Shown piece after piece: positions 1 through 64,000 of a stretch of 64,000 nt of DNA (positions within the stretch are counted from its first letter, which is position 1; the number at the start of each line of letters is the position of its first letter). Under the pieces are notes generated by a model, which was given only the letters and a program-made list of their open reading frames with translations, searched no databases and was not told where the DNA came from. The position numbers were made by a program, and so were the translations under genes. Where the stretch lies: contig JAZQZZ010000039.1 in NCBI GenBank assembly GCA_045634305.1, positions 3,818 through 67,817 on the forward strand, read 5' to 3'. The DNA comes from Bacteroidaceae bacterium. GTDB lineage: Bacteria > Bacteroidota > Bacteroidia > Bacteroidales > Bacteroidaceae.

Positions 1-120
1 GCGAGTAAGAGAGAGCAGAGAAAAAGTATACTTTTACTTGCCGAGCGGGAGCAGGTTCAAGCGCACGGAGTGCGGTTAAAGCTGAAAACTGGTGAAAGCA
101 AGTGAGTCAAGACCTCATAT

Positions 121-156
121 ACGTTGAAAGGCAGCCTGTCGGCTGCCTTTCAACGT
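121..156. terminator. Perfect 16-bp-stem hairpin, bidirectional terminator candidate
   Basis: acgttgaaaggcagcc-tgtc-ggctgcctttcaacgt lies 16 nt beyond the stop of the minus-strand CDS 172..2901. Confidence 0.6.
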
Positions 157-171
157 ATTATTTAATAAGGT

Positions 172-2901
172 TTACTTTATAAAAACCTTCTTGCCATTCA
201 CAATATACATACCCTTTGTAGGGTTCTCAACCCTGCGACCGGCAAGGTCATAGATCTCGACCTCTCCGTTTTCATATTCACACTCCACTTCCTCAATTGC
301 AGTATTGTTGAGTTCCACAGCGCGGATACCCCAAGTCGCAGCACTGACAAGTTCAGTACCTGCATAGATGTTATAGTTATTCACATCCATTGTCAAGTAG
401 ACATCACCGCCCAAGGTTGTAAAGTAAACAGTTCCGTCATCGAGATAGTTTGCCTTGAACACCCAAGCCGACGCCTGATCACCGCCACTGCATGATACAC
501 CATTGCTTTCCATGTCATTGATGTAAAGACCATTCTTGTTCTTTATATAAAAGTGATGGGGAAGATTTGTACTCTCGAACATCCAACGCTTGTCGGGCGA
601 TGTATTGGCTGTCTGCGAAGCTGTGTTCGCCTTCAGGCCATACCTGTCATAACACAAGCTGTAGTTTCTCTTCTCACCATTTGTAAGTGTGTATACATCA
701 AGATCCTTTAGATAAGCACGCGCACTGGGATCGTTCTTCAAAGCCTGCATTTCCTTTTCAAGCAATGCAATCCACTCCTTGTAGCTGTGTTTGCTTGTAT
801 CCTTGTTGTCGGCAGCAGCCTTTGCCTCATTATAAAGCGCGTTGATAGCAGTCAGCGCACTCTTGTAGAAGTGCCCAATTTCCTTACCCGTTGTAGTTGT
901 CTTGCTTGTAAGGTTCTTCACTGTAGACAACACTGCATTCAACGCCTCCAGCTGCATCTCCTCATCATCGCTTTCCGCAACGTCGGGAATAACATAATCA
1001 GTACCATCAGCCTGTGCTGCAACAACCTTCAACGGAGCATTTGCATGTGCAACAGGCACTGTCAATTTATATTCATTGTTAAAGTCCAGCAGTTCACCGG
1101 TGTTCGCATTCAAGAGCTTGAAACCGAGAGCACCTTTTGCATCGGCAGACTTCTTGATTGAAATATTATTCTGACTTCTCGCAAAATAGTAACCCTGAGC
1201 CTTCACACTCTCGTCGATGTAGTCACTCCACTGTCCCGTGCTACCCATCTTGCCAATGACAAACTCATCGTTGAAATCAAGTCGGTTGCCGGCAACGCCG
1301 TCTGTTCTTGGCGATGGCTTTATACGGTCCTCAATAAAGAGCAGGTGACCACCTTTCTTTGCATAACGTTGCATACGTGCACGGCTTGCCTCGGCTTCCT
1401 CTTCGGTCAGGTTGACAATAAAGTTCTCATAATCGCCAACACCTGCATCGGTCATAGGCTCAAACAAGCCCCAAGCCTCAAAGAACTCACTCAAGTCCAT
1501 CTGCGCAACCTCGCAGCACACCTCGGCAAACCTCAGCTGGTCATCCTTTGCCTGTGTAAGCGATGTCCAGTTACGGTCTTTAGGTCCCTTGTCAAGCGGA
1601 TTCTTGCGCAGCGCCTCAAACACTCTTGGATAGAATGTCGTATCCTTGCCGGCTGCATGGAAATAGAGATAGAGTTGGAAGAACATTCTCGACTTTGCTA
1701 TGATGTCACTACCACGCAACGGGAACGGCACCCTATTGCTGAAATCCTCACGGCAAACACTCAAACCGTTACCACGTGTGGTTGTCTTTCCGGTGCGGAA
1801 AATCTGTGCATTGGCAAACAGGTTGTTGCTTGCCTCGGTACAAGAGACAATGTTTATTGTATTCTGGTTCACGTGACCTATTTCGTGAGCAGGTCCCCAC
1901 ATCTGTCCCGGGTCGGCATACACCTTAGCCCAAGGCAAGATATCGGGCAGCGTGTAATGCTCATAATAGGTATATGTCTCTGTGGCATACATGAACATGC
2001 CCTCATATCCGTCCTTTGCCAGAATGAGGTCGTTCCAACGGTCATAGTACTTGTCGGCACCCATCAATTCGTGTTGCCACTTCACACACTGGTCCCACCA
2101 CTTTATGGCATCGGTGATTGTGTTGGGGCAAGCAGCCAGTACATTCTTCAGCTCCATGTGGAACATCACCCTCTCGCCAAGCACCTGCACCGAGAAGTGC
2201 TTCATCATATTCTGTGTCATGTAGCGCCAATCTTCGTCTGTGTGACGTGAAAGGTCGAAATATCCATTTACATAACCACCCTCTATGTGGATTGGAACAT
2301 TTGGATAGTCGGCAAGTTTCTTGCTTGTAGCAGTGCTGTCGGTATCCACATAATATTGGATGAACAACATACGGTCATCGCCCTCGGTATCGGGGATTTT
2401 CACCACGTTCAAACCGTTTGTCAGCACATTGGTCATCAATGGACGGGGCATATTTCCTGCAACGGGCGAGAGCTCCAACCAAATGGAGTCGGGCAACTCG
2501 CTGCCCACAAAGATGAGCAAGTATTCATTGTCGGCGCTGATACCTGTGGGATTCTGCAGCTCGCTGTACTGTCTCACATTCATCAGGTACTTCCAGTTGT
2601 AGGAGTTGCTGTAAGGCTTTGCCTCGAACACGCGGAACTCCTTCTCGCGTTCTTCCCAAGCATTGTTCTTCACCTTGAGGGCAATGTTCACAAGTTCCTG
2701 GGGCATAGCGCTCATTGTTGTGCGTAACTGGTCGTCGGTCATTGCAGAGTATGGAACCTTAAGTTCAGTGCAGATGTCATCCACAAAGTAGTTCTTAAAC
2801 TCGGCATAATAGCGCTGTGCATTGTTCGGCGCCAACTGAGCATTGGCCGTAACAGCCAAGGCAAGCAACAAGAATGAAAGAAGTAGATTTCTTAATTTCA
2901 T
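172..2901 (-). CDS. M60-like (enhancin-type) zinc metallopeptidase, T9SS cargo
   Basis: 909-aa ORF with a Sec signal (MKLRNLLLSFLLLALAVTANA). Zincin motif PAHEIGHVNQ (HEIGH = 1873..1887 on minus strand). Flanking blocks MFFQLYLYFHAAGKDTTFYP and FAEVCCEVAQMDLSEFFEAWG are shared with the neighbouring paralogue. The C-terminus EIYDLAGRRVENPTKGMYIVNGKKVFIK looks like a T9SS sorting domain. Confidence 0.8.
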   Translation of the reverse strand: MKLRNLLLSFLLLALAVTANAQLAPNNAQRYYAEFKNYFVDDICTELKVPYSAMTDDQLRTTMSAMPQELVNIALKVKNNAWEEREKEFRVFEAKPYSNSYNWKYLMNVRQYSELQNPTGISADNEYLLIFVGSELPDSIWLELSPVAGNMPRPLMTNVLTNGLNVVKIPDTEGDDRMLFIQYYVDTDSTATSKKLADYPNVPIHIEGGYVNGYFDLSRHTDEDWRYMTQNMMKHFSVQVLGERVMFHMELKNVLAACPNTITDAIKWWDQCVKWQHELMGADKYYDRWNDLILAKDGYEGMFMYATETYTYYEHYTLPDILPWAKVYADPGQMWGPAHEIGHVNQNTINIVSCTEASNNLFANAQIFRTGKTTTRGNGLSVCREDFSNRVPFPLRGSDIIAKSRMFFQLYLYFHAAGKDTTFYPRVFEALRKNPLDKGPKDRNWTSLTQAKDDQLRFAEVCCEVAQMDLSEFFEAWGLFEPMTDAGVGDYENFIVNLTEEEAEASRARMQRYAKKGGHLLFIEDRIKPSPRTDGVAGNRLDFNDEFVIGKMGSTGQWSDYIDESVKAQGYYFARSQNNISIKKSADAKGALGFKLLNANTGELLDFNNEYKLTVPVAHANAPLKVVAAQADGTDYVIPDVAESDDEEMQLEALNAVLSTVKNLTSKTTTTGKEIGHFYKSALTAINALYNEAKAAADNKDTSKHSYKEWIALLEKEMQALKNDPSARAYLKDLDVYTLTNGEKRNYSLCYDRYGLKANTASQTANTSPDKRWMFESTNLPHHFYIKNKNGLYINDMESNGVSCSGGDQASAWVFKANYLDDGTVYFTTLGGDVYLTMDVNNYNIYAGTELVSAATWGIRAVELNNTAIEEVECEYENGEVEIYDLAGRRVENPTKGMYIVNGKKVFIK

Positions 2902-3140
2902 ATTTTCAGGTTTTATTATTCTGCAGAGTTATCCAATATAATATCGTCTCAAAAGTAGTGCATTTTAAGGAGATATACAATAATTGGTGCTGTTATATAT
3001 TATATTAAGGTATATGAGTTATCATATCGGCCGCAAGGGAGATATCTCTTTATTCGCGAATTTATAATTCTTCAAACTCCCTCTGCAACTTCGTTGCTCG
3101 TCCCTCTTTGCAAAGAAGGACAGTTTTTCAACATAAAAAA

Positions 3141-3231
3141 GAGATCCTTCACTGCGTTCAGAATGACAATACTCATGCAATGTCATTTCCGGGAAGCCCA
3201 AACAACCCGTCTGAACGTAGTGAAGAATCTC
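3141..3231. repeat. About 90-nt imperfect inverted repeat (Bacteroidetes intergenic junk-repeat type)
   Basis: gagatccttcactgcgttcag (3141..3161) pairs 19/21 with ctgaacgtagtgaagaatctc (3211..3231). An inner hairpin aatgaca...tgtcatt sits inside. A related half-copy ggatccttcacatcagttccggatgaca lies near 7332. Confidence 0.5.
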
Positions 3232-3280
3232 CGATATTATCCGCCCTCAATCACTCCCGCAGGAGGGATTGAGCAGAGTT

Positions 3281-6200
3281 TTACTTTACCAACACCTTTT
3301 TGCCACCCTGGATGAAGATACCTCTCTCAGGATTAACAACGCGGCGGCCGTTGAGGTCATAGATTACACCATCGGCATTAGCCTCGGGAATCACGCTCTC
3401 GATAGTTGTGATAATGTCAGCCACCTCCTTGTTATTCTCAATCAAGGCAATCTGCACTCTCCAATAAGACTTTGATGCCGACAGCTGGACTGCAGTGCCG
3501 CTGTCATAAATAACTTTCTCGGCAGCAGTGAGCAACAGACCTTCTTTCTCGGCATCGTAAGCCACTGTCACAGGAATATAATCCTCCTCGGCCGAAGTAT
3601 AGAGATAGTTCTTTGTACCCTGGCGGTATGCGAATCCCTTCTGTCCGGCATTGTAGAGTTTGTACTCACCGGCCTTACCTGTTGAAGCAAAGCTCCACAA
3701 AGCATCGTCAGTAACCTCGTCGCTCAACTCAACACGACCCTTGCGCGATGCCTGTGTACCATCATAGATACTTGCGAACTTCTCGCTCTTGTTGCTAATG
3801 ATGTAGTACCACACTACTCTCTCGCCCTTTGTGACTATAGGAGAAGTAACGATATACTTACCCTCGATGTCGGCAAGCTGCTTGCGCAATGTATTCACGT
3901 ACTTCTGCAACTGTGTAACGGCTGCGCCCTCCTTGTTGTCCGATACCTCGTAGTATGTATCGAGCAGGTTAAGCGCATAAGTATTGAGGTTGTTGTCCTT
4001 TACAATGATACCATCGTTGAATATGTTCATTGTCTGCAGGCTGTCAAGGTTCAGAACCTCGGTAATCTTCACGTTTGCCTCGGCCATCAGATCCTCAACT
4101 GCAGCAGTGTAGAATGCGAGTGAGTTGTCCTCAACAATATCCACGCGCCATTTTGCACCTGTCTCGTTGAGCGAAAGAACACCAAGCTGACCACCGTCAC
4201 TGAGACCGAATGTCTGCTCACTTCCGTCGGCGAGGATAAAGTTCACGCTACCGTCATCGGTATAACCGACTGTGAATTTGAGCGCGTCGGCCTGTTTCTT
4301 TGTCTCGAGGAATGCACCGGCAGTTGTAAGGTTTGTCAAATAGTAACCTGTAGAAGTTGACTTGAGGTAGTACTCACCCACCTTGCCGGCATACTCTATA
4401 GTCCAGTCGATATTTTGTGCACCACTCTTGTTGGTAGCCGAAGCTATAGGATATTCACCCACTGCATAGTAACCTCTATAAGGATTTAAAGCTCTTCTCA
4501 TTGTAAACACGGCACCCTCCTTGATTGTGATACGTGCATCCTCGTTGTTGAGTACCTTGCTGCACTCATCGTCGAGCATGATGCTCCACTCTGCAAAAGA
4601 GTACTTGCTTGTATCGTTAGCCTTATACGCTGCATTAGCCTCCTTGTACAAAGCCTCAAGGTCGGCAATGGCCTCGGGATAGTAATAACCCACGATTGTA
4701 TTTGCTGTAGCCTTCTTGTTGATGATGTCACTTGCACTCTTCAATGAACCGTCAAGAGCCTCCTTCTGCATTGACTCGGGACCCTGTGAAGCGTGAGGCA
4801 CAACATAGTCTGTACCGTCGGCCTGTGCGGCAACCACCTTCAATTTAGCACCGGATGCCGATACAGGAACATTCATCTCGTATCTGTTGGTGTATGAGAG
4901 CAACTCGCCAGTCTCGGCATTGTAAAGTTTGAAACCGAGCGCACCGCTTGCACCCTCAGCCTCCTTGATAACCACCTTACCCTTTGAAACGGCATAGTAG
5001 TAACCCTGAGCCTTCACAGACTCGTCAATGTAATCCATCCACTGGCCGAAGTTACCGACCGAACCGATTGTCTCGCCATCCCAGTCGGCATAGTTTGCAC
5101 GGTAACCTGTACCGTCGCAGAATGGGCTCTTCTTCCTTGGTGACTTACGCACGCGGTCCTCGAGGAACATCAAGTGACCGCCCTTCTTCTCATACTGCTG
5201 CATGCGCGCCTTGCTTGCCTGTGCCTCCTCCTCGAGCAGGTACACCCAGTGATGACCGTAGTCACCCACGAACGCATTCTTCATTGGGATAAAGAAGCCC
5301 CAAGCCTCGAAGAACTCGCTGAGGTCCATCTGTGCAATCTCACAGCAAGCCTCGGCAAACTTCAACTGGTCTTTCGCTGCATTTACAGAGTTCCTGTAGA
5401 AACCGTTCTCGTCAAGTTCGTCCCATGAACCTGTTGCCCAACCCGGCAGACGGTCGTAACGCAACTTCTCGAACAGACGTGGATAGAATGTGGTATCCTT
5501 GCCTGCTGCATGGAAGTAAAGGAACAACTGGAAGTACATACGTGTCATACTGAAGAGCTTTGAACCATACATACTCTCACCACGTACCACGTATGGAACC
5601 TTGTTCTCAAAGTCAAGAATCTGGTTCTGCATGTTGTTACCACGGCTCACGTGTGTACCCTGGTCAAAGATTGCAAAGTTTGTGAGCGCATTGTTGCTCA
5701 CCTCTGATGTACCTACAATCTGGAACGCATACTGGTTAGTGTGACCAATCTCGTGGTTAGGACCCCAAGAGCTGCCGGCATCGGCAATGAGCAGGTCATA
5801 ATTCACGATGGTGCTCAATGTATTGTTGTTGTAGTGTGTACGGTATGAACTTGCATCCATAAAGCCGTTGTCGTCACTCATGGCAAGTTGTTTGTTATTT
5901 CTCCACGCGTCATACTTGTCAAGAGCCATGTAGTGGTTCTGGCGGCTGTTCCAGAAATCCCAGAGACGCATAACGCCCTCAATGTTGTCGGGGCACTCCT
6001 TGAGGAACTCATATGTACGGAAGTTAAGTACGGTGAGGTCGCCGGCAGCCTGTACGGCAGTAGGGTTCTTGAACATATGGTCGCGCATGTACACCCAATC
6101 CTCGTTGGTGTGACCGCGCTCCTTGCTCCAGAAACCGTTCACGTAACCACCCTCAATGTGAATCTTCACAGTAGGATAGTCAGCCAGTTTCTTGCCATCG

Positions 6201-7228
6201 ATGGCAGTCTCGCAGATATAGCGGATGTAGAGCGAACCGTCCTTGTTGGCACAAGGAACAATGTTCAAGCCCTCCTTCAAACGTGTATCGTTACCCCAGA
6301 ACTTGGTGCTCGCCATCTCGGCAAGGTCAACTGTGGTACCTTCAGGGATATCCTCAACAAACACATAGATAAAGCTCTTTGAATCACTTGTGCTTATACC
6401 TGTAGGGTTGTTGATACGGTTGTAAGGACGTGTAAACAGACGGTCAGCCCAAACCTCGGGGTTGCTGTAAGGCTTGTAGTCATAGATGCGGAAATTCTTC
6501 TCCGAGAGGTTCTCGCGCGCAGCTGTTGCCCAACTGTCATTCTTCACCTTAAGGGCCATCTGCTGCAAGTCGGCAGGAACACCTTCCAATGCAGCAACAA
6601 CCTCGGCATCACTCTTTGCAGCCCATTCAGCCTTCATCACGGTGCATGCATTGTCCTCAAAGAGGGCCTGCACCTTGGAAGCGATGGATGTTGCATTGTC
6701 GAGAACCTTTGCATAGTCCTGATAAGCGGCTGCAGCGGCAGCAATCTCATCGGCACTTATGTTTACAAGTTCAAAAGTCCATTCTGTACCGGAAATCTCA
6801 TTGGTACCGTAGCTCCAAGGCACAATATTTCCGCTACCATCGCAATGGGCACCCCAATTCTTAGTCGGAGTGAGGTCGATGTTGTAGTACCCCTTCAGCG
6901 TAGGGTTCTCGGTAACTGTAAACTGTATCTCGGAAAGACCGGTTTGCCAAACGACGTTTCGGCCTGCCTCATACTGCATGTAACGCTGTGTATAGACGTT
7001 CTTGATTGTAAACTTGCCATCGCCGGCAGCATTAAACTGCCACATCTCGTGGTAGTCGGTAGCTGCGCCTTTCGATGCGCATGAGAGTGTGTGCAGGATT
7101 GGGCTTTCCGACATCACCGTACCATACTTGGCACTGACAATGCGATACACCTTCCCATCCTCAACCTGTGCCATTGCAAAGGTCGCAAGCATCACAAGGA
7201 ATGCTGTGAGTAAAGATTTCAGTTTCAT
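3281..7228 (-). CDS. M60-like zinc metallopeptidase with extra lectin-like modules, T9SS cargo (paralogue of 172..2901)
   Basis: 1315-aa ORF with a signal peptide. Motif PNHEIGHTNQ (HEIGH = 5741..5755 on minus strand). Shared blocks MYFQLFLYFHAAGKDTTFYP, FAEACCEIAQMDLSEFFEAWG, GQWMDYIDESVKAQGYYYA and KVVAAQADGTDYVVP. The C-terminus VIYDLNGRRVVNPERGIFIQGGKKVLVK is T9SS-CTD-like. Confidence 0.8.
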   Translation of the reverse strand: MKLKSLLTAFLVMLATFAMAQVEDGKVYRIVSAKYGTVMSESPILHTLSCASKGAATDYHEMWQFNAAGDGKFTIKNVYTQRYMQYEAGRNVVWQTGLSEIQFTVTENPTLKGYYNIDLTPTKNWGAHCDGSGNIVPWSYGTNEISGTEWTFELVNISADEIAAAAAAYQDYAKVLDNATSIASKVQALFEDNACTVMKAEWAAKSDAEVVAALEGVPADLQQMALKVKNDSWATAARENLSEKNFRIYDYKPYSNPEVWADRLFTRPYNRINNPTGISTSDSKSFIYVFVEDIPEGTTVDLAEMASTKFWGNDTRLKEGLNIVPCANKDGSLYIRYICETAIDGKKLADYPTVKIHIEGGYVNGFWSKERGHTNEDWVYMRDHMFKNPTAVQAAGDLTVLNFRTYEFLKECPDNIEGVMRLWDFWNSRQNHYMALDKYDAWRNNKQLAMSDDNGFMDASSYRTHYNNNTLSTIVNYDLLIADAGSSWGPNHEIGHTNQYAFQIVGTSEVSNNALTNFAIFDQGTHVSRGNNMQNQILDFENKVPYVVRGESMYGSKLFSMTRMYFQLFLYFHAAGKDTTFYPRLFEKLRYDRLPGWATGSWDELDENGFYRNSVNAAKDQLKFAEACCEIAQMDLSEFFEAWGFFIPMKNAFVGDYGHHWVYLLEEEAQASKARMQQYEKKGGHLMFLEDRVRKSPRKKSPFCDGTGYRANYADWDGETIGSVGNFGQWMDYIDESVKAQGYYYAVSKGKVVIKEAEGASGALGFKLYNAETGELLSYTNRYEMNVPVSASGAKLKVVAAQADGTDYVVPHASQGPESMQKEALDGSLKSASDIINKKATANTIVGYYYPEAIADLEALYKEANAAYKANDTSKYSFAEWSIMLDDECSKVLNNEDARITIKEGAVFTMRRALNPYRGYYAVGEYPIASATNKSGAQNIDWTIEYAGKVGEYYLKSTSTGYYLTNLTTAGAFLETKKQADALKFTVGYTDDGSVNFILADGSEQTFGLSDGGQLGVLSLNETGAKWRVDIVEDNSLAFYTAAVEDLMAEANVKITEVLNLDSLQTMNIFNDGIIVKDNNLNTYALNLLDTYYEVSDNKEGAAVTQLQKYVNTLRKQLADIEGKYIVTSPIVTKGERVVWYYIISNKSEKFASIYDGTQASRKGRVELSDEVTDDALWSFASTGKAGEYKLYNAGQKGFAYRQGTKNYLYTSAEEDYIPVTVAYDAEKEGLLLTAAEKVIYDSGTAVQLSASKSYWRVQIALIENNKEVADIITTIESVIPEANADGVIYDLNGRRVVNPERGIFIQGGKKVLVK

Positions 7229-7287
7229 ATTATTTAGTTTAAAAATTGTATTTTACAAATAGTAATAAGCTGTTGCCCCCATGCTTT

Positions 7288-7312
7288 GTCATGCTGAGCG
7301 AAGCGAAGCATC
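7288..7312. repeat. Short dispersed intergenic repeat (gtcatgctgagcgaagcgaagcatc)
   Basis: An approximately 80% similar copy lies in reverse orientation at 11827..11852 (gatgtatcgacttcgctcaacatgac). Confidence 0.4.
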
Positions 7313-7679
7313 TTTGTTTTGCGTAGTTATAGGATCCTTCACATCAGTTCCGGATGACAGTACCGTTCAGGATAACGGTTCTGCAATTACAACCTTTTTA
7401 TATTATATATAATCCAAGCAAATATAACACAAATTTTTCACACTGCCATACCCCCCCCAATTATTTTCATTTCAAGCCTAAAATTTTTAATTTTCACACA
7501 TTTTTCTTGCTATTTCAAATAATTATAACAACCTTTGCGTGATTAAATGCCACACATGCGCTCCTTTGCCCGCCAGACAAAGTGCAACACATTGGCAATT
7601 AACCGAATAACAGTAAAAAAGCTGTTACAACAACATATTTGGCTAATTTTTACTTTTTATATTTATTAATTTTTACGTT

Positions 7680-10600
7680 ATGAGAAAAAATTTATTTCTG
7701 ACTCTTGCTTTGGCATTTGCGTCATTCGTAGGTGCTAATGCTCAGGATTGGTCTCTCTCTATCGGAGCCGGTGACGGTCTTCCGGGCGAGAACGTGAAGA
7801 AAGGCACAACGACCGTCCAGGTTTACAAATCAGATGTCATCACTCCAAGTGAGCCTCTGAAAACTCTCCGTTTCACAGTCGCACAGAACTACAACGGTGA
7901 GGCGCCAAACGGCAACAACTTTGTAACCGCTCTCAGCGAGTTGGTTGTTTATGCAGCCGACGGCGAGACTGTTATCCCTTACACAGCTACTTCAAACGCT
8001 GACCACAACACACTTTCAGGTGGTGCTGACGGTGCTGGTCTTCCAGCGTTGAACGACGGCAACTGGAACAACTACTGGCACTCATGCTGGAGCGCAACAG
8101 GTGCTCAGGCGAACTATCACCACCTTGAGCTCACATTCGAGACAGAGGTTAGCGAGTTCGTTCTCGAGTGGGGTGCACGTCCCGGTAACCCGAAGAACGC
8201 TCCAATGCTCGTCGGTCTTACAAAGGGTGGCGTTGACTACGTTCCTTACAGCGACTGGGCATTCACAGTTGGCAGTCCTATCACATCAATGGATGCTCTT
8301 GAGAACGCACAGTACTTCGTAATGAAGAGCAACGTTCCTGTTGAGTACCACACATACGTAAACAACCACAACAGCACAGAGGGTGCATTCGGTACACAGA
8401 CAACCAAAGAGCCTAACGTAGGCCCCGGTCCTCTTTATGTTGCTCCCGGTGTTCAGGCCGATGCAGCAGCTCCTTCTTATGCTATCCAGCTTATCCCTAC
8501 CGATGGCGGTTACTACCTCTACTATGTAGCAGAGGGCAAGTTCCTCAGCGCCAACCCAAGCGACAACGCTTACAACGGTGCTAACGGTGGCCAGGGCAAG
8601 ACCGGTAAGATGAGCGATGCAGCCGTTGTAACAATCACAGAGACTGCAAACGGCCGTTTCGAGATGAGCTATATGATGGAGTACGAGGGCGAGGAGATTG
8701 AGATCCATGTTGGTGCAACACCTTCAACTGGTGGTTTCAAGAACGTAGACAAGGCTCGTTACGACTTCTACAAGGAGGGCCACCCCTACTGTTTGAACTA
8801 TGCTTACATCCTCGCTTTCGATTGGACACTCGAGGAGGTAACAATGAACTACCCTGTGAAGTATGCTTCAATTCCTGTCCGCAATGCAGTGAAGGAGGCA
8901 AAGAGCATCTACACATTCATGGACAGCGTTGCTGTTGAGGGTTACGAGTCTGCTTACGACGAGTTCATGATTGTTCTTGAAGAGTGCGAGAAGAGCCTTG
9001 CAAACGGCGCATACACAGACATCGCGAAGGTATTCGCTGATGTTGAGACATTGAACTACGCAATGGGTGCTTACGTTTACTCAAAGATTGAGTGGTACAA
9101 TGATGTTTACTTCTGGGAGCTCGAGGAGCAGTACTCTGACCTCTGCACACCTTCTACCAACCCACAGGATGGCATGTACACTACCGAGGCATATGACACA
9201 TACATTCAGGCAAACCTCATCAACGCGGTTTCTGAGTTGTACAACCTCGCAAGCGAAGACCCATACGCATACATCAGCCAGATGAAGACCTTCATCAACG
9301 GTGTACAGGGCAACATCGATGCATTCCTTGCTTCAAAGATTACATTCGTTACATTGCCAAAGGTTTACACAGCCGAGGATCCACACAACGTACCTCTCGG
9401 TGCATTGGTAAACAACAACCGCTACGACTGGGAGCAGCTTGTTGTACTTGAGGAAGGCAAGTCTGTTGACGGTATCCGTCTGACATTCCTTGAGACCAAC
9501 GTAGGTTCAGCAGCCAGCGACGGTAAGTACAAAGGTTACCCGATGCTTGCAATCTCAGGTCTTGAGATTCTTGATGCAGACGGCAACAAACTCGCACTTT
9601 CAGCTGCAAACATTTCAACAAACTCTTTGGAGACAACAGAGGGTTCAATCGACTACTTGTTCGACGACGATACTTCTACATACTACCACTCAATCTGGGG
9701 TAATGGTACATTCGATCCATTAGGTTACGTTTATCTTGACGTCAAGTTCCCAGAGGGCCAGGCACTCAGCACATTCACAATCAAGACCATCGGTCGTGAG
9801 AACAAGTCATTGGCTCCAGGTACAGTATGCGTCACAAAGTATGGCGAGGAGTATGACCCTGCAATCTTCCGTGAGAACCCATACAATGTTAATGGCGGCA
9901 CACAGATTACTGACGCTTCACAGTTGAAGGATGGCGGTATCTACATCATCAGCGGTAACCTCCGCGTTAAGACTCAGGAGGCAGCTCCACGCTACTATGC
10001 AGGTGTTGCACCTTACCACACAAACATCCAGGCAGCATTGAACGATCCTTGCGTTTACATGTTCAAGAAGACAGAAAATGGTTGGAACATCATCAGCCTT
10101 GCAAATGCACAGTACTGGGCATTGAACAAGGAGGTTCACGAGAACACTGACGAGGAGACTAACGAGACAACAACAAGCACAAGCTGGAGCACTGGTCTCA
10201 CAGTTTATCCTTCTAACGCAGCCGAGGTTAACTTCGTTAAGTCTGGTAACCTTGAGAACACATTCGCAATCTACAGCGAGATCGGTGACAACGAAATCAA
10301 CGCTTCATTCTCATGGACCAACCCTAACGACGAGACAGACGTTATCGAGGTTGCCGAGGGTAAGGTAAATGCAAACAAGTTCGTCTTCATGGATTGGGAC
10401 GGTAACCTTGCAGGTCGTCCTTGCGTAAGCGCAATCCCAGGCGAGTTCACATATGGTCTTGATGCTATCAGCGCTCACGCTAAGGCTCAGGAGATTATCG
10501 ACGGCGACGGTTACTCAGCCGGTGACTACCTCCACTTCAACAAGTCAAATGGTGAGGGTGAGTGGAACATCTACGAGGTAACAATGGACGATGCATACTA

Positions 10601-11474
10601 CTTGTGGGCTAACGGTATCGGTGAAACACTTTCTGCACTTGGTCTTGTTGTAGGTAAAGACCCAGGTTGCATCAGCGGCGACATCGCTGCTCTTGAGGCT
10701 GCAGTTGACGCAGTTGAGGCTGTGGTTGCCGAGGAGAACAAGGAAGGTGCACAGGCAGCCGTTGAGGCATTCGTTGCAAGCGTAGGTTTGGCACAGGATG
10801 CTGAGCGCGTTGAGGTAATGGACGGATACTACTATGCTATTGAGAGCGCATACAGCGAGTACTTCAAGCAGCAGGGTAAGATCAAGGCTATCTATGCCGA
10901 TGCAAACGGTCTCTCATGGATGAACGCTCCTGCAGCTTACCACCGTACAGAAACACCTGAGTTCGTATTCCAGTTCCAGCAGTACGATGGCGAGAACGAC
11001 CCTGACGGTCACGGTATCCCAGAGGCTGAGGTTAACAATGTATACAAGATTTACAGCGAGACTGTAGAGATGTATGCCGGCACAGGTGGCGGTGCAACAC
11101 AGGTTGCAATGGCCGACGACTTCGGCGCTGCTATTTACGTTGTTAAACCAATTGAGGCTAACATCTACACAATCTACGCTATCGGTTCAGATCCTCTCCA
11201 CACTGCAGGTCACGGTAGCGGTGCAGGTGCAAGCGGTACAATCGTTAACTGGACCGGTGGTGCAGGTACAGCATCTTCATGGACACTCCGTTTCGTAGAC
11301 GACGCTGAGGGTACATCAATCAACGACCTCGTTGTTGAGGGTGCTGAGGTTGTATCAGTAGCTTACTACACACCTGCAGGTGCTGCAATTCCTGCTCCTG
11401 TAAACGGTGTAAACATCGTGGTTACAGTTTACAGCAACGGTGTAATCGAGACCAAAAAGGTACTTGTCAAGTAA
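7680..11474 (+). CDS. Large secreted protein with two discoidin/F5-8-type-C-like modules, T9SS cargo
   Basis: 1264-aa ORF with a signal peptide (MRKNLFLTLALAFASFVGANA). Two carbohydrate-binding-module-like signatures: LNDGNWNNYWHSCW and LFDDDTSTYYHSIWGNG. The C-terminus VNIVVTVYSNGVIETKKVLVK is T9SS-CTD-like. Confidence 0.65.
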   Translation: MRKNLFLTLALAFASFVGANAQDWSLSIGAGDGLPGENVKKGTTTVQVYKSDVITPSEPLKTLRFTVAQNYNGEAPNGNNFVTALSELVVYAADGETVIPYTATSNADHNTLSGGADGAGLPALNDGNWNNYWHSCWSATGAQANYHHLELTFETEVSEFVLEWGARPGNPKNAPMLVGLTKGGVDYVPYSDWAFTVGSPITSMDALENAQYFVMKSNVPVEYHTYVNNHNSTEGAFGTQTTKEPNVGPGPLYVAPGVQADAAAPSYAIQLIPTDGGYYLYYVAEGKFLSANPSDNAYNGANGGQGKTGKMSDAAVVTITETANGRFEMSYMMEYEGEEIEIHVGATPSTGGFKNVDKARYDFYKEGHPYCLNYAYILAFDWTLEEVTMNYPVKYASIPVRNAVKEAKSIYTFMDSVAVEGYESAYDEFMIVLEECEKSLANGAYTDIAKVFADVETLNYAMGAYVYSKIEWYNDVYFWELEEQYSDLCTPSTNPQDGMYTTEAYDTYIQANLINAVSELYNLASEDPYAYISQMKTFINGVQGNIDAFLASKITFVTLPKVYTAEDPHNVPLGALVNNNRYDWEQLVVLEEGKSVDGIRLTFLETNVGSAASDGKYKGYPMLAISGLEILDADGNKLALSAANISTNSLETTEGSIDYLFDDDTSTYYHSIWGNGTFDPLGYVYLDVKFPEGQALSTFTIKTIGRENKSLAPGTVCVTKYGEEYDPAIFRENPYNVNGGTQITDASQLKDGGIYIISGNLRVKTQEAAPRYYAGVAPYHTNIQAALNDPCVYMFKKTENGWNIISLANAQYWALNKEVHENTDEETNETTTSTSWSTGLTVYPSNAAEVNFVKSGNLENTFAIYSEIGDNEINASFSWTNPNDETDVIEVAEGKVNANKFVFMDWDGNLAGRPCVSAIPGEFTYGLDAISAHAKAQEIIDGDGYSAGDYLHFNKSNGEGEWNIYEVTMDDAYYLWANGIGETLSALGLVVGKDPGCISGDIAALEAAVDAVEAVVAEENKEGAQAAVEAFVASVGLAQDAERVEVMDGYYYAIESAYSEYFKQQGKIKAIYADANGLSWMNAPAAYHRTETPEFVFQFQQYDGENDPDGHGIPEAEVNNVYKIYSETVEMYAGTGGGATQVAMADDFGAAIYVVKPIEANIYTIYAIGSDPLHTAGHGSGAGASGTIVNWTGGAGTASSWTLRFVDDAEGTSINDLVVEGAEVVSVAYYTPAGAAIPAPVNGVNIVVTVYSNGVIETKKVLVK

Positions 11475-11500
11475 TTGAACAAGTAAATCCATAAAAGACA

Positions 11501-11530
11501 ATGGCGGCCGCAAGGTCGCCATTTCTTTTT
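11501..11530 (+). terminator. Rho-independent terminator of 7680..11474
   Basis: Hairpin atggcggc-cgcaag-gtcgccat followed by tttcttttt. Confidence 0.6.
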
Positions 11531-11706
11531 GCAATAAACAGTATTGGGGATAAATGCCCAAAAGGGCGGACCGCGAGAAACCACAACGTAGGACACGACG
11601 TGCCGTATCCGACCTCAAAGCGTGAATAAAACAAAACAATATTGCTCCTCTTGAGTAAGAGGAGCTGGCGCGGAGCGACTGAGGAGATTGTAAAATCACG
11701 GACACC

Positions 11707-11732
11707 GGGCGAACACACCGGTTCGCCCCTAC
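11707..11732 (-). repeat. REP-like 26-nt palindromic element
   Basis: gggcgaacacaccggttcgcccctac. Its reverse complement is identical to the copy at 12753..12778. Confidence 0.7.
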
Positions 11733-11887
11733 AGGGTTGTCGGGACGAATATAAGGATTCCTGCATTATTCATTGTACAAACAGTAGAGACGCGGCATGA
11801 CGTATCCGGTTGTACACGAAAACAAAGATGTATCGACTTCGCTCAACATGACAAAATGTCTTTAGATATAAACAAGAACACCCGCAC

Positions 11888-11913
11888 GTAGGGGCGGACC
11901 AATGTGTCCGCCC
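11888..11913 (+). repeat. REP-like 26-nt palindromic element
   Basis: gtaggggcggaccaatgtgtccgccc, the same GTAGGGG-stem-loop-stem-CCC layout. Confidence 0.65.
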
Positions 11914-11953
11914 GTTACAAACGGAAACATCGGGCTTTCTCAATTCCATATAA

Positions 11954-12000
11954 CAACACTCCCTGCGGTTGCCCCAAAATGGCAACCGCAGGGAGTGTTG
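11954..12000. terminator. 20-bp-stem hairpin just 3' of the minus-strand CDS 12018..12638
   Basis: caacactccctgcggttgcc-ccaaaat-ggcaaccgcagggagtgttg. Confidence 0.5.
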
Positions 12001-12017
12001 TATCAGCATAATAAAAG

Positions 12018-12638
12018 TTACTGTTTCGGCATTACAAAGCGGTAGAGATTACAACCTATGAAATTACCTGCAACAAGGCAAGGATAGAGCAACAGGATAT
12101 CCCAAATGTGTTCACCTGTATAAGAGAGCGGTGTTGCCATGTAATAGAATGCATCGGCCAGACAGTGTGGGAAGCCGCAGTTGATGAAGAGAGGTACACC
12201 AAAAAGCAGAACCAAAGGCTTTCCCTCACGTGCAAAGGTCACAACCGTAGTCATGATGAAGCCGCAACCGATAGCCAACAGACCGGCCTTTACAGGGCCG
12301 ATAGCCAAACGGCTCGCAAGAATAGCCTGCGCCGAGGCGCCAAGTTCCATTGGCGATAAGCGTGTAAAGAGCGCAACAAGCATACAACCCATGACATTAC
12401 CGAAGAGGATGAACAACAGTTCACCAATGGCCTTGAGCCAACGGCTGCTGCCATCCTCGGCACGCAGAGCCACAAAACCTGCCGTACCGGTATACAACTT
12501 GAGTTTATAATTAACCACAGTCAACAGACCGAAAGAGAAGAGCACTGCGCCTATAATATCCTTATAGGCCAAATATCCCCAGCCGGCAATGCCGACCGCC
12601 ACTCCTGCCAAAAGTGCAGAACGAAAAGTGTTGTTCAT
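12018..12638 (-). CDS. Formate/nitrite transporter (FNT) family channel, short form
   Basis: 206-aa polytopic ORF with FNT-like blocks FGLLTVVNYKLKLYTGT, LFGNVMGC, FINCGFPHCLADAFYY and LVAGNFIGCNLY. Confidence 0.55.
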   Translation of the reverse strand: MNNTFRSALLAGVAVGIAGWGYLAYKDIIGAVLFSFGLLTVVNYKLKLYTGTAGFVALRAEDGSSRWLKAIGELLFILFGNVMGCMLVALFTRLSPMELGASAQAILASRLAIGPVKAGLLAIGCGFIMTTVVTFAREGKPLVLLFGVPLFINCGFPHCLADAFYYMATPLSYTGEHIWDILLLYPCLVAGNFIGCNLYRFVMPKQ

Positions 12639-12688
12639 ATATTATAGTTTTTATTTATTTCTTTTTATTTGTCAGCTTTATTTTCCCT

Positions 12689-12714
12689 GGGCAGACACAT
12701 TGGCCTGCCCCTAC
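12689..12714 (-). repeat. REP-like 26-nt palindromic element
   Basis: gggcagacacattggcctgcccctac. Confidence 0.6.
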
Positions 12715-12752
12715 CGTAAACATTTTTTACGTGCGGCTTCAACACACGCGAT

Positions 12753-12778
12753 GTAGGGGCGAACCGGTGTGTTCGCCC
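12753..12778 (+). repeat. REP-like 26-nt palindromic element
   Basis: gtaggggcgaaccggtgtgttcgccc, identical to the reverse complement of 11707..11732. Confidence 0.7.
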
Positions 12779-12793
12779 AACACACGTACATAC

Positions 12794-15481
12794 TCACAGC
12801 AACCTTGCGCTGTCGGCAATCATTGTGCGTACTGTATCGTTGAAGGCACGTTCCTGCATGAGCTGCTCAAGTGGTATGTGCATGCGGTAATTCCAGCAAT
12901 GGTCGCGGTTCGAGGGCACGTTGATGCGCTCATCGTCATAGCTGTCGCGGCGCAGACGCTCGTCCATAGCCATCCAGTCCTGCCATGCAAAGAGGGCAAA
13001 GGCCGATGGTGAAGCGAGATGTTGCGCAAGAATTGCCCGTGCTATGCGGCCGTCCATCTCAAGCGGAGCCTTGCCATCGAAGCCGAGCACGCAGTTGTAG
13101 AACTGCTGCGAGAGAGCCTCGTCCTCGCGCCACCAGCCACGCAAGGTGCTCATGTCGTGTGTCGACGGGGTTGCAACGGAGAGATAAGGGTAACACTCGG
13201 GACGTGCGAAAGTCTCGCCGTAAAGTTTCGGCATGCGCTGAATCTCGAGCGATAGCACCTGCAGGTTCTTCATCACCCAGGGCACACAAGCCGGTATCAT
13301 TCCCAAATCCTCGCCACAGGCAGTCATAGGCGTTGAAAGCAACAGCGGGGTAAGCTTGCGCATTCCCTCACGGTACCAGAACATTGTATGGCGGTTGTAG
13401 AAATAATCCTCATATATATGGTCATATGCTATACGCTCAGCCTGCGAAAGCTGTGCATAGGCCTCGGTATCGCCACCAAGAATACGCGGCACGAACATGG
13501 CAGGGTCGCCAAGGTCGCGCATGAAGAGCACATTGCCATAGATGCGTTGCACTGCGTCCTTCATCGCCTGCGGGAGCTTTGGCGTGCGCTCATATATGTA
13601 ATAGGCCAACAGGTTGGCATTCTCCATTTCGGGTTTGAAACGATAAGTGCCGTCGGGTCGTGCATCAAGGAAGGCCTCTACAATCTGCTTTACCTTGCGG
13701 GGGAAGTGTTTCTTGAGCAAAGCGTCATCGATATATGGTGCTGTGTGGCGCGCCTCGTCAAAAGCAAGACCTGCTGCAGCAATCTCATCGACCGACAATG
13801 GACGGTTAGGAGAGAAACTGCCGGCAAGGCCACTCTTGGCTGTGCGTGGGATTTCCCATATGCGGAAGAATCCGAGTATGTGGTCAATGCGATACGCATC
13901 GAAGAAGCACGACATATACTGCAGACGGCGGCGCCACCATGCGTAACCGTCACCGGCCATAACCTGCCAGTTGTATGTGGGGAAGCCCCAGTTCTGTCCA
14001 TCGGCTGCAAACATATCGGGCGGTGCACCTGCCGAAACCGAGAGGTTGAACTGCTCGCTGTCACACCACACATCGACACCGTTTGGAGCCACGCCAATGG
14101 GGATATCGCCCTTTAGCGCGACACCACGGCTGTTGGCATAGTCATGTGCTTGGGACAACTGCATGAAGAGCAGATACTGCACATAGCAGTGGAAACGCAT
14201 CTCTTTTACAGCATCGGGGTATTCAGCAACTACACGTTCCTCTGTTGTGCTGTCATAGTGCGAATACTCGCCCCAATCCCAAATGTTGCTGTGCAGACGC
14301 GACGAGAGGAAACGGAAGAGCGCATAGGGCCTGAGCCACTGCTGCTGTGCATCCTCAAAAGCACGATAGCCTTCGCTTGCAAGAACATCGCTGCCGACTT
14401 CGTCGAAGAGTTCGCGCAGGTAGTTTATCTTCAAGCGGTATACTTTTGCATAATCCACCGCCGGCAAAGCATTGAGTGTCTCGCGCTCCTTTTGGTAGAA
14501 AGCATTGCGGCGCGGCTTTGAAAGCGCGGGCAGCTGTGACATATCGGCGTATATGGGGTTCAACGCAAATACAGAAACGCAGTTGTAGGGATAGGAGTCC
14601 TCGCTACCGCCACGTACCGTGGTATCATTGACAGGCAACAGCTGGAGAATGTTCTGTCCCGTAGCCACCAACCAGTCGGTCATGAGTTTGATATCACCGA
14701 AATCGCCTATACCCCAACCATGAGCCGAACGCAGAGAGAAGAGCGGCATCACAGTACCGGCAATGCGTAACGAGGGTGCATCGAACGACAGAGCGTCGAG
14801 CTGATAGAAATAGTTTGTGCTCTGCTCGAAATCGGGTAGCAGGATATGACGGTTGTCGCCCGCCTCCCAACGCACATTGCCAGCCTCATCGATTGCTATG
14901 AACTTGTAGTTGAGCGCACCGCTCCACAACGTTGCCACGTCAAAAGTGACACTCCAACGGTTGGGTACACGTTGCTGCATCGGCAGAGCGCGTGCAGGTT
15001 CCCAAGCTCCGAGCACATCGGCATCGCCCACAAGATGAAGGCGCTCGCCGTTGCGCAGACCGGTCACATAGACCGAGAATGTGACACTGCGGTTATACCA
15101 GTTTATTGAAGGCTCGTCGAGCCTTGTCTCGTTCTTGTCAAAGAAACGGAAGAGATTTGTGCGACCATAACAGCCTGCAGGCGAATCGAGCCACATGTCG
15201 TACACGATATAATTGCGGTTCACACAATTGAAGCGTAGCGTGTGGGGTGTCCCGGCCCATTCGGTACACAGGCTCTTACCATCAAGGCGCAGTTCATAGC
15301 CGTAATTGATGTCGGCATAACGGTCTTCAACCTCGAGCGAGCATTGCCACCACCCTTTCTGCACCTGGCGCAACGGGAGTGAACTATCCACAATGTTGCC
15401 GTTATCACTTAGCCTGTAGCAAAGATGCACCGTAGCATCATCGCTGATATCGTATCTTATATTGAATTCTATAAAATGCAT
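12794..15481 (-). CDS. malQ: 4-alpha-glucanotransferase (GH77 amylomaltase) with long N-terminal extension
   Basis: 895-aa ORF with GH77 blocks LKGDIPIGV, SAGAPPDMFAADGQNWGFPTYNW, YRIDHILGFFRIWEIP, CGEDLGMIP and TPSTHDMSTLRGWW. Confidence 0.85.
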   Translation of the reverse strand: MHFIEFNIRYDISDDATVHLCYRLSDNGNIVDSSLPLRQVQKGWWQCSLEVEDRYADINYGYELRLDGKSLCTEWAGTPHTLRFNCVNRNYIVYDMWLDSPAGCYGRTNLFRFFDKNETRLDEPSINWYNRSVTFSVYVTGLRNGERLHLVGDADVLGAWEPARALPMQQRVPNRWSVTFDVATLWSGALNYKFIAIDEAGNVRWEAGDNRHILLPDFEQSTNYFYQLDALSFDAPSLRIAGTVMPLFSLRSAHGWGIGDFGDIKLMTDWLVATGQNILQLLPVNDTTVRGGSEDSYPYNCVSVFALNPIYADMSQLPALSKPRRNAFYQKERETLNALPAVDYAKVYRLKINYLRELFDEVGSDVLASEGYRAFEDAQQQWLRPYALFRFLSSRLHSNIWDWGEYSHYDSTTEERVVAEYPDAVKEMRFHCYVQYLLFMQLSQAHDYANSRGVALKGDIPIGVAPNGVDVWCDSEQFNLSVSAGAPPDMFAADGQNWGFPTYNWQVMAGDGYAWWRRRLQYMSCFFDAYRIDHILGFFRIWEIPRTAKSGLAGSFSPNRPLSVDEIAAAGLAFDEARHTAPYIDDALLKKHFPRKVKQIVEAFLDARPDGTYRFKPEMENANLLAYYIYERTPKLPQAMKDAVQRIYGNVLFMRDLGDPAMFVPRILGGDTEAYAQLSQAERIAYDHIYEDYFYNRHTMFWYREGMRKLTPLLLSTPMTACGEDLGMIPACVPWVMKNLQVLSLEIQRMPKLYGETFARPECYPYLSVATPSTHDMSTLRGWWREDEALSQQFYNCVLGFDGKAPLEMDGRIARAILAQHLASPSAFALFAWQDWMAMDERLRRDSYDDERINVPSNRDHCWNYRMHIPLEQLMQERAFNDTVRTMIADSARLL

Positions 15482-15671
15482 TTGTACATTATTTATAAAT
15501 CATGCGAAAATACAAAAAAAAGCATGTACTTCAATGCAGATTTTGATTTAAAGCCAAAAAATGTCAAATTTTCTTTAGGGACTTTGCCATTTATAATAAA
15601 TGAAGTACTTTTGTGGAAATTTTATCTGTTTTTGTATTTTTTGCAAAACAAAACAGAGGTTCCGATTGTTT

Positions 15672-16823
15672 ATGTTACATAGTCTCCACTATTTCAGAAT
15701 AGCATTCCTGTTCATGCTGCTCACATTGACCACTGCAAATACAATGGCACAGAAGAGCGGCAAGAAGCCGTTCACAGTTGTCATTGACGCCGGTCATGGC
15801 GGTGTGGACCCGGGTGCATTGGGAAGGAAATCACAGGAGAAAAACATAAACTTCGCGGTGTCCAACAGACTGGGCGAAATGATAAAGAAGGCATACCCCG
15901 AGGTTAAGGTAATGTACACACGTACCACCGACGTAAAGATTCCCCTTGCACGACGTGCCGACATCGCAAACAAGGCAAATGCAAACCTTTTCATCTCGAT
16001 ACACTCCAATGCAAGTAAAAACAAGAGTGCCAACGGATGCCAGACATTTACACTGGGAGCAGGCTTAGACGCCGAGGCGAAGGCTGCAGCGATGTACGAG
16101 AATGAGGTAATCCTTACCGAGGAGAATTTCGAGGAGACATATAAAGGTTTCGACCCACGTTCAAGCGAGAGCTATATCATTTTCGAGCTCATGCGAAGCC
16201 ACGACATGGAGCTTAGCGTCAAACTGGCCGAGATGGTGCAGAAAGGCATGCTGGGCAACACCACACTAAACGACAGGGGTGTTTCGGCTGCCGGTTTCCT
16301 TGTACTGCATCGCACCGTGATGCCAAGCATTCTTGTTGAATTGGGATTCATCACCAACAGCAAGGACGAGAGCATAATTGCATCAAAGGAAGGACAGGAG
16401 AAACTTGCAAAAGGAATCTTCAATGGCTTTGCCGAGTATTATGAGCTTTATGGCAAGAGCAAGGAAGAGAAAGAGAGCAAGAATGCAGCCACAAAGCCGG
16501 AAAGTACCGGCAAAAGCAAGGAAACAAAAGCCGGAAACAATGTCAGGGAGAATGGTAAGCCTGTATTCAAGATACAGATTATGACCGCCGACAGCAAACT
16601 GCCAAACAACGATAAAAGGTTCAAGGGACTTGAGACCGGTTGTTACAAGGAAAACGGAGTTTATAAATACACACACGGCGAGAGTGAGGATTACAACGAA
16701 ATTCTGCGACTGAAAAAGCAGATATCGGCAAAGTTCGGGGATGCATTCATTGTAGCATTCCTTAATGGGGAGAAAATCAACACACGCCAAGCGATAGAAA
16801 TATTTAAAAGAGGAGCAAAATGA
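15672..16823 (+). CDS. N-acetylmuramoyl-L-alanine amidase with C-terminal SPOR-like domain
   Basis: Start chosen at the ATG at 15672 (MLHSLHYFRIAFLFMLLTLTTANTMA signal). Blocks VVIDAGHGGVDPGA and FISIHSNA. The tail KPVFKIQIMTADSKL...FIVAFLNGEKIN is SPOR-like. The track ORF begins at 15600. Confidence 0.8.
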   Translation: MLHSLHYFRIAFLFMLLTLTTANTMAQKSGKKPFTVVIDAGHGGVDPGALGRKSQEKNINFAVSNRLGEMIKKAYPEVKVMYTRTTDVKIPLARRADIANKANANLFISIHSNASKNKSANGCQTFTLGAGLDAEAKAAAMYENEVILTEENFEETYKGFDPRSSESYIIFELMRSHDMELSVKLAEMVQKGMLGNTTLNDRGVSAAGFLVLHRTVMPSILVELGFITNSKDESIIASKEGQEKLAKGIFNGFAEYYELYGKSKEEKESKNAATKPESTGKSKETKAGNNVRENGKPVFKIQIMTADSKLPNNDKRFKGLETGCYKENGVYKYTHGESEDYNEILRLKKQISAKFGDAFIVAFLNGEKINTRQAIEIFKRGAK

Positions 16824-17722
16824 GCAAGATGAAATTTTCTCGCGAACTGATAGTCGGTCTGCTGGGACTGGCAGCAATGTTCGTAATCTATTTTCTTATC
16901 AACTTTTTCAAGAGCATAGACATCTTTGACGATACCGACAAATATCGCATAGAGTTTACCAACATCGGCGAGTTGACAAACTCGGCACCTGTCTATGTAA
17001 ACGGTTGCAAGGTGGGCAATGTAAGTTCAATTGAGCACAACTTCAACGAGAGCAACCTTGTGTATCTCACCGTGAGCATTGACAAAGGGATGAAGCTGCC
17101 CGAGGGAACTTATGCACAGATACACAACAAGCTCATGGGCGGTAGCACCATTTGCCTTGTCCTTGGAAACGGCGAGGGTGTCGTGGAGCCGGGAACAACA
17201 CTCAAGGGAGAACTTGAGGCGGGTGCAATGGGTGAAGTGGGCAACATGATACCACAGATTGAGGCAATGCTGCCCAAAGTGGATTCAATGCTTACATCGT
17301 TGAACAATATTGTATCGAACCCGGCCATAAACAACACCTTGAACAACCTTGAGGCGCTGAGCGGACAGCTGAACGCCACATCGGTGCAGCTGAACAACCT
17401 TGTAAACAACGAGATACCCACAGCACTGGACAAGGTGATAAAGATTGAGGACGATTTATTGAAAGTTTCGTCACAGCTGAGCGAGGTGGACTACGGCACA
17501 ATGATTGCCACTCTCGAGACATCGCTCAACAACATACAGCAGATTACCACTGCACTAAACGAGGGTAACGGAACTGTGGGAATGTTGCTGAAGGACACTA
17601 CCCTCTACGGTAAACTCAACGAGACATGTGAGGCGGCAAATGCCCTGCTCGAGGATTTGAAAGAGAATCCAAAGAGATATGTACACTTCTCGCTATTCGG
17701 CAACAAGGAGGAGAAGAAGTAA
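16820..17722 (+). CDS. MCE/MlaD-family membrane protein
   Basis: 300-aa ORF overlapping the amidase stop by 4 nt. N-terminal TM (LIVGLLGLAAMFVIYFLINFF), an MCE-like block VYVNGCKVGNVSSIE, and a helical C-terminal half. Confidence 0.65.
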   Translation: MSKMKFSRELIVGLLGLAAMFVIYFLINFFKSIDIFDDTDKYRIEFTNIGELTNSAPVYVNGCKVGNVSSIEHNFNESNLVYLTVSIDKGMKLPEGTYAQIHNKLMGGSTICLVLGNGEGVVEPGTTLKGELEAGAMGEVGNMIPQIEAMLPKVDSMLTSLNNIVSNPAINNTLNNLEALSGQLNATSVQLNNLVNNEIPTALDKVIKIEDDLLKVSSQLSEVDYGTMIATLETSLNNIQQITTALNEGNGTVGMLLKDTTLYGKLNETCEAANALLEDLKENPKRYVHFSLFGNKEEKK

Positions 17723-17735
17723 AAAGAATCAATTA

Positions 17736-17788
17736 AGCTATATATAAAAACGACGATTGGGGCCCAATCGTCGTTTTTATATATAGCT
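17736..17788. terminator. 53-nt near-perfect palindrome, bidirectional terminator between convergent genes
   Basis: agctatatataaaaacgacgattggg-g-cccaatcgtcgtttttatatatagct. The arms are 26 nt, with A- and T-runs on either side. Confidence 0.65.
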
Positions 17789-17793
17789 GTCAC

Positions 17794-17835
17794 CTTTCAG
17801 TTTTCCGCTTTCAGTTTTCCGCTTTCAGTTTTCAC
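17794..17835. repeat. 3 x 14-bp tandem repeat (ctttcagttttccg) abutting a stop codon
   Basis: Units at 17794..17807, 17808..17821 and 17822..17835; the last ends ..cac. Related motifs lie at 32303..32344 and 60531..60568, each directly 3' of a minus-strand stop. Confidence 0.8.
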
Positions 17836-17836
17836 A

Positions 17837-19561
17837 TTACCTCACAAACTCCACCTTGTGTAACGGTGCTCCATGGCGGTTGCGCACTGTAAGGGTGTAA
17901 CGTCCGGTTTCAAAACCCGACACATTGAATTCACGGCAATACCTGCCTGCATACACCTCGCGGCCATAGGTATCCTTTACAGCAATGCGTTGTCCCCACG
18001 AGCGTGGCTCGGGCAAAAGGATGACATCACCACGATGCATTCTGCCCCCGAATGCAGCCTGCACAAAAGCAGGCTCACTCTCCACACCGCAGGCATCCAC
18101 CGCAGTAACAGCCATTGTAATATTGTCGACACTGCGACAAGACCAGCGGAACAGCGTGTCATTCAGAGCTGTGGCAACAAGATTGTCAATGCGACAGATA
18201 TCGACTGTATCGCCTATAGCTGCATAGACATTATAATGTACAGTTGGAAAACCGGCGACAGGACGGACGGCATTCCACTTCAAGGAAACCCCACTTTCAT
18301 CACGCATGCAGCTTATTACCGACGGCGTCGACGGAGCATCGGCAATCCAATCCATCGGCGGCACAAGAGCGGGGGTATCATATATTTTTGTATAAATGTC
18401 GCGCACACCACCCGCATTGCCCAAAAGATGTGCCGTGCGGAACATCATGACACCGTTGGTGCCGGCACGGCGCGATGTGTGGAACTGTCTTTCAATCTCA
18501 ACCTGTGGCCAACCGCCATGCTCGGGCATCAGGCGATAGATACCTATTCCTGGCGCCACGTGACGGCCGTGGCGGTTCTCGCACCAGTCGAGCACGAAGG
18601 GATAGAAGTTGTTGCCATTGAAGTAGAGCATTGGGAAAAGGATATCCATGACACCATCATGCAACCACCCTTGAGCATCCTGATACACGGTGTTGTAGGC
18701 ATCCCATCCAAGCGAGCTGTAACGTGTGAGGTTGTCATACTTGCCAAGCGGCGCACAACTGACACGCACCCAAGGCTTCAGTTCCTTCACTGCCGAATAG
18801 ACCGATGTCACAATGCGGGTTATATTTGAACGGCGCCATGTTGCAAGTGACATGCGCCTGCCATGTCTCACAAAGAGTGAACCGTCGGGGTAACCCTCGA
18901 CACTATCAGGGTAACGTACATAATCGAGATGTATGCCGTCTACATCGTAGTTCCGAACTATCTCTTTGACAAGCGAAGCAATGTAGTCGGCCGTAGCAGG
19001 GTTGCCGGGTTCCATATACCATGCACCTTTGTAATGTGTACACAACGCTGAAGCCCTCCTTGGCAATGCACTCTTGCCCAGGCGCTTAACATACTCAACC
19101 TTGCCAAGCGGCATGGTAACCAGCCATGCGTGCAACTGCATGCCACGCTTGTGGCATTCATCAATGGCAAAGGCCAAGGGATCGTAGCCGGGTGATTTGC
19201 CGGTGATGCCGGTGAAGACATGCGAAAATGGTTCAATTGCCGATGGATATATGACATCGCCACGTACACGTGTCTGCAACAGCACGGTGTTGATGTGCAT
19301 GGCCCGTAAAGAATCAAGAATAACGGTGAGTTCCGCCTTCTGCTTTTCAACATCGGCCGGTGTCTTCACCTGCGAATGGGGCCAGTCAAGATTCTCTATT
19401 GTGGTGAGCCACACTGCACGGTATTCATATTTTGGCGAAGGGTGGCCCTTGCCATGATAATTCCCGATTTTGTATTCAAGTCCACTGTCATACACGCCAT
19501 TTTGCGCCACCGCAAAAAACGGCAGCAGCAGTAAAGTCATAAAACACAGCAACTTGTTCAT
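17837..19561 (-). CDS. Glycoside-hydrolase-like family 10 (YddW/DUF187-type) protein with T9SS-CTD-like tail
   Basis: Start chosen at the ATG at 19561 (MNKLLCFMTLLLLPFFAVAQ signal). Blocks YRAVWLTTIENLDWP and DVDGIHLDYVRYPD. The C-terminus RIAVKDTYGREVYAGRY...GRYTLTVRNRHGAPLHKVEFVR is sorting-domain-like. Confidence 0.6.
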   Translation of the reverse strand: MNKLLCFMTLLLLPFFAVAQNGVYDSGLEYKIGNYHGKGHPSPKYEYRAVWLTTIENLDWPHSQVKTPADVEKQKAELTVILDSLRAMHINTVLLQTRVRGDVIYPSAIEPFSHVFTGITGKSPGYDPLAFAIDECHKRGMQLHAWLVTMPLGKVEYVKRLGKSALPRRASALCTHYKGAWYMEPGNPATADYIASLVKEIVRNYDVDGIHLDYVRYPDSVEGYPDGSLFVRHGRRMSLATWRRSNITRIVTSVYSAVKELKPWVRVSCAPLGKYDNLTRYSSLGWDAYNTVYQDAQGWLHDGVMDILFPMLYFNGNNFYPFVLDWCENRHGRHVAPGIGIYRLMPEHGGWPQVEIERQFHTSRRAGTNGVMMFRTAHLLGNAGGVRDIYTKIYDTPALVPPMDWIADAPSTPSVISCMRDESGVSLKWNAVRPVAGFPTVHYNVYAAIGDTVDICRIDNLVATALNDTLFRWSCRSVDNITMAVTAVDACGVESEPAFVQAAFGGRMHRGDVILLPEPRSWGQRIAVKDTYGREVYAGRYCREFNVSGFETGRYTLTVRNRHGAPLHKVEFVR

Positions 19562-19631
19562 AATTAAAATTAAATTATCACAAAAGTAGTCATTTTTATG
19601 CCATTTTTTAAATGTATTTCCAAATATTTTG

Positions 19632-19639
19632 TACATTTG
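19632..19639 (+). promoter_or_regulatory. Bacteroidetes -7 box (TACATTTG) upstream of nifJ
   Basis: Matches the TAnnTTTG consensus 97 nt upstream of the ATG at 19736. Confidence 0.4.
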
Positions 19640-19735
19640 CGATTACGACCGCTTTATCAGCCACACATCATCAAACAAATACCATGGCAAAAAGCGTTTC
19701 ATTCAATGCAAAATAGACAAATAAATAATTGCTTT

Positions 19736-22700
19736 ATGACAAAGACTAAGAAATTCATTACTTGTGACGGAAATCAGGCAGCGGCACATGTCGCCTACAT
19801 GTTTTCCGAGGTAGCAGCCATCTACCCTATCACACCATCATCAACAATGGCTGAATATGTTGACGAATGGGCTGCCCAGGGCCGCAAGAACCTTTTCGGC
19901 GAGACCGTAATGGTGCAGGAGATGCAGTCAGAGGGTGGTGCCGTTGGTGCACTGCACGGTTCACTGCAGGCAGGTGCCTTGACAAACACCTTCACAGCTT
20001 CGCAGGGTCTGCTGCTCATGATTCCAAACATGTACAAGATTGCCGGCGAGAAGTTGCCAACTGTGTTCCACGTATCGGCACGTTCGCTTGCGGGTAACTC
20101 ACTCAGTATCTTCGGCGACCACATGGACGTTATGGCCTGCCGCCAGACAGGTTTTGCAATGCTGTGCGAGGGCTCGGTACAGGAGGTCATGGACCTTGCT
20201 CCGGTTGCACACCTTGCAACATTGAAGAGCCGCATCCCATTCCTCAACTTCTTCGACGGTTTCCGCACATCGCACGAGATTCAGAAGATCGAACTCCTTG
20301 AACAGGAGGACATCGCTCCACTCGTTGACTGGAAGTACATTCAGGAGTTCCGCGACAGAGCGTTGAGCCCTACACACCCCGTTGTACGCGGTACAGCCGA
20401 GAACCCCGAGACATTCTTCACACACAAGGAGAGCGAGAACCCATTCTACAACGCTGTTCCCGACATCGTTGCCGAATACATGGATAAGATTTCAGCCATC
20501 ACAGGCCGCAAATATGCTCCATTCACATACTATGGTGCCGAGGATGCCGACCGCGTAATCGTTGTCATGGGCTCTGCTACCGAGGCTATCAAGGAGGCTA
20601 TCGACTACATGATGGCACGTGGCGAGAAGGTTGGTCTGGTGAGCGTTCACCTCTACCGCCCATTCTCAGTGAAGTACCTTGCAGCCGTAATGCCAAAGAC
20701 AGTGAAGCGCATTGCAGTGCTCGACCGCACAAAAGAGCCGGGCAGCAACGGCGAGCCTTTGTACCTGGATGTTGTCGAGGCATTCTCAAGCACACCCGAA
20801 CTGAGAGAGCTTAACCCCACAATCGTGGGCGGACGTTTTGCATTGGCTTCAAACGACACAACCCCGGCCATCATCATGGGTGTATATGAGAACCTTGCAT
20901 TGCCCGAGCCAAAGAACCACTTTACAATCGGTATCGTTGACGACGTCACATTCCTTTCACTCCCCAAGAAAGAGGAGTTGGCGGTTGTTGACGGCATGTT
21001 CGAAGCCAAGTTCTATGGTCTTGGTGCCGACGGTACAGTGGGTGCAAACAAGAACTCTGTAAAAATCATTGGCGAGAACACACAGAAATATTGCCAGGCA
21101 TACTTCTCATACGACTCAAAAAAATCGGGCGGTTTCACCTGTTCGCACTTGCGTTTCGGCGACAAGCCAATCCGCAGCACATACCTTGTGAACACTCCTA
21201 ACTTTGTAGCTTGCCACGTACAGGCATACCTGAAGATGTACGATGTGACACGCGGTTTGCAGAACGGCGGTACATTCCTGCTGAACACCGTTTGGGAAGG
21301 CGAGGAGCTTGCAAAGAACCTGCCTAACAAGGTAAAGAGATGTTTTGCCGAGAAGAATATCAACGTATACTACATCAACGCAACCAAGATTGCACAGGAG
21401 ATTGGTTTGGGCAACCGCACCAACACAATCCTGCAGAGTGCATTCTTCCGCATCACAGGCGTCATCCCTGTAGAGCTTGCCGTTGAGCAGATGAAGAAGT
21501 TCATCGTGAAGTCTTATGGCAAGAAGGGCCAGGATGTGGTTGACAAGAACAATGCAGCCGTTGACCGCGGTGGCGAATACCAAAAGCTTGTCATTGACCC
21601 CGCATGGGCCAACCTGCCCAATGACGTCGAGGAAAAGCGCGACGAGCCCGAGTTCATCACAAAGATTGTGCGCACCATCAACGCACAGGAGGGTGACAAG
21701 CTCCCTGTATCGGCATTCAAGGGACTCGAGGACGGTACATGGCCTGTAGGCACATCGGCTTATGAGAAGCGCGGAGTGAGCGCATTCGTCCCCAGATGGA
21801 ATGCCCAGAACTGTATACAGTGTAACCGTTGTGCATTTGTCTGTCCACACGCATCCATCCGTCCAATAGTAATGGATGAGCAGGAGGCTGCCGGCATGAA
21901 TGCCGACATGATTGAGATGAAGGCACCTGCAGCCATGAAGGGCATGCACTTCCGCATTCAGGTGAGCGTGCTCGACTGTCTTGGTTGCGGCAACTGTGCC
22001 GACATCTGCCCCGGACATCCAAAGACCGGCAAGGCTCTTACAATGGTGCCGCTGGAGGAGGAGAGACACGAGGCTGCAAACTGGGATTACTGCGCGAAGA
22101 ACGTGAAGAGCAAGCAGCACCTTGTTGACGTGAAGAGCAACCCGAAGAACTCGCAGTTCGCTACTCCACTCTTTGAATTCTCGGGTGCTTGCTCGGGTTG
22201 TGGTGAGACACCATACGTCAAGTTGCTTACACAGCTCTTTGGTGACCGCGAGATTGTTGCCAACGCAACAGGCTGTTCTTCAATCTACACAGGTTCAGTA
22301 CCTTCAACACCTTATACAACCAACGAGAAGGGCGAAGGTCCTACATGGGCCAACTCATTGTTCGAGGACTTCTGCGAGTTCGGTTTGGGTATGAAGCTTG
22401 CCGAGAACAAAATGCGCGAGCGTCTTGAAAGACTCTTCACCGAGGTTCAGGCATGTGCCGGCTGCAGCGAGGAGCTCAAGGCTCTTGTACAGAGATGGAT
22501 TGAAAACAAGAACAACGCCGAGGTGACAAAGGAGGTTGCTCCTGCCATCATCGAGGCTTGCGAGGCTTGCGGTTGCGACACATGCAAACAGATTCTCGAC
22601 ATCAAGCAGTACATTGTCAAACGCTCACAGTGGATTATCGGTGGCGACGGTGCATCGTACGACATCGGTTACGGTGGTCTTGACCACGTCATCGCATCGG

Positions 22701-23296
22701 GCGAGGATGTGAACATCATTGTCCTTGACACCGAGGTTTACTCTAACACCGGTGGTCAGTCATCAAAGGCAACACCTCTTGGTGCAATTGCCAAATTTGC
22801 GGCATCGGGTAAGCGCATACGCAAGAAAGACCTTGGTATGATTGCCACAACATACGGCTATGTATACGTTGCACAGATTGCAATGGGTGCAAGCTACGAC
22901 CAGTGTCTCAAGGCTATCCGTGAGGCCGAGGCCTACCCCGGTCCATCATTGGTAATTGCATATGCTCCATGTATCAACCACGGTATCAAGCGCGGTATGG
23001 GCAAGGCACAGGCCGAGCAGGCTGCAGCCGTTGAGTGCGGTTACTGGCACTTGTGGCGCTACAACCCTGCATTGGAGGAAGAGGGCAAGAACCCATTCAC
23101 ACTCGACAGCAAGGAGCCACAGTGGGAGAAGTTCCAGGAGTTCCTGCAGGGCGAGGTGCGCTATGCTGCACTTGCAAAGCAGTTCCCAGCCGAGGCAAGC
23201 GAACTGTTCAATGCTGCCGAGGAGATGGCCAAAAAGCGCTACGCAAGCTATGAGCGCATGGCAAAGCTCGACTGGGGCAAGGAAGATGCTGAGTAA
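19736..23296 (+). CDS. nifJ: Pyruvate:ferredoxin (flavodoxin) oxidoreductase
   Basis: About 1186 aa from the ATG at 19736 (MTKTKKFITCDGNQAAAHVAY). Two 4Fe-4S motifs, CIQCNRCAFVCPH and CLGCGNCADICP. TPP region GGDGASYDIGYGGLDHV and VLDTEVYSNTGGQSSKATP. Confidence 0.9.
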   Translation: MTKTKKFITCDGNQAAAHVAYMFSEVAAIYPITPSSTMAEYVDEWAAQGRKNLFGETVMVQEMQSEGGAVGALHGSLQAGALTNTFTASQGLLLMIPNMYKIAGEKLPTVFHVSARSLAGNSLSIFGDHMDVMACRQTGFAMLCEGSVQEVMDLAPVAHLATLKSRIPFLNFFDGFRTSHEIQKIELLEQEDIAPLVDWKYIQEFRDRALSPTHPVVRGTAENPETFFTHKESENPFYNAVPDIVAEYMDKISAITGRKYAPFTYYGAEDADRVIVVMGSATEAIKEAIDYMMARGEKVGLVSVHLYRPFSVKYLAAVMPKTVKRIAVLDRTKEPGSNGEPLYLDVVEAFSSTPELRELNPTIVGGRFALASNDTTPAIIMGVYENLALPEPKNHFTIGIVDDVTFLSLPKKEELAVVDGMFEAKFYGLGADGTVGANKNSVKIIGENTQKYCQAYFSYDSKKSGGFTCSHLRFGDKPIRSTYLVNTPNFVACHVQAYLKMYDVTRGLQNGGTFLLNTVWEGEELAKNLPNKVKRCFAEKNINVYYINATKIAQEIGLGNRTNTILQSAFFRITGVIPVELAVEQMKKFIVKSYGKKGQDVVDKNNAAVDRGGEYQKLVIDPAWANLPNDVEEKRDEPEFITKIVRTINAQEGDKLPVSAFKGLEDGTWPVGTSAYEKRGVSAFVPRWNAQNCIQCNRCAFVCPHASIRPIVMDEQEAAGMNADMIEMKAPAAMKGMHFRIQVSVLDCLGCGNCADICPGHPKTGKALTMVPLEEERHEAANWDYCAKNVKSKQHLVDVKSNPKNSQFATPLFEFSGACSGCGETPYVKLLTQLFGDREIVANATGCSSIYTGSVPSTPYTTNEKGEGPTWANSLFEDFCEFGLGMKLAENKMRERLERLFTEVQACAGCSEELKALVQRWIENKNNAEVTKEVAPAIIEACEACGCDTCKQILDIKQYIVKRSQWIIGGDGASYDIGYGGLDHVIASGEDVNIIVLDTEVYSNTGGQSSKATPLGAIAKFAASGKRIRKKDLGMIATTYGYVYVAQIAMGASYDQCLKAIREAEAYPGPSLVIAYAPCINHGIKRGMGKAQAEQAAAVECGYWHLWRYNPALEEEGKNPFTLDSKEPQWEKFQEFLQGEVRYAALAKQFPAEASELFNAAEEMAKKRYASYERMAKLDWGKEDAE

Positions 23297-23320
23297 AGCA
23301 TAAAAGAGCCATAATATATG

Positions 23321-23358
23321 AACGAGGACGCATTTTTAGAAATGCGTCCTCGTTTTTT
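23321..23358 (+). terminator. nifJ Rho-independent terminator
   Basis: aacgaggacgcattt-ttag-aaatgcgtcctcgtt followed by tttt. Confidence 0.7.
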
Positions 23359-23478
23359 CCAATATCCAAACAACTGCTTGCCCAACCGCGTCCAAAAATC
23401 AAAATAATGGGCACATTGGAACATCTTTTTCTTGACAATCCAATACTTAAAGCTTATATTTACGGCGTGGTTAAATAA

Positions 23479-23676
23479 ATTCAAATAAACATTAATCACC
23501 CTAAATATGGCATATGGTTGGAGAAAACATCACATTCAAAAGAATCATATAAATACAACAAAAAATGGGAAAATTTATTTAAGGAATTTGAAAAAAACAA
23601 TAGCAAACCATCAACCGAAGAGATAGAACTCTTTATGAAACAGGTTATGAAAGAGACTTTCAATATTGACTTATAA
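23479..23676 (+). pseudogene. 3' remnant of a toxin tip, possibly HNH/AHH-type nuclease
   Basis: Start-less frame ..INHPKYGIWLEKTSHSKESYKYNKKWENLFKEFEKN..FNIDL-stop ends 14 nt before the next ATG. The G-x-W-L...H...Y pattern recalls the C-terminal half of HNH-superfamily toxins. Confidence 0.3.
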
Positions 23677-23690
23677 CTTATAATTGATTT

Positions 23691-24389
23691 ATGACACTTA
23701 AAGACTTTTACGAATTTAATAGCAGAAACTATTTGACAACATTTGCTGTAAAATCTGACATCTGGAAGGAAGCATTGAAGAGAAAGAACTCAGAATTGGC
23801 TAGGAAAATCAGCTGGGACCTTGAACTTGGTAACTACGAAGGATATGAATTCCCTATAGTATTCCGCGAGGTTGCCGGAGAAAGCGGCAAGCAAATGCGT
23901 GATGTTCTTGACAATCGCAATATTAGAACATACCTTATCTCGGACAGAATGAGAGATCTTCTTATTGACAACAACATTACCGGTTGGGAATGTTACGAGA
24001 TTGAGATGTATGATAAGAAGGGGAATATTGTTTCTGGATACAACGGCTTCTCTGTCACAGGTAAATGTAATGATATGGTAAAGATTGACTTTGAAAACAT
24101 AATTAAAGATAAAAAGAGGGACTATTTCGAGGCCAAGGGTGCTATGTTCGACATTGAAAAATGGGACGGCAGTGATATTTTCAGGGCTGGTGGATGGAGA
24201 ATCATTACAAAGAAAGTGTATGAACTGTTCAAAAAGCATAAAATAACTGCAATAGAAATGACCAGAATGACAGATTATACATGCTGGTTAGGCTACACCA
24301 AGGAGCAGGCACTCGAAAATTCAATCAGGGAGATAGAAAGGCAAAATGAACGTTGGGAAGAATTTAAAGCAGAGATGCATTTGGGGTGA
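23691..24389 (+). CDS. Immunity-protein-like ORF (DUF1629/Imm11-like by eye)
   Basis: 232 aa with no signal peptide. It sits directly after a toxin-tip remnant. The block WDGSDIFRAGGWRIITKKVYELFKKHKITAIEM resembles polymorphic-toxin immunity families. Confidence 0.4.
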   Translation: MTLKDFYEFNSRNYLTTFAVKSDIWKEALKRKNSELARKISWDLELGNYEGYEFPIVFREVAGESGKQMRDVLDNRNIRTYLISDRMRDLLIDNNITGWECYEIEMYDKKGNIVSGYNGFSVTGKCNDMVKIDFENIIKDKKRDYFEAKGAMFDIEKWDGSDIFRAGGWRIITKKVYELFKKHKITAIEMTRMTDYTCWLGYTKEQALENSIREIERQNERWEEFKAEMHLG

Positions 24390-24408
24390 AATCTAAATAA
24401 TTGTAAAG

Positions 24409-24540
24409 CAAGGACTATCTTGGCAGTATGCGCTCATTCCGCGATTCTCTACAATGGACCCGCTGGCCGAGAAGTACTATCACCTATCGCCCTACGCCTA
24501 CTGCGCCGGCGACCCGGTGAACCTTGTGGATCCGGACGGA
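24409..24540 (+). repeat. Rhs core-end homology block, copy 1
   Basis: The GC-richer 132 bp encode KDYLGSMRS (one frame) and DPLAEKYYHLSPYAYCAGDPVNLVDPDG (another frame). About 88% identical to 26466..26597. Confidence 0.75.
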
Positions 24541-24825
24541 ATGTGGTTTGTAAAGGTTAGCGCTTCGTCAAATAGGGGAAAAAATCCATATGCTTTATAT
24601 TCTGTTTATGATAGGCATGACAATTTGATATATAGAACTGTTGTAAAAGTTAGAGGAGCTAATGGCAGAGATAGAACTAAAACGAACTCAGATACCCCCA
24701 CTGGTAAATATCGAATTGTTGAATGGAGAAAAACTGGTAATGCAAATTATCCGATGAAATGGTGGCTTTTTGACATTAATAAATGTTATTCTAAAACAGT
24801 AATATTATGCATACTATTCTATTGA
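24454..24825 (+). CDS. Orphan Rhs-type C-terminal toxin tip (core-end motif plus about 95-aa variable domain), possibly truncated
   Basis: MDPLAEKYYHLSPYAYCAGDPVNLVDPDG is the canonical Rhs-associated core end (PxxxxDPxG). There is no upstream Rhs repeat body. The variable part contains TPTGKYRI. Confidence 0.6.
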   Translation: MDPLAEKYYHLSPYAYCAGDPVNLVDPDGMWFVKVSASSNRGKNPYALYSVYDRHDNLIYRTVVKVRGANGRDRTKTNSDTPTGKYRIVEWRKTGNANYPMKWWLFDINKCYSKTVILCILFY

Positions 24826-25376
24826 TATTGTATTGTTCTGTTATGATAGAGTATAATAATCCTATTAGATTTGATTTAGACAATCTTGACATAAAGATAG
24901 ATACTGTATATTGCAAACAAAATCAATATAGTGATTTTTTGCTAAAAGAACTTGGAAAGAATGCTAAGGATATGAATGATATGCAGCGTAGTGATTATGT
25001 GGTGAAGATGCTTGCTGTACCCGATAGCTCATTCTTGAAAGGTGAAGACTTTATTATATTTGTAAACTACTTGCAAGGAAAACGTTCTGAAGAGTACTCT
25101 GAAGGCATTGGATATTATCTTATGCGTATATACAAAGAGTATATACCGAAAATTAATGAAGTTGAAAAATGTGTGGATTTATTGCCTCTAAAGATGAAAG
25201 AGGAAGCTTTGAAAGGATTATGCGAGGTCTTGTTCTTTGAATATTCAATAGAAGAATCAATAAATGATACTATAAAAAGATGTGAAATTTATAAAGAACT
25301 ACCCATATTAAAGAAATATGAAAAGATGACAGAAGAAATAGCTCATCAGGCAGGGTATGTGCTAGTTGATAAATAA
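24807..25376 (+). CDS. Candidate cognate immunity protein (possible lipoprotein)
   Basis: 189 aa, overlapping the toxin-tip stop. The N-terminus MHTILLILYCS is lipoprotein-signal-like. AT-rich. Confidence 0.4.
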   Translation: MHTILLILYCSVMIEYNNPIRFDLDNLDIKIDTVYCKQNQYSDFLLKELGKNAKDMNDMQRSDYVVKMLAVPDSSFLKGEDFIIFVNYLQGKRSEEYSEGIGYYLMRIYKEYIPKINEVEKCVDLLPLKMKEEALKGLCEVLFFEYSIEESINDTIKRCEIYKELPILKKYEKMTEEIAHQAGYVLVDK

Positions 25377-25623
25377 TTAATGATTTTGATATTAAAGTTG
25401 ACAGGAACTTGAAAAATAGTCAAAGGCACGAGTTTGTCATTTTGAAGAATGACACATAAAGAAAATGTTCCAAAATGGGTTAGACAACGCTTTGCCGCTA
25501 CAATACAATATATGAATGAGAAAGGAACATCATGGATCTTTAAAAAGTTACAGGATTCTTAAAGTTTATTATATTGGATATGCCGTTAATCAATAGTTCG
25601 TTAATTTAAAGAAATGAATTAAT

Positions 25624-26394
25624 ATGAAACGTCTCGTTGCTTTTATAGTGACTATTGTGTTATTTTTACCTTATTCTAATGCTCAAAAAATGAGTACCAA
25701 GGATACAAAAGAAGCAATAATATCTGCAATAGAATTCTGCAATGGTATATCTACGCACGATGGATGCTTTTCATATAATATAGTAATGATATACGAAAGC
25801 TTTTTTAACGACAAAGTGGCCACAGACATTTTTGTTAATGAACTTAATAGAAATAAGTCGGATATATTTTTTTATAATTCCAGAAAAACTCTTAAGAAAA
25901 AGAACAAGGAAATTAAAAGAAGTTGGTTTATCTTCTATTATGGCGAGATTGACACTAACAGAATTGAGATAGTATTAAGTGATTGCATTTATAATGGGAA
26001 GAAGACCCTAATTAATCCAGATGGAGAAACTATTGTATGCAGTAAGTCTGCTATTACAGGTAAATGGCACATTGTACACCATTTTTTTATATACCGAATG
26101 GGACGTGAATTCCGTAATACAGATTACTCTTTATTAACGAGGCAACTATATGATAACCTATTGCATAAGAAACTTAAAACAGAGAACGATTATATGTTGC
26201 TTTTCAATTATCTTCGCAAGCGAGATGTTAGCGAATATTATATTAAAATAAAAGAGTTGCTTTGTAGCATAATAGACGAGAATCCAGAGGTTGCAGAACG
26301 TATTGACAACTATTTTTTCCTGTTTGCAAAATTTAGAATGATCGATGAGAGCACTTCTGTAATTGAAGGGAACTATAAAAATATAACTAAATAG
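25624..26394 (+). CDS. Exported hypothetical protein (orphan immunity candidate)
   Basis: 256 aa with signal peptide MKRLVAFIVTIVLFLPYSNAQ. No recognisable catalytic motif. Confidence 0.4.
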   Translation: MKRLVAFIVTIVLFLPYSNAQKMSTKDTKEAIISAIEFCNGISTHDGCFSYNIVMIYESFFNDKVATDIFVNELNRNKSDIFFYNSRKTLKKKNKEIKRSWFIFYYGEIDTNRIEIVLSDCIYNGKKTLINPDGETIVCSKSAITGKWHIVHHFFIYRMGREFRNTDYSLLTRQLYDNLLHKKLKTENDYMLLFNYLRKRDVSEYYIKIKELLCSIIDENPEVAERIDNYFFLFAKFRMIDESTSVIEGNYKNITK

Positions 26395-26420
26395 TGGAGA
26401 TAGCTACATATATATTTGCT

Positions 26421-26612
26421 GAATGACACCACTCTGCAGCCCGAGGTAAAACCATACTTCTTTGTCAAGGACTATCTTGGCAGTATGCGCTCATACCGCG
26501 TTTCTCCACCATTGACCCCTTGGCCGAGAAGTACTACCACCTCTCGCCCTACGCCTACTGCGCCGGAGACCCGGCGAACCTTGTAGACCCGGACGAGTTG
26601 ATAGGAATCTGA
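26421..26612 (+). pseudogene. Rhs core-end remnant lacking a toxin domain (contains homology block copy 2, 26466..26597)
   Basis: ..LQPEVKPYFFVKDYLGSMRSYR in one frame, then IDPLAEKYYHLSPYAYCAGDPANLVDPDELIGI-stop in another. The stop falls 4 codons after the DPD motif. Confidence 0.65.
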
Positions 26613-26692
26613 GAAATAACAAACAACATGAAATAGTTATCAAACAAAATGACCCGAATTCAATTTTTAAATCTATAATTATTAATTAATCT

Positions 26693-27268
26693 ATGATTCA
26701 ATGCGAACTTTATTTGGTTAAGAGCGATATTAACAAGGTTTTTGATTATTTTAAAGAGAGTGCACGAGGTCAGTGGGGATTCGAGTTTCAATACACGGAT
26801 GTTAATTTACATTTATGCTTACCTCTCGTTTCTCACTCTGTATATACAAAAATACTCTTGTGGGTACCTAAAGGACATAACGGAACAGTAATCTTTTCAA
26901 ATAGAGACATCTATACGTTGATTTATATCTTAAACAAAACTTATAATTTTGACATTACAGGAATAATGTTAGATTTGGATTTACCCGGCAAAGATCTTTA
27001 TTTACCATGTTATTATTTTCAGCATTGGGGAGTGGACAATAGTTTTAGAATAGTGAGAGTAATGTGTGATCCAAGATGGGTGTTCTATGAACAGGGAGAA
27101 AGCTTCCCTTTCGAACAGACCGACAAATACACCGAGCGAATAAAGAAAAAACGCCTTACAAACGATATGATAAAAGACTATGTAACAGCAATGGGATGGA
27201 ATATAAGAGATGAGGGATTCTTTGATTCGGATAACGAAGCCATTCTTATAACAATTAAAGGAAGGTGA
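26693..27268 (+). CDS. Hypothetical protein (orphan immunity candidate)
   Basis: 191 aa, cytoplasmic, AT-rich, directly after the tip-less Rhs remnant. Confidence 0.35.
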   Translation: MIQCELYLVKSDINKVFDYFKESARGQWGFEFQYTDVNLHLCLPLVSHSVYTKILLWVPKGHNGTVIFSNRDIYTLIYILNKTYNFDITGIMLDLDLPGKDLYLPCYYFQHWGVDNSFRIVRVMCDPRWVFYEQGESFPFEQTDKYTERIKKKRLTNDMIKDYVTAMGWNIRDEGFFDSDNEAILITIKGR

Positions 27269-27543
27269 AATTGTATAAAGAATGTTATTGGATAAAGTTC
27301 GACAACAGCAAATGGTCACGCGAAGCTGCGACAAAGTTGCAGCCACGTGGGTTGCAAAAAGTTGCTGTTGTCAAAGCTCGACTGGAGCAAAGAAGATGCT
27401 GAGTAAAGCATAAAAGAGCCATAACATATGGACTAGGACGCATTTTTTGAAATGTGTCCTAGTTAATTTTTGTAATACCGCAAACCAACGATACTGTAGC
27501 TGTGTTATCACTCATATTTCGTAACCTTTAAAACAGGATAACT

Positions 27544-29001
27544 ATGTCTACATTAACAAAAACCGTAAAAATGGGTGTGGCGACATTGGCAATCATGAAC
27601 GTCACAGCTGTCGTGTCGCTGCGCGGATTGCCAGCCGAGGCCGAATATGGAATTAGTTCGGCATTCTATTATCTGTTTGCTGCACTTGTGTTCCTTATTC
27701 CAACATCGTTTGTGGCAGCCGAACTTGCAGCAATGTTCCAGGACAAGCAAGGTGGTGTGTTCCGCTGGGTGGGCGAAGCGTTCGGCAAACGTCTAGGCTT
27801 TGTCGCCATATGGCTGCAGTGGGTTGAGAGTACCATATGGTACCCCACAGTATTGACCTTCGGTGCCGTGTCGCTCGCGTTCATTGGAATGAACGACACT
27901 GCCGACATGTCACTGGCGTCGAACAAGTTCTACACCCTTGTGGTGGTGCTTGCCATCTACTGGATTGCAACATACATCTCACTCAAGGGACTCGGTTGGG
28001 TGAGCAAGGTGGCAAAGGTGGGCGGTCTAATAGGTACCATCATACCGGCTGCGTTGCTTGTGTTGCTTGCCATCATCTACCTGATTGGCGGCGGCAAGTC
28101 GCAGATGGACTTCGGAGGTGACTTTTTCCCGGACATCACAAAACTCGACAACCTTGTGCTCGCATCGGGAATATTCCTTTTCTATGCCGGAATGGAGATG
28201 ACCGGTATTCACGTGAAGGACATGGAGAACCCCAGCAAGAACTACCCGAAGGCGGTGTTCTTGGGTGCCATAATAACAGTGCTCATCTTTGTACTTGGCA
28301 CATTCTCACTTGGCATCATCATTCCACAGAAGGACATAAACCTCACACAGAGCCTGCTCGTTGGCTTTGACAACTACTTCAAGTTCATAAGGATGTCGTG
28401 GTTGTCGCCAATCATTGCCATAGCGCTTGCATTCGGTGTGCTTGCGGGAGTGCTCACGTGGGTATCCGGTCCATCAAAAGGTATTTATGCTGTGGGAAAA
28501 GCCGGTTACCTGCCGCCGTTCATGCAAAAGAGCAACAAGCTTGGCGTGCAGAAGAACATCCTGCTCATTCAGGGCGGCGTGGTAACACTCTTGAGCCTGC
28601 TGTTCGTAATCATGCCATCGGTGCAGAGTTTCTATCAGATTCTGTCACAGCTCACAGTGCTGCTCTATCTTATAATGTACCTTCTTATGTTTGCTGCAGC
28701 CATCTATCTGCGCTATAATATGAAGGATGCACCACGCCCATTCCGTCTGGGCAAGAGCGGAAACGGCCTCATGTGGCTTGTTGCGGGTGTGGGATTCCTT
28801 GGCAGTTTGCTTGCCTTTGTGCTCAGTTTCATTCCACCGGCACAGATTGCCGTGGGAAGCAACGCGGTGTGGTATGCAGTACTCATAATAGGCTGTATTG
28901 TGGTGACAGGTGCACCGTTCGTCATCTATGCAATGCGTAAACCACATTGGGTTGACAAGGATTCACAGTTCGAGCCTTTCCATTTTGAGAAACAGAAATA
29001 A
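27544..29001 (+). CDS. APC-superfamily amino-acid permease (YjeM/GadC-like)
   Basis: 485 aa with about 12 TM segments. The N-terminal block AIMNVTAVVSLRGLPAEAEYG is typical of glutamate/GABA-antiporter-like APC members. Confidence 0.7.
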   Translation: MSTLTKTVKMGVATLAIMNVTAVVSLRGLPAEAEYGISSAFYYLFAALVFLIPTSFVAAELAAMFQDKQGGVFRWVGEAFGKRLGFVAIWLQWVESTIWYPTVLTFGAVSLAFIGMNDTADMSLASNKFYTLVVVLAIYWIATYISLKGLGWVSKVAKVGGLIGTIIPAALLVLLAIIYLIGGGKSQMDFGGDFFPDITKLDNLVLASGIFLFYAGMEMTGIHVKDMENPSKNYPKAVFLGAIITVLIFVLGTFSLGIIIPQKDINLTQSLLVGFDNYFKFIRMSWLSPIIAIALAFGVLAGVLTWVSGPSKGIYAVGKAGYLPPFMQKSNKLGVQKNILLIQGGVVTLLSLLFVIMPSVQSFYQILSQLTVLLYLIMYLLMFAAAIYLRYNMKDAPRPFRLGKSGNGLMWLVAGVGFLGSLLAFVLSFIPPAQIAVGSNAVWYAVLIIGCIVVTGAPFVIYAMRKPHWVDKDSQFEPFHFEKQK

Positions 29002-29081
29002 GGAAATAATAAGCAGTAAAAACGAGGCGTTTGCCTCGTTTTTCTTTTTTTGCTATCTTCGCAATCAACAACCCAAATACT

Positions 29082-31232
29082 ATGAAAAAGATTCTTTCAA
29101 CAATATGCGCGGCACTGCTTTGCATGAGTGCCACTGCACAGACCGACTACGCCTCATTGGTAAACCCACTCATAGGTACCGACGGCAAGGGCAACGTATA
29201 TCCAGGAGCACAGGCTCCGTTCGGTATGGTGCAGCTGAGCCCCGACAATGGACAGCCCGGTTGGGACTGGATTGCGGGATACTTCTACCCCGACAGCACC
29301 ATTGCAGGATTCAGCCACACACACCTTAGCGGTACGGGAGCAGGCGACCTCTACGATATCAGTTTCTTGCCAGTGACATTGCCGGTGAGAAAGGCCGATG
29401 CACCACTTGGGGTACACTCAATGTTCAGCCACGAGCGCGAGCTGTGCGAGGCAGGATATTACCGCGTACATCTTGACAGCTACGGCATTGATGTGGAGCT
29501 GACAGCAACTGAGCGTTGCGGAGTGCAGCGTTACACTTTCCCGGGTGAAGAGGGCACTGTGCTGCTGAACCTTGGCAAGGCAACAAACTGGGATGCCACA
29601 CAGGCCACCCACATTGCCATTGTTGACAGTTGTACAATAGAGGGCTACCGTCACTCGAACGGATGGGCACGCGGACAGGAGGTATATTTCCGCACAAGGT
29701 TCTCAAAGCCCATAGCGACATTTGAATGTGATTCAATACAAGTCATACGCGACGGCAATATACGGATTATGCCCGGTGTGGCAAAAATGACCTTTGACCT
29801 TGACCGCGACAGGGAGCTGACAATTGTCACAGCACTATCAGGAACAGGACTCGATGGCGCAGCAAAGAACCTTGCCGCAGAGGCACAGCACAACGACTTT
29901 GACCTTTACCGCGCAAAGACACAAGAACATTGGAACAATCGGCTGTCGTGCATAGAGGTAAAGGGCGGTACACGCGATGAGCAGGTATGCTTCTACACAG
30001 CCCTTTACCGTACCATGATTGCACCCACACTGTATTGCGATGTCGACGGCAAGTACCGTGGAGCCGACAAGCAGAACCACACTGCCGACGGATGGAAGAA
30101 TTTCTCGACGTTCTCACTGTGGGACACATTCCGCGCCGCGCACCCGCTTTTCACCCTCACCGCACCCGAGCTGGTAGATGACATGGTAAACTCATTCATT
30201 GCACACTATGAGCAGCATGGCCGTCTGCCGGTGTGGAACATGTGGGGAAGCGAGACCGACATGATGATTGGCTACCACTCCGTACCGGTGATTGCCGACG
30301 CCTACCTCAAGGGATTCCGTGGTTTCGATGCCGAGAAGGCACTTGCAGCCTGTGTTGCCACAGCAAACAGCGACGAATACCGCGGTATCGGGTTCTACAG
30401 AAATAACGGTTACGTGCCATATGATGTTGTAGACCCCTACAATGCCGACAACTGGGCAATGTCGCGCACCCTGGAATATGCCTATGACGACTACTGCATA
30501 GCGCGTATGGCACAGGCCATGGGAAACGACAGCATAGCAGCCGTATTCTACAAACGCGCGGAGAACTGGCGCAACCAGTATAACCCCGCCACAACATTCA
30601 TGCAACCACGCGACAGCAAGGGTGAGTTCCAGCCACAGTTCAGCCCCGACGAATATACCCAACATATTTGCGAGAGCAATGCATGGCACTATATGTGGAG
30701 CGTACAGCACGACATTGACGGACTTATAGAGTTGATGGGCAAGAAGCGCTTTGAGCAGAAGCTTGACAGCATGTTCACCTACTCGCCAAGCGAGAATGAC
30801 GAGCTGCCAATCTTCAGCACCGGAATGATTGGGCAGTATGCCCACGGCAACGAGCCGAGCCATCACGTGGCATACCTGTTCAACCATATTGGAAAGCCGG
30901 AGAAGACAAGGCAATATGTGCAACAGATTATGCGTGAGATGTACCGCAACAGCCCCGACGGCGTTTGTGGCAACGAGGACTGCGGACAGATGTCGGCATG
31001 GTATGTGATGAGTGCTATGGGTTTCTACCCTGTCAACCCATGCGGCGGAGAATATGAGCTTGGCATGCCGCTATTCCCCGAGGTGAAACTGCACCTTGCG
31101 GATGGGAATACGTTTACCGTAAAAGCCAACAATGGAAATAGAAACATTAAACCCAGCCTCGACGGCAAGCGCGTTAAAGGCACCACAATTTCACACAAGG
31201 ATATAATTGAAGGCGGAGTGCTGGAATTTTAG
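29082..31232 (+). CDS. GH92 alpha-mannosidase
   Basis: Start chosen at 29082 (MKKILSTICAALLCMSATAQ). Blocks NVYPGAQAPFGMVQLSPD, GFSHTHLSGTG, GNEPSHHVAYLF and GNEDCGQMSAWYV. Confidence 0.85.
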   Translation: MKKILSTICAALLCMSATAQTDYASLVNPLIGTDGKGNVYPGAQAPFGMVQLSPDNGQPGWDWIAGYFYPDSTIAGFSHTHLSGTGAGDLYDISFLPVTLPVRKADAPLGVHSMFSHERELCEAGYYRVHLDSYGIDVELTATERCGVQRYTFPGEEGTVLLNLGKATNWDATQATHIAIVDSCTIEGYRHSNGWARGQEVYFRTRFSKPIATFECDSIQVIRDGNIRIMPGVAKMTFDLDRDRELTIVTALSGTGLDGAAKNLAAEAQHNDFDLYRAKTQEHWNNRLSCIEVKGGTRDEQVCFYTALYRTMIAPTLYCDVDGKYRGADKQNHTADGWKNFSTFSLWDTFRAAHPLFTLTAPELVDDMVNSFIAHYEQHGRLPVWNMWGSETDMMIGYHSVPVIADAYLKGFRGFDAEKALAACVATANSDEYRGIGFYRNNGYVPYDVVDPYNADNWAMSRTLEYAYDDYCIARMAQAMGNDSIAAVFYKRAENWRNQYNPATTFMQPRDSKGEFQPQFSPDEYTQHICESNAWHYMWSVQHDIDGLIELMGKKRFEQKLDSMFTYSPSENDELPIFSTGMIGQYAHGNEPSHHVAYLFNHIGKPEKTRQYVQQIMREMYRNSPDGVCGNEDCGQMSAWYVMSAMGFYPVNPCGGEYELGMPLFPEVKLHLADGNTFTVKANNGNRNIKPSLDGKRVKGTTISHKDIIEGGVLEF

Positions 31233-31251
31233 GATTACAGGGTGTAAAAAA

Positions 31252-31277
31252 GGGTAGACGCACCGGTCTACCCCTAC
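31252..31277 (-). repeat. REP-like 26-nt palindromic element between convergent genes
   Basis: gggtagacgcaccggtctacccctac, the same family as 11707/11888/12689/12753. Confidence 0.6.
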
Positions 31278-31293
31278 AAGTCTAAATCCTAAA

Positions 31294-32262
31294 TCAAAAA
31301 GCGGACACGGCACGCACATTGTCGTCGCTGAACTTATTGCAGTCGATGGTGCCGCCATACTTCATACCGACATTCCACGCACAAAACTCTTTATTAGATT
31401 CCGTAGAAGACCATAAGAAACGTCCTAATGTTACAGCCTTAATTTTACTCAAGCTTTCATTTATTATATCACGCTTTTCGCATATGGACAGAAGCTCTTC
31501 TTTTGCCGGTAAATACCAACCTTCGCCTTTAGTAGCACACCAAGCAAAAGCAGGATAATTTGTTTCCCAATTGGATTGTTTTTTTATCTTGTTAAAGTTA
31601 CTCATTCCATCGTCATGGGATGTTGCATCAGTTTTTCTTTTATAAACATCCACTACTGCCCATGACAAGCCTTTACTCTCATCAAGGCTTACAATCTTTC
31701 CATGCTTGCCATCGGCAGTAACATCAAAGACTATGCCCTGTTTGCCGTTTTCATCATACAAGTCACCTATTTTATAGGTTTTCGAAGCAGTGTGAACATC
31801 AACCTTCTTGGTTGTCTTTCTTTCGTTATTCAGCAATGCTTCACCGATAAAAGATTCAGAACCATACCAATCCCCGATATTACGGAGCAGTTTGTCGTAC
31901 TGCATCGGGACTTTTATATCAATATAATCGACCGACCCGAAGAAGAAGAGGAACCAACCACGCAGTTTACCGCCATCAACAACCACCGGAACAATTTTCT
32001 TGCCAGTATTACGCGCATAGTCTATTTCTCTTCTTGCGAACTCCGATGCCATGGAATTGTCCGACAAGATAAACAGTACTGTATCTACTCTATCAATGGC
32101 ATTTATAATGACGTCGACAAACTGGTCGCCACTTTCAATACCATTCCAATCCACCCAGCAACGGGCATTCGTCTTTTCGTGGATATCATCGACCAAGCAC
32201 TTTACAACATCCATGTCGGCACGGCTGTAACTTACAAAAATGTCGTATTTTTCATTTCTCAT
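31294..32262 (-). CDS. TIR-domain protein fused to a DUF1566 (Lcl C-terminal-like) domain
   Basis: 322 aa. The N-terminus YDIFVSYSRADMDVV...ILSDNSMASEFARREIDYA is a classic bacterial TIR. The C-terminus GWYLPAKEELLSI...LWSSTES...AWNV...VRAVSAF matches DUF1566. Visibly AT-rich single-gene insertion. Confidence 0.75.
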   Translation of the reverse strand: MRNEKYDIFVSYSRADMDVVKCLVDDIHEKTNARCWVDWNGIESGDQFVDVIINAIDRVDTVLFILSDNSMASEFARREIDYARNTGKKIVPVVVDGGKLRGWFLFFFGSVDYIDIKVPMQYDKLLRNIGDWYGSESFIGEALLNNERKTTKKVDVHTASKTYKIGDLYDENGKQGIVFDVTADGKHGKIVSLDESKGLSWAVVDVYKRKTDATSHDDGMSNFNKIKKQSNWETNYPAFAWCATKGEGWYLPAKEELLSICEKRDIINESLSKIKAVTLGRFLWSSTESNKEFCAWNVGMKYGGTIDCNKFSDDNVRAVSAF

Positions 32263-32346
32263 GGTTCAATGTTTGATGATGTAGTAATTCGCTTATTCGC
32301 AACTTTAACCTTTTAGATTTCCGCTTTAACCTTTCCGTTTTCACTT

Positions 32347-34362
32347 TTAATGTGTCTCACCACCCTCTACCTTGTAGCCACTTGGATATATGAGCATGAT
32401 ACTTGTGTCTTGATAATCGCGTTGCAACTGCACGAAGATGTGGTCGAGTGATGGGCGGAAGGAGATTGAACCCTTGCGTGCGCTTACAATGATGAGCAGA
32501 TGGTCTTTATGTATCACCTGTGCAAGGCGTTTGAGGTCGTTGCCGCCGTCGGTTTCAAAGTATGAGGCATCTACAGGCGCATGTTTCTTGAGTTCAACTT
32601 TAATCTTATCCATTGTATCGGGGTGCCCGTGATACATAATCCTGCAACCAAGGCCGCTTGCCATGCGCGCGGTCTCCTCGACCCAATAGGGGAAACCGGC
32701 CTCGAACTCGGCCTTTGCGGGGAAGGTTATGTGAATCATGCGCACGGTGTTCAATGGAATGTTCATGCGTGCCATGAGAACCTGACAATCGAGTGAGTTA
32801 AGCACCTCGGGCAACACATTACCCAAGAAACTGTCGTTGGCAGTCTCCTTCTTGTGGAAACCGAGAATAAGTTCGCGATAGTCGTTCTCCTTGACCTCGT
32901 GCACAATACCATGCGCAAGGTTGGTTGTGAGACGCATTTTGGTGAGCAGCGGCACATTTACCGACGCAGCTATGTTGGCAGCCTGGTCGAGAACCTTGCT
33001 GCCATCGTGCCGACGTTGTTTGTCCTCGTCGAGCACAACATTGATGGCCGAGAGTGGAATCTGGCTGTTCTCCTTGCGCACAAGCAGCGCCAAGTCCATA
33101 AGACGGTCGACCATGCCCGGATTGGCAAGCGCCAGAAGAGTCTTTTTAGAAGATACCCCGGCGGGTGCATTGAGTGCCTTGCCCGAAAGAATGAGCTTGC
33201 GTGATGCCCTGTCGGCAACAATTGAACTGACAACGCAGGTCACCAGAATAAGCAGGATGGTTCCGTTGAGCACATCGTCGTTCAACAGCCCTATCTTGTT
33301 ACCCACAATGGCTGCAGCCAACGTTGCGGCGGCCTGCGAGGTACTCAAGCCGAACATGAGATTACGTTCACCCGACGACATGCGGTATACCTTTGACACC
33401 AGGAACGATGCTATCCATTTGCCCACCAGTGCTGTAGAAACCATTACACCGGCCACAACAAGCGAGTTACCTCCCTTGAAGAGCACGCTTACGTCAATCA
33501 TCATTCCCACACCAATGAGGAAGAACGGTATGAAGATTGCATTGCCCACAAAGTCTATGCGTCGCATGAGCGGAGATGAGTGAGGTATGAGCCTGTTGAG
33601 CACCAATCCGGTGATGAAGGCTCCAAGAATGCCTTCCATGCCTGCAAGTTTCATCAATCCCGCGCCAAGGAACAGCAGCATCATTACAAAGATGTACTGT
33701 ATGACACTGTCGTTGTAGTTGCGGAAGAAGTAACGTGCAATGCGTGGGAAAAAGAAAATTATTATTGCACCGACTGCTATCAATTTCACGAACATCAGCA
33801 GCACAAACCACACATTGGCTTCGCCACGGGATATTCCCACAATTATAGCCAGCACAAAAAGTGTGAGTGTGTCGGTAATCACCGTTCCGCCCACCACAAA
33901 ATTGACACAGCGCAGGCGTGAGAGACCATAACGCGCCACAATGGGGTACGATATGAGAGTATAGGACGCATACATACTCGCCAGCAGCAACGATGTCATG
34001 AAATTGTCGTACTTGAGTATGAAGGTGTTTGCCAGCAGACCGAGTGCGATGGGTATTGCAAAGACAGCAAGTCCCATGAGCAATGCACCACCCTTTGCCT
34101 GCTTCATCTCCTGCATGTTTATTTCGAGGCTGGCAAGGAACATTATGTAAAAGAGTCCCACCTCGCCAAAGAGTTCAAAGCTGTCGTCACGGTCAAGGAT
34201 ATTCAATCCGTTAGGGCCTATGAGCAATCCGGCCAATATCATTCCAATGATGTGCGGCAGGCGCAGCCTGTTGAACAGCAACGGTGCAAAAAGCACAATA
34301 GACAGCACTCCAAGATATATCCAGGTGGGTTCGGTAACTGGGAACAACGTACTGAAATTCAT
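32347..34362 (-). CDS. CPA2-type cation:proton antiporter with C-terminal soluble regulatory domain
   Basis: 671 aa. The N-terminal roughly 400 aa are polytopic (PHIIGMILAGLLIGPNGLN, Na+/H+ exchanger-like). The C-terminal roughly 270 aa are soluble. Confidence 0.75.
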   Translation of the reverse strand: MNFSTLFPVTEPTWIYLGVLSIVLFAPLLFNRLRLPHIIGMILAGLLIGPNGLNILDRDDSFELFGEVGLFYIMFLASLEINMQEMKQAKGGALLMGLAVFAIPIALGLLANTFILKYDNFMTSLLLASMYASYTLISYPIVARYGLSRLRCVNFVVGGTVITDTLTLFVLAIIVGISRGEANVWFVLLMFVKLIAVGAIIIFFFPRIARYFFRNYNDSVIQYIFVMMLLFLGAGLMKLAGMEGILGAFITGLVLNRLIPHSSPLMRRIDFVGNAIFIPFFLIGVGMMIDVSVLFKGGNSLVVAGVMVSTALVGKWIASFLVSKVYRMSSGERNLMFGLSTSQAAATLAAAIVGNKIGLLNDDVLNGTILLILVTCVVSSIVADRASRKLILSGKALNAPAGVSSKKTLLALANPGMVDRLMDLALLVRKENSQIPLSAINVVLDEDKQRRHDGSKVLDQAANIAASVNVPLLTKMRLTTNLAHGIVHEVKENDYRELILGFHKKETANDSFLGNVLPEVLNSLDCQVLMARMNIPLNTVRMIHITFPAKAEFEAGFPYWVEETARMASGLGCRIMYHGHPDTMDKIKVELKKHAPVDASYFETDGGNDLKRLAQVIHKDHLLIIVSARKGSISFRPSLDHIFVQLQRDYQDTSIMLIYPSGYKVEGGETH

Positions 34363-34404
34363 GATGGTATACTGTCTATTGTGAATATTTTTCTAAATCG
34401 GTTC

Positions 34405-35691
34405 TTACCAAGCGTAGGCAACGCCAAGTGTGAAGAGTTCCTTCAACTGCCAGAACTTCCACTCATCGTGCATGGTCACACTGTCGTCGAAGCGTGCGTT
34501 GAGCATCAATGAAGCGGTGAAGTACTTGCTGAGGGCCACATTGAACTTGGTCTCCCACTGGAAGAATGCACGGTGGTAGTTGGTGTAGTACTCAAGACGT
34601 GAATATACATCGAGGAACGATGTAAGCTGGTAAGTAGGGATTGTAACCACAAGCTGGGTACCATAGTCGTGTCTTGCACGGCCACGGCCGATGTCAAAGC
34701 CATTATCCTCGTTCACGCCAAGCGAACCGGCCAAGCGCTCATAGTGCACATAGCGGAAGTTATATGCCGAAAGCGGAGCAAGGAAGACCTCGAGCTTGAA
34801 GTTTCCGAGATTCGGTTTGAAGTTGAAACCGATTGAGGCATTCGCGTCGAGCGGAGCAAGGCAGTTAGAGATGAAATCGGCTGTATTCACAGGGTAGTTG
34901 GGCAACATCTGTGACTCAACCTTCAGCTTTGCAGCAAGGTCAAGGTTCTTCACGATCTTGTAACCGAATGTCGACTCAAGGCGCAACTTGTCGGTGTTTG
35001 ACCTGAAGGTGTGAAGCGTATCGGCCTGTGAGGTTGCAAAACCAAGGTCAAGGTCAAAGTGGTTTGTCCATGTGATGCGGTCCTTGTCGTCATAGTTCAT
35101 GTCGAGGTCAATTGTCGCAAGCATTGCGTAGTTGCTTTCACCACCCTGATACCAGTTCTCAGAGATGAAGTTCTGTGTAAAGGTCAACGATGTACGGCCC
35201 GAGAATTTCCAGTTGCTTGGTTTCTTAACGGTGGTCTTCATGCCGCCGGCCACGTCGTCGGGTATTTCAAGCTTTGCAAACTTGAGGTCGGGAGCAGCCG
35301 CCTTTGAGACGTTGGCCGGAACAAACTTCTCGCTGCGGAGTTCGGCCTCGGTCATCTGCACCTTCTCGGGAGCAGTGCGGTAAAGTCCCATCATAACGTT
35401 TTCAACAACTGCCTCGCGCTCGGCATCCATAGCCTTTACATCGCTCTCCGCAACGTCGTCATTGCCGGCAAATGCGCCATTCACAACCGACTCATACAGC
35501 ACCGGTGTGGCGAACAGTTTGGCATATACGGGGTTTGCATCTTCGGTATCCTCGCCGTCGACAACAGTTGAGGCAGCAACAGCCTCATCAATCTTGCTGT
35601 TGAAATAATCATACACTTCTGAATTGTTCTGCGCAGTCGCCACAGACAACGCGAACAAAGAGAACAAAGAAATAGTCAATTTTGTTTTCAT
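34405..35691 (-). CDS. Outer-membrane beta-barrel protein (DUF3078-like)
   Basis: 428 aa with a signal peptide. The C-terminal half has alternating beta patterns and an aromatic terminus ..GVAYAW. Confidence 0.5.
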   Translation of the reverse strand: MKTKLTISLFSLFALSVATAQNNSEVYDYFNSKIDEAVAASTVVDGEDTEDANPVYAKLFATPVLYESVVNGAFAGNDDVAESDVKAMDAEREAVVENVMMGLYRTAPEKVQMTEAELRSEKFVPANVSKAAAPDLKFAKLEIPDDVAGGMKTTVKKPSNWKFSGRTSLTFTQNFISENWYQGGESNYAMLATIDLDMNYDDKDRITWTNHFDLDLGFATSQADTLHTFRSNTDKLRLESTFGYKIVKNLDLAAKLKVESQMLPNYPVNTADFISNCLAPLDANASIGFNFKPNLGNFKLEVFLAPLSAYNFRYVHYERLAGSLGVNEDNGFDIGRGRARHDYGTQLVVTIPTYQLTSFLDVYSRLEYYTNYHRAFFQWETKFNVALSKYFTASLMLNARFDDSVTMHDEWKFWQLKELFTLGVAYAW

Positions 35692-35811
35692 AGCTTTATG
35701 TTTGATGTGCGAAGATAATACTTTTTAACAATAAATGCGCGTAACGGACATAATAAATACAAAGTTTGCATTTTAACCGCCTCACAAACGATGAATATTG
35801 TTATTTTTTCC

Positions 35812-35819
35812 TATCTTTG
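35812..35819 (+). promoter_or_regulatory. Bacteroidetes -7 box (TATCTTTG) upstream of yidC
   Basis: TAnnTTTG match 52 nt upstream of the ATG at 35871. Confidence 0.4.
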
Positions 35820-35870
35820 CAAGTCTATTGCGAAAACAGATTGAATTATAAACTACTTACAAAATAAAAA

Positions 35871-37790
35871 ATGAACAAAAAAACCATTATCGCATACGTA
35901 CTTATAGGACTCGTAATCATTGGTTTCTTCAAATTCAACCAGAAGAGTCCCGAGGACATACAGCGAGAGAAAGCACGCCAGGAACGCATTGCCCAGAAGA
36001 AGATTCAGGACCAGATTATCGAGCAGGAGCGCGCCGAATATGCAAAGAAACAGTTCGAGAACATCAAGAACGACACCGCAAGCATTTTCCACAACGTGTA
36101 TAACGGTGTAGCGACACCGGTCGTTTTGACAAATGACAAGGTCAGTGTCACCATCAATACACTTGGCGGACGCATAACAAGCGCATCTCTCAAGGAATAC
36201 AAGGACCAGCAGGGTGGCGATGTGATACTCTTTGACAGCAATGACAAGCTGAAGAACAGCAGACCCGGCAACAGAATGGCCTATACATTCAAGATGAAGC
36301 CACAATACGGCGACCTCAACACCGAGCAGTGCTACTTTGCATTGCAGGAGGCTACAGCCGACAAGGCCGTACTGCGCCTCGACTTCAAGGAAGGACGTTA
36401 CATAGACTTCATCTACCGTCTGCGCCCCGACAGCTACATTACCGACCTTTACATCAAGGCAAACAACATGGGCGACCTGCTCAGCTCAAGCGAGTCGGTT
36501 GACATCATGTGGAAGCAGCTTCTGCGCCAGCAGGAGCCCGGTTACGACTTCGAGCAGCGTTTCACCAACCTCACATACAAGCTGACAGACGACGACACCG
36601 ACAATCTCAACGAGATGAAGAACGACAGCGAGTCACTCACCGAGAGTGTAAACTGGGTTGCATACAAGAACCAGTTCTTCTCGACAATAATGATTGCCGG
36701 CGGAAACTTCAACAATACAAAGGTAAGCTCAACAAGCATTCCCGAGGGTGAGAACATGCTCAAGGAGTGCACAACAACCGCAGCCACACAGTTCGACCCG
36801 ACAGGCGTTGTTGCAACAGGCCTCCAGTTCTACTTCGGCCCCAACAAGTTCAGCGCACTCAAGGACGCAAGTGACGAGGCTCTCAACCCCGAGAGCGACC
36901 TCGAACTTGAGGAAATCATATACTTCGGTTGGCCAATCGTGCGCTGGATTAACCGCTACTTCATCATGTACCTGTTCGACATTCTCTCAAGCACAGGTCT
37001 CAACATGGGTATCGTGCTGCTGTTGCTCACACTCATCGTGAAGTTGTGTGTATATCCTTTCACAAAGAAATCATACGTTTCATCGGCAAAGATGCGTGCC
37101 CTCAAGCCATATCTCGATGAACTGAACGTCAAATACCCCAAGCAGGAGGATGCACTGAAGAAACAGCAGGAGATGATGGCTATATACCAGAAGTATGGCG
37201 CAAGCCCAATGGGCGGTTGCTTGCCTATGCTCATACAGATGCCTATCTTCATCGCCCTCTTCAACTTTGTGCCAAACGCCATCGAATTGCGCCAGGAGAG
37301 TTTCCTTTGGGCACACGACCTTTCGGCGTTCGACGCACTACTCAGTTGGAACAAGGATCTGTGGCTCATAGGTGACCACATCAGCATTTTCTGTCTCTTG
37401 TTCTCGGTGACACAGATTATCAACACATACTACACCAGCAAGCTCCAGGCACCTGCAATGAATACACCGGAGATGGAGCAGCAGCAGAAGATGATGCGCT
37501 GGATGATGTATCTGATGCCGGTAATCTTCTTCTTCGTGTTCAACGACTACTCTGCTGGTTTGAACTACTACTACTTCCTCTCAACCCTGTTCAGCATCAT
37601 CATCGCTCTCTATTTGAGAAAGAGCATCAAGGAAGATGAGCTTCTGAATAAGATGGAGGCATATGCCGAGAAGAACAAGGACTCAGTAGCAAAGCAGACC
37701 AACATGATGACACGCCTTGAGGCACTGCAGGAACAGCAGAAAAAGCTACTAGAGGAGCGTGAGAGAATCAAGAACAACCGCAAGAAATAA
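35871..37790 (+). CDS. yidC: Membrane protein insertase YidC
   Basis: 639 aa with an N-terminal TM and a large periplasmic domain. Blocks YFGWPIVRWINRYF and GCLPMLIQMPIFIALF. Confidence 0.9.
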   Translation: MNKKTIIAYVLIGLVIIGFFKFNQKSPEDIQREKARQERIAQKKIQDQIIEQERAEYAKKQFENIKNDTASIFHNVYNGVATPVVLTNDKVSVTINTLGGRITSASLKEYKDQQGGDVILFDSNDKLKNSRPGNRMAYTFKMKPQYGDLNTEQCYFALQEATADKAVLRLDFKEGRYIDFIYRLRPDSYITDLYIKANNMGDLLSSSESVDIMWKQLLRQQEPGYDFEQRFTNLTYKLTDDDTDNLNEMKNDSESLTESVNWVAYKNQFFSTIMIAGGNFNNTKVSSTSIPEGENMLKECTTTAATQFDPTGVVATGLQFYFGPNKFSALKDASDEALNPESDLELEEIIYFGWPIVRWINRYFIMYLFDILSSTGLNMGIVLLLLTLIVKLCVYPFTKKSYVSSAKMRALKPYLDELNVKYPKQEDALKKQQEMMAIYQKYGASPMGGCLPMLIQMPIFIALFNFVPNAIELRQESFLWAHDLSAFDALLSWNKDLWLIGDHISIFCLLFSVTQIINTYYTSKLQAPAMNTPEMEQQQKMMRWMMYLMPVIFFFVFNDYSAGLNYYYFLSTLFSIIIALYLRKSIKEDELLNKMEAYAEKNKDSVAKQTNMMTRLEALQEQQKKLLEERERIKNNRKK

Positions 37791-37842
37791 CACTCCGGTT
37801 TTATAATATAAAAGGAATAATAACTGATAAAGAAGTTCAATA

Positions 37843-38478
37843 ATGGGATTTTTTAATTTTTTCAAGAAGAAAGACAAAAACGCCGAGCATCGCATTGGCG
37901 GCATGGAGGACTTCATGACCCTCATACGCGTATACTATCAGGCAGCCATGGCAGCTAACATTGGTATAACCAACATCAACATGTTGCCCGACCTTGCAAC
38001 CTTCAAGCGTACCCTGAAGGTGCCCACACAGAACAACAAGCTTGGCGTGGGCGAGCGTAGCAAGTGCAAGAAGATGCTCGAGCAGCTATACAAACTCGAC
38101 GAGAGTTTCTTCAAGGAGATTGACAACTCAATAAAGAAGAACTGCAAGAAGATACAGGATGCACAGCCATTCCTCTTTGCATTCCAGGGCTTCAACAATG
38201 ACCTCATGATGCTTGTGGGCAACCTGCTCAAGTGGAAGTTCCGCGTGCCGGGCTTCATGCACAAGCTCCTGCACAGCATGACCGAGAAGATTGTCAACGA
38301 CATCTTCACCAAGAACAACTGGAAGGATGAGGCCACATTCCGCACGGTATACTCGGTGCGCAACTACAACGATAAACTCGGCTACTCACAGGCATGGATT
38401 ACAGAGTACGTGTACAAAATCATCACACTCGCCAAGAAAGAGCCACGCAAGAACATGGAGGACACCGAAAAGAAATGA
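37843..38478 (+). CDS. Hypothetical cytoplasmic protein
   Basis: 211-aa ORF with good coding character, followed by a strong terminator. No motif recognised. Confidence 0.5.
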   Translation: MGFFNFFKKKDKNAEHRIGGMEDFMTLIRVYYQAAMAANIGITNINMLPDLATFKRTLKVPTQNNKLGVGERSKCKKMLEQLYKLDESFFKEIDNSIKKNCKKIQDAQPFLFAFQGFNNDLMMLVGNLLKWKFRVPGFMHKLLHSMTEKIVNDIFTKNNWKDEATFRTVYSVRNYNDKLGYSQAWITEYVYKIITLAKKEPRKNMEDTEKK

Positions 38479-38484
38479 CATTGG

Positions 38485-38517
38485 CAGAGGCTCAAAATTT
38501 TGAGCCTCTGTTTTTTT
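38485..38517 (+). terminator. Rho-independent terminator
   Basis: cagaggctca-aaattt-tgagcctctg followed by ttttttt. Confidence 0.75.
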
Positions 38518-38530
38518 AGCAAAGAACAGC

Positions 38531-39715
38531 ATGACAAAATTCCTATACTCATTCAACTGGTGCATCGACACCAGAATAAAGTCCGAATACAAATCAAAGC
38601 CGCTGGGCTCCTTCACGCCGGTACAGACAGAGCATGGCACAATAACTGCAGTAGACAACCCCTACGACTCCTATACCAAAGGGCTCACTGCAATGTTGCG
38701 CATTGCCCTCAATAAAGAGAGCGTGGCAAGAATTCTGGGCGGAATGGAATTGCGCACATGCATGGTCGAAGAGATAAACCTCTATGCCGGATTCTGCGGA
38801 ATGCTCACCATTGAGATATTCGGTTCGGCCGGAGACACAGCCGCCGGCAATTTCAAGGAGTGCTACAACAGTGACATGATATCGTTCGCCACACAACTGC
38901 CAAGCAGCACAGGACATATTGCCGAACTGCTTGCCCCACTTGCCGACTACACCGACAAGACCGACGGATACCTGTGGGGACAACCCGAGACACTCCCCCA
39001 GTCGGGACTCACCGATGCCAGCGAGAGCTATATATACACCTATAACCTGTTCACCGACAGCGAAAGCGAATGTGCCTCATTGCTTGACACATTCGGCATT
39101 ACCGGCAACGCGCTGAGCATTGGCGGCAACAAGGTTTGGCAAGTATTTGCCAACTACATATGGCACACAGGCTGCAAGGCCGACTCCGCAGTGACTCATG
39201 AGCTGAATTTCTCCTACATCCCCGCGGCATGGGAAGTTCTCATATACGACTCGGGCACCATCTGTTGCAAGAACTTCCTCAGGAGCATCAATGATGACGT
39301 CGATGTCAAACCGGCTGTGATACGTGACATGATTTCACGTGACAACCTTATGTTGCTTGAAGTTGAACTATCAGAGCGCGAACAGGACTACGAGAAACAC
39401 CAGCTCACACAACGCTCGAAAAAGGAGTACGGCGCCGAACAGCGCAAATCCTCGTTTGTCAACTCACAGGAAATGCTCAAATACGCAATCAACGGCATGG
39501 AGTCAAAGAAACAGCAATATATATCACGCCTCACCGGTATCATACTTGCGTTCCTCACAGCCCTGTCGGTATATTCCGTTTTCAGTGACATATACGCTCT
39601 GATTACATCAAATGAAAAGACTATACATTTCAACAGCATATCCACAATGATGCTGTCTGCAGCAACGGTAATAATGGTAGCCGTGCTCTACCTCACCACG
39701 CGCAAAGAGAAATAA
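38531..39715 (+). CDS. Hypothetical membrane-anchored protein (soluble N-domain, coiled coil, two C-terminal TM helices)
   Basis: 394 aa. TM candidates are LTGIILAFLTALSVYSVF and ISTMMLSAATVIMVAVLYL. No catalytic motif recognised. Confidence 0.5.
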   Translation: MTKFLYSFNWCIDTRIKSEYKSKPLGSFTPVQTEHGTITAVDNPYDSYTKGLTAMLRIALNKESVARILGGMELRTCMVEEINLYAGFCGMLTIEIFGSAGDTAAGNFKECYNSDMISFATQLPSSTGHIAELLAPLADYTDKTDGYLWGQPETLPQSGLTDASESYIYTYNLFTDSESECASLLDTFGITGNALSIGGNKVWQVFANYIWHTGCKADSAVTHELNFSYIPAAWEVLIYDSGTICCKNFLRSINDDVDVKPAVIRDMISRDNLMLLEVELSEREQDYEKHQLTQRSKKEYGAEQRKSSFVNSQEMLKYAINGMESKKQQYISRLTGIILAFLTALSVYSVFSDIYALITSNEKTIHFNSISTMMLSAATVIMVAVLYLTTRKEK

Positions 39716-39736
39716 CCAACCCCAACCCGCAAAGTT

Positions 39737-42700
39737 ATGAAAAGATATGCCATCGCACTGTTGATGCTTTTTGCATCGCTCGGTACCACAGCACAAGTAA
39801 CAAACAATGCCATCAGTTTCGAGAGAAACGGCCGAGTATCATTGGGTACGCCACACAACAGCGGAGCAAACGTTACCACCTTGCAGCTATGGATCAACCC
39901 GCAACACTGGATTCCCGGAGCAAACATCATCACCTGGGGCAACAGCCTCAACATGCAGTTGGGAACACCAGGTGAGCTTATAATAGAAAGCAATGGCGAC
40001 ACTCTTTCATTCAGCGATACCAAGCTGACAACCGGCAATTGGGCGCATATCACGTTGCTTCTCGACGGCAACAGCCTCAGTATGCTTGTAAACAATGCCA
40101 ACCGACAGGACCGCACTCTGTCGGCAGCATTCGCCACACCCACAGCAGAGCCCATGTTGCTTGGTGGCGGTTTCCTTGGACGTATGGACGAGGTACGCAT
40201 GTGGGATTTCATACTCCCTGCCGACTACAACCGGTTCTGGAACAACACAATCGACAGTTTCAACCCACTGTGGAGCCACCTGACAGGCTACTGGAAATTC
40301 GACCAGACACGCCTTGAGAGTAACGTCTACGACTATAGCGGCAAAGGACATAACGGAACATTCAGTGCAAGCGGTGTTGAACGCACTCCGGTCACCGATA
40401 ACCCCGACTTCGTCTACCGCCGCAATCTCGCATACGCCGATTGCAGCCGTTTCTTTGACCGCGGCGTGCAGCATGGTCAGTACCTCAAAAGCAACGTCAT
40501 AAGCATTATTGGAGCAACTGCGCAAGCCGACGGCTCATTGAAATATAAGCAACCCGACAACAAGGGCAGCATCACCGGCGGTATCTACCTTGCCGAACAC
40601 AACGGACGCACTGGTGTGCTTGACCTTGCAGGCAATGGTGCACAGATGAACGTTGGTAAAGATGCACTCATCGCCTACAACAACAGCAACTATCTTGCAA
40701 GCACCACGGCCTACACCTTCATGACATGGCTATCTATTGACACATGGACACCGGGCGCATATCTTTTAATTAAAGAAAGTGACACAAACAACGGCATCTC
40801 ATTACGCATGGGTAATGCACAAGGCGAATTCATCTTGCGTTGCAACGGCTTGGAATTCACATATGCCACCACACTACAACTTAACAAATGGCATCACATA
40901 GGTTTCTCTACCAATGCAACCACACTTGGCAACGAGTTTGTCGTTGTATTTGACGAAACGATTGTCACACCTACCTACAGCCACACTACCGCAGCCACTA
41001 CCACGCTCACCGGTTTGCGCTCAACCGACTGCATCATTGGCGCAGGCATTGACGGCAAGCTCGACGAGACAATCACATGGTCGCAGAAGTTCGGTGCAAG
41101 CGACATTGTTGCACAGGGCAATACACCTGTTGAACCAGGCATTGGAAAAGCCATAACCGGAGCCTATTCACGCAGTGTCGATGGCATGTGGAAATATGAC
41201 ATTGCCGAGGACCTAGGACGCGACAGTTACTCAACCCCCGAGTGGTTCAGAATGATAAAGGCCACCTTCGAGGGTTACGAAGGAGCCCACGTAACCATAA
41301 GCATCGACAAATGGTCCGACGAGTTCTTTACCAAGATAAACAACAATGCCCAATACCGGGAAGCACTTGCCAACGCTATTTCACAGATGGGCAACGAGCC
41401 GTTCCTCGACGGTGTCGACTACGATTTCGAGTGGAACAACAACTGGAGCGGCATTGGTACCCTGTGCCAACTGGTACGCGCCAAACTGCACGACGGCAAG
41501 ATACAAGCCGTGTCGCCACATGAGCTCTACTACAACTTCCCTACCGACAAGATGCAGTATGTCGACTATTTCAACTTCCAGGACTATGGCCCCGGAAACA
41601 AGAACATATTCAACTTCAACAACTACAAGAACTTCTTTACCAAGGCAAAGAGCTACGGTTACCCTGTTGAAAAGATAATGCTCTCATATGCAACCACCAC
41701 AAGCGGTGCCATGTACAGCAACGGCAGCCGCCCGGCAAACACACATCCCGAATTCTACCCCACAGGCTGGCGTTCAATGCCATATGAAACATTCGAGTAC
41801 AGCCAGAACAGCTACGACGTAGGCGATGGACTTACACGCTACTTTACCGGCATGGAACAGGTATGGCTACGCAGTGAATATATGAACAACAACGGCTGCG
41901 CAGGAATATTCTATTGGGACATGGGCAACGACACACGCGATTGCAACGACCCGCGCTCACTTGCCACATATGCATCGTTTGCCATAAACAGCAACGTACA
42001 GAAAATTGTTGAAAAGATTGAAACTGCAGCCGAAGCCCCTGCAGAATATGAATATGAAGAGAGTGCCACCGGATACTATCGCATACGCGGAGCCGGTGAC
42101 GGACACACAACGCACTATCTCTACCAGAACGGCGACGAACTCTATTCCGGCGAAAAAGGAGGCGAGGTGCGCAGCATATTCTGCTTTGAGGAGGCAGCCG
42201 AAAGCAACACGTTCTATCTGAAAGCCAACGACGGCCGTTACATCCAGGACCGCAGCAAGTTGCAGACAAAGCAATCCATCTACCGCTTCGATACCACCCC
42301 TGTATCATACAGCATCAAGGGCGAGGAATACGACTACCCCGAGGGACATTACTGCCTTGAGCAGACCTACTATACCCCCGGCAAACCCGATTTCACCGAC
42401 GTGCAGCGATGCCTCAAATGCAACGGCAACAACGAGGGCGCATCAACCTGGGGACCTTGGACTGCGGCATCACATTGGGCAATAGAGCCTGTCTATGGAT
42501 ATGACGTCTACACTGTTACACTGGCAGACATCGATGCCATCACATGTCTCATTCCCGGCTACACCGGCAGCAACATGATATACAACGGAGGTTTCATAGT
42601 CCTGACTGCTGGAGGAGAGATAACAGCCGATGAGATAGCCGCGGCCAGTGGCGAGGAGATAACCGTTAGCATTGACAAGAACGCAAAGAGCATTGCCGTT

Positions 42701-42844
42701 GCAGCCGGCGCTACAGGCATTGACAGGATGACTGAGCAAAGAACAGAGAGCACAGAGATTCACGACCTCACAGGCCGCCGTGTAGAAACCATCACAGCTC
42801 CCGGCGTTTACATTATAAATGGGAAAAAGAGAGTTGTAAAGTAA
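39737..42844 (+). CDS. LamG-domain / GH18-like glycosidase, T9SS cargo
   Basis: 1035 aa with a signal peptide. LamG-type block GNWAHITLLLDGNSLSMLVNN...GRMDEVRMW. GH18 catalytic motif DGVDYDFEW (DxxDxDxE; Glu codon at 41429..41431). The C-terminus EIHDLTGRRVETITAPGVYIINGKKRVVK is T9SS-CTD-like. Confidence 0.7.
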   Translation: MKRYAIALLMLFASLGTTAQVTNNAISFERNGRVSLGTPHNSGANVTTLQLWINPQHWIPGANIITWGNSLNMQLGTPGELIIESNGDTLSFSDTKLTTGNWAHITLLLDGNSLSMLVNNANRQDRTLSAAFATPTAEPMLLGGGFLGRMDEVRMWDFILPADYNRFWNNTIDSFNPLWSHLTGYWKFDQTRLESNVYDYSGKGHNGTFSASGVERTPVTDNPDFVYRRNLAYADCSRFFDRGVQHGQYLKSNVISIIGATAQADGSLKYKQPDNKGSITGGIYLAEHNGRTGVLDLAGNGAQMNVGKDALIAYNNSNYLASTTAYTFMTWLSIDTWTPGAYLLIKESDTNNGISLRMGNAQGEFILRCNGLEFTYATTLQLNKWHHIGFSTNATTLGNEFVVVFDETIVTPTYSHTTAATTTLTGLRSTDCIIGAGIDGKLDETITWSQKFGASDIVAQGNTPVEPGIGKAITGAYSRSVDGMWKYDIAEDLGRDSYSTPEWFRMIKATFEGYEGAHVTISIDKWSDEFFTKINNNAQYREALANAISQMGNEPFLDGVDYDFEWNNNWSGIGTLCQLVRAKLHDGKIQAVSPHELYYNFPTDKMQYVDYFNFQDYGPGNKNIFNFNNYKNFFTKAKSYGYPVEKIMLSYATTTSGAMYSNGSRPANTHPEFYPTGWRSMPYETFEYSQNSYDVGDGLTRYFTGMEQVWLRSEYMNNNGCAGIFYWDMGNDTRDCNDPRSLATYASFAINSNVQKIVEKIETAAEAPAEYEYEESATGYYRIRGAGDGHTTHYLYQNGDELYSGEKGGEVRSIFCFEEAAESNTFYLKANDGRYIQDRSKLQTKQSIYRFDTTPVSYSIKGEEYDYPEGHYCLEQTYYTPGKPDFTDVQRCLKCNGNNEGASTWGPWTAASHWAIEPVYGYDVYTVTLADIDAITCLIPGYTGSNMIYNGGFIVLTAGGEITADEIAAASGEEITVSIDKNAKSIAVAAGATGIDRMTEQRTESTEIHDLTGRRVETITAPGVYIINGKKRVVK

Positions 42845-42891
42845 CACAGTCCCAAACAAGGAGCCCCTCTCCACCTGAACGCAACAGCCCC

Positions 42892-43479
42892 ATGAACAAC
42901 ATCAGCGAAAAGCACCCGTTGGAGCCATTCCTGCCACAGAATGCAAGGATTCTGATGCTTGGCAGTTTCCCGCCGCCGCAAGCCAAATGGTCAATGCACT
43001 TCTTCTACCCTAACTGGATAAACGACATGTGGCGCGTGATGGGATTGCTGTTCTTCGGCGACAGACACCATTTTGAGCTGAAAGACGAAAAACGTTTCGA
43101 CAAAGAAGCTGTTGTGGAGTTCTGTACCCGGCAGGGAATAGCACTCTACGACACAGCGTGCGAGGTTGTGAGACTAAAGGAAAACGCATCCGACAAATTC
43201 CTTGAGATAAAGACAGCGACCGACATTGCAGCCCTGCTCACCAAACTGCCACAATGCACAGCCATTGTCACCACAGGGCAGAAAGCCACCGACACCATCG
43301 TGGAGAAATTTGGCTGCGTCACACCACTGATGGGCGACAGAACCACCCTGCACATTGCGGGACGCGAGTACAATTTCTGGCGCATGCCATCAACCTCCCG
43401 CGCCTATCCCCTCGCCCTAGAAAAGAAAGCCGCCCACTACCTCAAAATGCTAAAATTTGAAGGCATATCAAGCCTTTAA
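42892..43479 (+). CDS. Uracil-DNA glycosylase superfamily protein (family-6 / deoxyinosine glycosylase-like)
   Basis: 195 aa. The block RILMLGSFPPPQAKWSMHFFYPNWINDMWRVMG is typical of this UDG family. Confidence 0.6.
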   Translation: MNNISEKHPLEPFLPQNARILMLGSFPPPQAKWSMHFFYPNWINDMWRVMGLLFFGDRHHFELKDEKRFDKEAVVEFCTRQGIALYDTACEVVRLKENASDKFLEIKTATDIAALLTKLPQCTAIVTTGQKATDTIVEKFGCVTPLMGDRTTLHIAGREYNFWRMPSTSRAYPLALEKKAAHYLKMLKFEGISSL

Positions 43480-43497
43480 AATAAAAAATAACAAAGT

Positions 43498-43530
43498 TTT
43501 GCATTTATTATGTTTTTTTCTTTATATTTG
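43498..43530 (+). promoter_or_regulatory. Bacteroidetes sigma-A-type promoter of the five-gene operon
   Basis: TTTG (43498..43501), a 21-nt spacer, then TATATTTG (43523..43530), about 100 nt upstream of the ATG at 43629. Confidence 0.55.
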
Positions 43531-43628
43531 CGTATTGGCAATGTTGCACCCCGATATGCAAGGTTGCCAACATTTTGATTGTCAAACCATTAGAATCATT
43601 TCAAAGTATAAAAACATTATTTGATAAT

Positions 43629-44147
43629 ATGAGAAACTATTTCTACATCATTGCCATTTTGTCGCTTATGGTTTCATGTACATCCACTCTATCTGAACCA
43701 TCAAACAAGAAAGAATATATTGAGGATGCACGTAATTTCTACAATCAGGTAGAGGATAACAAGAACACCATCAATCACAAGCTTTGGAGCGAATATAAGA
43801 ACATGAATGATAAGATTATTGGAGAGTACTATCTTCGTTTCAGAGAAGAACTTGTAGCCAGGGAGATTGTATTCATTGGCAACCAGAACAAGAAATTCAA
43901 AAAATATTATTCTGACTACAAAACGCGATATGATTTGGTTGATGAATCTCTAAAAAACGATGGTGATTCAATCAAGATTGCAAGGAAAATTAAGAAATAC
44001 CATGAAAATGGGCAAGAAAATGAATTAACTCAATATCTTGAGGATGCCATTGCTTTGGGTGGCAAAACCAAGATTTATCCCAAAGCAATACTTTTTGACC
44101 TTGAAATTGACGAAGAATACAGCTACCTTTGGGGAGAAGAATGGTAA
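43629..44147 (+). CDS. Small lipoprotein, function unknown (operon gene 1)
   Basis: Start chosen at the ATG at 43629. MRNYFYIIAILSLMVSCTS is a lipoprotein signal with Cys. The remainder is Lys/Glu-rich and helical. The track ORF starts at a TTG at 43575. Confidence 0.55.
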   Translation: MRNYFYIIAILSLMVSCTSTLSEPSNKKEYIEDARNFYNQVEDNKNTINHKLWSEYKNMNDKIIGEYYLRFREELVAREIVFIGNQNKKFKKYYSDYKTRYDLVDESLKNDGDSIKIARKIKKYHENGQENELTQYLEDAIALGGKTKIYPKAILFDLEIDEEYSYLWGEEW

Positions 44148-44171
44148 TAACAAACTAATAAAAAATAATAT

Positions 44172-45287
44172 ATGAATTATAAAGCTATTATCGCAATTCT
44201 GTCACTGTGCTTTGCTGCGCCCACAATAACTGTAAATGCGCAAGAGACGAACGACAAGCAGTTTTATGTCTATCTTTGGGATGTGACACTCTCTATGCTT
44301 GGTCCAGAAAGAGGAGGTGTAGAGGATGTCTGGGACAGCACCAAAGAGTGGCTGATAAACGAAATCAAGTCTAGAAAGACTAACCCTGGCGACACAATCG
44401 TCGTTTGCCCTTTCCAAGAGTGCATTATCAGTGGTGATACAGGTTTGAAAAGGATCGATGCAAAAACCGTCGTGCCAAGACCATACGTATCCGATGCAAC
44501 AGGTGAACCAATGACTTATGACTCCCCATGGAAATTTCCGGCAACTCCCAACGGCAAGCGCGAACTTATAAAGAAAATTGAATCGTTCGTGCAACCGCAT
44601 CACGGCAAAACGAACCTTTATGACCCATTAATGGATGCAAAAAGGGATTATGTCGACATGACCAAGCATAGTACAACCATATACATGCTTACAGATGGTA
44701 TAGATGATTTCAATGAGAATACAGACAAGTCATTCATCAAGGAAATAAATGAAAAATGGAGTAAAAGAGACCCGTTGCTTATCTATATCCGTTTAACAGA
44801 TGCTGCATGCGCCGACATAAAACCTAGTGACAATGTTGAGATAATCAATCCCAAAGAAAGGCTAATTGAAATTTCGGCAACAGTAGCCGGTAAATATAAT
44901 TTTATTGACGCTGTAAAAGAAAACAGAAAGACACAAACAATCAACATCAATCAGGTACAAAAAAACTATGAGCTACCTGAAGGCATAAAAATAAAAGTGA
45001 CATCAGACAATAATCCTTATGTCAAGATTGACGATGTATGCGAAGTCGTTGACGGAAAAATCGACGTCAAACTCAAATACAACCAACAGACTGTTGACGA
45101 AAACATATACAGCAACAGCACCATTGACCTGAACTTCAATGTTGTCAACGACAAGTTGATTAGCGATGATGGATATGTTTATATCATCTCTCTCTCAAAT
45201 ACAAGTTCAAAGACACTTGAGTTGGTAAACAAAGTTCAAAAGACTTTGAAAATCAAGCTTAGAAAAGCTGAACCCATTGAAGAATAA
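44172..45287 (+). CDS. Exported von Willebrand factor A (vWA) domain protein with MIDAS motif (operon gene 2)
   Basis: 371 aa with signal peptide MNYKAIIAILSLCFAAPTITVNAQ. MIDAS elements: FYVYLWDVTLSM (DxTxS, 44280..44294), HHGKTNLYDPL and TIYMLTDGIDD (Asp175 codon at 44694..44696). C-terminal beta-rich domain. Confidence 0.7.
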   Translation: MNYKAIIAILSLCFAAPTITVNAQETNDKQFYVYLWDVTLSMLGPERGGVEDVWDSTKEWLINEIKSRKTNPGDTIVVCPFQECIISGDTGLKRIDAKTVVPRPYVSDATGEPMTYDSPWKFPATPNGKRELIKKIESFVQPHHGKTNLYDPLMDAKRDYVDMTKHSTTIYMLTDGIDDFNENTDKSFIKEINEKWSKRDPLLIYIRLTDAACADIKPSDNVEIINPKERLIEISATVAGKYNFIDAVKENRKTQTININQVQKNYELPEGIKIKVTSDNNPYVKIDDVCEVVDGKIDVKLKYNQQTVDENIYSNSTIDLNFNVVNDKLISDDGYVYIISLSNTSSKTLELVNKVQKTLKIKLRKAEPIEE

Positions 45288-45302
45288 ATAAAAAAGATAA
45301 AA

Positions 45303-46208
45303 ATGAAAGCATTACTTCGTATTATACCACTTTTAGTGATAGCAATACTCGTTTCTTGTGGTCAGGACAAAGACAGGTATGCATTGTTCGGTGAGACCAA
45401 AGCCTATGAGTCATGGGGATGGCACGAATACACTCCCCAGAAAATGGAGCGTTATCTGGATCTTGAATGGAACGATGCCTGCAAGAATTGGCTCAAGGAC
45501 AAGCCAATTACAATAGCAGTGTATACCACTGATGATTATGGTGACGAGATTCCCGCAGAAGACGTAAAGATTTACAAGAACGATGTACTTTGTGAAGGAA
45601 ATAGTTTCACTGTCACCACAGATGAGACCGAAGTAAAATTCGCACTTGAGTTCAAGAAAAGTGCAAAGGACGGTGAACACATTTACTCTTTGAAATACAT
45701 ACCCGAAGGGGGAGAAACAGAGATTCTTGACGAGATTTCTTTCGAAAGTTTCGGTGATGACAACAAGATGATGGCCGACAAAGAGACCATTATGAACCCA
45801 TTGAAAGAAAAAGTCATATGGGCAACATGTATTTTCTTGACTGTTAGTATATTATGGTATATTCTGTCACGTTTTGTATTTTGGCGTAAAACACCATTCT
45901 CAAAGGTTACAATCACATACGAGAACGGTTCAGAAAGAACTATCAGAATGAAGGGTGGCAACAGCCTTGTATGTACAGCAAACACAAAGACCAAGGATTC
46001 TTTCTTTGCAAAGCTTTTCAAAGGAAGCAGACCATACGAATATCACGATTTCTGGACGTCACCGGTTACTATCGGCCGCGGCACAAGAAGCAACAGCATA
46101 TCGTTCACCGGAACAAGACGATATTCAATAAATGGTGAAAGGATACGACGTAGTCCAATTGAAATAATAAACGAGAACGGCGAAAAAGCTACAATACAAA
46201 CAACGTAA
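45303..46208 (+). CDS. Bitopic membrane protein: lipoprotein-type signal, about 150-aa outside domain, one TM, about 107-aa cytoplasmic tail (operon gene 3)
   Basis: 301 aa. MKALLRIIPLLVIAILVSCG signal. TM VIWATCIFLTVSILWYILSRFVFW (45813..45884). The tail contains PVTIGRGTRSNSISF...YSINGERI. Confidence 0.55.
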   Translation: MKALLRIIPLLVIAILVSCGQDKDRYALFGETKAYESWGWHEYTPQKMERYLDLEWNDACKNWLKDKPITIAVYTTDDYGDEIPAEDVKIYKNDVLCEGNSFTVTTDETEVKFALEFKKSAKDGEHIYSLKYIPEGGETEILDEISFESFGDDNKMMADKETIMNPLKEKVIWATCIFLTVSILWYILSRFVFWRKTPFSKVTITYENGSERTIRMKGGNSLVCTANTKTKDSFFAKLFKGSRPYEYHDFWTSPVTIGRGTRSNSISFTGTRRYSINGERIRRSPIEIINENGEKATIQTT

Positions 46209-46245
46209 TCAACAAAAAAATAATAACAACTTAATTCATTTAACT

Positions 46246-49179
46246 ATGGCAAGATTAGTTATAAGACCATCAATTTATATCGGCCTTGGCGGCACCGGTA
46301 TATTGGCGATTTCGCAGACAAAGAAAATGTACGAACAGGAGTTTGGTGAGGGCAATATCCCCAGACAGATTGCTTTCATTGCAATTGACTTTGACACAAC
46401 CGCTCCCAAAAATTCAAATCTGGCAACAGATATAAGCACAGATTTCATGCAAATACCTGATGGTATTGATCCATTGGGTTTCTATCAGGAAGGGCTGGAA
46501 CAGGGCGAGTACAAATGGATGTTCCCCTGCAACGCAGGCTACATCGCACGTAAGATTGTTGATGGTGCAAGCCAGGTAAGAACAACCGGCCGTTTGTATA
46601 CAGAGCTAATCTATTCACACATTGAAGCAAGAATCAGAAACAGCTTTAACAGAGTACAGAACATTGCAAACGAGACAACTGGTGGTGTCGTAGATGTACA
46701 CATGGCAATGTCTATTGCCGGTGGTACAGGTGCCGGTTCATTCATGACAGTTGCGCACATCATCAAGGAGGCATATCCAACGAATGTGAACCTTTATGGC
46801 TATGGTGTAAATTGGGGGGTATTCAGAGCGATGGACCCAAGCGGAAACAAGACACCACGTGTAATTTCAAATTCCTATGCCGCAATTATGGATATTGATT
46901 ACACAATGCATGCTACACCAGCAGAGCCCAAGAAATTGTCTCTCAATAATGAAGAGAAAACAATCAAGAGACCTATTTTTGACACATTCTATGTTATTGA
47001 CAACAAGACAAACCAGGGCGGTGTTGTAAACAGCGTGACAGAGTTGTGCGAAGTTGTTGGTACAAGCATGTATCTATCCGGAAATAAATTGGGTAACAAC
47101 ATTGCATCAATTGCAAGCAACGTTGGTTGGTCAAATGGCTCATATAATATAAAGAACAAGAAAGGTTGGGTACACGGTTTAGGTGCTTGTCAGGTAGTAT
47201 ATAAAGGCGATGAACTTGCAAAAGTATACAAATACAAAGTAGCAAAAGTTCTTATCCAGAAGTTGATTTCACAGGGATTTGAAATTGAGCAGGCTGCTAT
47301 CAACTGGACCATGCTGAGCGATGTAATGATTCGAGAGGATGGCGACCAGTTCAACTACCTCATTGATTCTATTTACCTTGGATCTGAAATCAATAGGCTG
47401 AAAGCTCCTCAGCTCGACATTAATGACACTGACGCCAAGACAAAGGACAATGCTGAAAAATACATCAATGACATGAGCGGCTTCACAAGCGAAGAGAAAA
47501 TCAAGGCTCGCAAAGTCGCTATTGAAGAAGCATTGAAAAAGGAAGTAGAGAAGTATCTTAAAGAAGAGAACGGAATTGGCAATGCAATCACATTCCTTAC
47601 CAAACTTACTTCACTTTGCGCACAATACAAGAATGAAATGCAGGATGAGTACCTTACCATTGACAAGAAAATAACCGATCTTCATAAAAAGCTCGAAGAG
47701 GGATACAAAGAGTATGAGGATAAGAGAAATGGATTTAAATGGAAATTCAGAAGTCTCGAGACAAAAGAAGCCATTCTTGAGGAGTGCATTACTGTAACAG
47801 CAAATACAATCCTTAAACAGAAATTCGAGGCACAGCGCCGCAGAGTAGCCGAGAGTATCTTCAATGAACTTATTGAGTTGATTAAGACATTGAAGACAGG
47901 TGTTGAAAACACAATGACAACACTTAACAACATTGCATTATCATACAGCAATGAATTGGAAAAACTTCAGAAGGACACAACATCTGCACGTCAGTTTGAG
48001 TACGACCTATCTCAAATAGAGCGCGTAAACATGACACTTACTGCTGAGGATGCGGCAAGTTTGCTCGTCAGCGACTTCGTTAGTACACTCAACAAATCCG
48101 TTTCTGAGTACTCACAACATGATTTGTCAGAAGCAATCCTTACATACACTGATACTCTTGAAAGAACAAAGAGATATCGCGAGACACTTGTACTTGATGT
48201 AATCGACAAGTTGAGTGAAGTGGAATGGGAGAATTTGATAGAGACAATCACATGCAAATCAGGTCTATTGCTTGACATTAACAACAAGGGTCAGAAGATT
48301 GCCGGTTCACCAGCAAACCAGAAGATGGTATCCAACTTCATGGTTGCATACTATGGCAAGGACAACGCAACCCTTACGCGTTTCCAGAAAGACCCGGCAT
48401 TCATGCACAATATATTGAACAAACATTGGGTTTCAATGGATACCGACATCATGAGACAGAGGGTAATCTTCTACCGAGTTGATGGTGCTATTATCCCTTA
48501 CTGTCTGAATGAGTTCCCTGATCATGTAATCGAATCCGGCTACAACAAGGATGTACGCAACAAGCATACATTCAACCCACACTACGATAGCACCATCTTT
48601 GATTGGATGCAAGCCAATGACTTCAAGTTGAAACCAGAAATGTCTAACGAGGCTATGTTCTATTGGGTATGCGGTCACATCTTCGGTTGGGACGATATCA
48701 CAGAAACAGAGAGAATCATGGAAAAGGATGAACGCGGTGTTGTTGTCAAAGAGATAGACAAAGAGAACAAGCCTCATAGAAAGTTTATCAGTTGCCAGAA
48801 GGGAAGCTACTTCTATTGGGATGAAGAGACAATGTCACGTCCAGGCACAAAGAAGTGGGTTCCACTTGAAGAAGCTGGAACAAAACGTCGTGATACAGCG
48901 TTCAACTACTTCAAGACACGAGTTCTCCCCGAGAAGAAGGACCTATTCTATTCACTTATCAAGAGTGAAGTCAGCAGTAAGGGTATCAGCTACTATCAGG
49001 GTATTATTGATGGCATCGTAAGTCGCGGCATTGATGACTATATCAACCAGCTCGTATGTTCAGACAAGAGCAGCATCACATACTCTCAAAAGGGCAACGG
49101 TGGTGAGTTGCAAGCTATCATGGCTGAATTTGAATATTTGAGCAGAGATTTGAAGAACACATTGAGCAATCTTAATTAA
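46246..49179 (+). CDS. Tubulin/FtsZ-superfamily GTPase-like protein with long C-terminal extension (operon gene 4)
   Basis: 977 aa with no signal or TM. IGLGGTG (46279..46299). AGGTGAGS (46717..46740) matches the tubulin signature [SAG]GGTG[SA]G. DGASQVRTTGR lies between them. The C-terminal roughly 600 aa are coiled-coil-rich and unassigned. Confidence 0.7.
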   Translation: MARLVIRPSIYIGLGGTGILAISQTKKMYEQEFGEGNIPRQIAFIAIDFDTTAPKNSNLATDISTDFMQIPDGIDPLGFYQEGLEQGEYKWMFPCNAGYIARKIVDGASQVRTTGRLYTELIYSHIEARIRNSFNRVQNIANETTGGVVDVHMAMSIAGGTGAGSFMTVAHIIKEAYPTNVNLYGYGVNWGVFRAMDPSGNKTPRVISNSYAAIMDIDYTMHATPAEPKKLSLNNEEKTIKRPIFDTFYVIDNKTNQGGVVNSVTELCEVVGTSMYLSGNKLGNNIASIASNVGWSNGSYNIKNKKGWVHGLGACQVVYKGDELAKVYKYKVAKVLIQKLISQGFEIEQAAINWTMLSDVMIREDGDQFNYLIDSIYLGSEINRLKAPQLDINDTDAKTKDNAEKYINDMSGFTSEEKIKARKVAIEEALKKEVEKYLKEENGIGNAITFLTKLTSLCAQYKNEMQDEYLTIDKKITDLHKKLEEGYKEYEDKRNGFKWKFRSLETKEAILEECITVTANTILKQKFEAQRRRVAESIFNELIELIKTLKTGVENTMTTLNNIALSYSNELEKLQKDTTSARQFEYDLSQIERVNMTLTAEDAASLLVSDFVSTLNKSVSEYSQHDLSEAILTYTDTLERTKRYRETLVLDVIDKLSEVEWENLIETITCKSGLLLDINNKGQKIAGSPANQKMVSNFMVAYYGKDNATLTRFQKDPAFMHNILNKHWVSMDTDIMRQRVIFYRVDGAIIPYCLNEFPDHVIESGYNKDVRNKHTFNPHYDSTIFDWMQANDFKLKPEMSNEAMFYWVCGHIFGWDDITETERIMEKDERGVVVKEIDKENKPHRKFISCQKGSYFYWDEETMSRPGTKKWVPLEEAGTKRRDTAFNYFKTRVLPEKKDLFYSLIKSEVSSKGISYYQGIIDGIVSRGIDDYINQLVCSDKSSITYSQKGNGGELQAIMAEFEYLSRDLKNTLSNLN

Positions 49180-49187
49180 TTGACAAA

Positions 49188-52100
49188 ATGAACTATTGCG
49201 TACATTTCTTCGTTGGTAAGGAATTTGAGACATTATTGGAAGGCATTGCATACGACCTTCTCAAAAACGACCTTTCGGCACTTAAATTCAACAAGTATTA
49301 CTTAATTGAATCAGGAGTAGATGGTCATTTGAATTATCGCGAACTAAAAGTTTGTGTTAAAGACAGTAAAGAAGAAGGAAACGTTGAATTCACAACAATA
49401 GATTGTCTTAACAACAATATTGCCTTATCCTGGGCTAACGTTGAACAGGGCAATAGTAATGATAAAGAGAATTTGTTTACTGGTATTTTCGACAGTGTAC
49501 TTACTGTCGAAAATGCCAGAAAACAAAGCTTGCTCAACACTTTTATATACTTCCCATTATACAAGGAAGAAAGCATCGGCCTAGTAGGCAACCTGTGCAA
49601 AAATATCACGACTTCCTCAAAAAGTAATCTGACAGAAGTTACATTCATTACATTTGGTGATGACATGTGCAAGGTTATTGAAGAGGATTACAAGACAAAG
49701 CCTACAACAACCAAAAACCTTGACAAATTTGACAAGATTCGCAATGAATTGGGTCTCGTTGAACAGAAAAGCCACCTTGTATTCATGCACGACAGTACCA
49801 CTAGCGGTTTGGCGCTTGGTATGGACAAGGCCAAGTTTACAGACATGTTGGCACAGCTTGCAATTCTGATGTCAACATCGTACAAGGAGATTTTCCCAAT
49901 GATAAACAGCGAGGCAGAGGCTACATGTATCGGTTTCTCTTCGCTTTACTTCAGTGAATATCTATTCATCAATTACCTTGTCAATAAGGCAACACTCGCT
50001 GCAATAGACAGTGCATCGGTAAATGACGAAAAGATAGATATAAACAAGACATTCCAGACAACTAATGAAATGTTGAGAAGACGAGACAACATTCTCTCAA
50101 CATTCCTCAACAAGCACAAGACCGATTGTGCAGAAGGTAGCCACAAGGAAATAGCAGAGGAGATAGAAGACATCCTGAAATCAGTTTCTGCCAAATTCCA
50201 GGAGACAAAGAATATGACAGAAAAAGCAGCTATACTTGCAGCACTGCTTTCAAAAACCGATTATGAATTGTTTGCAAACGCTGTATACAATTCAGAAAAC
50301 ATCAACCTCAGTGACTTGTACAACGAGGCTATCGAATTCTTCATCACAGAGGACGTTGCAAAATTCTATAAGGAGGGGGAAGATGAACTTATCAACCCAT
50401 TAAAGGAGTTGAAAATCATTAATCAGAAAATTCTTAACTCATCGAGCCAGATACGCGAACTTGAAAAGAGTTCTTCAGAACTTGAAAAACTCATCGACGA
50501 GAGTGGCAAAGCACAGGAGTGTTTTGTAAGCAATGAGATTACCATTGACGACAAAAAATTCCGTTTGCTTCCATCTGTTGAAGAAGAACCCCTACAGGAA
50601 TGCTACGAAGAACATGAAGTAAGCATTGAGAGTATCGACTTGAGAGGAAACTTCAGCCCAATAAAGAGCCAGGGACAGCAGGGCTCATGCGTTGCGTTCA
50701 CATTGACATCTATTTTTGAATATATGATGAAAGTGAGCAAGCAGGAAGATTGCGACCTCAGCGAAGCCTTCCTGTATTACAACGCCAGACATCTTGACCA
50801 GGCAGATGACGTGAGCACACAAGAGGATAGCGGTTCACGCTACAAACCATCGATGGATTCTCTTGTCAAATATGGTATCGCCCTGGAAAAAGTGTGGCCA
50901 TACCATGAGGAGATATATACACAAAAGCCATCGAACGAAGCATACGAAGATGCAGGCAAGAGAAAACTCAGAAAAGCATTGAGCGTAAAGCTTAATTCAG
51001 ACGCAATAAAATCGGCATTGTCAGACGGCTACCCTGTTGCAGGTAGTTTTGCATTGTTCCCCAGCTTTTTTGAAGCCGGAGCATATATCCCCATACCTTC
51101 ACAGGAGGAGATTGAGCAAACAAAGGCAAATGCCAACAACCCCGAGAAGCAACTAAAGCATGGACATCACGCCATGGCCATTGTAGGTTTCAGCGACCAG
51201 TTGAACATGTTCCTTGTCCGTAACTCATGGGGCGAGGATTGGGGTGATAAAGGATATTGCTACATACCATATGCTTATATCAACAATCCCGAGCTATTCA
51301 CTTTTGCTGCTATTATTACAGAAGTGGATTCCCTTGAGACAAAGATGCCCGAGCTGCGTGAAATTCCCGCACTCAAGATTGACAGTGACGATATTCTTAT
51401 CCGTTTCTATATTACAAAGGCTGCGCTTGACAACGAAAGACGTGCACTATGCTTGTACAAGAAACAGAGGGATGAATGGCAGGCATATTTCGAGGCTTTG
51501 AAAATAAAATATGCAAATTCCAATGACAATAGAAGATTCGTCAATGCTAACACTGAATTCCACAACAATGAAATTGTTAGGTTGGAGAATGAAAACAAAG
51601 AGGCAGAAACCAGACTCGAAGGTATAAAGAAAGAGCTTAACAAATCTAATTTGATAGCCATCATCAAAATGATAGCTTTTGTTGTTCTGACATTCGTTGG
51701 CGGAATAGCTATTAACAAATGGCTGGTTAGTATACATAACAATGCAAAGGACAAACTGCTCAGCGCAATCAGTAATGACAATTATGGTGGTTTCGCAGAA
51801 AAGGTTGTAAAATTCCTTGACGCTGAAAACGGTGGTACAATCCAATTGAGCTGGTGGGTAATGATACTCATTTCTGCTGTTATAATCGGATTTATCATCT
51901 ATAGGCAAAGTTCAAAATGGAAGGTCTGGAGAGAAGAACGCGATACATTGTATGTAAAGATTGAGAGAAACGAAAAAGAGATTGCCACAAGAAAGAGCAC
52001 AATAAAGACACTGAAATTCTCGGCATTCGCAGCATGGACAGTAATAACAAACCTTACAACCATGCAAGAGAAATTGCTGAAGATGTACAACAGTATCATA

Positions 52101-52691
52101 TCACTGATAAACAATTTGAGAGTTTGGTACAAGGAAGTTGAACAGAACAACAATAAGATTAGCCTTGCTTCAACATTCTCTAACATATCACTCTTATCAG
52201 AGGATATTCTTGACAACTATTTCAACAACACTTTAAAGAATACTGGTGAATGCGATGTTGACCTATGTGAAGAGATTGACAAGTTTGCAATTGACGCAGA
52301 ATTCCTTGCAAACTTTAAGCAACAGCTACGCAATAAGATCATCACTAAGTTACAGGAACATCTGGAACGTAAGGAGTTCTCTGTAACAGAGCATATGGTC
52401 AAGAATACATATAGCGACATCGCCATAAAGGTCGACTATGATATAATAAGCGATTTACAAAGGAACTCGAACCTATTTGCATACGTTGAAACTTTGAAAC
52501 AAGATGCAAAGGCAGCCATTGCACCAGACTTAGAGAACTACAGACACGATGTGTTGGACAAATTAGCACCAGGCACCACATTGTTAGAGTCAACAAACAA
52601 ATACCGAATGCAAGTCGTAAATGTACGCCTTCTCAAGTACAGCGAGATTGTTGCCTTCAGAGGAGCTACTGTAAGCGGCAAAAAGAAATGA
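49188..52691 (+). CDS. Membrane-anchored papain-family (C1) cysteine protease with large N- and C-terminal unknown domains (operon gene 5)
   Basis: 1167 aa. IDLRGNFSPIKSQGQQGSCVAFT (Gln495, Cys501 codon at 50688..50690). KHGHHAMAIVGF (His661 at 51168..51170). LVRNSWGEDWGDKGYCYIPY (Asn679 at 51222..51224). TM hairpin LIAIIKMIAFVVLTFVGGIAI / LSWWVMILISAVIIGFIIY (about 51649..51903). No signal peptide. Confidence 0.8.
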   Translation: MNYCVHFFVGKEFETLLEGIAYDLLKNDLSALKFNKYYLIESGVDGHLNYRELKVCVKDSKEEGNVEFTTIDCLNNNIALSWANVEQGNSNDKENLFTGIFDSVLTVENARKQSLLNTFIYFPLYKEESIGLVGNLCKNITTSSKSNLTEVTFITFGDDMCKVIEEDYKTKPTTTKNLDKFDKIRNELGLVEQKSHLVFMHDSTTSGLALGMDKAKFTDMLAQLAILMSTSYKEIFPMINSEAEATCIGFSSLYFSEYLFINYLVNKATLAAIDSASVNDEKIDINKTFQTTNEMLRRRDNILSTFLNKHKTDCAEGSHKEIAEEIEDILKSVSAKFQETKNMTEKAAILAALLSKTDYELFANAVYNSENINLSDLYNEAIEFFITEDVAKFYKEGEDELINPLKELKIINQKILNSSSQIRELEKSSSELEKLIDESGKAQECFVSNEITIDDKKFRLLPSVEEEPLQECYEEHEVSIESIDLRGNFSPIKSQGQQGSCVAFTLTSIFEYMMKVSKQEDCDLSEAFLYYNARHLDQADDVSTQEDSGSRYKPSMDSLVKYGIALEKVWPYHEEIYTQKPSNEAYEDAGKRKLRKALSVKLNSDAIKSALSDGYPVAGSFALFPSFFEAGAYIPIPSQEEIEQTKANANNPEKQLKHGHHAMAIVGFSDQLNMFLVRNSWGEDWGDKGYCYIPYAYINNPELFTFAAIITEVDSLETKMPELREIPALKIDSDDILIRFYITKAALDNERRALCLYKKQRDEWQAYFEALKIKYANSNDNRRFVNANTEFHNNEIVRLENENKEAETRLEGIKKELNKSNLIAIIKMIAFVVLTFVGGIAINKWLVSIHNNAKDKLLSAISNDNYGGFAEKVVKFLDAENGGTIQLSWWVMILISAVIIGFIIYRQSSKWKVWREERDTLYVKIERNEKEIATRKSTIKTLKFSAFAAWTVITNLTTMQEKLLKMYNSIISLINNLRVWYKEVEQNNNKISLASTFSNISLLSEDILDNYFNNTLKNTGECDVDLCEEIDKFAIDAEFLANFKQQLRNKIITKLQEHLERKEFSVTEHMVKNTYSDIAIKVDYDIISDLQRNSNLFAYVETLKQDAKAAIAPDLENYRHDVLDKLAPGTTLLESTNKYRMQVVNVRLLKYSEIVAFRGATVSGKKK

Positions 52692-52745
52692 GAAAGTATA
52701 AATAAATGCGCAATGTTTGCAAACTGATAGGCGCAACAACATCAC

Positions 52746-52776
52746 GGGACCGGCTTTATAAAGCCGGTCCCCTTTT
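52746..52776 (+). terminator. Rho-independent terminator of the five-gene operon
   Basis: gggaccggcttt-at-aaagccggtccc followed by ctttt. Confidence 0.7.
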
Positions 52777-52825
52777 GTTATAGGCAAAAAACCGTAAACG
52801 AGTCACATATTCAATAAAATAATAA

Positions 52826-52833
52826 TATATTTG
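52826..52833 (+). promoter_or_regulatory. Bacteroidetes -7 box (TATATTTG) for 52879..53721
   Basis: TAnnTTTG match 46 nt upstream of the ATG. Confidence 0.4.
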
Positions 52834-52878
52834 CGCAAGGATAGAAATTTTAGACTGAACGCATAAACACAAGCACAT

Positions 52879-53721
52879 ATGTCACTATTCAATTGGTTAA
52901 AAGGACTTTTTAGTGGAAAGTCGATAAAAGGGAGCAACTCTACGAGCACAAAGACTATAACTCCGCAGCCAAAGGAGCGCAATATTACGCCATCACACCA
53001 TGCAAGGCACAAGGAGTACAACGCCGGTTCGGCAAAACGTCTGTCGGGGAGCATATATGTGCTTGCGGTATTTGCCGGTGACGGGCATTGGAGCAGAGCC
53101 GGGAAGGAGAAGTTGCTTAACGAGCTGTACAAGGCCGAAAAATGGATAAGGAAAGAGGCTGCACGCTATGGCAAGAGCGTGAGTTTCAAACATGGGACAT
53201 ACGGTCTCGACAAGACCATCAACGTGCATGTTGCTCCGGGACATGGTACCGGCAACGAGGATTGCCGTGTCGCGCACAAGGTTCTCGGTGCTGCAGGATA
53301 CAAGAGCATTGGGCAGTTCTATGAGTGGTTCAGGAAGAACGAGCAGTGCGACAATTGCCTGGTCATAGTCTTTGCACAGGGACGGGGACGTTCATATGCC
53401 GTACCCTACACTCCTGAATATAACGCGGACTATTTTACCGAGAGTTGTATAATCTACGAGGCTTACGAGGATGGCACGCCGCAAATTGCCTTTGGCATGG
53501 CACACGAGATGCTCCACTGCTTTGGTGCCGAAGACTTGTACGAAACGTTCGAAAAGCCACAGATTGTTGAGCAGGAGGCAAAGAAACGTTATGGCAACGA
53601 CGTGATGCACAGGTTCGACTATGAACTCGACAACCTTAAGATTGACGAGTTCACAGCATGGTGTGTGGGACTTACCGATACATGGAAGGATGAGTTCAAC
53701 ATTTTCCTGAAGAAGAAATGA
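52879..53721 (+). CDS. Putative cytoplasmic zinc metalloprotease (HExxH...GAEDxY)
   Basis: 280 aa with no signal peptide. Motif FGMAHEMLHCFGAEDLY (HEMLH = 53503..53517), reminiscent of the HExxHxxGxxDEY layout of M64-like zincins. It has its own promoter box, and its composition resembles the core genome. Confidence 0.5.
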   Translation: MSLFNWLKGLFSGKSIKGSNSTSTKTITPQPKERNITPSHHARHKEYNAGSAKRLSGSIYVLAVFAGDGHWSRAGKEKLLNELYKAEKWIRKEAARYGKSVSFKHGTYGLDKTINVHVAPGHGTGNEDCRVAHKVLGAAGYKSIGQFYEWFRKNEQCDNCLVIVFAQGRGRSYAVPYTPEYNADYFTESCIIYEAYEDGTPQIAFGMAHEMLHCFGAEDLYETFEKPQIVEQEAKKRYGNDVMHRFDYELDNLKIDEFTAWCVGLTDTWKDEFNIFLKKK

Positions 53722-53795
53722 GCTACCGGGAGAATAAAAAAACATATTCACCGACAAAAAAAGCATTAAATCTTTTACATTTCGCAAAAATCTTC

Positions 53796-53803
53796 TAAAT
53801 TTG
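53796..53803 (+). promoter_or_regulatory. Bacteroidetes -7 box (TAAATTTG) upstream of the zapA operon
   Basis: TAnnTTTG match 51 nt upstream of the ATG at 53854. Confidence 0.4.
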
Positions 53804-53853
53804 CGGGAAATCACAAAACAGAACACTTTTGTTTGTGAAAAGTGTGTTGTACT

Positions 53854-54156
53854 ATGACCGAGCAAGACAGAAATGCAATGACAACTTTTGAGGAGAAGCT
53901 CCACCGCCTTGTGTATGAGCACAAGCAGCTGAAGGAGCAGAACCGTGAGTTGTTGCGCACAATTGAGGAGAAGGACAATTCCCTCATTGAACTGCAAAAG
54001 CACTGTGACGCACTCGAGAGCAATTACAACAACCTTAAGCAAGCCAAGATAATAAGCCTTAGCGATAACGGAATAGAGAACGCAAAGGAGAGAATATCGA
54101 GGCTGGTGCGTGAAATCGACCGATGCATTGAGTCGCTAAAGAAACAGCCGGAATAA
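53854..54156 (+). CDS. Small coiled-coil protein (ZapB-like position upstream of zapA)
   Basis: About 100 aa from the ATG at 53854. Heptad-rich sequence LVYEHKQLKEQNRELLRTIEEKDNSLIELQ. Function inferred only from position. Confidence 0.45.
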   Translation: MTEQDRNAMTTFEEKLHRLVYEHKQLKEQNRELLRTIEEKDNSLIELQKHCDALESNYNNLKQAKIISLSDNGIENAKERISRLVREIDRCIESLKKQPE

Positions 54157-54163
54157 ACTGCAT

Positions 54164-54454
54164 ATGGAAGATAGAGAACTGGGAATAAACCTTATAATAG
54201 ATGGTACATCGTACCCGCTGACAATAAAGGCTAGCGATGAGCCTTCGTACAGGCAAGCCGCAAGAATTGTCAACGATACGCTGTCAAGATATAAAGACCT
54301 CTTTTCGGGCGAAGGTGGCGTGAGAGTGATGACAATGGTCGCACTCGACATTGCCTATCACGCCGTGAGCGGTTCAAATGGGGTTACATCGGACGAGGTG
54401 AGACGTAAGATTGCCGAGCTCACACGTCTGGTAGATGACTCCCTGAAGGCATAA
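54164..54454 (+). CDS. zapA: Cell division protein ZapA
   Basis: 96 aa. INLIIDGTSYPLTIKASDEPSYRQAARIVNDTL is ZapA-like. It has the conserved position before rny in Bacteroidetes. Confidence 0.7.
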   Translation: MEDRELGINLIIDGTSYPLTIKASDEPSYRQAARIVNDTLSRYKDLFSGEGGVRVMTMVALDIAYHAVSGSNGVTSDEVRRKIAELTRLVDDSLKA

Positions 54455-54573
54455 GACTGACTCAACAGTTTTTTACAGAAGTTTCACGCATTGCAATATT
54501 CACCTGCACCGGCACACACCGGTAAAGGGATATGGCGGTGCGTTTTATTATATATTAAAAATTTATAACTATT

Positions 54574-56115
54574 ATGAATGTTACAACATTAATCATCGGA
54601 CTGGCAGTCGGATTGGCAATAGGCTTCCTGGTCCAACTTTTGATAAACAAGACCGCCTTGAAGGCTAAACACCAGCGCATCATTGACGACGCACACAAAG
54701 AGGCCGAGGTAATCAAAAAGAACAAATTGCTTGAGGTCAAGGAGAAGTTCCTCAACAAGAAGGCAGAACTTGAGAAGGAGATTTCGCAGCGCAACAACAA
54801 GATACAGCAAGCCGAGCACCAGCTCAAGCAGCGCGAGATACAATACAATCAGCGCAACGAGGACCTGCAGCGCCGCAAGAACGAGCTCGACACAGTAAAG
54901 GAGAACCTTGAGGCACAGCGTGCCGTACTTGAGCGCCGCCAGGAGGAACTTGACAAGATGCACGCACAGGAGCGCGAGAAGCTTGAGGCTATCAGCGGTC
55001 TGTCGGCCGACGAGGCAAAGGAGCGCCTCATCGAGTCACTAAAGGAGGAGGCAAAGAGCGAAGCTGCATCATACATCAACGACATCATTGACGATGCGAA
55101 GATGACCGCCAACAAGGAGGCAAAGAAGATTGTGATACAGACCATCCAGCGCGTGGCAACAGAAACAGCAATAGAGAACTCGGTGACCGTGTTCCACATT
55201 GACAGCGATGAGATGAAGGGCCGCATCATTGGCCGCGAGGGACGCAACATCCGCGCATTGGAGGCTGCTACCGGTGTTGAGATTGTTGTCGACGACACCC
55301 CCGAGGCTATCGTGCTGAGCGCATTCGACCCTGTTCGCCGCGAGATTGCACGCCTTGCTTTACACCAACTTGTTGCCGACGGCCGCATACACCCTGCACG
55401 CATTGAGGAGGTTGTTGCCAAGGTGAAGAAACAGATCGAGGAGGAAATTATCGAAACAGGTAAGCGAACCACCATAGACCTGGGTATTCACGGCATGCAT
55501 CCCGAGCTCATCCGCATCATAGGTAAGATGAAGTACCGTTCATCATATGGCCAGAACCTGTTGCAGCACGCACGTGAGACAGCAAACCTCTGTGCCGTTA
55601 TGGCTGCCGAGCTTGGCCTCAACCCCAAGAAGGCTAAACGCGCCGGCTTGCTGCACGATATCGGTAAGGTACCCGATGAAGAGACCGAATTGCCACATGC
55701 AGAGTATGGTATGAAGATTGCCGAGAAGTACAAGGAGAAACCCGATATCTGCAATGCCATCGGTGCTCACCACGACGAGGTAGAGATGACAAGCCTCATC
55801 GCCCCAATCGTACAGGTATGCGACGCCATCTCGGGCGCACGTCCCGGCGCTCGCCGCGAGATTGTAGAGGCATACATAAAGCGTCTGCACGACCTTGAGC
55901 AGCTTGCAATGTCATACCCGGGCGTAACAAAGACATATGCCATCCAGGCCGGTCGCGAGCTGCGTGTGATTGTCGGTGCCGACAAGATCGACGACAAGCA
56001 GACCGAGCTTCTCTCTGGCGAGATTGCAAAGAAGATTCAGGACGAGATGACATATCCCGGCCAGGTGAAGATTACCGTCATCCGCGAGACACGTGCAGTG
56101 AACTACGCACGATAA
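54574..56115 (+). CDS. rny: Ribonuclease Y
   Basis: 513 aa with an N-terminal TM, a coiled coil, KH block [19 protein letters not shown] and HD block GLLHDIGK. Confidence 0.92.
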
Positions 56116-56131
56116 TCCAAGACATAACAAC

Positions 56132-56166
56132 AAGTGCGGTATATGAAAATATATCGCACTTTTTTA
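56132..56166 (+). terminator. rny terminator
   Basis: aagtgcggtatat-gaaa-atatatcgcactt (one mismatch) followed by ttttt. Confidence 0.6.
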
Positions 56167-56176
56167 TTGCCACAAA

Positions 56177-56824
56177 ATGGACAAGCCACATCTTTCAGCA
56201 GAACTCATAAATCATATAGAAGGCGAAATATTGCCACGATATGAAGCCTTTGACAAGGCACATGACCGCAGGCATGCCTTTATGGTAATGTCGAACAGTC
56301 TAAGGCTGGCACAGCACTACGATGTTGATATGCAGATGGTATATACAATTGCCGCATATCACGACCTGGGACTGGAAGCAGGCCGGGAACAACATCACAC
56401 TGTATCGGCACGCATAGTACGCGGAGATAAGAGGCTTAAAAAGTTTTTCACAAGCGAACAGATAGAGATTATGGCCGACGCGGTTGAAGACCACCGTGCA
56501 TCCTGCAGCAATCCGCCACGCACCATATATGGCAAGATAGTTGCCGAGGCCGACCGCATTATCGACTCAGAAACAATAATGAGGCGCACAATACAATACG
56601 GTTTGTCGCACTACCCTACGCTTACAGCATCAGAACATATTGAACGTGCTGTGGCGCACATCAGAGAAAAATATGGCGAAAGCGGATACCTGAAACTATG
56701 GATACCGGAGTCGGACAACGCTGCAAAACTGCATGAGTTCCGCGCCCTCATAAGCAATGAGGCACAGTTAACCGAAAGCCTGAAAAGGATATACGACGAA
56801 GAAAGCTGCACCAATCACACATAG
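56177..56824 (+). CDS. HD-domain phosphohydrolase
   Basis: 215 aa. HD signature IAAYHDLG and a downstream DAVEDH. Confidence 0.65.
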   Translation: MDKPHLSAELINHIEGEILPRYEAFDKAHDRRHAFMVMSNSLRLAQHYDVDMQMVYTIAAYHDLGLEAGREQHHTVSARIVRGDKRLKKFFTSEQIEIMADAVEDHRASCSNPPRTIYGKIVAEADRIIDSETIMRRTIQYGLSHYPTLTASEHIERAVAHIREKYGESGYLKLWIPESDNAAKLHEFRALISNEAQLTESLKRIYDEESCTNHT

Positions 56825-58227
56825 CTGTGCAGTCCGCCAAGCAGCAAGTTCACGCCGAAGAAGGTGAACAACACCGCCAGGAAGGCCACAATACAGAATA
56901 TGTGGAATGCAATAGGCTTTGAGATGAAGCGCAGCGAGCGCGAGTGGAAGCCCATGGAACATACAAGCAGTGTCACCAACGCCCACACCTCTTTGGGGTC
57001 CCATCCCCAATAGCGTCCCCACGAGAGATTTGCCCACACGGCACCAATAAAAATTCCACACGCAAGCAGCATTGTGGCCGGATAGAGCAACAAGCGCCCG
57101 AGCTGTGCCTGTTGCGCTTTTCTTTTTTCATCCTTTGTACACAGTGCAATGATAGCATTCACGGCCGTGCAGGCAAGCAGTGCATAGGCTATTATTATTG
57201 TTGTTACATGAATGCCCAATAGAGGTGTGCGCAGTATTGGCTGCACATCACTGTCGCCGTCAAGGCCGATCGCGGCAACAACAAAAAACATAGCGGCAAC
57301 AAGAACGAGCAATCGACTCAATAGCACGAAACGTTTCTTGCGTCCCAAAGCAACAGCAAGCAACATAACAAAAAGAACAAGCAACATAAGAGCCTCGGCA
57401 CCATTGGTCGCCGGGAAAACGCCACGCCCGCACCATAGTACGCACAAAAACAAAAAAGACACCGGCAGTGCTACCCACATTCTCCGGGCAAGAATACTTA
57501 GAGACATGACATCACTCTCTTTTTTTACAGAAGCCTTTATACTCTTCCCGTTTTTCCCTCTCATCTGTTGCAGCAAGGCTTTGAAACCGCTCTGTCTGTC
57601 AAAGAACAGTAGCAGGAACGAGATTAACACCATCGCATATCCGGCGTAACTTATCGGGCGCCCATATGGGTCATATGAGACAAGCAACGATACACCTGCC
57701 TCATCCACTCCTTTTATGCAGAATTGGTAACCGTTGATTTTGGCCGGGGCATTCAACGAGATAAGGAACTCTGCCTGCACGGCTTTGTCATCGGCAACAA
57801 CACGTACAACGTAATCGTTTGGTGCTTCGCCATCGCCATTGAGAGTGTCGATATCCACCAATTGCAGGCGAAAAGGCAGTTTCTGCAACGTGCCGTCACT
57901 CATTTCAAACATCGAAGCAGGTGCACCACCCTGTGAAATTGCCATATCCCCACGCTTTGAGGTGAGGAACGACACAAATGCGCCAAGCAGCACCACCACA
58001 AAAGATGCATGCAACAGAATTAGTGAGCCGCGCCTTTGGGTGCGCAGTATATATGCAGTGGCTGCCACAGCAAGCAGTGCCCACATGGCAATGAACCACC
58101 ACGAATGGTAGATGTTTTCAATGGCAAATGCCGAGCCGAAAAGTTTCTCGAGAATGGTGGCGACAACAAGCACCGGAACAATTACACCGGCGGCACCAAA
58201 AGAGATTGTTTTCAGCAGCCTTTTCAT
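56815..58227 (-). CDS. ccsA: Cytochrome c biogenesis protein (CcsB-CcsA fusion type)
   Basis: 470 aa, polytopic. Trp-rich haem-handling motif WANLSWGRYWGWDPKEVWALV. Confidence 0.75.
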   Translation of the reverse strand: MKRLLKTISFGAAGVIVPVLVVATILEKLFGSAFAIENIYHSWWFIAMWALLAVAATAYILRTQRRGSLILLHASFVVVLLGAFVSFLTSKRGDMAISQGGAPASMFEMSDGTLQKLPFRLQLVDIDTLNGDGEAPNDYVVRVVADDKAVQAEFLISLNAPAKINGYQFCIKGVDEAGVSLLVSYDPYGRPISYAGYAMVLISFLLLFFDRQSGFKALLQQMRGKNGKSIKASVKKESDVMSLSILARRMWVALPVSFLFLCVLWCGRGVFPATNGAEALMLLVLFVMLLAVALGRKKRFVLLSRLLVLVAAMFFVVAAIGLDGDSDVQPILRTPLLGIHVTTIIIAYALLACTAVNAIIALCTKDEKRKAQQAQLGRLLLYPATMLLACGIFIGAVWANLSWGRYWGWDPKEVWALVTLLVCSMGFHSRSLRFISKPIAFHIFCIVAFLAVLFTFFGVNLLLGGLHSYV

Positions 58228-58230
58228 CCG

Positions 58231-58806
58231 TCATGCAGTGAGATGTTCAAACAGCACTCTGCAACCTATGAGCACAAGGATAATACCACCACACATTTCT
58301 GCACGCAGTTTCTTTGCGAATCCGTTACCGCATTTAAGGCCAAGCGCAAGGCCAAGAATAGTCATCGCAAACGACACAAGGAAAATCACTGCCAGAGGAT
58401 AGCACAACGATGCTGCACTCACATAGCCCATGCACGAGAACGAGATACCCACCGCCAGTGCATCAATGCTTGTGGCTATGGCAAGCGTGAATATTACCTT
58501 GTAACGGCGTGGGTTGAAACGCTTCTTCTCCTCTTCCTTGAACGACTCTGCAATCATCCTCGCACCCATGAATCCCAGAATGCCGAACGCCAGCCAATGG
58601 TCTACACTCTCAATGAGTGTACGGCATTGGTCTGTGCCCCACCAACCAAGGAAAGGATTCAGCGCCTGAAAGAAACCAAAGAGGAATGCCATTGTCAACA
58701 TTGGCTTCCAGTAAACTTTTTTAAAGAATATTCCGCTTGCTATGGCAACCGCAAAGCAATCCATGGCAAGAGCCAATGCCATCAGCCAAACTTCTATGTG
58801 TGTCAT
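58231..58806 (-). CDS. mntP: Manganese efflux pump MntP
   Basis: 191 aa. Duplicated DUF204-type halves LALAMDCFAVAIASG and LAIATSIDALAVGISF. Confidence 0.75.
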   Translation of the reverse strand: MTHIEVWLMALALAMDCFAVAIASGIFFKKVYWKPMLTMAFLFGFFQALNPFLGWWGTDQCRTLIESVDHWLAFGILGFMGARMIAESFKEEEKKRFNPRRYKVIFTLAIATSIDALAVGISFSCMGYVSAASLCYPLAVIFLVSFAMTILGLALGLKCGNGFAKKLRAEMCGGIILVLIGCRVLFEHLTA

Positions 58807-58883
58807 GCTGTGTGAGATATTTTATGCAAAAATACATTATTTATTATATATCGGCCGTAAAAAACATAAAAAGAATTAAAGCT

Positions 58884-58915
58884 GTTGCAAAAACAAAAAA
58901 AAGCCTATACCTTTG
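58884..58915 (+). promoter_or_regulatory. ssrA promoter
   Basis: GTTG (58884..58887), a 20-nt spacer, then TACCTTTG (58908..58915), 16 nt before the tmRNA 5' end. Confidence 0.45.
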
Positions 58916-58930
58916 TGCACTCTTACAATC

Positions 58931-59325
58931 GGGGCTATCTGGATTTGACAGCGGGTAGAAAAGGTATGTAAGCACGCAGTGCATTGCCGGTTCGCACTAT
59001 AATATGAGCAGGCAAAAATTTATCTGGCAACAATAACTACGCTCTTGCTGCTTAATCGAAGTATAGTAGATTAGCTTAATCCCTGCACCAGGTGCGGGGA
59101 CGAGACATCACCCGGACGCTGTTGTTCCGAAGCAATCCGATATGGTGGTGCAGGCAAATCGGAACTAACCATTGCAGGCCTCGATGCAATGGCGACATTT
59201 TAGAGGATAAGGCGCAGGTTGGCGGTCGCGGTCTTGCCTGTGCTCGAAAAACCCACCGATGACTAAGCGTGTAGAAAGCATATTGTTTCCCTGTTTGGAC
59301 GAGGGTTCGACTCCCTCTAGCTCCA
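58931..59325 (+). ncRNA. ssrA: tmRNA (transfer-messenger RNA)
   Basis: The 5' ggggcta pairs with the 3' tagctcc acceptor end. T-arm ggacgagggttcgactccctc. Tag ORF ggcaacaataactacgctcttgctgcttaa = GNNNYALAA-stop (59025..59053). CCA is not fully encoded (caa). Confidence 0.92.
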
Positions 59326-59347
59326 CAAAGAAAACTACATTTCAAAA

Positions 59348-59387
59348 CAGAACTGCAAATTTCACCGATTGGCAGTTCTGTTTTTTT
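59348..59387 (+). terminator. ssrA terminator
   Basis: cagaactgc-N15-gcagttctg followed by ttttttt. Confidence 0.65.
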
Positions 59388-59492
59388 ATTCTCAATGCTA
59401 CTGGCGACCGATTATCGCTAATATTAATTACAAAAACTGTACTTTTTGTACACATTTGTACCTTTATGTTTTGTATTATTGCTTATTTTGAC

Positions 59493-59500
59493 TACTTTTG
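59493..59500 (+). promoter_or_regulatory. Bacteroidetes -7 box (TACTTTTG) upstream of the AraC-family gene
   Basis: TAnnTTTG match 38 nt upstream of the ATG at 59538. Confidence 0.4.
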
Positions 59501-59537
59501 CACATATTTTCAAAATAGACACAAACAATAGAACATA

Positions 59538-60404
59538 ATGAACAACGTATATTTGAAAAAACTACCGTTGCAAGGATTTGCCACTACACAATCGTCATTG
59601 CAACAATTTGTGCAGCACGTTTACCAAATGCAGCACACATCAATATTCTTCTGTGTCAGCGGCGAAGCGCTATTCACCATAGACGGACAGAAATACCGCT
59701 TCACCCCCGGACAGATAATCATTTGCCCCACAGGTTCAAACATTCTGTTGCTCGACATTACAAGCGACTTCTCATCGCGTCTGCTCGGTCTCTCAAAACA
59801 CATATGGCTTGCAGCACGCAGCTCCATGAGCCCAGAGACCATACAGGCCATAGAGTGCCGCACACATCAGGGTGGGAACAGCAACTTGGAGAAAGAGTTC
59901 CTGAACAACATTTTCCGACAAATTGATATCCTTGATATTGAGGCCGGCAGCAACGACGAAAACATGGACTACTGCCGACAGAACATCATACTTGCCGTGA
60001 ACTCACTGTTGCTCTACATACAGCGCATAAGCAAGACACACAACACATTGACAAAGGAGAATATCAGCGAGAACAAAGACAAACTGTTCCACGAGTTCAG
60101 GGTACTGCTCACCAATAATTTCCGCGAAGAGAGATCGGTACAGTTCTATGCAGACAAGATGCGCATCTCCACACGCCACCTGAATTCAATATGCCAACGT
60201 GCCAGCGGACAGAATGCAAAGGAGATAATAGACCACTTCACAATCATAGAATTGGAAGTCAGTCTCATATACACGCACAAGAGTTTCCAGGAACTTGTCA
60301 ATGAATTCCACTTCCCCGACCAGAGCTACCTGAACCGTTACTTCAAGCGCCACACTGGCTTCTCACTGTCGGAGTTCCGCTCAAACGGAGTGATGGTTGA
60401 TTGA
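59538..60404 (+). CDS. AraC-family transcriptional regulator
   Basis: 288 aa. N-terminal cupin-like region. C-terminal double HTH SVQFYADKMRISTRHLNSICQ...SYLNRYFKRHTGFSLSEFR. Confidence 0.8.
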   Translation: MNNVYLKKLPLQGFATTQSSLQQFVQHVYQMQHTSIFFCVSGEALFTIDGQKYRFTPGQIIICPTGSNILLLDITSDFSSRLLGLSKHIWLAARSSMSPETIQAIECRTHQGGNSNLEKEFLNNIFRQIDILDIEAGSNDENMDYCRQNIILAVNSLLLYIQRISKTHNTLTKENISENKDKLFHEFRVLLTNNFREERSVQFYADKMRISTRHLNSICQRASGQNAKEIIDHFTIIELEVSLIYTHKSFQELVNEFHFPDQSYLNRYFKRHTGFSLSEFRSNGVMVD

Positions 60405-60568
60405 AAACGGAAGGCGAAGTTTCGATAATCCAGAATGTTGATAAACACAAAAAAGTAATGACGGGCATTGCTCGTCATTACTTTTTGTCAATGTAAGGTA
60501 TTACGTTTGAGTGTGTTATTATCGAAGCCTACGGATTTCAGCTCTGACTTTTCCGATTTCCGTTGTTC

Positions 60569-60871
60569 TTACGCTTCTACCTTAAAAGGAGCCCCCGGCG
60601 CATATCCTCCCCGCTCGGGCAGACGAATCTCGCCGAACTGCGCCTCGTACTTCATGAGGTTATCCTGCAAAGCAAGCGCAAGACGCTTGGCATGCTCGGG
60701 AGTCATTACAATACGTGACTTGACTTTTGCCTTGCTCACACCGGGCATCATACGCACAAAATCGAGCACGAATTCCGATGTTGAATGGGCTATGATTGCA
60801 AGGTTGGCATATGTACCCTCGGCAATATCCTCCTTGAGTTCTATCTGCAGTTGATTATCCTTTAGTTCCAT
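60569..60871 (-). CDS. DUF3467-family small protein
   Basis: 100 aa. LKEDIAEGTYANLAIIAHSTSEFVLDFVRMMPG matches my memory of DUF3467. Confidence 0.55.
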   Translation of the reverse strand: MELKDNQLQIELKEDIAEGTYANLAIIAHSTSEFVLDFVRMMPGVSKAKVKSRIVMTPEHAKRLALALQDNLMKYEAQFGEIRLPERGGYAPGAPFKVEA

Positions 60872-60880
60872 AACAAGAGT

Positions 60881-61459
60881 TTAACGATAAAATGAGACAA
60901 GATTTATGTCGAATATCAATGTCGAGTAAGCAGGAATGGAAGCCGACATCTTCTCGCCATAACCAAGCTGATAAGGGATATAGACTTTCCAGACATCACC
61001 ATCGACCATGTGCTGCAACGCAGTACTGAATCCGGGGACGGTACCTGCCAAAGGCATACCTACAGGTACATTGAAAGAGGGGTTGAATTCACCTTTGTAG
61101 CTACTGTCGAACTGATATCCGTCGGGATATGTTGCCGATGGCATAAGGCGGCCGCGATAATTCACAAGTACACTGTCAGTGAAGAGCGGGTGCTCTGTTC
61201 CAGTACCATTTTCAATTATCCGGCAATATACATAGCACTCGTTACCCCATTGTTTTTGGGGGTCAAGGCCATTTACCAGGAAGACCTTCCAATCATCATA
61301 GGTATTAGCGTGCGCAACAGCGGCTATTGAATCAATGAACTGGATATTGCGGTTCTGCCAGTTGTCGAACTCGCCGGCCTCGGTTGTCTCCTCGCACGAT
61401 GTCAGTCCAAAAAGGACCGACAAAGTGAGAGCAAAGAATATTCTGATATTTTTCATCAT
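60881..61459 (-). CDS. FKBP-type peptidyl-prolyl cis-trans isomerase (lipoprotein)
   Basis: 192 aa with a signal ending ..GLTSC. Blocks VNYRGRL, QFDSSY, GFSTALQHMVDGDVWKVYIPYQLGYG and STLIFDINLV. Confidence 0.8.
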   Translation of the reverse strand: MMKNIRIFFALTLSVLFGLTSCEETTEAGEFDNWQNRNIQFIDSIAAVAHANTYDDWKVFLVNGLDPQKQWGNECYVYCRIIENGTGTEHPLFTDSVLVNYRGRLMPSATYPDGYQFDSSYKGEFNPSFNVPVGMPLAGTVPGFSTALQHMVDGDVWKVYIPYQLGYGEKMSASIPAYSTLIFDINLVSFYR

Positions 61460-61465
61460 CTGTTT

Positions 61466-63007
61466 TTATGACAATTTCTTCAGAAGTGATGTAATGCTTA
61501 CATTATCCTGAATGATGTTGCGCAAATCGCTTATAGCTACACGGCGCTGCTCCATTGTGTCGCGCTCACGGAGTGTTACCATGCCGTCCTCCAAAGTCTG
61601 GTGGTCAACTGTAACACAGTAAGGAGTACCGATTGCATCCATACGACGGTAACGTTTGCCGATAGAGTCCTTCTCCTCGTAATAACAGTTGAAGTTGAAC
61701 TTGAGTTCGTTCATGATTTCACGAGCCTTCTCGGGCAGACCATCCTTCTTCACCAAAGGCAACACAGCCAACTTAACCGGTGCAAGGGCTGCAGGCAAAC
61801 GCAATACAACGCGTGTCTCGCCATTCTCGAGTTTCTCCTCGCAGTACGATGCACACATTACGCTGAGGAACATACGGTCTACACCGATTGATGTCTCAAT
61901 AACATATGGAGTGTAGCTCTCGTTTGTCTCGGGATCGAAGTACTTGATGTTCTTGCCAGAATATACCTGGTGCTGGCCAAGGTCGAAATCGGTACGTGAG
62001 TGGATACCCTCGACCTCCTTGAATCCGAATGGCATACGGAACTCAATGTCGGTAGCGGCGTTTGCATAGTGAGCAAGTTTCTCGTGATCGTGGTAGCGGT
62101 AAGCATCGTCGCCGAAGCCAAGAGCCTTGTGCCATGCAAGACGTGTCTCCTTCCACTTGTTGAACCACTCGAGTTCGCTGCCGGGGCGTACGAAGAACTG
62201 CATCTCCATCTGCTCGAACTCACGCATACGGAAGATGAACTGACGTGCAACAATCTCGTTACGGAAAGCCTTACCAATCTGTGCAATACCGAAAGGAACA
62301 CGCATGCGTCCGGTCTTCTGCACGTTGAGGTAGTTCACAAAGATACCCTGTGCAGTCTCGGGACGGAGGTAAACCTTCATCGCACCGTCGGCTGTCGAAC
62401 CCATCTCGGTTGAGAACATGAGGTTGAACTGGCGAACCTCGGTCCAGTTACGTGTACCGGAGATTGGACATACGATCTCCTCGTCGATGATAATCTGGCG
62501 GAGTTCCTCAAGGTTCATATCGTTGAGAGCCTTAGCAAAACGCGCCTGCAATGCATCGCGTTTCTCCTTCTCGGCAAGAACCTTAGGGTTTGTCTCCATG
62601 AAGAGTTCACGGTTGAATGAGTCGCCGAAACGCTTTGCAGCCTTTGCAGCCTCCTTCTCCATCTTCTCCTCGTATTTTGCTATCTGCTCCTCGATGAGAA
62701 CATCGGCACGGTAGCGCTTCTTTGAGTCACGGTTGTCAATGAGGGGGTCATTGAACGCATCGACGTGACCCGAAGCCTTCCAAATTGTAGGATGCATGAA
62801 GATAGCCGAGTCGATACCGACGATATTGTCATGGAGCAACACCATGCTCTGCCACCAATAGGTCTTTATATTATTCTTGAGCTCAACACCCATCTGTCCG
62901 TAATCGTACACTGCACCCAAGCCATCATAAATATCGCTTGAAGGGAACACGAAACCATACTCTTTGCAATGCGCAACTACTTTCTTAAAAACATCTTCTT
63001 GTGCCAT
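61466..63007 (-). CDS. glyQS: Glycine--tRNA ligase (dimeric GlyQS type)
   Basis: 513 aa. Blocks FPSSDIYDGLGAVYDYGQMGVELKNNIK, RPETAQGIFVNY and FRMREFEQMEMQFF. Confidence 0.92.
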   Translation of the reverse strand: MAQEDVFKKVVAHCKEYGFVFPSSDIYDGLGAVYDYGQMGVELKNNIKTYWWQSMVLLHDNIVGIDSAIFMHPTIWKASGHVDAFNDPLIDNRDSKKRYRADVLIEEQIAKYEEKMEKEAAKAAKRFGDSFNRELFMETNPKVLAEKEKRDALQARFAKALNDMNLEELRQIIIDEEIVCPISGTRNWTEVRQFNLMFSTEMGSTADGAMKVYLRPETAQGIFVNYLNVQKTGRMRVPFGIAQIGKAFRNEIVARQFIFRMREFEQMEMQFFVRPGSELEWFNKWKETRLAWHKALGFGDDAYRYHDHEKLAHYANAATDIEFRMPFGFKEVEGIHSRTDFDLGQHQVYSGKNIKYFDPETNESYTPYVIETSIGVDRMFLSVMCASYCEEKLENGETRVVLRLPAALAPVKLAVLPLVKKDGLPEKAREIMNELKFNFNCYYEEKDSIGKRYRRMDAIGTPYCVTVDHQTLEDGMVTLRERDTMEQRRVAISDLRNIIQDNVSITSLLKKLS

Positions 63008-63352
63008 AGTTTTATTTAAGTTTATATTATATTCTGCAATTATCTCGCGAAGATAGCAATTTTCAGGGAAAAAGTTTGACTAATTCGGCTGTTTATTGCA
63101 AAAACATTAAAATATAATGACAAATAAACGAGAATAATGGGTGTACTCAGCCATTTTTCAAAGCAAGAGCCTTTTTCTGACCGCGCGACGGAAGACCCCG
63201 AGAAGCTTGCCTTGCCTGGCGCGAAACGTTATCAATAAGCCCAAAATCAATCAAAATTTCATTATTTCGTTAATTTTGTGTATATTCGCAGATTAATTGA
63301 TACAACATCCTAAAACCGAACAACAGCAGAGCATACAGCTCATTGCAAGACT

Positions 63353-64000
63353 ATGGATTACAACGACGAATTTGACGAGAATATCAACGACGTGAACGCC
63401 GGCGAGAACACCGCTGCAAGCGCAGATGGTGAGACTGCCGAACATAGCCAGTACCACGAGACTGACGGCATTAGGCACAAGTTGACAGGCATGTACCGCA
63501 ACTGGTTCCTGGACTATGCCTCATACGTTATCCTTGAGCGCGCGGTACCACACCTTTACGACGGTTTGAAGCCTGTGCAGCGACGCATTCTGCACGCAAT
63601 GCGCGAACTCGACGACGGACGCTACAACAAGGTAGCGAACGTTGTGGGACACACCATGCAGTACCACCCGCACGGCGATGCATCTATTGCCGGTGCATTG
63701 GTGCAGATGGGACAGAAGGACTATCTCATTGACTGCCAGGGAAACTGGGGTAACATACTCACCGGTGACTCGGCTGCTGCACCCCGATACATAGAGGCAC
63801 GCCTGTCGCACTTTGCACACGATGTGGTGTTCAACCCCAAGACTACGGAGTGGAAACTGTCGTACGACGGCCGCAACAAGGAGCCAATCACCCTGCCTGT
63901 GAAATTCCCGTTGCTGTTGGTACATGGCGTCGAGGGTATTGCCGTGGGCCTGTCGTCAAAGATTCTGCCGCATAACTTCAACGAAGTGTGCGACGCAGCC
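63353..64000 (+). CDS. parC: DNA topoisomerase IV subunit A (type IIA A-subunit), 5' partial
   Basis: An open frame from the ATG at 63353 runs off the window (216 codons). Blocks WFLDYASYVILERAVPHLYDGLKPVQRRILHAM, GHTMQYHPHGDAS, QGNWGN and AAPRYIEARL. Not in the ORF track because no stop is reached. Confidence 0.8.
   Translation, partial: MDYNDEFDENINDVNAGENTAASADGETAEHSQYHETDGIRHKLTGMYRNWFLDYASYVILERAVPHLYDGLKPVQRRILHAMRELDDGRYNKVANVVGHTMQYHPHGDASIAGALVQMGQKDYLIDCQGNWGNILTGDSAAAPRYIEARLSHFAHDVVFNPKTTEWKLSYDGRNKEPITLPVKFPLLLVHGVEGIAVGLSSKILPHNFNEVCDAA

Follow-up and report, generated by a model that had tools for sequence, protein, structure and literature searches.

A probable disarmed Rhs locus allele behind nifJ, bounded by a second copy of the nifJ tail, in a gut Bacteroidaceae species

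Background

The e14 element and phage 21, found at the 3′ end of the icd gene of E. coli, encode their own integrase and are able to excise. Among toxin loci, orphan Rhs-CT/immunity arrays were reportedly shown to be formed by C-terminal displacement in work by Jackson et al. of 2009. The same origin of orphan Rhs-CT/immunity arrays has been set out since (Poole et al. 2011, PMC3150448). The immunity-gene arrays in the T6SS clusters of Vibrio cholerae are built by effector displacement (Kirchberger et al. 2017, PMC5361080), and the mechanism put forward for immunity arrays of T6SS and Rhs loci is homology-facilitated illegitimate recombination (PMC5361080). Bacteroidales also carry rAID-1, the recombinase-associated acquired interbacterial defence clusters (Ross et al. 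2019, bioRxiv 10.1101/471110).

The locus compared with these systems here lies in a 64-kb stretch of DNA from a Bacteroidaceae bacterium (the window). It is best explained as a Rhs (YD-repeat, DUF6443-type) polymorphic toxin locus of a bovine-gut Bacteroidaceae species, placed between nifJ and an amino-acid permease gene. The interval found in the window is, on balance, judged to be a disarmed, strain-variable allele of this locus, with the nifJ tail displaced by recombination and no integrase involved. The conspecific strain L171, with flanks 98% identical, holds a 15.2-kb Rhs locus between the same two repeats.

Similar to the orphan Rhs-CT arrays, the modules of the window open with a Rhs core-end piece of ~130 nt (...PYAYCAGDPVNLVDPDG), behind which come a variable tip and a small ORF. 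This array is strain-variable and in L171 stands directly behind full-length genes. It differs in that the window has no rhs gene, the array being fused to the upstream region of the operon behind a housekeeping gene, and in that the same displacement logic appears to have duplicated the tail of the neighbouring nifJ as well. The likeness to the V. cholerae T6SS arrays lies in the proposed process: one end anchored by homology in a conserved upstream gene, the far end joined illegitimately, the old 3′ end and immunity genes moved downstream, and later spread by ordinary homologous recombination. The anchor here, however, is nifJ, a gene of central metabolism and not of a secretion system, while the displaced piece carries a working terminator and the junction lies at the foot of a conserved hairpin.

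Like rAID-1, the islet groups orphan immunity-like genes in AT-skewed DNA of a Bacteroidales genome (GC 0.34 against 0.47), with toxin remnants and a likely role in defence against the toxins of kin. The repeated sequences between its cassettes are Rhs core ends only. Unlike rAID-1, there is no XerD-family recombinase beside the cluster, where the upstream neighbour is nifJ, or anywhere in the 64-kb window, and the cluster demonstrably descends from an offensive locus. As with e14 and phage 21 in icd, a housekeeping gene has an intact 3′ end and a diverged copy lies at the far side of the insert. In contrast to those elements, no recombinase was found in the window or the L171 island, and the breakpoints of other lineages are not limited to one site.

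Position and composition of the islet

The nifJ gene (19736..23296, + strand) encodes a pyruvate:ferredoxin/flavodoxin oxidoreductase with the Pfam domains POR_N, POR, EKR, PFOR_II, TPP_enzyme_C and Fer4. With the start used in L171, where the gene call is 1186 aa, the product has 1186 aa; the frame is open from 19598. The gene on the other side (27544..29001, +) encodes an APC-family amino-acid permease (Pfam AA_permease_2, E 2e-61) and, judged from gene order in relatives, appears to be the ancestral downstream neighbour of nifJ. Exact look-ups with the window's permease and nifJ proteins gave no match.

The interval 23375-27300 has a GC content of 0.343. The other same-length windows of the 64 kb have a mean of 0.473 (sd 0.033) and a minimum of 0.389, so that the AT-richness claimed in the original prediction was borne out by the GC profile. 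The only GC-rich patches within the islet are two Rhs core-end blocks (0.59-0.60) and the hairpin (0.51). Inspection of ORFs and domains upheld the claimed content of toxin-tip fragments and immunity-like ORFs, with nothing else. The statement that no integrase is present also held: integrase, transposase and recombinase domains number zero among the window ORFs of at least 150 aa, and none was found in the 15-kb island of L171. The interpretation drawn from these observations was partly supported.

Cassettes and toxin remnants

The islet begins with the upstream region of a Rhs operon (23375..23484, +), retained without the operon and colinear with L171 to one base before the start codon of its first gene. 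A deletion junction at 23484/23485 joins it to the final ~64 codons, lacking a start, of an AHH-type nuclease toxin tip (23485..23676, +), 97.5% identical to L163 1750-1943 and without the catalytic AHH motif. The tip is intact in L163, with 212 aa comprising the Rhs core end and AHH (Pfam PF14412, E 0.002). Its partner, an immunity-like ORF of 232 aa (23691..24389, +), follows directly after the toxin tip here, in L163 and in L177; it has a weak Imm11 match (E 0.002, under Pfam's cut-off). The order of tip then immunity gene fits a Rhs-CT array, and the 232-aa ORF, intact alongside its tip in L163, is predicted to neutralise it.

Orphan module 1 (24409..24825, +) consists of a Rhs core-end block (24409-24538, GC 0.59; the 130-nt repeat D1) and a toxin tip. 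The block matches the TIGR03696 Rhs-associated core tail (E 2e-5); as no more than the last 29 residues are present, the match stays under the curated cut-off. The tip is interrupted by a 293-nt deletion at 24755/24756; those 293 nt are kept in L171 and in all four of four metagenomes, and a 102-aa ORF beyond the deletion point in L171 has a weak YkuD match (E 1e-4). Behind the tip is an immunity-like ORF of 189 aa (24807..25376, +), classed by this place; the same gene occurs in L171 and it has no family match. The next ORF (256 aa, 25624..26394, +), also without a family match, has an N-terminal signal-like hydrophobic segment and is a candidate exported immunity protein.

Orphan module 2 (26466..26612, +) carries the second copy of D1 (26466-26595), its 130 nt 90% alike to those of block 1. 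The tip was lost straight after DPD, and the stop-to-stop frame ends in ...PYAYCAGDPANLVDPDELIGI before the stop. The last cassette (26656..27268, +) has a fixed left edge, with homology beginning at 26656 in each of L163, L165-L168 and L170. Its immunity-like ORF (26693-27268) encodes a 191-aa protein with an identical copy on 13 contigs, and homologues sit in Rhs arrays elsewhere (L173). The small ORFs of the islet are thus putative immunity genes, assigned by position, and the window keeps three to four such orphan immunity-like genes behind the upstream region of the old operon.

The armed allele and its deletion derivative

The island of L171 contains three large genes, among them a 384-aa first gene, a 1136-aa protein with a RHS repeat and a 1094-aa DUF6443 protein, with eleven downstream cassettes and no mobility gene. 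A full Rhs locus between the same repeats is also present in L176 and L172. The 384-aa first gene has no detectable homologue, and the island is therefore not traceable to other species.

Window positions 18054-23484 correspond to L171 1-5434 at 97.9%, the first gene of L171 starting at 5436. Past this stretch the sequence of the window jumps into the orphan AHH-nuclease tail, which identifies the window as a disarmed, immunity-only allele. On this alignment, the window lineage has lost, in one illegitimate deletion, all of the locus between the first start codon and the middle of the AHH tip. The same 23484/23485 junction is found in L177, from another sample, and a domain search of the whole 64-kb window detected neither a RHS nor a DUF6443 gene.

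The original prediction had described a decayed or recombination-delivered islet of 4.1 kb bounded by the repeats. The decay is upheld, but the arrival of the 4.1 kb as such is not, the islet being a deletion derivative of the ~15-kb Rhs locus seen in L171. The repeats do flank it, yet in L171 they enclose a whole Rhs locus and not orphan cassettes alone. The bacterium would no longer attack by means of this locus while still being protected against kin with these toxin tips. The locus is a clean natural example, resolved to individual junctions, of an offensive toxin locus decaying into a purely defensive immunity islet, and armed and disarmed alleles coexist within one gut species.

Flanking repeats and terminators

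The direct repeat at the two ends of the islet (23259-23354 and 27369-27464) measures 96 nt, with 9 mismatches (91%; local BLAST E = 1.4e-30) and an offset of 4110 nt. A re-count of the 93 nt first reported gave the same 8 mismatches, and the original observation is confirmed. With two or three small indels the homology reaches 23374 and 27489, for lengths of 116 and 121 nt, and takes in the first part of the intergenic region as far as a conserved AACCAAC box. Within the repeats, a block of 32 nt is perfectly identical (23282-23313 = 27392-27423) between diverged arms. It contains a 5-6-5 palindrome, ATGCT-GAGTAA-AGCAT, spanning the stop codon.

The left repeat, DR-L (23259..23374, +), is made up of the working nifJ tail (last 12 codons and stop), the stem-loop of terminator 1 (23320-23355) and a diverged AACCAAC box. 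The right repeat, DR-R (27369..27489, +), holds a displaced nifJ pseudo-tail ending in KLDWSKEDAE-stop (27372-27406), terminator 2 (27431-27464) and native intergenic sequence with the AACCAAC box. On re-reading, the frame of the right copy is SKLDWSKEDAE-stop against KLDWGKEDAE-stop of nifJ, in agreement with the original description.

Both terminators are hairpins of 15-16 bp, at -24.6 and -21.0 kcal/mol with z about -8. The difference between CGAGG/CCTCG and CTAGG/CCTAG, first noted as compensatory, is a true double compensatory change, and both hairpins fold. Two other stem differences give G.U pairs and no pair is lost. The sequence beyond terminator 2 can be aligned with the nifJ-permease spacer of L081, a relative with an empty site. 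The two terminators are more alike mutually than either is to the terminators of L081 or L170, which indicates that the divergence of those lineages preceded the split between the repeat copies. When all nifJ loci were scanned for a second copy of the tail, only the window gave one; a short, diverged second copy in L006 was found by eye and alignment only.

Empty sites, array variation and mosaics

The original prediction foresaw empty sites and alternative cargo in related genomes, and both were found. In eight related species (L001, L002, L003, L005, L006, L008, L045 and L081) the permease gene directly adjoins nifJ. These surround the window on the nifJ tree, and the islet is an insertion relative to them. 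A metagenome scan with the nifJ C-terminus yielded one close relative, L081, with an empty site.

It would be highly improbable that island and repeats are ancestral to the whole clade, with the empty sites being secondary losses and no insertion in the window lineage. Repeats of ~120 nt could recombine and erase the island cleanly, and the hairpin and pseudo-tail of L006 resemble what a deletion between a pair of TAAAG(T) microhomologies would leave. The nifJ tree would nevertheless call for four or five independent clean losses at the least, and the empty sites of L001, L002 and L081 have lineage-specific terminators and no trace of a second allele. The mutual closeness of the two terminators also speaks against such an origin, as do the near-identical right ends in diverged lineages described below, which denote recent transfer.

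Among L161-L170 and four metagenomes, including conspecific strains, the cassette content varies and the right end is constant. In L163, identity to the window is ~100% between 26656 and about 27555 and drops to 85-90% within the permease gene. In L170 the cassette, hairpin arms and pseudo-tail match the window at 99.7% as far as 8 nt beyond the stop of the pseudo-tail; the terminator that follows is a different one, resembling that of L081, and the permease gene is about 88% identical. As this end is near-identical in two lineages with permease genes diverged by 10-13%, it has spread by recombination. The earlier proposal of a recombination-delivered islet bringing its own allele fits the right nifJ-tail copy, which moves with the island across lineages (L170, L163). 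Either copy of the tail may be the foreign one, and the exchange may have been homologous, illegitimate or of att type.

Alternatively, the repeats would be the attL and attR sites of an island that lacks an integrase, similar to cis-mobilisable elements, and is moved by a tyrosine recombinase encoded elsewhere. Crossover would occur in the 32-nt block at the nifJ stop, with the island carrying a replacement nifJ 3′ end. Direct repeats with a perfect 32-nt core between diverged arms would suit this, and the 5-bp inverted repeat with its 6-bp spacer and the L170 breakpoint at the block would also suit a tyrosine-recombinase core. The same junction is present in another clade, in L006, and e14 and phage 21 leave such a diverged duplicate at the icd 3′ end. 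The explanation is still considered unlikely. No recombinase is encoded in the window or the complete L171 island, and the homology runs past the putative core in both directions, a feature for which a gene-restoring attP would have no need. The L163 breakpoint lies in the permease gene, outside the repeat, and a 5-6-5 palindrome within 32 nt is weakly improbable at best. The sole candidate excision-type joint (X5, 23280 to 27458, depth 3.3, side 28) does not match the 4110-nt offset. Metagenome contigs end inside the identical block, so that the repeat is not bridged. Searches of plasmids, phages and IMG/VR with the hairpin and repeat gave no match, including none resembling attP.

The hairpin at the right junction

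The actual right junction is a conserved structured hairpin that the original prediction had overlooked (27296..27376, +; ~80 nt, core 27307-27361; fold z -7.7). It has three stacked helices, a 2-nt NA bulge and an invariant G.U pair. In nine distinct copies, pairing is 93%, 10/18 pairs are changed on both sides and the G.U pair is kept in 9/9. The 3′ foot, ...TTGTCAAAG, overlaps the start of the right repeat, and its end recurs in the independent copies L171b and L081. The nifJ gene reads GGCAAAG-CTCGAC at the junction, and CAAAG is common to hairpin foot and nifJ.

A covariance-model search placed all hairpin matches in this clade, always just after a stop codon. The 64-kb window has a single copy, some 33 kb of the L171 contig has two, and L005 has two in tandem, whereas extragenic palindromes of the REP/REPIN type are marked by many dispersed copies in a genome and by a RAYT transposase. 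Rfam gave no relevant match for window 22800-28000 (E up to 1) or L005 12800-13250 (E up to 10). The hairpin is a candidate new 3′-UTR or recombination-associated motif, with covariation unusually strong for so few copies. It was also considered as an integron attC site; by eye, the classical boxes RYYYAAC and GTTRRRY are unlike its arms.

The position of the hairpin bears on another explanation, a local tandem duplication of nifJ tail, terminator, permease and hairpin, with a hairpin-to-tail join at CAAAG and later replacement of the first permease copy by the Rhs locus. The hairpin is directly behind the permease stop in L081, L001 and L005, which may be the ancestral order; in the window and L006 it is upstream of the permease gene with none downstream. 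A duplication would produce the junction exactly and in one step. It is nonetheless very unlikely, as it adds the loss of the second hairpin in two clades and an exact replacement of the first permease copy. When the sequence on the 5′ side of the hairpin in the window was aligned with permease 3′ ends, no convincing homology emerged. Recombination would in any case be needed to account for repeats that are 9% diverged and for a pseudo-tail that moved together with the cassette in L170.

Proposed displacement of the nifJ tail

The locus is best read as one in which recombination has displaced the tail of nifJ. Incoming DNA, consisting of a nifJ 3′ part and the island, would recombine homologously inside nifJ. 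The far end would then join illegitimately at the 5-nt microhomology CAAAG, which occurs both in the hairpin foot and at codon -11 of the resident nifJ, pushing the resident tail and terminator downstream. The flanking repeats may thus have formed in the same manner as the internal Rhs core-end repeats. Once displaced, the pseudo-tail would be a portable right-hand homology arm, by which the island could enter any related genome behind nifJ through ordinary homologous recombination and with no recombinase. Features of such a displacement insertion are observed: the homologous anchor in nifJ, the CAAAG microhomology and the retained resident-type tail and terminator in DR-R.

The same hairpin-to-pseudo-tail junction with no cargo in L006, of the sister clade, counts against this founding event. 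It calls for common descent followed by several losses, for transfer from one clade to the other, or for a site-specific join that recurs. A doubtful extension is that hairpin and pseudo-tail form a module that captures and spreads DNA without a recombinase. The hairpin, as a structured RNA or single-stranded-DNA element not described before, would bring about or attract the illegitimate joint; the pseudo-tail, derived from a universally conserved gene, would act as homology arm whatever lies downstream and let a toxin/immunity island settle behind nifJ in any related genome; and the pair in L006 would be an empty docking site or scar.

Displacement as known for Rhs tips can, on this reading, duplicate the tail of a neighbouring housekeeping gene. 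The duplicated tail then provides a built-in homology arm, and with it the island appears to pass between lineages 10-13% apart with no recombinase at work.

Transcription

In metatranscriptomes the permease contigs start at 27535-27547, downstream of the hairpin, so that regulation of the permease by the hairpin is unlikely. An abundant small RNA is also unlikely, a single contig passing over the hairpin at depth 2.3. The islet has almost no expression, which counts against the preferred reading. The nifJ contigs fall from a depth of about 1000 to 0 just behind the left repeat and end at terminator 1. Both terminators may be under selection, one ending nifJ transcripts and the other insulating the permease gene.

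Islet content and the armed conspecific locus

The islet between nifJ and the APC-family permease gene is firmly shown to be a decayed Rhs toxin locus, with variable cargo and no recombinase aboard, at a site left unoccupied in related species. It is AT-rich as originally noted, with a GC content of 0.343 compared to a mean of 0.473 (sd 0.033, minimum 0.389) in other windows of equal length. All of its features lie on the + strand. A toxin tail without a start (23485-23676) is followed by a 232-aa ORF, and an Rhs core-end block whose tip is broken (24409-24825) by ORFs of 189 and 256 aa. A second core-end block, its tip truncated after DPD (26466-26612), has a 191-aa ORF on its 3′ side. The core-end blocks form a 130-nt repeat and match the tail of the Rhs-associated core domain (TIGR03696). 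A 22-nt stretch of nifJ (21764-21785) is 86-91% complementary to the starts of both blocks (24428-24449 and 26485-26506); these inverted repeats, I3 and I6, may be due to chance. Across the 64 kb of the window, no ORF of 150 aa or more contains an integrase, transposase or RHS domain, in agreement with the lack of an integrase noted earlier.

The identical 191-aa protein is encoded on 13 contigs. One of these, a 100-kb conspecific contig (L161/L171/L176) with flanks 97.9% identical to the window, carries an armed Rhs locus. The order is nifJ, a 384-aa gene, a 1136-aa RHS-repeat protein, a 1094-aa DUF6443 protein, eleven cassettes (257, 63, 382, 132, 174, 31, 102, 189, 256, 179 and 191 aa) and the permease gene. 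The locus is 15.2 kb long and bounded by the same two repeats (L171 5210-5321 and 20420-20536). Colinearity of the window with L171 ends at 23484, one base 5′ of the start codon of the 384-aa gene. Beyond this point the window contains the last third of a 212-aa AHH-nuclease tip, intact in the related locus L163, and then the same 232-aa ORF. The window therefore carries a deletion allele, in which the toxin genes have been lost and the immunity-like genes (so called from gene order) retained. As the identical junction is present in L177, from another sample (window 18000-24539 corresponds to L177 8261-14796, 97.6%), the allele is real and shared. The earlier view of a decayed islet without a recombinase stands; the 4.1-kb interval is a deletion remnant of the larger Rhs locus.

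The alternative cargo that had been anticipated was found, as cassettes vary among L161-L170 and four bovine-gut metagenomes. Among them are a 3-kb insert in the array, a replacement of 629 nt and the absence, from the window alone, of 293 nt. The 293 nt, missing at 24755/24756, are present in the four metagenomes and in L171. Their deletion breaks the orphan toxin tip, and beyond the gap the 102-aa ORF of L171 has a weak YkuD match.

Flanking repeats and empty sites

The repeat bounding the islet was recovered as 96 nt with nine mismatches (23259-23354 and 27369-27464; local BLAST E = 1e-30), and gapped alignment extends the homology to 23374 and 27489. The extended repeat spans the 12 final codons and stop of nifJ, the terminator and the first part of the intergenic region as far as an AACCAAC box, which is conserved upstream of the permease gene in all relatives. 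The right copy, a displaced nifJ pseudo-tail, does read KLDWSKEDAE-stop. Folding of the two terminators gives hairpins of 15-16 bp (-24.6 and -21.0 kcal/mol). The compensatory change noted between them is borne out by one doubly compensatory stem difference (G-C to U-A); the other two stem differences lead to G.U pairs. Past the right terminator of the window, TTAATTTTTGTAATACC...AACCAAC... aligns with the nifJ-permease spacer of L081, a metagenome contig with an empty site, so the right repeat runs into native DNA. Metagenome contigs end within the repeat.

A 5-bp inverted repeat with a 6-bp spacer (ATGCT-GAGTAA-AGCAT) lies across the nifJ stop codon at 23286-23301 and 27396-27411, within a 32-nt block that is perfectly identical in both repeats. 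An integrase acting in trans on this block is one rival explanation for the repeats. In L081 and the related locus L001, other small palindromes lie across the nifJ stop.

A scan with the nifJ C-terminus, using one genome per species, recovered the window's clade, which consists of uncultured Bacteroidaceae of ruminant and other animal guts. The predicted empty sites exist: the permease gene follows nifJ by 130-300 nt in L001, L002, L003, L005, L006, L008 and L045, and in the metagenome contig L081. The nifJ tree groups ((window, L171), L002), then (L001, L081), with a sister clade of (L005, L006, L008, L009). Alternatively, the island could be ancestral and have been lost repeatedly. In L004, from a related species, a different AT-rich cluster lies behind nifJ on the other strand (1807-5056, -) in place of the permease gene, with a 372-aa toxin-like ORF between two paralogous membrane-anchored ORFs of 323 and 324 aa.

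A structured hairpin at the right end

Directly 5′ of the right repeat is an element of about 80 nt, GACAACAGCAA...TTGCTGTTGTC, with a fold z of -7.7. A homologous element is present in the cargo-less L006, where it separates the nifJ stop from a diverged second copy of the nifJ tail (KLDWSTETAE*). A profile search found further copies behind the permease stop in L081, L001 and L005, the last with two in tandem (12936-13097), about 93 nt apart and each with its own long outer stem. Behind the permease stop of L171 is a MITE-like insert of about 270 nt (22055-22330) with perfect 19-bp terminal inverted repeats (AACGTGAGTTCGATATAAG) and a diverged hairpin copy. It is absent at window 29001-29031 and present in the metatranscriptome contig X25 (loose end at 29002).

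Across nine distinct copies, 93% of cells pair, 10 of 18 pairs are changed on both sides and one G.U pair is invariant; this covariation was reached by none of 500 shuffles. All copies are in sense orientation, flanked by a stop codon and an intrinsic terminator. This constant orientation, together with the invariant G.U pair, suggests that the element functions as RNA or as the single-stranded DNA of the sense strand. In 2.6 Mb of sequence from nifJ loci, a covariance model found the hairpin only in the window's clade. There was no match in Rfam, and none in plasmids, phages or IMG/VR.

Movement of the right end and origin of the repeats

Sliding identity and alignment to the window were used for two related loci. 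For L163, identity is ~100% between 26656 and about 27555 and falls to 85-90% over the permease and GH92 genes. For L170, it stays at 99.7% across the last cassette, the arms of the hairpin and the pseudo-tail, as far as 8 nt beyond the pseudo-tail stop; from there on L170 has a different, L081-type terminator and a permease gene at about 88%. These profiles reveal a near-identical right end in two diverged lineages, with breakpoints in the right repeat or the permease gene. Movement of the right end between lineages is firmly shown, and the pseudo-tail moves together with the island. At 10% background divergence, common descent would be unlikely to leave 45 nucleotides identical. The interior stem of the L170 hairpin is wholly unlike that of the window and equal to the post-permease copy of L081, which suggests conversion between hairpin copies.

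The hairpin 3′ foot ends ...TTGTCAAAG in independent copies and nifJ reads GGCAAAG|CTCGAC; the junction therefore lies within a 5-nt microhomology. By analogy with the displacement mechanism proposed earlier for Rhs and T6SS arrays (PMC3150448, PMC5361080), we infer that the repeats arose by displacement. This would involve anchoring by homology in nifJ at one end and illegitimate joining at the foot of the hairpin at the other, after which the pseudo-tail would serve as a homology arm. A further rival is local tandem duplication of the tail, permease and hairpin. The main unexplained point is the cargo-less junction of L006, which may be a scar left by deletion between two TAAAG(T) microhomologies.

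Transcription

The nifJ contigs of three gut metatranscriptomes show a depth around 1000 and end at terminator 1, the islet has a depth of 0-4, and permease contigs start at 27535-27547. Contig depth is a crude measure here, and the strains sampled may differ from that of the window.

Other genes in the window

Immediately behind the GH92 gene, an AT-richer patch (GC about 0.41) holds a gene of 322 aa with TIR_2 and Lcl_C-terminal domains (31294-32262, -). The conspecific L161 and L162 have two tandem paralogues compared to one in the window, and the locus is possibly a small variable defence islet. The + strand at 46246-52691 encodes a 977-aa tubulin-like (Tubulin_2) protein and, next, one of 1167 aa carrying a papain-type peptidase C1 domain; the series of ORFs ahead of this pair (37843-46208) has no family matches. 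Two large peptidase M60 (enhancin-like) proteins, 909 and 1315 aa long, are encoded side by side at 172-7228 (-), the second of which also has a ricin-type lectin domain.

Follow-up and report, generated by a model that had tools for sequence, protein, structure and literature searches.

A conserved Bacteroidales gene cassette encoding a vWA protein, an FtsZ-like GTPase and a predicted membrane-tethered papain-like protease

Genes and signals of the cassette

A window of 64,000 nucleotides from the genome of a gut Bacteroidaceae bacterium (contig JAZQZZ010000039.1 of GenBank assembly GCA_045634305.1) contains a real, tightly packed operon of five plus-strand genes, ORF1 to ORF5, separated by 24, 15, 37 and 8 nt. 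These coordinates and gaps, and the motifs of ORF2, ORF4 and ORF5 at their individual residues, reproduce what an earlier note on this DNA had reported. The features are listed below.

43498..43530, + strand: putative Bacteroidetes-type promoter, by direct reading; -33 element TTTG at 43498-43501, 21-nt spacer, -7 element (TAnnTTTG) TATATTTG at 43523-43530
43629..44147, + strand: ORF1, 172 aa, small lipoprotein-like accessory component; hydrophobic N-terminus and lipobox Cys, signal ..LMVS/C
44172..45287, + strand: ORF2, 371 aa, predicted exported vWA protein; signal peptide ending ..VNA/Q, C-terminal domain of unrecognised fold
44280-44294, 44610-44612 and 44691-44699, + strand: ORF2 MIDAS motif (DVTLS...T147...TDG), formed by D37-x-T39-x-S41, T147 and T174-D175-G176
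45303..46208, + strand: ORF3, 301 aa, bitopic coupler by hydropathy profile; lipoprotein-type signal ..LVS/C19
45813-45869, + strand: ORF3 TM helix (residues 171-189, by hydropathy), between a periplasmic domain (about 20-165) and a cytoplasmic beta-rich tail (190-301)
46246..49179, + strand: ORF4, 977 aa, predicted FtsZl1/Tubulin_2 GTPase lacking a signal peptide or TM segment
46282-46299 and 46711-46737, + strand: ORF4 T1 loop motif GLGGTG and T4 signature SIAGGTGAG
Remainder of ORF4, + strand: heptad-rich stretch (about aa 451-624; heptad heuristic and weak helix-rich NCBIfam match), then a C-terminal region of unrecognised fold
49188..52691, + strand: ORF5, 1167 aa, predicted membrane-tethered papain-like protease; N-terminal alpha/beta domain (about aa 1-300) and helical linker
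50631-51332, + strand: ORF5 C1 peptidase domain (Pfam, aa 482-715), with Q495, C501 (50688-50690), H661 (51168-51170) and N679
51651-51707 and 51846-51902, + strand: predicted TM hairpin of ORF5 (aa 822-840 and 887-905), in a C-terminal half that also has long helices and a C-terminal alpha/beta domain
52746..52781, + strand: intrinsic terminator, by sequence reading; 11-bp G+C-rich stem, 4-nt loop, T-rich tail

The pattern TTTG-N19-21-TAnnTTTG matched three times on both strands of the window against 0.87 expected, and one of the three copies, with the TTTG, spacer and -7 element described previously, falls within the 149-nt gap upstream of ORF1. At the other end, the hairpin GGGACCGGCTT-TATA-AAGCCGGTCCC (52746-52771) is followed by CTTTTGTTAT, and no other site in the region comes close to it as a terminator candidate; the reported hairpin and T-run are thus present, with a stem of 11 pairs (8 of them G-C) rather than the 12 claimed. 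The cassette is AT-richer than its surroundings, as had been noted, with a GC content of 0.40 versus 0.51 in the left and 0.50 in the right flank. Its flanks carry a DNA glycosylase-like gene, ZapA and RNase Y, and a tmRNA gene lies 6 kb 3' of it.

For ORF1 the program-made ORF list gives a TTG start at 43575; translation from the ATG at 43629 is more likely because it yields a proper lipoprotein signal (..LMVSC). Family searches with ORF1 gave no match. A vWA domain was not detected when the window ORF2 was searched alone, so that the vWA call fails for the single protein and stands at the level of the family: Pfam VWA is matched by 26 of 47 orthologs, the MIDAS positions are those that never vary among these 47, and the family profile matches PDB vWA domains (4cn8 at 1.7e-10; integrin alpha-L I domains at about 0.02). 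ORF2 is a predicted exported vWA domain with a conserved, putatively metal-binding MIDAS site that is recognised only in the family. Searches of Pfam and PDB found no relatives of ORF3, whose lipobox C19 is invariant and whose predicted topology is a single inner-membrane crossing with a tail of about 110 aa in the cytoplasm. The two genes are fused in 23 loci, and in 23 of 23 such long orthologs ORF3 is joined to the C-terminus of ORF2, minus only its own signal peptide. ORF2 and ORF3 are predicted to act together in one compartment, as roughly one locus in four encodes them as one polypeptide.

The assignment of ORF4 as a tubulin/FtsZ-type GTPase, for which a Tubulin_2 match had been expected, was borne out by PF13809 (E=1.9e-50, aa 10-337), the Pfam counterpart of Makarova and Koonin's FtsZ-like family; the canonical Tubulin family PF00091 reached only 20.9 bits, below its cut-off. 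The residues of the T1 and T4 loops are at least 90% conserved among 80 orthologs, and no recognisable relatives of the C-terminal region were found. Judged by its sequence, ORF4 is a member of the tubulin superfamily that resides in the cytoplasm, keeps conserved GTP-binding loops and has a coiled-coil-like region. It has been reported that the T6-H7/T7 elements, which canonical polymerisation requires, could not be identified in FtsZl1 (Makarova & Koonin 2010, Biol Direct 5:33).

The papain-fold call for ORF5 likewise agrees with a Peptidase_C1 match (E=2.8e-16) and with PDB 3ois (1.2e-20 by sequence, 1e-13 by fold), and the Q/C/H/N catalytic residues are invariant in 23 homologs. In the AF2 model (pLDDT 80.5), a structure search with the N-terminal domain gave no significant match; this domain is confined to the present architecture (145 clusters, nearly all of 1100-1250 aa), and the C-terminal domain had no recognisable relatives. 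ORF5 is thus predicted to be a catalytically intact papain-family protease held at the inner membrane face by a TM hairpin. The topology proposed earlier, with exported and bitopic envelope parts, a cytoplasmic GTPase and a tethered protease, is in line with hydropathy and TM analysis.

Distribution, conservation and neighbours

A relative of ORF5 is encoded in at least 574 species genomes, almost all of them Bacteroidales. The core order ORF2-ORF3-ORF4-ORF5 was the same in every locus with enough flanking sequence to show it, out of 85 fetched, down to 26% protease identity; whether the genes co-occur elsewhere had been posed as a question, and they do so wherever the protease gene was found. 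Across loci ORF2 and ORF3 usually overlap, the gap between ORF4 and ORF5 has a median of 7 nt, and the four core genes have diverged equally (median identity 28-31%). Homologs of ORF1 occur in only 24 of the 85 loci, either 5' of ORF2 or 3' of ORF5.

The closest relatives of the window protease come from Muribaculaceae (40% identity) and Ca. Enterocola (39%), versus 27-30% for Bacteroides, and the GC offset of the cassette from its surroundings ranges from -0.15 to +0.10 across loci. The suggestion that the cassette was horizontally acquired is plausible; the acquisition was not recent, as a sister species at 87% nucleotide identity carries it at the same chromosomal site.

Housekeeping functions (RecA, ligase, peptidases, polysaccharide export) predominate among the 126 genes that directly adjoin the cassette in 76 loci; two TIR_2, two PDC-S02 and three mad8 genes are the defence-like ones, and no defence-island context was found among them. 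As expected from the earlier note, the cluster is unclassified by defence-system search, no PADLOC family matching any component or the recurrent accessory proteins. The cassette was absent from the viral contigs, plasmids and phages searched. The downstream slot is variable: 9-10 loci have a secreted Endonuclease_NS there, locus L024 has a TIR+LRR protein, and extra FtsZl1 paralogs also occur; AbiEii lies near the cassette in locus L004.

Relation to described systems

The proposal of a candidate novel system does not hold, since ORF4 is an FtsZl1 protein and operons joining that family to vWA genes were catalogued in 2010 (Makarova & Koonin 2010). Additional file 5 of that paper lists the B. 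caccae genes BACCAC_02056, BACCAC_02057 (FtsZl1) and BACCAC_02058 (COG4870 cysteine protease), encoding a 535-aa hypothetical protein, a 913-aa FtsZl1 and a 1152-aa cysteine protease; this trio is the same cassette in its fused ORF2/ORF3 form. The assignment to FtsZl1 operons rests on the Tubulin_2 match, the correspondence of PF13809 to the FtsZ-like family, the architecture and vWA neighbour described in 2010, and the B. caccae trio. Like those operons, the cassette encodes a protein of about 1000 aa that begins with an FtsZ/tubulin-like GTP-binding domain and continues with a coiled coil and a C-terminal region; it also has a neighbouring vWA gene with an intact MIDAS and membrane-associated lineage-specific partners, and the B. 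caccae representative has the same neighbours. On the other hand, the 2010 paper did not discuss the protease partner or recognise the upstream Bacteroides gene as vWA, and its extra GTPase, protein kinase and OmpA partners are missing from the window cassette. What is added here comprises the split and fused ORF2/ORF3 forms, the tethered topology of the protease and its spread to at least 574 species. No experimental study of any FtsZl1 system was found in the literature.

A conflict-system reading is not new either, as neighbourhoods of tubulin, coiled-coil and extracellular-vWA proteins in Firmicutes and Actinobacteria have been read as NTP-dependent conflict systems (Kaur, Burroughs, Iyer & Aravind 2020, eLife 9:e52696). 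These GAP1-N2-type systems resemble the cassette in several respects: a tubulin-domain protein is fused to a coiled coil or an alpha-helical stretch, a membrane protein carries an extracellular vWA, the systems are predicted to act at the membrane, and a regulated NTP-dependent assembly has been proposed for them. They differ in their defining components, which are GAP1, a zinc-ribbon-bearing TRAFAC 'DO' GTPase and a protein of FNIII repeats, none of which family searches found in the window cassette; moreover, their tubulin theme is reported only from those two phyla, and no C1 protease is described there.

Xylellain of Xylella fastidiosa (PDB 3ois), the closest solved C1 relative, shares the Q/C/H/N residues and papain fold, whereas the ORF5 domain is embedded in 1167 aa, between a family-specific N-terminal alpha/beta domain and the TM hairpin with long helices, lacks a signal peptide and is always encoded beside FtsZl1. 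MoxR-vWA systems, such as the Bacteroides Bat aerotolerance operon, also pair membrane-associated MIDAS vWA proteins with an NTPase; in contrast, the window cassette has no MoxR AAA+ ATPase, its NTPase belongs to the tubulin superfamily, and its output would be a protease.

Possible roles

The low GC of the cassette and the downstream tmRNA gene, a common integration target, could suggest that a prophage or an integrative/conjugative element carries it, or that unrelated genes merely happen to lie side by side. This explanation is highly improbable and effectively refuted by the conserved gene order, the shared site and flanks in the sister species and the absence from viral, plasmid and phage sequences; the protease is also present in hundreds of species, and neither integrase nor phage genes occur among the neighbours.

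In an anti-phage or abortive-infection system, which seems possible though unlikely, the periplasmic vWA/ORF3 part would sense an invader or envelope damage, thresholded NTP-dependent assembly of ORF4 would unleash ORF5, and the cell would be killed or arrested, with accessory nuclease or TIR effectors joining ORF5 in some loci. The published interpretation of the Firmicutes and Actinobacteria neighbourhoods, the patchy distribution, a phylogeny incongruent with taxonomy, a GC content anomalous in the window genome and variable elsewhere, a protease always intact in its catalytic residues, the variable downstream slot and the nearby AbiEii are consistent with it. However, PADLOC matches and defence enrichment among immediate neighbours are lacking, as are carriage on mobile or viral sequences and the components that define the published systems, and the exported 'sensor' parts evolve no faster than the cytoplasmic ones. 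In addition, the accessory nuclease has a signal peptide and therefore would not reach cytoplasmic phage DNA.

Improbable as it appears, a surface-adhesion or cargo-processing machine would have ORF2 as a vWA adhesin or cargo receptor, anchored via ORF3 to an FtsZl1 scaffold, with the protease maturing or releasing components, analogous to integrin I-domain, cytoskeleton and calpain or to the vWA adhesin CglB at Myxococcus focal adhesions. In PDB, adhesive vWA and integrin I domains are the nearest to the MIDAS-type vWA, ORF1 and ORF3 bear lipoprotein signals, a trans-membrane link is predicted, and the operon often includes a secreted nuclease. Against this, surface location of ORF2 is assumed, the analogy is by fold class only, and the neighbours include no genes for motility, secretion or pili.

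The explanation we prefer, with roughly even confidence, is that the cassette is a Bacteroidales variant of the FtsZl1-vWA operon, namely a chromosomal four-gene core (ORF2-5) with the optional lipoprotein ORF1, forming a trans-envelope module with a membrane-tethered protease as its output. Binding of a ligand or partner at the periplasmic MIDAS site might be relayed via ORF3, whose tail would recruit or nucleate GTP-dependent ORF4 assemblies at the membrane; these could position or switch on the tethered ORF5, which would cleave membrane-proximal substrates. A role in the envelope or at the membrane, be it remodelling or the control of vesicles or surface structures, tentatively appears more likely than dedicated anti-phage defence. 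Such a role was proposed for FtsZl1 systems by Makarova and Koonin (2010), and the membrane-remodelling cytoskeletal module offered as an alternative in the earlier note equals that hypothesis.

Counting against this explanation are the T6-H7/T7 elements reported as unidentifiable in FtsZl1 and the failure to find relatives for ORF1, ORF3, the C-terminal region of ORF4 and both terminal domains of ORF5. The cross-family protease relatives, the spread of GC offsets and the variable downstream genes likewise count against the variant-operon explanation and would fit a conflict system as well.

Organization and distribution of the five-gene cassette

The cassette consists of five ORFs on the + strand, whose limits agree with those proposed in the earlier note and whose intergenic gaps are 24, 15, 37 and 8 nt.

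43498..43530, + strand: predicted promoter (TTTG, 21 nt, TATATTTG), read from the sequence
43629..44147, + strand: ORF1, small lipoprotein-like protein
44172..45287, + strand: ORF2, predicted exported vWA protein
45303..46208, + strand: ORF3, predicted bitopic membrane protein
46246..49179, + strand: ORF4, predicted FtsZ-like 1 (FtsZl1)/Tubulin_2 GTPase, 977 aa
49188..52691, + strand: ORF5, predicted papain-like protease, 1167 aa
52746-52771, + strand: terminator-like hairpin, 11-bp stem with 8 G-C pairs, then CTTTTGTTAT

Bacteroidetes promoters have the -33/-7 form TTTG / TAnnTTTG. The promoter of this type that had been described before ORF1 was recovered as TTTG at 43498-43501, a 21-nt spacer, and TATATTTG at 43523-43530. 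Three copies of the complete motif are present on the two strands of the 64-kb window (vs 0.87 expected), one of which falls in the 149-nt gap preceding ORF1. The hairpin and T-run reported after ORF5 are also present, with a stem of 11 bp rather than 12; the hairpin lies 55 nt past the ORF5 stop codon and is the strongest such site in the region. Moreover, the cassette is richer in AT than its neighbours, as had been noticed (GC 0.40 vs 0.51 and 0.50 in the flanks).

By using iterative HMMs built from the five window proteins, 85 fetched loci were searched. Wherever the contig has room, ORF2, ORF3, ORF4 and ORF5 are found in one order and on one strand, as would be expected if the genes co-localise in other genomes, and the order on annotated contigs agrees with this. 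Homologs of ORF1 could be detected in only 24 of the 85 loci, located either before ORF2 or after ORF5. The ORF2 and ORF3 genes mostly overlap, and the gap between ORF4 and ORF5 has a median of 7 nt. Median identities to the window proteins ORF2-5 are 31, 28, 30, and 31%, respectively (48 loci), so that the rate of divergence is equal for all four members of the core. The best-conserved parts are the catalytic modules (C1 49%, vWA 37%, and GTPase 36%). Full-length ORF5 relatives extend down to approximately 26% identity, and at this edge of the family a gene for a 765-aa protein is followed by Tubulin_2 and C1 protease genes.

A distribution scan of one genome per GTDB species revealed at least 574 species genomes encoding an ORF5 relative, and almost all of the matches listed belong to Bacteroidales. 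The carriers listed are mainly gut and rumen metagenome bins and include Bacteroidaceae, Muribaculaceae, Rikenellaceae/Alistipes, Prevotellaceae, Paludibacteraceae, and Porphyromonadaceae. Three cassette-bearing loci come from bins labelled as Ructibacterium (Firmicutes; L046), Planctomycetaceae (L056), and Eggerthellaceae (L070). The gene arrangement at these loci is the one usual in Bacteroidales, which makes an error in binning a likelier explanation than transfer across phyla.

Relation to the FtsZl1-vWA operon class

It has been reported that FtsZl1 genes occur in predicted operons with often secreted vWA proteins bearing MIDAS (the metal-binding site of the vWA domain) and with lineage-specific membrane proteins, and a role in membrane remodelling or vesicle biogenesis has been proposed for these operons (Makarova & Koonin 2010, Biol Direct 5:33). 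A later study equated Pfam Tubulin_2 (PF13809) with the FtsZ-like family of these authors. The assignment of ORF4 to tubulin/FtsZ-type GTPases in the earlier note is supported by a match to Tubulin_2 (E=1.9e-50, residues 10-337). The canonical Tubulin/FtsZ domain (PF00091) scored 20.9 bits, under its cut-off of 33, the Pfam search detected no FtsZ_C or Tubulin_C domain in ORF4, and a sequence search of the PDB found no relative of it. Judged by these profiles, ORF4 does not appear to be a canonical FtsZ or tubulin. On the other hand, the T1 loop (G13-L-G-G-T-G18) as well as S156 and the T4 loop (G159-G-T-G162-x-G164) are at least 90% conserved among 80 orthologs, suggesting an FtsZl1 protein with an N-terminal Tubulin_2-type domain and both GTP-binding loops. 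Its remaining part includes a helix-rich, weak NCBIfam match (377-592) and a coiled-coil-like heptad stretch (451-624, by a rough heuristic), and hydropathy analysis revealed no hydrophobic segment. A second tubulin-like gene could not be found in the 64-kb window.

The ORF2 protein alone showed no vWA match in single-sequence searches of Pfam, NCBIfam, or the PDB, and its assignment therefore rests on family-level profiles. Pfam VWA was matched individually by 26 of the 47 ORF2 orthologs (best E=3e-9), one ortholog on annotated contigs has a precomputed Pfam VWA match, and the family profile matched a vWA domain in the PDB (4cn8, 1.7e-10), followed by integrin alpha-L I domains. D37, S41, T147, and T174-D175-G176 are invariant in the 47 orthologs and T39 is conserved in at least 90% of them; these columns are the positions proposed for MIDAS. 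The vWA domain with an intact MIDAS that had been read from ORF2 thus holds at the level of the family. With a signal peptide ending in VNA|Q by hydropathy analysis, ORF2 is a probable exported vWA protein with MIDAS encoded next to FtsZl1, as in the operon class of Makarova and Koonin.

ORF3 has an N-terminal lipoprotein-type signal (..LVSC) with an invariant C19 and, by hydropathy analysis, a single TM helix at residues 171-189; the same analysis showed a lipoprotein-type signal (..LMVSC) in ORF1. No relatives of either protein were found in Pfam, NCBIfam, or the PDB, including profile searches of the PDB and Pfam for ORF3. In 23 loci without an apparent ORF3 gene, the ORF2 protein is 575-680 aa long. 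HMMs were built from unfused ORF2 and ORF3 proteins only, which avoids circularity, and in all of the 23 long proteins the ORF2 module was complete and preceded an ORF3 module that starts at approximately model position 25. The fused proteins lack ORF3's own signal sequence and nothing else. This natural fusion shows joint action of the vWA protein and the bitopic protein, and it places the vWA domain and the ORF3 N-terminal domain on one side of the membrane.

The papain-fold C1 peptidase recognised earlier in ORF5 was confirmed by Pfam Peptidase_C1 (PF00112, E=2.8e-16). Among solved structures, Xylellain (3ois), a bacterial cysteine protease, is the closest relative (1.2e-20 in the sequence comparison and 1e-13 in the fold comparison), and when the complete ORF5 model was searched by fold, all matches were papain-like. 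An alignment of 23 homologs, down to 21% identity, showed that Q495 (the papain oxyanion Gln), C501 and H661 (catalytic), and N679 (which orients the His) are invariant. Both the active-site residues and the modelled papain fold point to a member of peptidase family C1. By hydropathy analysis, ORF5 lacks a signal peptide and has two TM helices forming a hairpin (822-840 and 887-905). On the outer flanks of both helices, basic residues could be read from the sequence; a cytoplasmic location is therefore predicted for the protease as well as for the N-terminal and C-terminal domains. The topology suggested in the earlier note, in which ORF1 and ORF2 are exported, ORF3 is bitopic, ORF4 is cytoplasmic, and ORF5 is tethered by a hairpin, agrees with these analyses.

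Four parts can be distinguished in the AF2 model of ORF5 (pLDDT 80.5): residues ~1-300 form a domain of alternating beta/alpha elements, the papain domain comes next, the hairpin is surrounded by very long helices, and the C-terminus folds into an alpha/beta domain. Among 1.84 billion representatives, the N-terminal region (1-440) was found in 145 clusters only; nearly all proteins in them are 1100-1250 aa long with this region at the N-terminus, which indicates that it is specific to the ORF5-type architecture. The order of secondary structures in the N-terminal domain recalls nucleotide-binding folds, without a G-rich loop or P-loop. A degenerate tubulin or GTPase domain was considered but not supported: its profile comparison with the ORF4 N-terminal domain by hhalign gave no significant score (E=0.1). 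A separate AF2 model of this domain (pLDDT 73) had no PDB match at E<=1e-3, and its top sub-threshold fold matches were vWA, Ras/G-alpha, and CetZ (3zid, E=0.013). In the model, it is a generic three-layer alpha/beta domain.

The cassette had been regarded as a candidate novel system, which does not hold, as its gene trio was tabulated in 2010. Additional file 5 of Makarova & Koonin (2010) lists, for Bacteroides caccae ATCC 43185, BACCAC_02056 (535 aa, hypothetical), BACCAC_02057 (913 aa, FtsZl1), and BACCAC_02058 (1152 aa, COG4870 cysteine protease), and the sizes and order of the trio match the fused form of the cassette. However, the protease is absent from the main text of that study, and the upstream gene of B. 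caccae has no vWA label. The cassette is a Bacteroidales variant of the known FtsZl1-vWA operon class and, on present evidence, adds no novel kind of system to the catalogue. The present analysis additionally recognises a MIDAS-vWA protein in the product of the upstream gene and describes split as well as fused ORF2-ORF3 forms, the predicted topology of a tethered cytoplasmic protease, its invariant active site, and the breadth of conservation.

Related themes are known from other systems. In approximately half of the GAP1-N2 GTPase-centric systems, proteins combining tubulin with a coiled coil are found together with membrane proteins whose vWA domain is extracellular, a theme restricted to Firmicutes and Actinobacteria; GAP1, a GTPase with zinc ribbons, and FNIII proteins complete these systems, which have been read as NTP-dependent conflict systems (Kaur et al. 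2020, eLife 9:e52696). In contrast, GAP1 and the TRAFAC 'DO' GTPase with zinc ribbons are absent from the cassette, none of its five proteins matches a P-loop GTPase family, and no fn3 match was found in any component. The cassette also differs from MoxR-vWA/Bat-type systems, since no match to their MoxR-like AAA+ ATPase was found in the cassette or its recurrent neighbours. Literature searches revealed no paper on BACCAC_02056-58 and no functional study of systems combining tubulin-like and vWA proteins.

Inheritance and flanking genes

The low GC content had been taken as a sign of horizontal acquisition. In L006, a Bacteroidaceae MAG that is the closest genome, the protease is 93% identical to that of the window; the upstream glycosylase-like gene and the cassette show 87% nucleotide identity, and the flanks 89-91%. 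The shared site and identity imply that the cassette has been vertically inherited since the two genomes split. Across 54 loci, the difference in GC between cassette and flanks averages -0.018 (range -0.146 to +0.097; negative in 42). The nearest listed relatives of the window protease are from Muribaculaceae (40%) and Ca. Enterocola (39%), and those of Bacteroides share 27-30% identity. The cassette was not found on IMG/VR viral contigs, where the generic C1 domain alone was matched, or in phage records. A search of plasmids did not find it either and yielded only distant pairs of tubulin-like and vWA genes on Thermus/Meiothermus megaplasmids. Taken together, the L006 alignment, the GC offsets, the relatives outside Bacteroides, and the neighbour and mobile-element surveys indicate repeated, older horizontal transfer within Bacteroidales, and not a recent island. 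Horizontal acquisition is thus retained as an old and repeated process, and a recent event is not.

Three of the plasmid matches, including one on the Thermus oshimai megaplasmid NC_019387.1, are tubulin-like with 23-25% identity over the GTPase domain, and one Thermus/Meiothermus tubulin-like gene is annotated beside a vWA protein. By sequence, these appear to be further, plasmid-borne members of the FtsZl1-vWA class.

Several differences were observed around the cassette. Directly after it, L006 (13585-16179, corresponding to window 52779-52983) contains an extra 2.6 kb encoding a second Tubulin_2 paralog (790 aa, PF13809 E=8e-41) with an intact T1 loop, while in the window the terminator leads straight to the next gene. 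One or two additional Tubulin_2 paralogs are present downstream in approximately 12 other loci. The next gene in the window, a 280-aa ORF (52879-53721) in which an HExxH motif had been noticed, matches no Pfam or NCBIfam family, is preceded by its own TATATTTG motif (52826-52833), and recurs in L006 only, 39 nt after the second paralog; the conserved cassette does not include it. A tmRNA gene lies 6 kb downstream of the cassette (58931-59326), and the orientation of the homologous L006 segment (22639-23107) is inverted with respect to the flanks that both genomes share, suggesting that they differ by a local rearrangement.

The downstream flank, with genes for ZapA (54164-54454; PF05164, E=5e-12) and RNase Y (54574-56115; TIGR03319, E=1e-199), is a housekeeping context. 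ZapA regulates canonical FtsZ; that its gene adjoins a cassette with an FtsZ-like protein is probably coincidental, because the flanks differ at other loci. Upstream, the gene at 42892-43479 had been called a UDG gene. It reached no Pfam UDG threshold, and its best match was the NCBIfam DNA-deoxyinosine glycosylase TIGR04274 (E=2.6e-11, 43.9 bits vs a cut-off of 80); it may be, at most, a diverged member of the UDG superfamily. Further upstream, a 1035-aa protein (39737-42844) has a Laminin_G_3 domain (E=2e-17), a weak GH18 match, and a C-terminus that by eye looks like a type IX secretion sorting domain.

Defence context and possible role

As anticipated, no match to PADLOC-DB v2 was found for ORF2-5; ORF1 gave a chance-level match only, and the recurrent accessory proteins had no PADLOC match. 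Whether homologues lie in defence islands had been asked, and a survey of 126 immediate neighbours from 76 loci with PADLOC and Pfam gave no support for such a location. The commonest PADLOC families among them were mad8 (three proteins) and PDC-S02 (two), and Pfam revealed mostly diverse housekeeping genes (RecA, NAD-ligase, S1, peptidase M3, polysaccharide export, and transporters), besides Endonuclease_NS in seven proteins and TIR_2 in two. Weak PADLOC matches, such as a ThsB-like TIR (locus L024) and a generic radical-SAM protein (locus L035), were confined to sporadic neighbours.

In 9-10 loci, ORF5 is followed in the same orientation by a gene for an Endonuclease_NS protein (E=6e-47) with a signal peptide, mostly after a gap of few nt (4-8 nt in several), which suggests that this DNA/RNA non-specific endonuclease is an optional sixth operon member in some lineages.

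Endonuclease_NS loci, same strand as ORF5: L027, L039, L040, L045, L046, L048 (8787-9725), L061, L066, L070, L078

A protein of 330-385 aa of unknown family lies directly downstream of ORF5 in 6-10 loci, and a radical-SAM pair is near the cassette in four. At L024 (13236-14873), a protein combining TIR_2 and BspA-type LRRs, with weak ThsB-like and PDC-S66 PADLOC matches, starts 8 nt past ORF5; another locus (L004, 16057-17648) has LRR_5 proteins and an AbiEii gene a few kb downstream. These TIR/LRR and AbiEii associations are sporadic and not conserved.

A dedicated anti-phage function might account for the variable genes downstream of ORF5 and the patchy, transferred distribution, and would be in line with the interpretation of related systems as conflict systems (Kaur et al. 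2020). However, the defence context is missing, the cassette is not carried by mobile elements, and its exported parts are not hypervariable. For these reasons an envelope- or membrane-associated process is tentatively favoured, and a dedicated anti-phage function appears unlikely.

The demonstrated basis for a mechanism comprises the identified domains, the conservation of residues for catalysis and nucleotide binding, the predicted topology, the strict co-inheritance, and the ORF2-ORF3 fusion. The periplasmic ectodomain formed by the MIDAS-vWA protein and ORF3 might bind a ligand or partner, and ORF3 would relay this signal across the membrane. The ORF3 tail could then recruit or nucleate GTP-dependent FtsZl1 assemblies, which in turn may organise or activate the tethered ORF5 protease. 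Such a relay from vWA/ORF3 through FtsZl1 to the protease is the best explanation, with the chances for and against it evenly balanced. A more specific form, an 'outside-in' switch in which a ligand at the integrin-like periplasmic MIDAS-vWA domain drives a tubulin-superfamily polymer to assemble GTP-dependently on the inner membrane and this polymer in turn activates the tethered papain-like protease, serving as a cell-fate or envelope-repair effector, seems rather improbable. A trans-envelope switch of this kind has not yet been demonstrated in bacteria and, if true, would make the cassette a mechanistically new type of immunity or stress response, one that is widespread in gut and rumen Bacteroidales.

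FtsZl1 is the most diverged branch of the tubulin/FtsZ superfamily, and no experimental function could be found in the searchable literature sixteen years after its description. The cassette is of interest mainly because it makes the function of FtsZl1 systems experimentally accessible. The architecture of the Bacteroidales variant is unusually clear: the extracytoplasmic MIDAS-vWA domain is the input, natural gene fusions show that the coupler is its partner, and an NTPase and an enzymatic output with a known catalytic cysteine complete the set. B. caccae ATCC 43185 is a type strain believed to be culturable and genetically tractable. The listing of the trio in this species and the carriage of the cassette in hundreds of gut and rumen species make FtsZl1 function testable by point mutants.

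What the first reader, a model, noticed from the sequence alone, without database searches (positions are those of the whole stretch)
43629..46208. Envelope-facing half of the operon: lipoprotein, MIDAS-containing vWA protein and a bitopic protein with an FHA-like cytoplasmic tail
Seen in sequence:
- Gene 1 has a lipoprotein signal (..LSLMVSC).
- Gene 2 has a Sec signal and a vWA fold with all MIDAS positions present (D37-x-T39-x-S41, a Thr in HHGKT, and Asp175 in LTDG). It is therefore probably a metal-dependent ligand binder outside the cytoplasm.
- Gene 3 has a lipoprotein-type signal (..ILVSC), a roughly 150-aa outside domain, one TM (residues 171-194) and a 107-aa inside tail.
- That tail's segment PVTIGRGTRSNSISF..YSINGERI faintly recalls the G-R ... 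S ... N-G pattern of FHA domains.

Inference: gene 3 is the only component able to carry information across the inner membrane to the GTPase and protease. An FHA-like tail would imply phospho-threonine or protein-protein docking. The FHA resemblance is by eye only and is weak.
Basis: partly seen in the sequence, partly recalled or inferred. Interest (0 to 1): 0.6.

Follow-up and report, generated by a model that had tools for sequence, protein, structure and literature searches.

The report
Exported vWA sensor with membrane-spanning coupler
These genes encode an exported metal-binding vWA protein and a membrane-spanning partner that together look like an integrin-style receptor, wired to a tubulin-like GTPase and a protease in gut Bacteroidales; the suspected FHA tail is not an FHA domain, and the function of the system is still unknown.

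Summary
The sequence features are real. Gene 2 is an exported vWA protein. No Pfam, NCBIfam or PDB sequence profile detects it, but its AlphaFold model matches 72 solved vWA structures. All five MIDAS residues are invariant in 32 relatives. Gene 3 has a lipoprotein signal (Cys19 conserved in 95% of relatives), an Ig-like periplasmic domain, one TM helix and a confidently folded beta-rich cytoplasmic tail of about 100 aa. Gene 1 is a DUF6565-like lipoprotein found in only 5 of 12 loci, so it is accessory.

The FHA idea fails every test I ran. The supposed signature residues are not conserved, Pfam gives no FHA hit, and no solved FHA structure appears among the matches. A profile-profile comparison gave 0.3% probability.

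The idea that gene 3 is the coupler is supported by new evidence:
- Eleven of the top 150 family clusters are single-chain fusions of gene 2 and gene 3.
- Across 12 loci the periplasmic domain co-inherits with the vWA gene (r = 0.88), while the TM helix and tail co-inherit with the tubulin-like GTPase and the protease (r = 0.94 and 0.93).
- One recombination breakpoint lies at the junction of the periplasmic domain and the TM helix.

Gene 3 is not the only membrane-spanning component, because the protease has a TM hairpin. The cassette belongs to the FtsZl1-vWA operon class predicted in 2010 and is experimentally uncharacterised.

The parts
43523..43530 (+). TATATTTG, a Bacteroides-type -7 box (TAnnTTTG) about 100 nt upstream of g1. 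Possible operon promoter.
   Evidence: The motif is no more frequent in the window than chance (43 found, 44 expected), so this is only consistent with a promoter. No inverted repeats flank it.
43629..44147 (+). g1: 172-aa accessory lipoprotein (lipobox MVSC, Cys17), a remote DUF6565-like protein.
   Evidence: It is found upstream of the cassette only in W, L004, L012, L013 and L014. dN/dS is 0.05.
44172..45287 (+). g2: 371-aa exported vWA protein.
44172..44240 (+). g2 signal peptide (residues 1-23). The predicted SPase I site is VNA|QE.
   Evidence: A23 and Q24 are invariant in the close family, and most relatives end their signal in A|Q.
44253..44816 (+). g2 vWA domain (about residues 28-215). 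MIDAS residues: D37 (44280-44282), T39, S41 (44292-44294), T147 (44610-44612) and D175 (44694-44696). A clade-specific insertion lies at about residues 86-118.
   Evidence: The secondary-structure order in the model fits the vWA fold. Foldseek gave 72 vWA hits at E<=1e-3. The MIDAS is invariant in 32 sequences. Fused homologues hit Pfam VWA, with P0111 at 26.8 bits against the gathering cut-off of 23.8.
44829..45236 (+). g2 C-terminal beta-sandwich domain (about residues 220-355).
   Evidence: All-beta in the model. Foldseek alignments of 330-390 columns to vWA-plus-sandwich proteins such as Sec23/24, ArnB and ANTXR2. No detectable homology to the g3 domains.
45303..45359 (+). g3 lipoprotein signal peptide (residues 1-19, lipobox LVSC).
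   Evidence: Cys is in 95% of 175 relatives at that column. This segment is absent from the g2-g3 fusions.
45360..45797 (+). g3 periplasmic Ig-like beta-sandwich domain (residues 20-165), ending in the near-invariant N165-P166-L167 motif.
   Evidence: Model. Weak Foldseek matches to Ig-like sandwiches (PapD, PorA N-terminal domain, GH123 N-terminal domain), with the best at E=1.2e-3. N165 is in 99% of relatives. It co-inherits with g2 (r=0.88).
45798..45884 (+). g3 transmembrane helix (residues 166-194).
   Evidence: The flanking charges fit the positive-inside rule: NPLKEKV outside and SRFVFWRKTPFSK inside.
45885..46208 (+). g3 cytoplasmic beta-rich tail (residues 195-301 plus the stop codon). 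It is a domain with no recognisable relative and is not FHA.
   Evidence: pLDDT is about 90, with nine short strands and one helix. No FHA signal was found. It co-inherits with g4 and g5 (r=0.94 and 0.93).
46246..49179 (+). g4: 977-aa FtsZl1 / Tubulin_2 GTPase with no TM helix. It is the cytoplasmic partner.
   Evidence: PF13809 at E=1.9e-50. No TM helix.
49188..52691 (+). g5: 1167-aa protein with a papain-like C1 peptidase domain (residues 482-694) and a TM hairpin (about 819-849 and 882-909).
   Evidence: PF00112 at E=2.8e-16. The hairpin is conserved in the homologues, with a variable loop of 1-80 aa.
52746..52771 (+). Intrinsic terminator that ends the g1-g5 transcription unit.
   Evidence: An 11-bp stem with 8 GC pairs followed by a T-run. 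It is the only + strand terminator in 43300-53900.

Best explanation
g1-g3 are the periplasm-facing half of a five-gene Bacteroidales operon of the FtsZl1-vWA class.

The parts:
- g2 is secreted into the periplasm. It is a vWA domain with a complete metal-ion-dependent adhesion site (MIDAS), followed by a beta-sandwich.
- g3 sits in the inner membrane. It has a lipid-modified N-terminus, an Ig-like periplasmic domain, one TM helix and a folded beta-rich cytoplasmic domain of about 100 aa. That domain is a fold with no recognisable relative and is not FHA.
- g1 is an optional DUF6565-like lipoprotein.

Proposed mechanism:
- g2 docks on the periplasmic domain of g3. Together they form a two-chain receptor with the same layout as integrin or ANTXR-type receptors: vWA-MIDAS, beta-sandwich, Ig-like domain, TM helix and cytoplasmic tail. 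In some relatives the two are one polypeptide.
- The TM helix and tail of g3 engage the cytoplasmic FtsZl1 GTPase and the membrane-anchored papain-like protease.
- Binding of an unidentified acidic ligand at the MIDAS is passed across the membrane. This changes GTPase assembly and thereby protease activity.

Shown here: the topology features, the vWA fold, MIDAS conservation, fusion forms, conserved gene order, and the split of g3 into an 'outside' and an 'inside' evolutionary module.

Inferred: physical contacts, the direction of signalling, the ligand and the cellular output.
For: vWA fold and MIDAS:
- AF2 model with pLDDT 77.
- 72 PDB hits at E<=1e-3, including ITIH1, C2a/factor B, integrin I domains, Sec23/24, ArnB and ANTXR2.
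- The five MIDAS positions are invariant in 32 sequences.

Export of g2 and topology of g3:
- Conserved signal with an A|Q cleavage site.
- g3 lipobox Cys in 95% of relatives.
- One TM helix with more positive charge on the C-terminal side.

g2-g3 coupling:
- Eleven of the top 150 family clusters are fusions of 579-676 aa. Their N-terminal half is a g2 homologue (hhalign E=1.4e-28; Pfam VWA hits). Their C-terminal half is g3 without its own signal peptide.
- The two genes overlap by 11-20 nt in several loci.

Two evolutionary modules, from 12 loci and 66 pairs:
- r(g2, g3 periplasmic) = 0.88.
- r(g3 TM+tail, g4) = 0.94.
- r(g3 periplasmic, g3 TM+tail) = 0.36.
- Partial correlations are 0.86 and 0.91, and the cross terms are about 0.

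Mosaic loci:
- L009 and L012 are 93% identical in DNA from g3 codon about 162 through g4 and g5. Upstream, g2 is about 24-30% identical in protein, depending on alignment mode, and the g3 periplasmic domain is 21% identical.
- Further mosaics are L001/L014 and P0005.
- In L002/L005, dS is saturated only in the outside module.

Operon structure and selection:
- The gene order g2-g3-g4-g5 is conserved in all 12 loci.
- Intergenic gaps are 8-37 nt and there is one terminator.
- All genes are under purifying selection.
Against: - No experiment exists for any member of this cassette (literature).
- No interface was predicted or measured.
- The pairwise-identity correlations use non-independent pairs and are driven by a handful of recombinants.
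- g5 has its own TM hairpin, so coupling could go through lateral TM contacts rather than through the tail.
- The direction of information flow (outside-in or inside-out) is not constrained by any result here.
- No PADLOC model matches any component, and the flanking genes vary between loci, so a defence role is not indicated.
Confidence: 0.6

Rival explanations
1. Inside-out structural machine, as in the membrane-remodelling hypothesis of Makarova and Koonin. FtsZl1 polymers in the cytoplasm would use g3 as an anchor to position or pull the periplasmic vWA adhesin. The result would be membrane shaping, vesicle formation or envelope tethering rather than signal sensing.
For: The same anatomy fits this reading. 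The FtsZl1-vWA association was originally interpreted this way (PMC2875224). g4 has long coiled-coil-like regions (weak TIGR04523 'helix-rich' hit). L013 and L014 add a PqiA-like membrane protein upstream. Bacteroidales are prolific vesicle producers (general knowledge).
Against: Nothing explains why a papain-like protease is the invariable partner in this variant. FtsZl1 lacks recognisable T6-H7 polymerisation elements according to PMC2875224. The repeated swapping of the outside module fits changing ligand specificity better than a fixed structural role.
Confidence: 0.2
2. Envelope-triggered conflict (anti-phage or anti-competitor) system. The swappable vWA/Ig outside module would detect an invader or envelope breach, and the protease would be a suicide or growth-arrest effector gated by FtsZl1.
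For: The cassette is a low-GC island (39-41% against about 49% in the flanks). Its distribution is sporadic and its insertion contexts vary. Some neighbours are defence-like or mobile: AAA_15/AAA_21, HTH_17 and DUF3876 in L001, and RE_AlwI and DUF1016 in L002. The outside module is exchanged repeatedly.
Against: No PADLOC hit for any component. Most contexts are not defence islands (L012, L013, L015). Gene-wide dN/dS is low (0.02-0.17), so there is no sign of an arms race at that level. No phage data exist.
Confidence: 0.15
3. The g3 tail is an FHA-like phospho-threonine docking module that recruits the GTPase or protease.
For: The letters TIGRG...INGERI are present in the window protein. FHA-domain genes do neighbour FtsZl1 genes in some Planctomycetes (supplement of PMC2875224). 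A vWA-FHA pair (ArnB-ArnA) exists in Sulfolobus (PDB 8s05).
Against: - The G-R and N-G positions are not conserved: R259 in 9 of 26 and N277 in 5 of 26. No S-x-x-H motif was seen in the alignments.
- No Pfam FHA hit in 26 full-length members or 25 diverse tails at E<=10.
- PDB sequence profiles give no FHA hit at E<=10.
- hhalign of a 172-sequence tail profile against an FHA profile gave 0.3% probability. The consensus sequence included in that FHA profile finds 45 solved FHA chains.
- No FHA among the top 50 Foldseek hits in the PDB or BFVD, despite tail pLDDT of about 90.
- No kinase or phosphatase gene lies in any of the 12 cassettes.
Confidence: 0.03

Closest known systems
FtsZl1-vWA operons (Makarova & Koonin 2010, Biol Direct 5:33, PMC2875224). 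Pfam Tubulin_2 PF13809.
   Same: A Tubulin_2/FtsZl1 gene shares an operon with a vWA protein that has an intact MIDAS and a signal peptide, plus lineage-specific membrane proteins. The paper's supplement already lists a Bacteroides caccae neighbourhood: a 535-aa hypothetical protein, FtsZl1 and a COG4870 cysteine protease.
   Different: The paper neither describes the bitopic g3 family, the g2-g3 fusions or the module split, nor discusses the protease pairing. The kinases, P-loop GTPases and OmpA proteins common in other FtsZl1 operons are absent here. The vWA protein here is too divergent for Pfam to detect. None of these systems has been tested experimentally.
Integrin alpha-I-domain receptors and ANTXR (CMG2/TEM8)-type receptors. 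This is an analogy, not homology of the whole receptor.
   Same: The outside carries a vWA domain with a MIDAS followed by beta-sandwich and Ig-like domains. A single TM helix follows, and a cytoplasmic tail connects to a cytoskeletal-family protein. The ANTXR2 ectodomain and integrin I domains are among the Foldseek hits for g2. The fused relatives reproduce the single-chain layout.
   Different: The system is bacterial and periplasmic, and is split into two chains in this genome. The first MIDAS motif is DxTxS rather than DxSxS. The tail is a folded beta domain of about 100 aa. The partner is a tubulin-family GTPase plus a protease rather than actin adaptors. No ligand or signalling has been shown.
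ArnA-ArnB (an FHA/zinc-finger protein plus a vWA protein) of Sulfolobus acidocaldarius, PDB 8s05 and 5a8j.
   Same: A prokaryotic vWA-plus-beta-sandwich protein (ArnB) works with a small beta-rich partner. ArnB and its paralogue are Foldseek hits for g2 at E=4e-6 and 8e-5.
   Different: From general knowledge, ArnA and ArnB are cytoplasmic and phospho-regulated, and ArnA has a true FHA domain. It was found by the FHA queries. Here the vWA protein is exported, and the partner's tail fails every FHA test.
Bacteroides aerotolerance (Bat) operon vWA proteins BatA and BatB (from general knowledge).
   Same: Membrane-associated vWA proteins encoded in a multi-gene Bacteroidales envelope operon.
   Different: Bat operons pair vWA proteins with a MoxR AAA+ ATPase, DUF58 and TPR proteins. 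They have no tubulin-like GTPase, no papain-like protease and no g3-like coupler. Only one g3 relative gave a chance-level BatA_N hit, E=0.18.

Membership tests
vWA domain (g2) | Rossmann-like alpha/beta vWA fold | tested here: met
   AF2 model with pLDDT 77. Foldseek against the PDB gave 72 hits at E<=1e-3. The listed top 50 are vWA-containing proteins.
vWA domain (g2) | MIDAS: DxSxS after beta1, a Thr in a later loop, and an Asp after beta4 | tested here: met
   D37-x-T39-x-S41 follows strand 30-37. T147 precedes helix 150-160. D175 follows strand 167-174. All five positions are invariant in 32 relatives, with S replacing T39 in 3 of them.
vWA domain (g2) | Match to a curated vWA sequence model | tested here: inconclusive
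   g2 itself has no Pfam, NCBIfam or PDB-profile hit. Its fused homologues, linked to g2 by hhalign at E=1.4e-28, hit PF00092 or PF13519. P0111 scores 26.8 bits against the gathering cut-off of 23.8.
FHA domain (g3 tail) | Match to FHA sequence models (PF00498 and relatives) | tested here: not met
   No FHA-family hit at E<=10 in 26 full-length members or 25 diverse tails. hhalign of the tail profile against an FHA profile gave 0.3% probability. PDB profiles gave no FHA hit at E<=10.
FHA domain (g3 tail) | Conserved phospho-threonine-binding residues (G-R, S-x-x-H, N-G) | tested here: not met
   R259 is in 9 of 26 members, N277 in 5 of 26 and G278 in 17 of 26. No S-x-x-H motif was seen in the alignment.
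FHA domain (g3 tail) | Structural similarity to solved FHA beta-sandwiches | tested here: inconclusive
   No FHA entry among the top 50 PDB or BFVD Foldseek hits. However, the query was the whole 301-aa model, and only 50 of 1656 matches are listed. A tail-only search could not be run.
Bacterial lipoprotein (g3, g1) | Lipobox [LVI][ASTVI][GAS]C at the end of an N-terminal signal peptide | tested here: met
   g3 has LVSC with Cys19. g1 has MVSC with Cys17, a relaxed match. The Cys column is 95% conserved in 175 g3 relatives, and 151 of 161 non-fused members have a lipobox-like motif.
Bacterial lipoprotein (g3, g1) | Actual SPase II cleavage and lipidation | not testable with these tools
   This needs globomycin sensitivity, palmitate labelling or mass spectrometry.
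FtsZl1-vWA operon class | A Tubulin_2/FtsZl1 gene co-oriented and adjacent to a vWA gene in one predicted operon | tested here: met
   g4 hits PF13809 at E=1.9e-50. Gaps between genes are 8-37 nt, with a single terminator. The gene order is conserved in 12 loci.
DUF6565 (g1) | Match to PF20203 or homology to its members | tested here: inconclusive
   g1 has no Pfam hit at E<=0.1. Pairwise BLASTP against the DUF6565-annotated L013 protein gave E=1e-5 over 160 aa. The two proteins have the same length and the same lipobox position.
Known anti-phage defence systems (PADLOC-DB 2.0) | Match of any component to a PADLOC model | tested here: not met
   Only one chance-level hit, g1 against MTase_II at E=0.012.

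The most novel reading that the evidence does not exclude
A bacterial counterpart of integrin-style outside-in signalling. A periplasmic MIDAS-vWA/Ig receptor is split or fused across more than 500 sequence clusters, and its ligand-binding module is repeatedly swapped. Through a new cytoplasmic beta domain, this receptor would directly gate assembly of a tubulin-family GTPase, and that assembly would license a membrane-tethered papain-like protease. The output could be an envelope-breach or phage-triggered response.
Probability: 0.2. Interest if true: 0.85.

Novelty: new variant of a known kind. Interest (0 to 1): 0.5.

Why it matters
FtsZl1 (Tubulin_2) proteins are the most divergent branch of the tubulin/FtsZ superfamily. 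They have had no experimental function since their prediction in 2010. A reviewer of that paper raised a long-standing objection: how could a cytoplasmic tubulin-like protein work with exported vWA proteins? The g3 family gives a concrete answer that can be tested. It is a bitopic coupler whose outer half co-evolves with, and is sometimes fused to, the vWA protein, and whose inner half co-evolves with the GTPase and protease. That defines specific experiments: binding assays for the two interfaces, MIDAS mutants and domain swaps. It also defines a compact four-gene cassette that could be studied in culturable Bacteroides.

Tried and rejected
- FHA hypothesis: rejected.
- PilZ-like reading of the tail (RxxxR and D/NxSxxG motifs): considered by eye and dropped. 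The spacing does not fit and the residues are not conserved.
- Homology among the three beta domains (g2 C-terminal, g3 periplasmic, g3 tail): hhalign probability <=0.6%, so there is no evidence of duplication.
- Invertible-promoter or phase-variation control: no inverted repeats around the promoter region.
- Defence-system membership: no PADLOC hits.
- Gene-wide positive selection on the outside module: not seen, with dN/dS 0.02-0.17. Diversification occurs by module exchange.
- The search for related loci with the 26-sequence alignment failed because no block was conserved enough. The 10-sequence alignment found only 5 genome loci.
Relatives are Bacteroidales MAGs, and the sequence occurs in bovine gut metagenomes.
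- The BFVD fold search gave only generic Ig-TM glycoproteins.
- Literature searches for PF13809, Tubulin_2, DUF6565 and FtsZ-like/vWA/anti-phage found no characterisation.
Full report
**1. What is in the window**

Five co-oriented ORFs lie on the + strand with gaps of 24, 15, 37 and 8 nt:
- g1 43629-44147
- g2 44172-45287
- g3 45303-46208
- g4 46246-49179
- g5 49188-52691

The only + strand intrinsic terminator in 43300-53900 follows g5, at 52746-52771 (11-bp stem). A TAnnTTTG box sits about 100 nt upstream of g1. That motif is not enriched in the window, so it is only consistent with a promoter. The block is a low-GC island, 39-41% against about 49% in the flanks.

g4 is a Tubulin_2/FtsZl1 protein (PF13809, E=1.9e-50). 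g5 carries a papain-like C1 peptidase domain (E=2.8e-16). The finding concerns g1-g3.

**2. Gene 2 is an exported vWA protein**

No Pfam, NCBIfam, PADLOC or PDB sequence profile recognises g2. Structure does:
- An AlphaFold2 model built on a 10-sequence family alignment has mean pLDDT 77.
- Foldseek finds 72 PDB chains at E<=1e-3. The listed top 50 are vWA-containing proteins: ITIH1, complement C2a/factor B, integrin alpha2 I domain, Sec23/24, ArnB, ANTXR2, CLCA1 and Ku80.

D37-x-T39-x-S41 follows strand 30-37, T147 precedes helix 150-160, and D175 follows strand 167-174.

I then aligned 32 family members of about 25-99% identity. These were the neighbours of g3 homologues in 12 loci, 9 database homologues and 11 fusion proteins. 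D37, S41, T147 and D175 are invariant, and position 39 is T in 29 and S in 3. Several fused relatives reach Pfam VWA, with P0111 at 26.8 bits against the gathering cut-off of 23.8. This gives a transitive sequence link to the family.

The N-terminus is a typical signal peptide ending in A|Q. A23 and Q24 are invariant in the close family, and most distant relatives also end in A|Q. Residues about 220-355 form a separate beta-sandwich.

**3. Gene 3 is a bitopic lipoprotein-type protein**

- It starts with a lipobox, LVSC. The Cys column is conserved in 166 of 175 relatives.
- A model built on 26 sequences has mean pLDDT 83. It shows an Ig-like sandwich (strands between residues 27 and 162), a single long helix 166-193, and a compact domain of nine short strands plus one helix (201-300) with pLDDT around 90.
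- The flanking charges (NPLKEKV before the helix, SRFVFWRKTPFSK after it) fit an N-out/C-in orientation.
- The strongest family signature is N165-P166-L167 at the periplasm-membrane boundary, conserved at 99%, 91% and 83%.

An exhaustive HMM search of 1.84 billion representative proteins finds 501 clusters at E<=1e-3 and 219 at E<=1e-30. The family is therefore large but unnamed.

**4. The tail is not FHA**

- The 'G-R ... N-G' letters are not conserved: R259 in 9 of 26 members and N277 in 5 of 26. No S-x-x-H motif was seen in the alignment.
- Pfam scans at E<=10 of 26 full-length members and of 25 maximally diverse tails give no FHA-type hit.
- Sequence profiles of the whole protein and of the tail alone find no FHA chain in the PDB at E<=10.
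- A 172-sequence tail profile aligned by hhalign to an FHA profile gives 0.3% probability over 13 columns. That is no better than the periplasmic domain used as a control, which gave 1.9%. The FHA profile was built from GarA, OdhI and an FHA consensus. By itself, that consensus retrieves 45 solved FHA chains, so the FHA side of the test was working.
- The top 50 Foldseek hits in the PDB and in BFVD are Ig-like sandwiches and Ig-TM glycoproteins, none at E<1e-3 in the PDB.

One caveat applies. The Foldseek query was the whole chain, and a tail-only search could not be run.

**5. Gene 3 as coupler: three independent kinds of evidence**

*Rosetta-stone fusions.* Eleven of the top 150 clusters are proteins of 579-676 aa. 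The g3 profile matches them from position about 21-28 onward, that is, without the g3 signal peptide. It covers their C-terminal half. The N-terminal half is a full-length g2 homologue (hhalign E=1.4e-28 for P0051). It has its own signal peptide and MIDAS. This places the vWA domain and the g3 Ig-like domain on the same side of the membrane, opposite the tail.

*Conserved synteny.* The gene order g2-g3-g4-g5 is conserved in all 12 loci examined, which come from Bacteroidaceae, Muribaculaceae, Prevotellaceae, Rikenellaceae and other Bacteroidales MAGs. The g2 and g3 ORFs often overlap.

*Modular inheritance.* The table shows correlations of pairwise protein identity over 66 locus pairs.

| Pair compared | Pearson r | Spearman rho |
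|---|---|---|
| g2 vs g3 periplasmic domain | 0.88 | 0.71 |
| g3 TM+tail vs g4 | 0.94 | 0.77 |
| g3 TM+tail vs g5 | 0.93 | 0.69 |
| g3 periplasmic domain vs g3 TM+tail | 0.36 | 0.00 |

Partial correlations are 0.86 for g2 with the periplasmic domain given g4, and 0.91 for TM+tail with g4 given g2. The cross terms are -0.22 and 0.01.

The clearest case is L009 against L012:
- blastn identity is 93% from L009 nt 1655 to the contig end. That position is g3 codon about 162, eight residues before the NPL motif. The identical stretch runs through g4 and g5.
- Nothing upstream is alignable at the DNA level. In protein, g2 is 24% identical and the g3 periplasmic domain 21%, while the tail is 99% identical.

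Further discordant cases:
- L001/L014: periplasmic domain 64%, against TM+tail 23%, g4 28% and g5 29%.
- P0005: periplasmic domain 79% against TM+tail 49%.
- L002/L005: dS is saturated in g2 and the g3 periplasmic domain but is 0.4-0.9 in the rest.

These pairs are not statistically independent, so the correlations are descriptive.

**6.

- g3 is not the only membrane-crossing protein. g5 has a hydrophobic hairpin (about 819-849 and 882-909) that is conserved in its homologues. The loop varies from 1 to 80 aa. g5 is therefore membrane-anchored but has no conserved periplasmic domain. g3 remains the only protein with folded domains on both sides.
- g1 is not a core component. It occurs upstream of the cassette only in the window, L004, L012, L013 and L014. 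It is a remote relative of DUF6565 lipoproteins.
- All genes are under purifying selection, with dN/dS of 0.02-0.17.
- A gut metatranscriptome holds low-depth contigs, 95-99% identical, on the 3' end of g3 and on g4. This is weak evidence that a close relative is expressed.

**7. Interpretation**

The best-supported model is a two-chain (sometimes one-chain) receptor with an integrin/ANTXR-like layout. Its swappable outside module is g2 plus the g3 Ig domain, and it binds a ligand through the MIDAS. Its inside module is the g3 TM helix and tail, which works with the FtsZl1 GTPase and the papain-like protease.

The anatomy and the evolutionary coupling are shown. The physical contacts, the ligand, the direction of signalling and the output are all inferred. 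An inside-out structural role, as in the 2010 membrane-remodelling hypothesis, and a conflict or defence role both remain open. No PADLOC model matches, and the genomic contexts are mixed.

**8. Relation to what is known**

The cassette is a member of the FtsZl1-vWA operon class predicted by Makarova and Koonin (PMC2875224). Their supplement already lists a B. caccae neighbourhood of a hypothetical protein, FtsZl1 and a cysteine protease. Literature searches found no later characterisation.

New here:
- recognition that g2 is a cryptic vWA protein;
- definition of the g3 coupler family and its fusions;
- the module boundary at the membrane.

This answers the topological objection raised by a reviewer of the 2010 paper. 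I rate it a new variant of a known but uncharacterised kind, of moderate interest.

Noticed in passing
L004:17527-19899: The closest relative (93% identical cassette) carries a second, 790-aa Tubulin_2 paralogue between g5 and the g6 homologue. It is 34% identical to g4. The window has only a 187-nt gap there.
   Followed up: partly
L002:17446-17955: Directly downstream of the protease gene lie a 101-aa protein with a weak DnaJ_CXXCXGXG hit and a 63-aa Tubulin_2 N-terminal fragment (51% identical to g4 residues 8-68). The fragment may be a remnant of a second paralogue. DnaJ Cys-rich domains were also noted in FtsZl1 operons in PMC2875224.
   Followed up: no
window 52879-53721: g6 is a signal-less 280-aa HExxH protein with its own TATATTTG box after the operon terminator. 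A 70% identical copy sits in the same place in L004, but L012 has none, although L012 shares the downstream zapA-rny neighbourhood.
   Followed up: partly
L013:8003-8957 and L014:8011-8983: In these loci the cassette is preceded by a DUF6565 lipoprotein plus a small PqiA-like (PF04403) membrane protein. This looks like an alternative accessory set to the single g1 of the window.
   Followed up: partly
window 44427-44525 (g2 residues about 86-118): There is a clade-specific insertion of about 33 aa in the vWA domain. It is modelled as a beta-hairpin and is absent from L001, L002 and the fusion proteins in the hhalign alignments.
   Followed up: no
window 45360-45797 against L004: Synonymous divergence is very uneven even between the two closest loci. 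dS is 2.4 in the g3 periplasmic domain and 0.34 in the g3 TM+tail. This may mark another recombination tract, but the region is short and the estimate is noisy.
   Followed up: no
window 42892-43479: The 195-aa gene just upstream of the island gives a sub-threshold hit to DNA-deoxyinosine glycosylase (TIGR04274, E=2.6e-11, 43.9 bits against the cut-off of 80). An 86% identical copy sits in the same position in L004.
   Followed up: no
P0170 (fusion protein, 675 aa): This is the one family member that has LTDC instead of LTDG after the MIDAS Asp. The five MIDAS residues themselves are intact.
   Followed up: no
window 45303-45380 (g3 N-terminus): A conserved lipobox occurs on a protein that also has a C-terminal-proximal TM helix. 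After processing, both ends of the periplasmic domain would be membrane-attached. The reason for this double anchoring is unexplained. In the fusion forms, g2 takes the place of the lipid anchor.
   Followed up: partly
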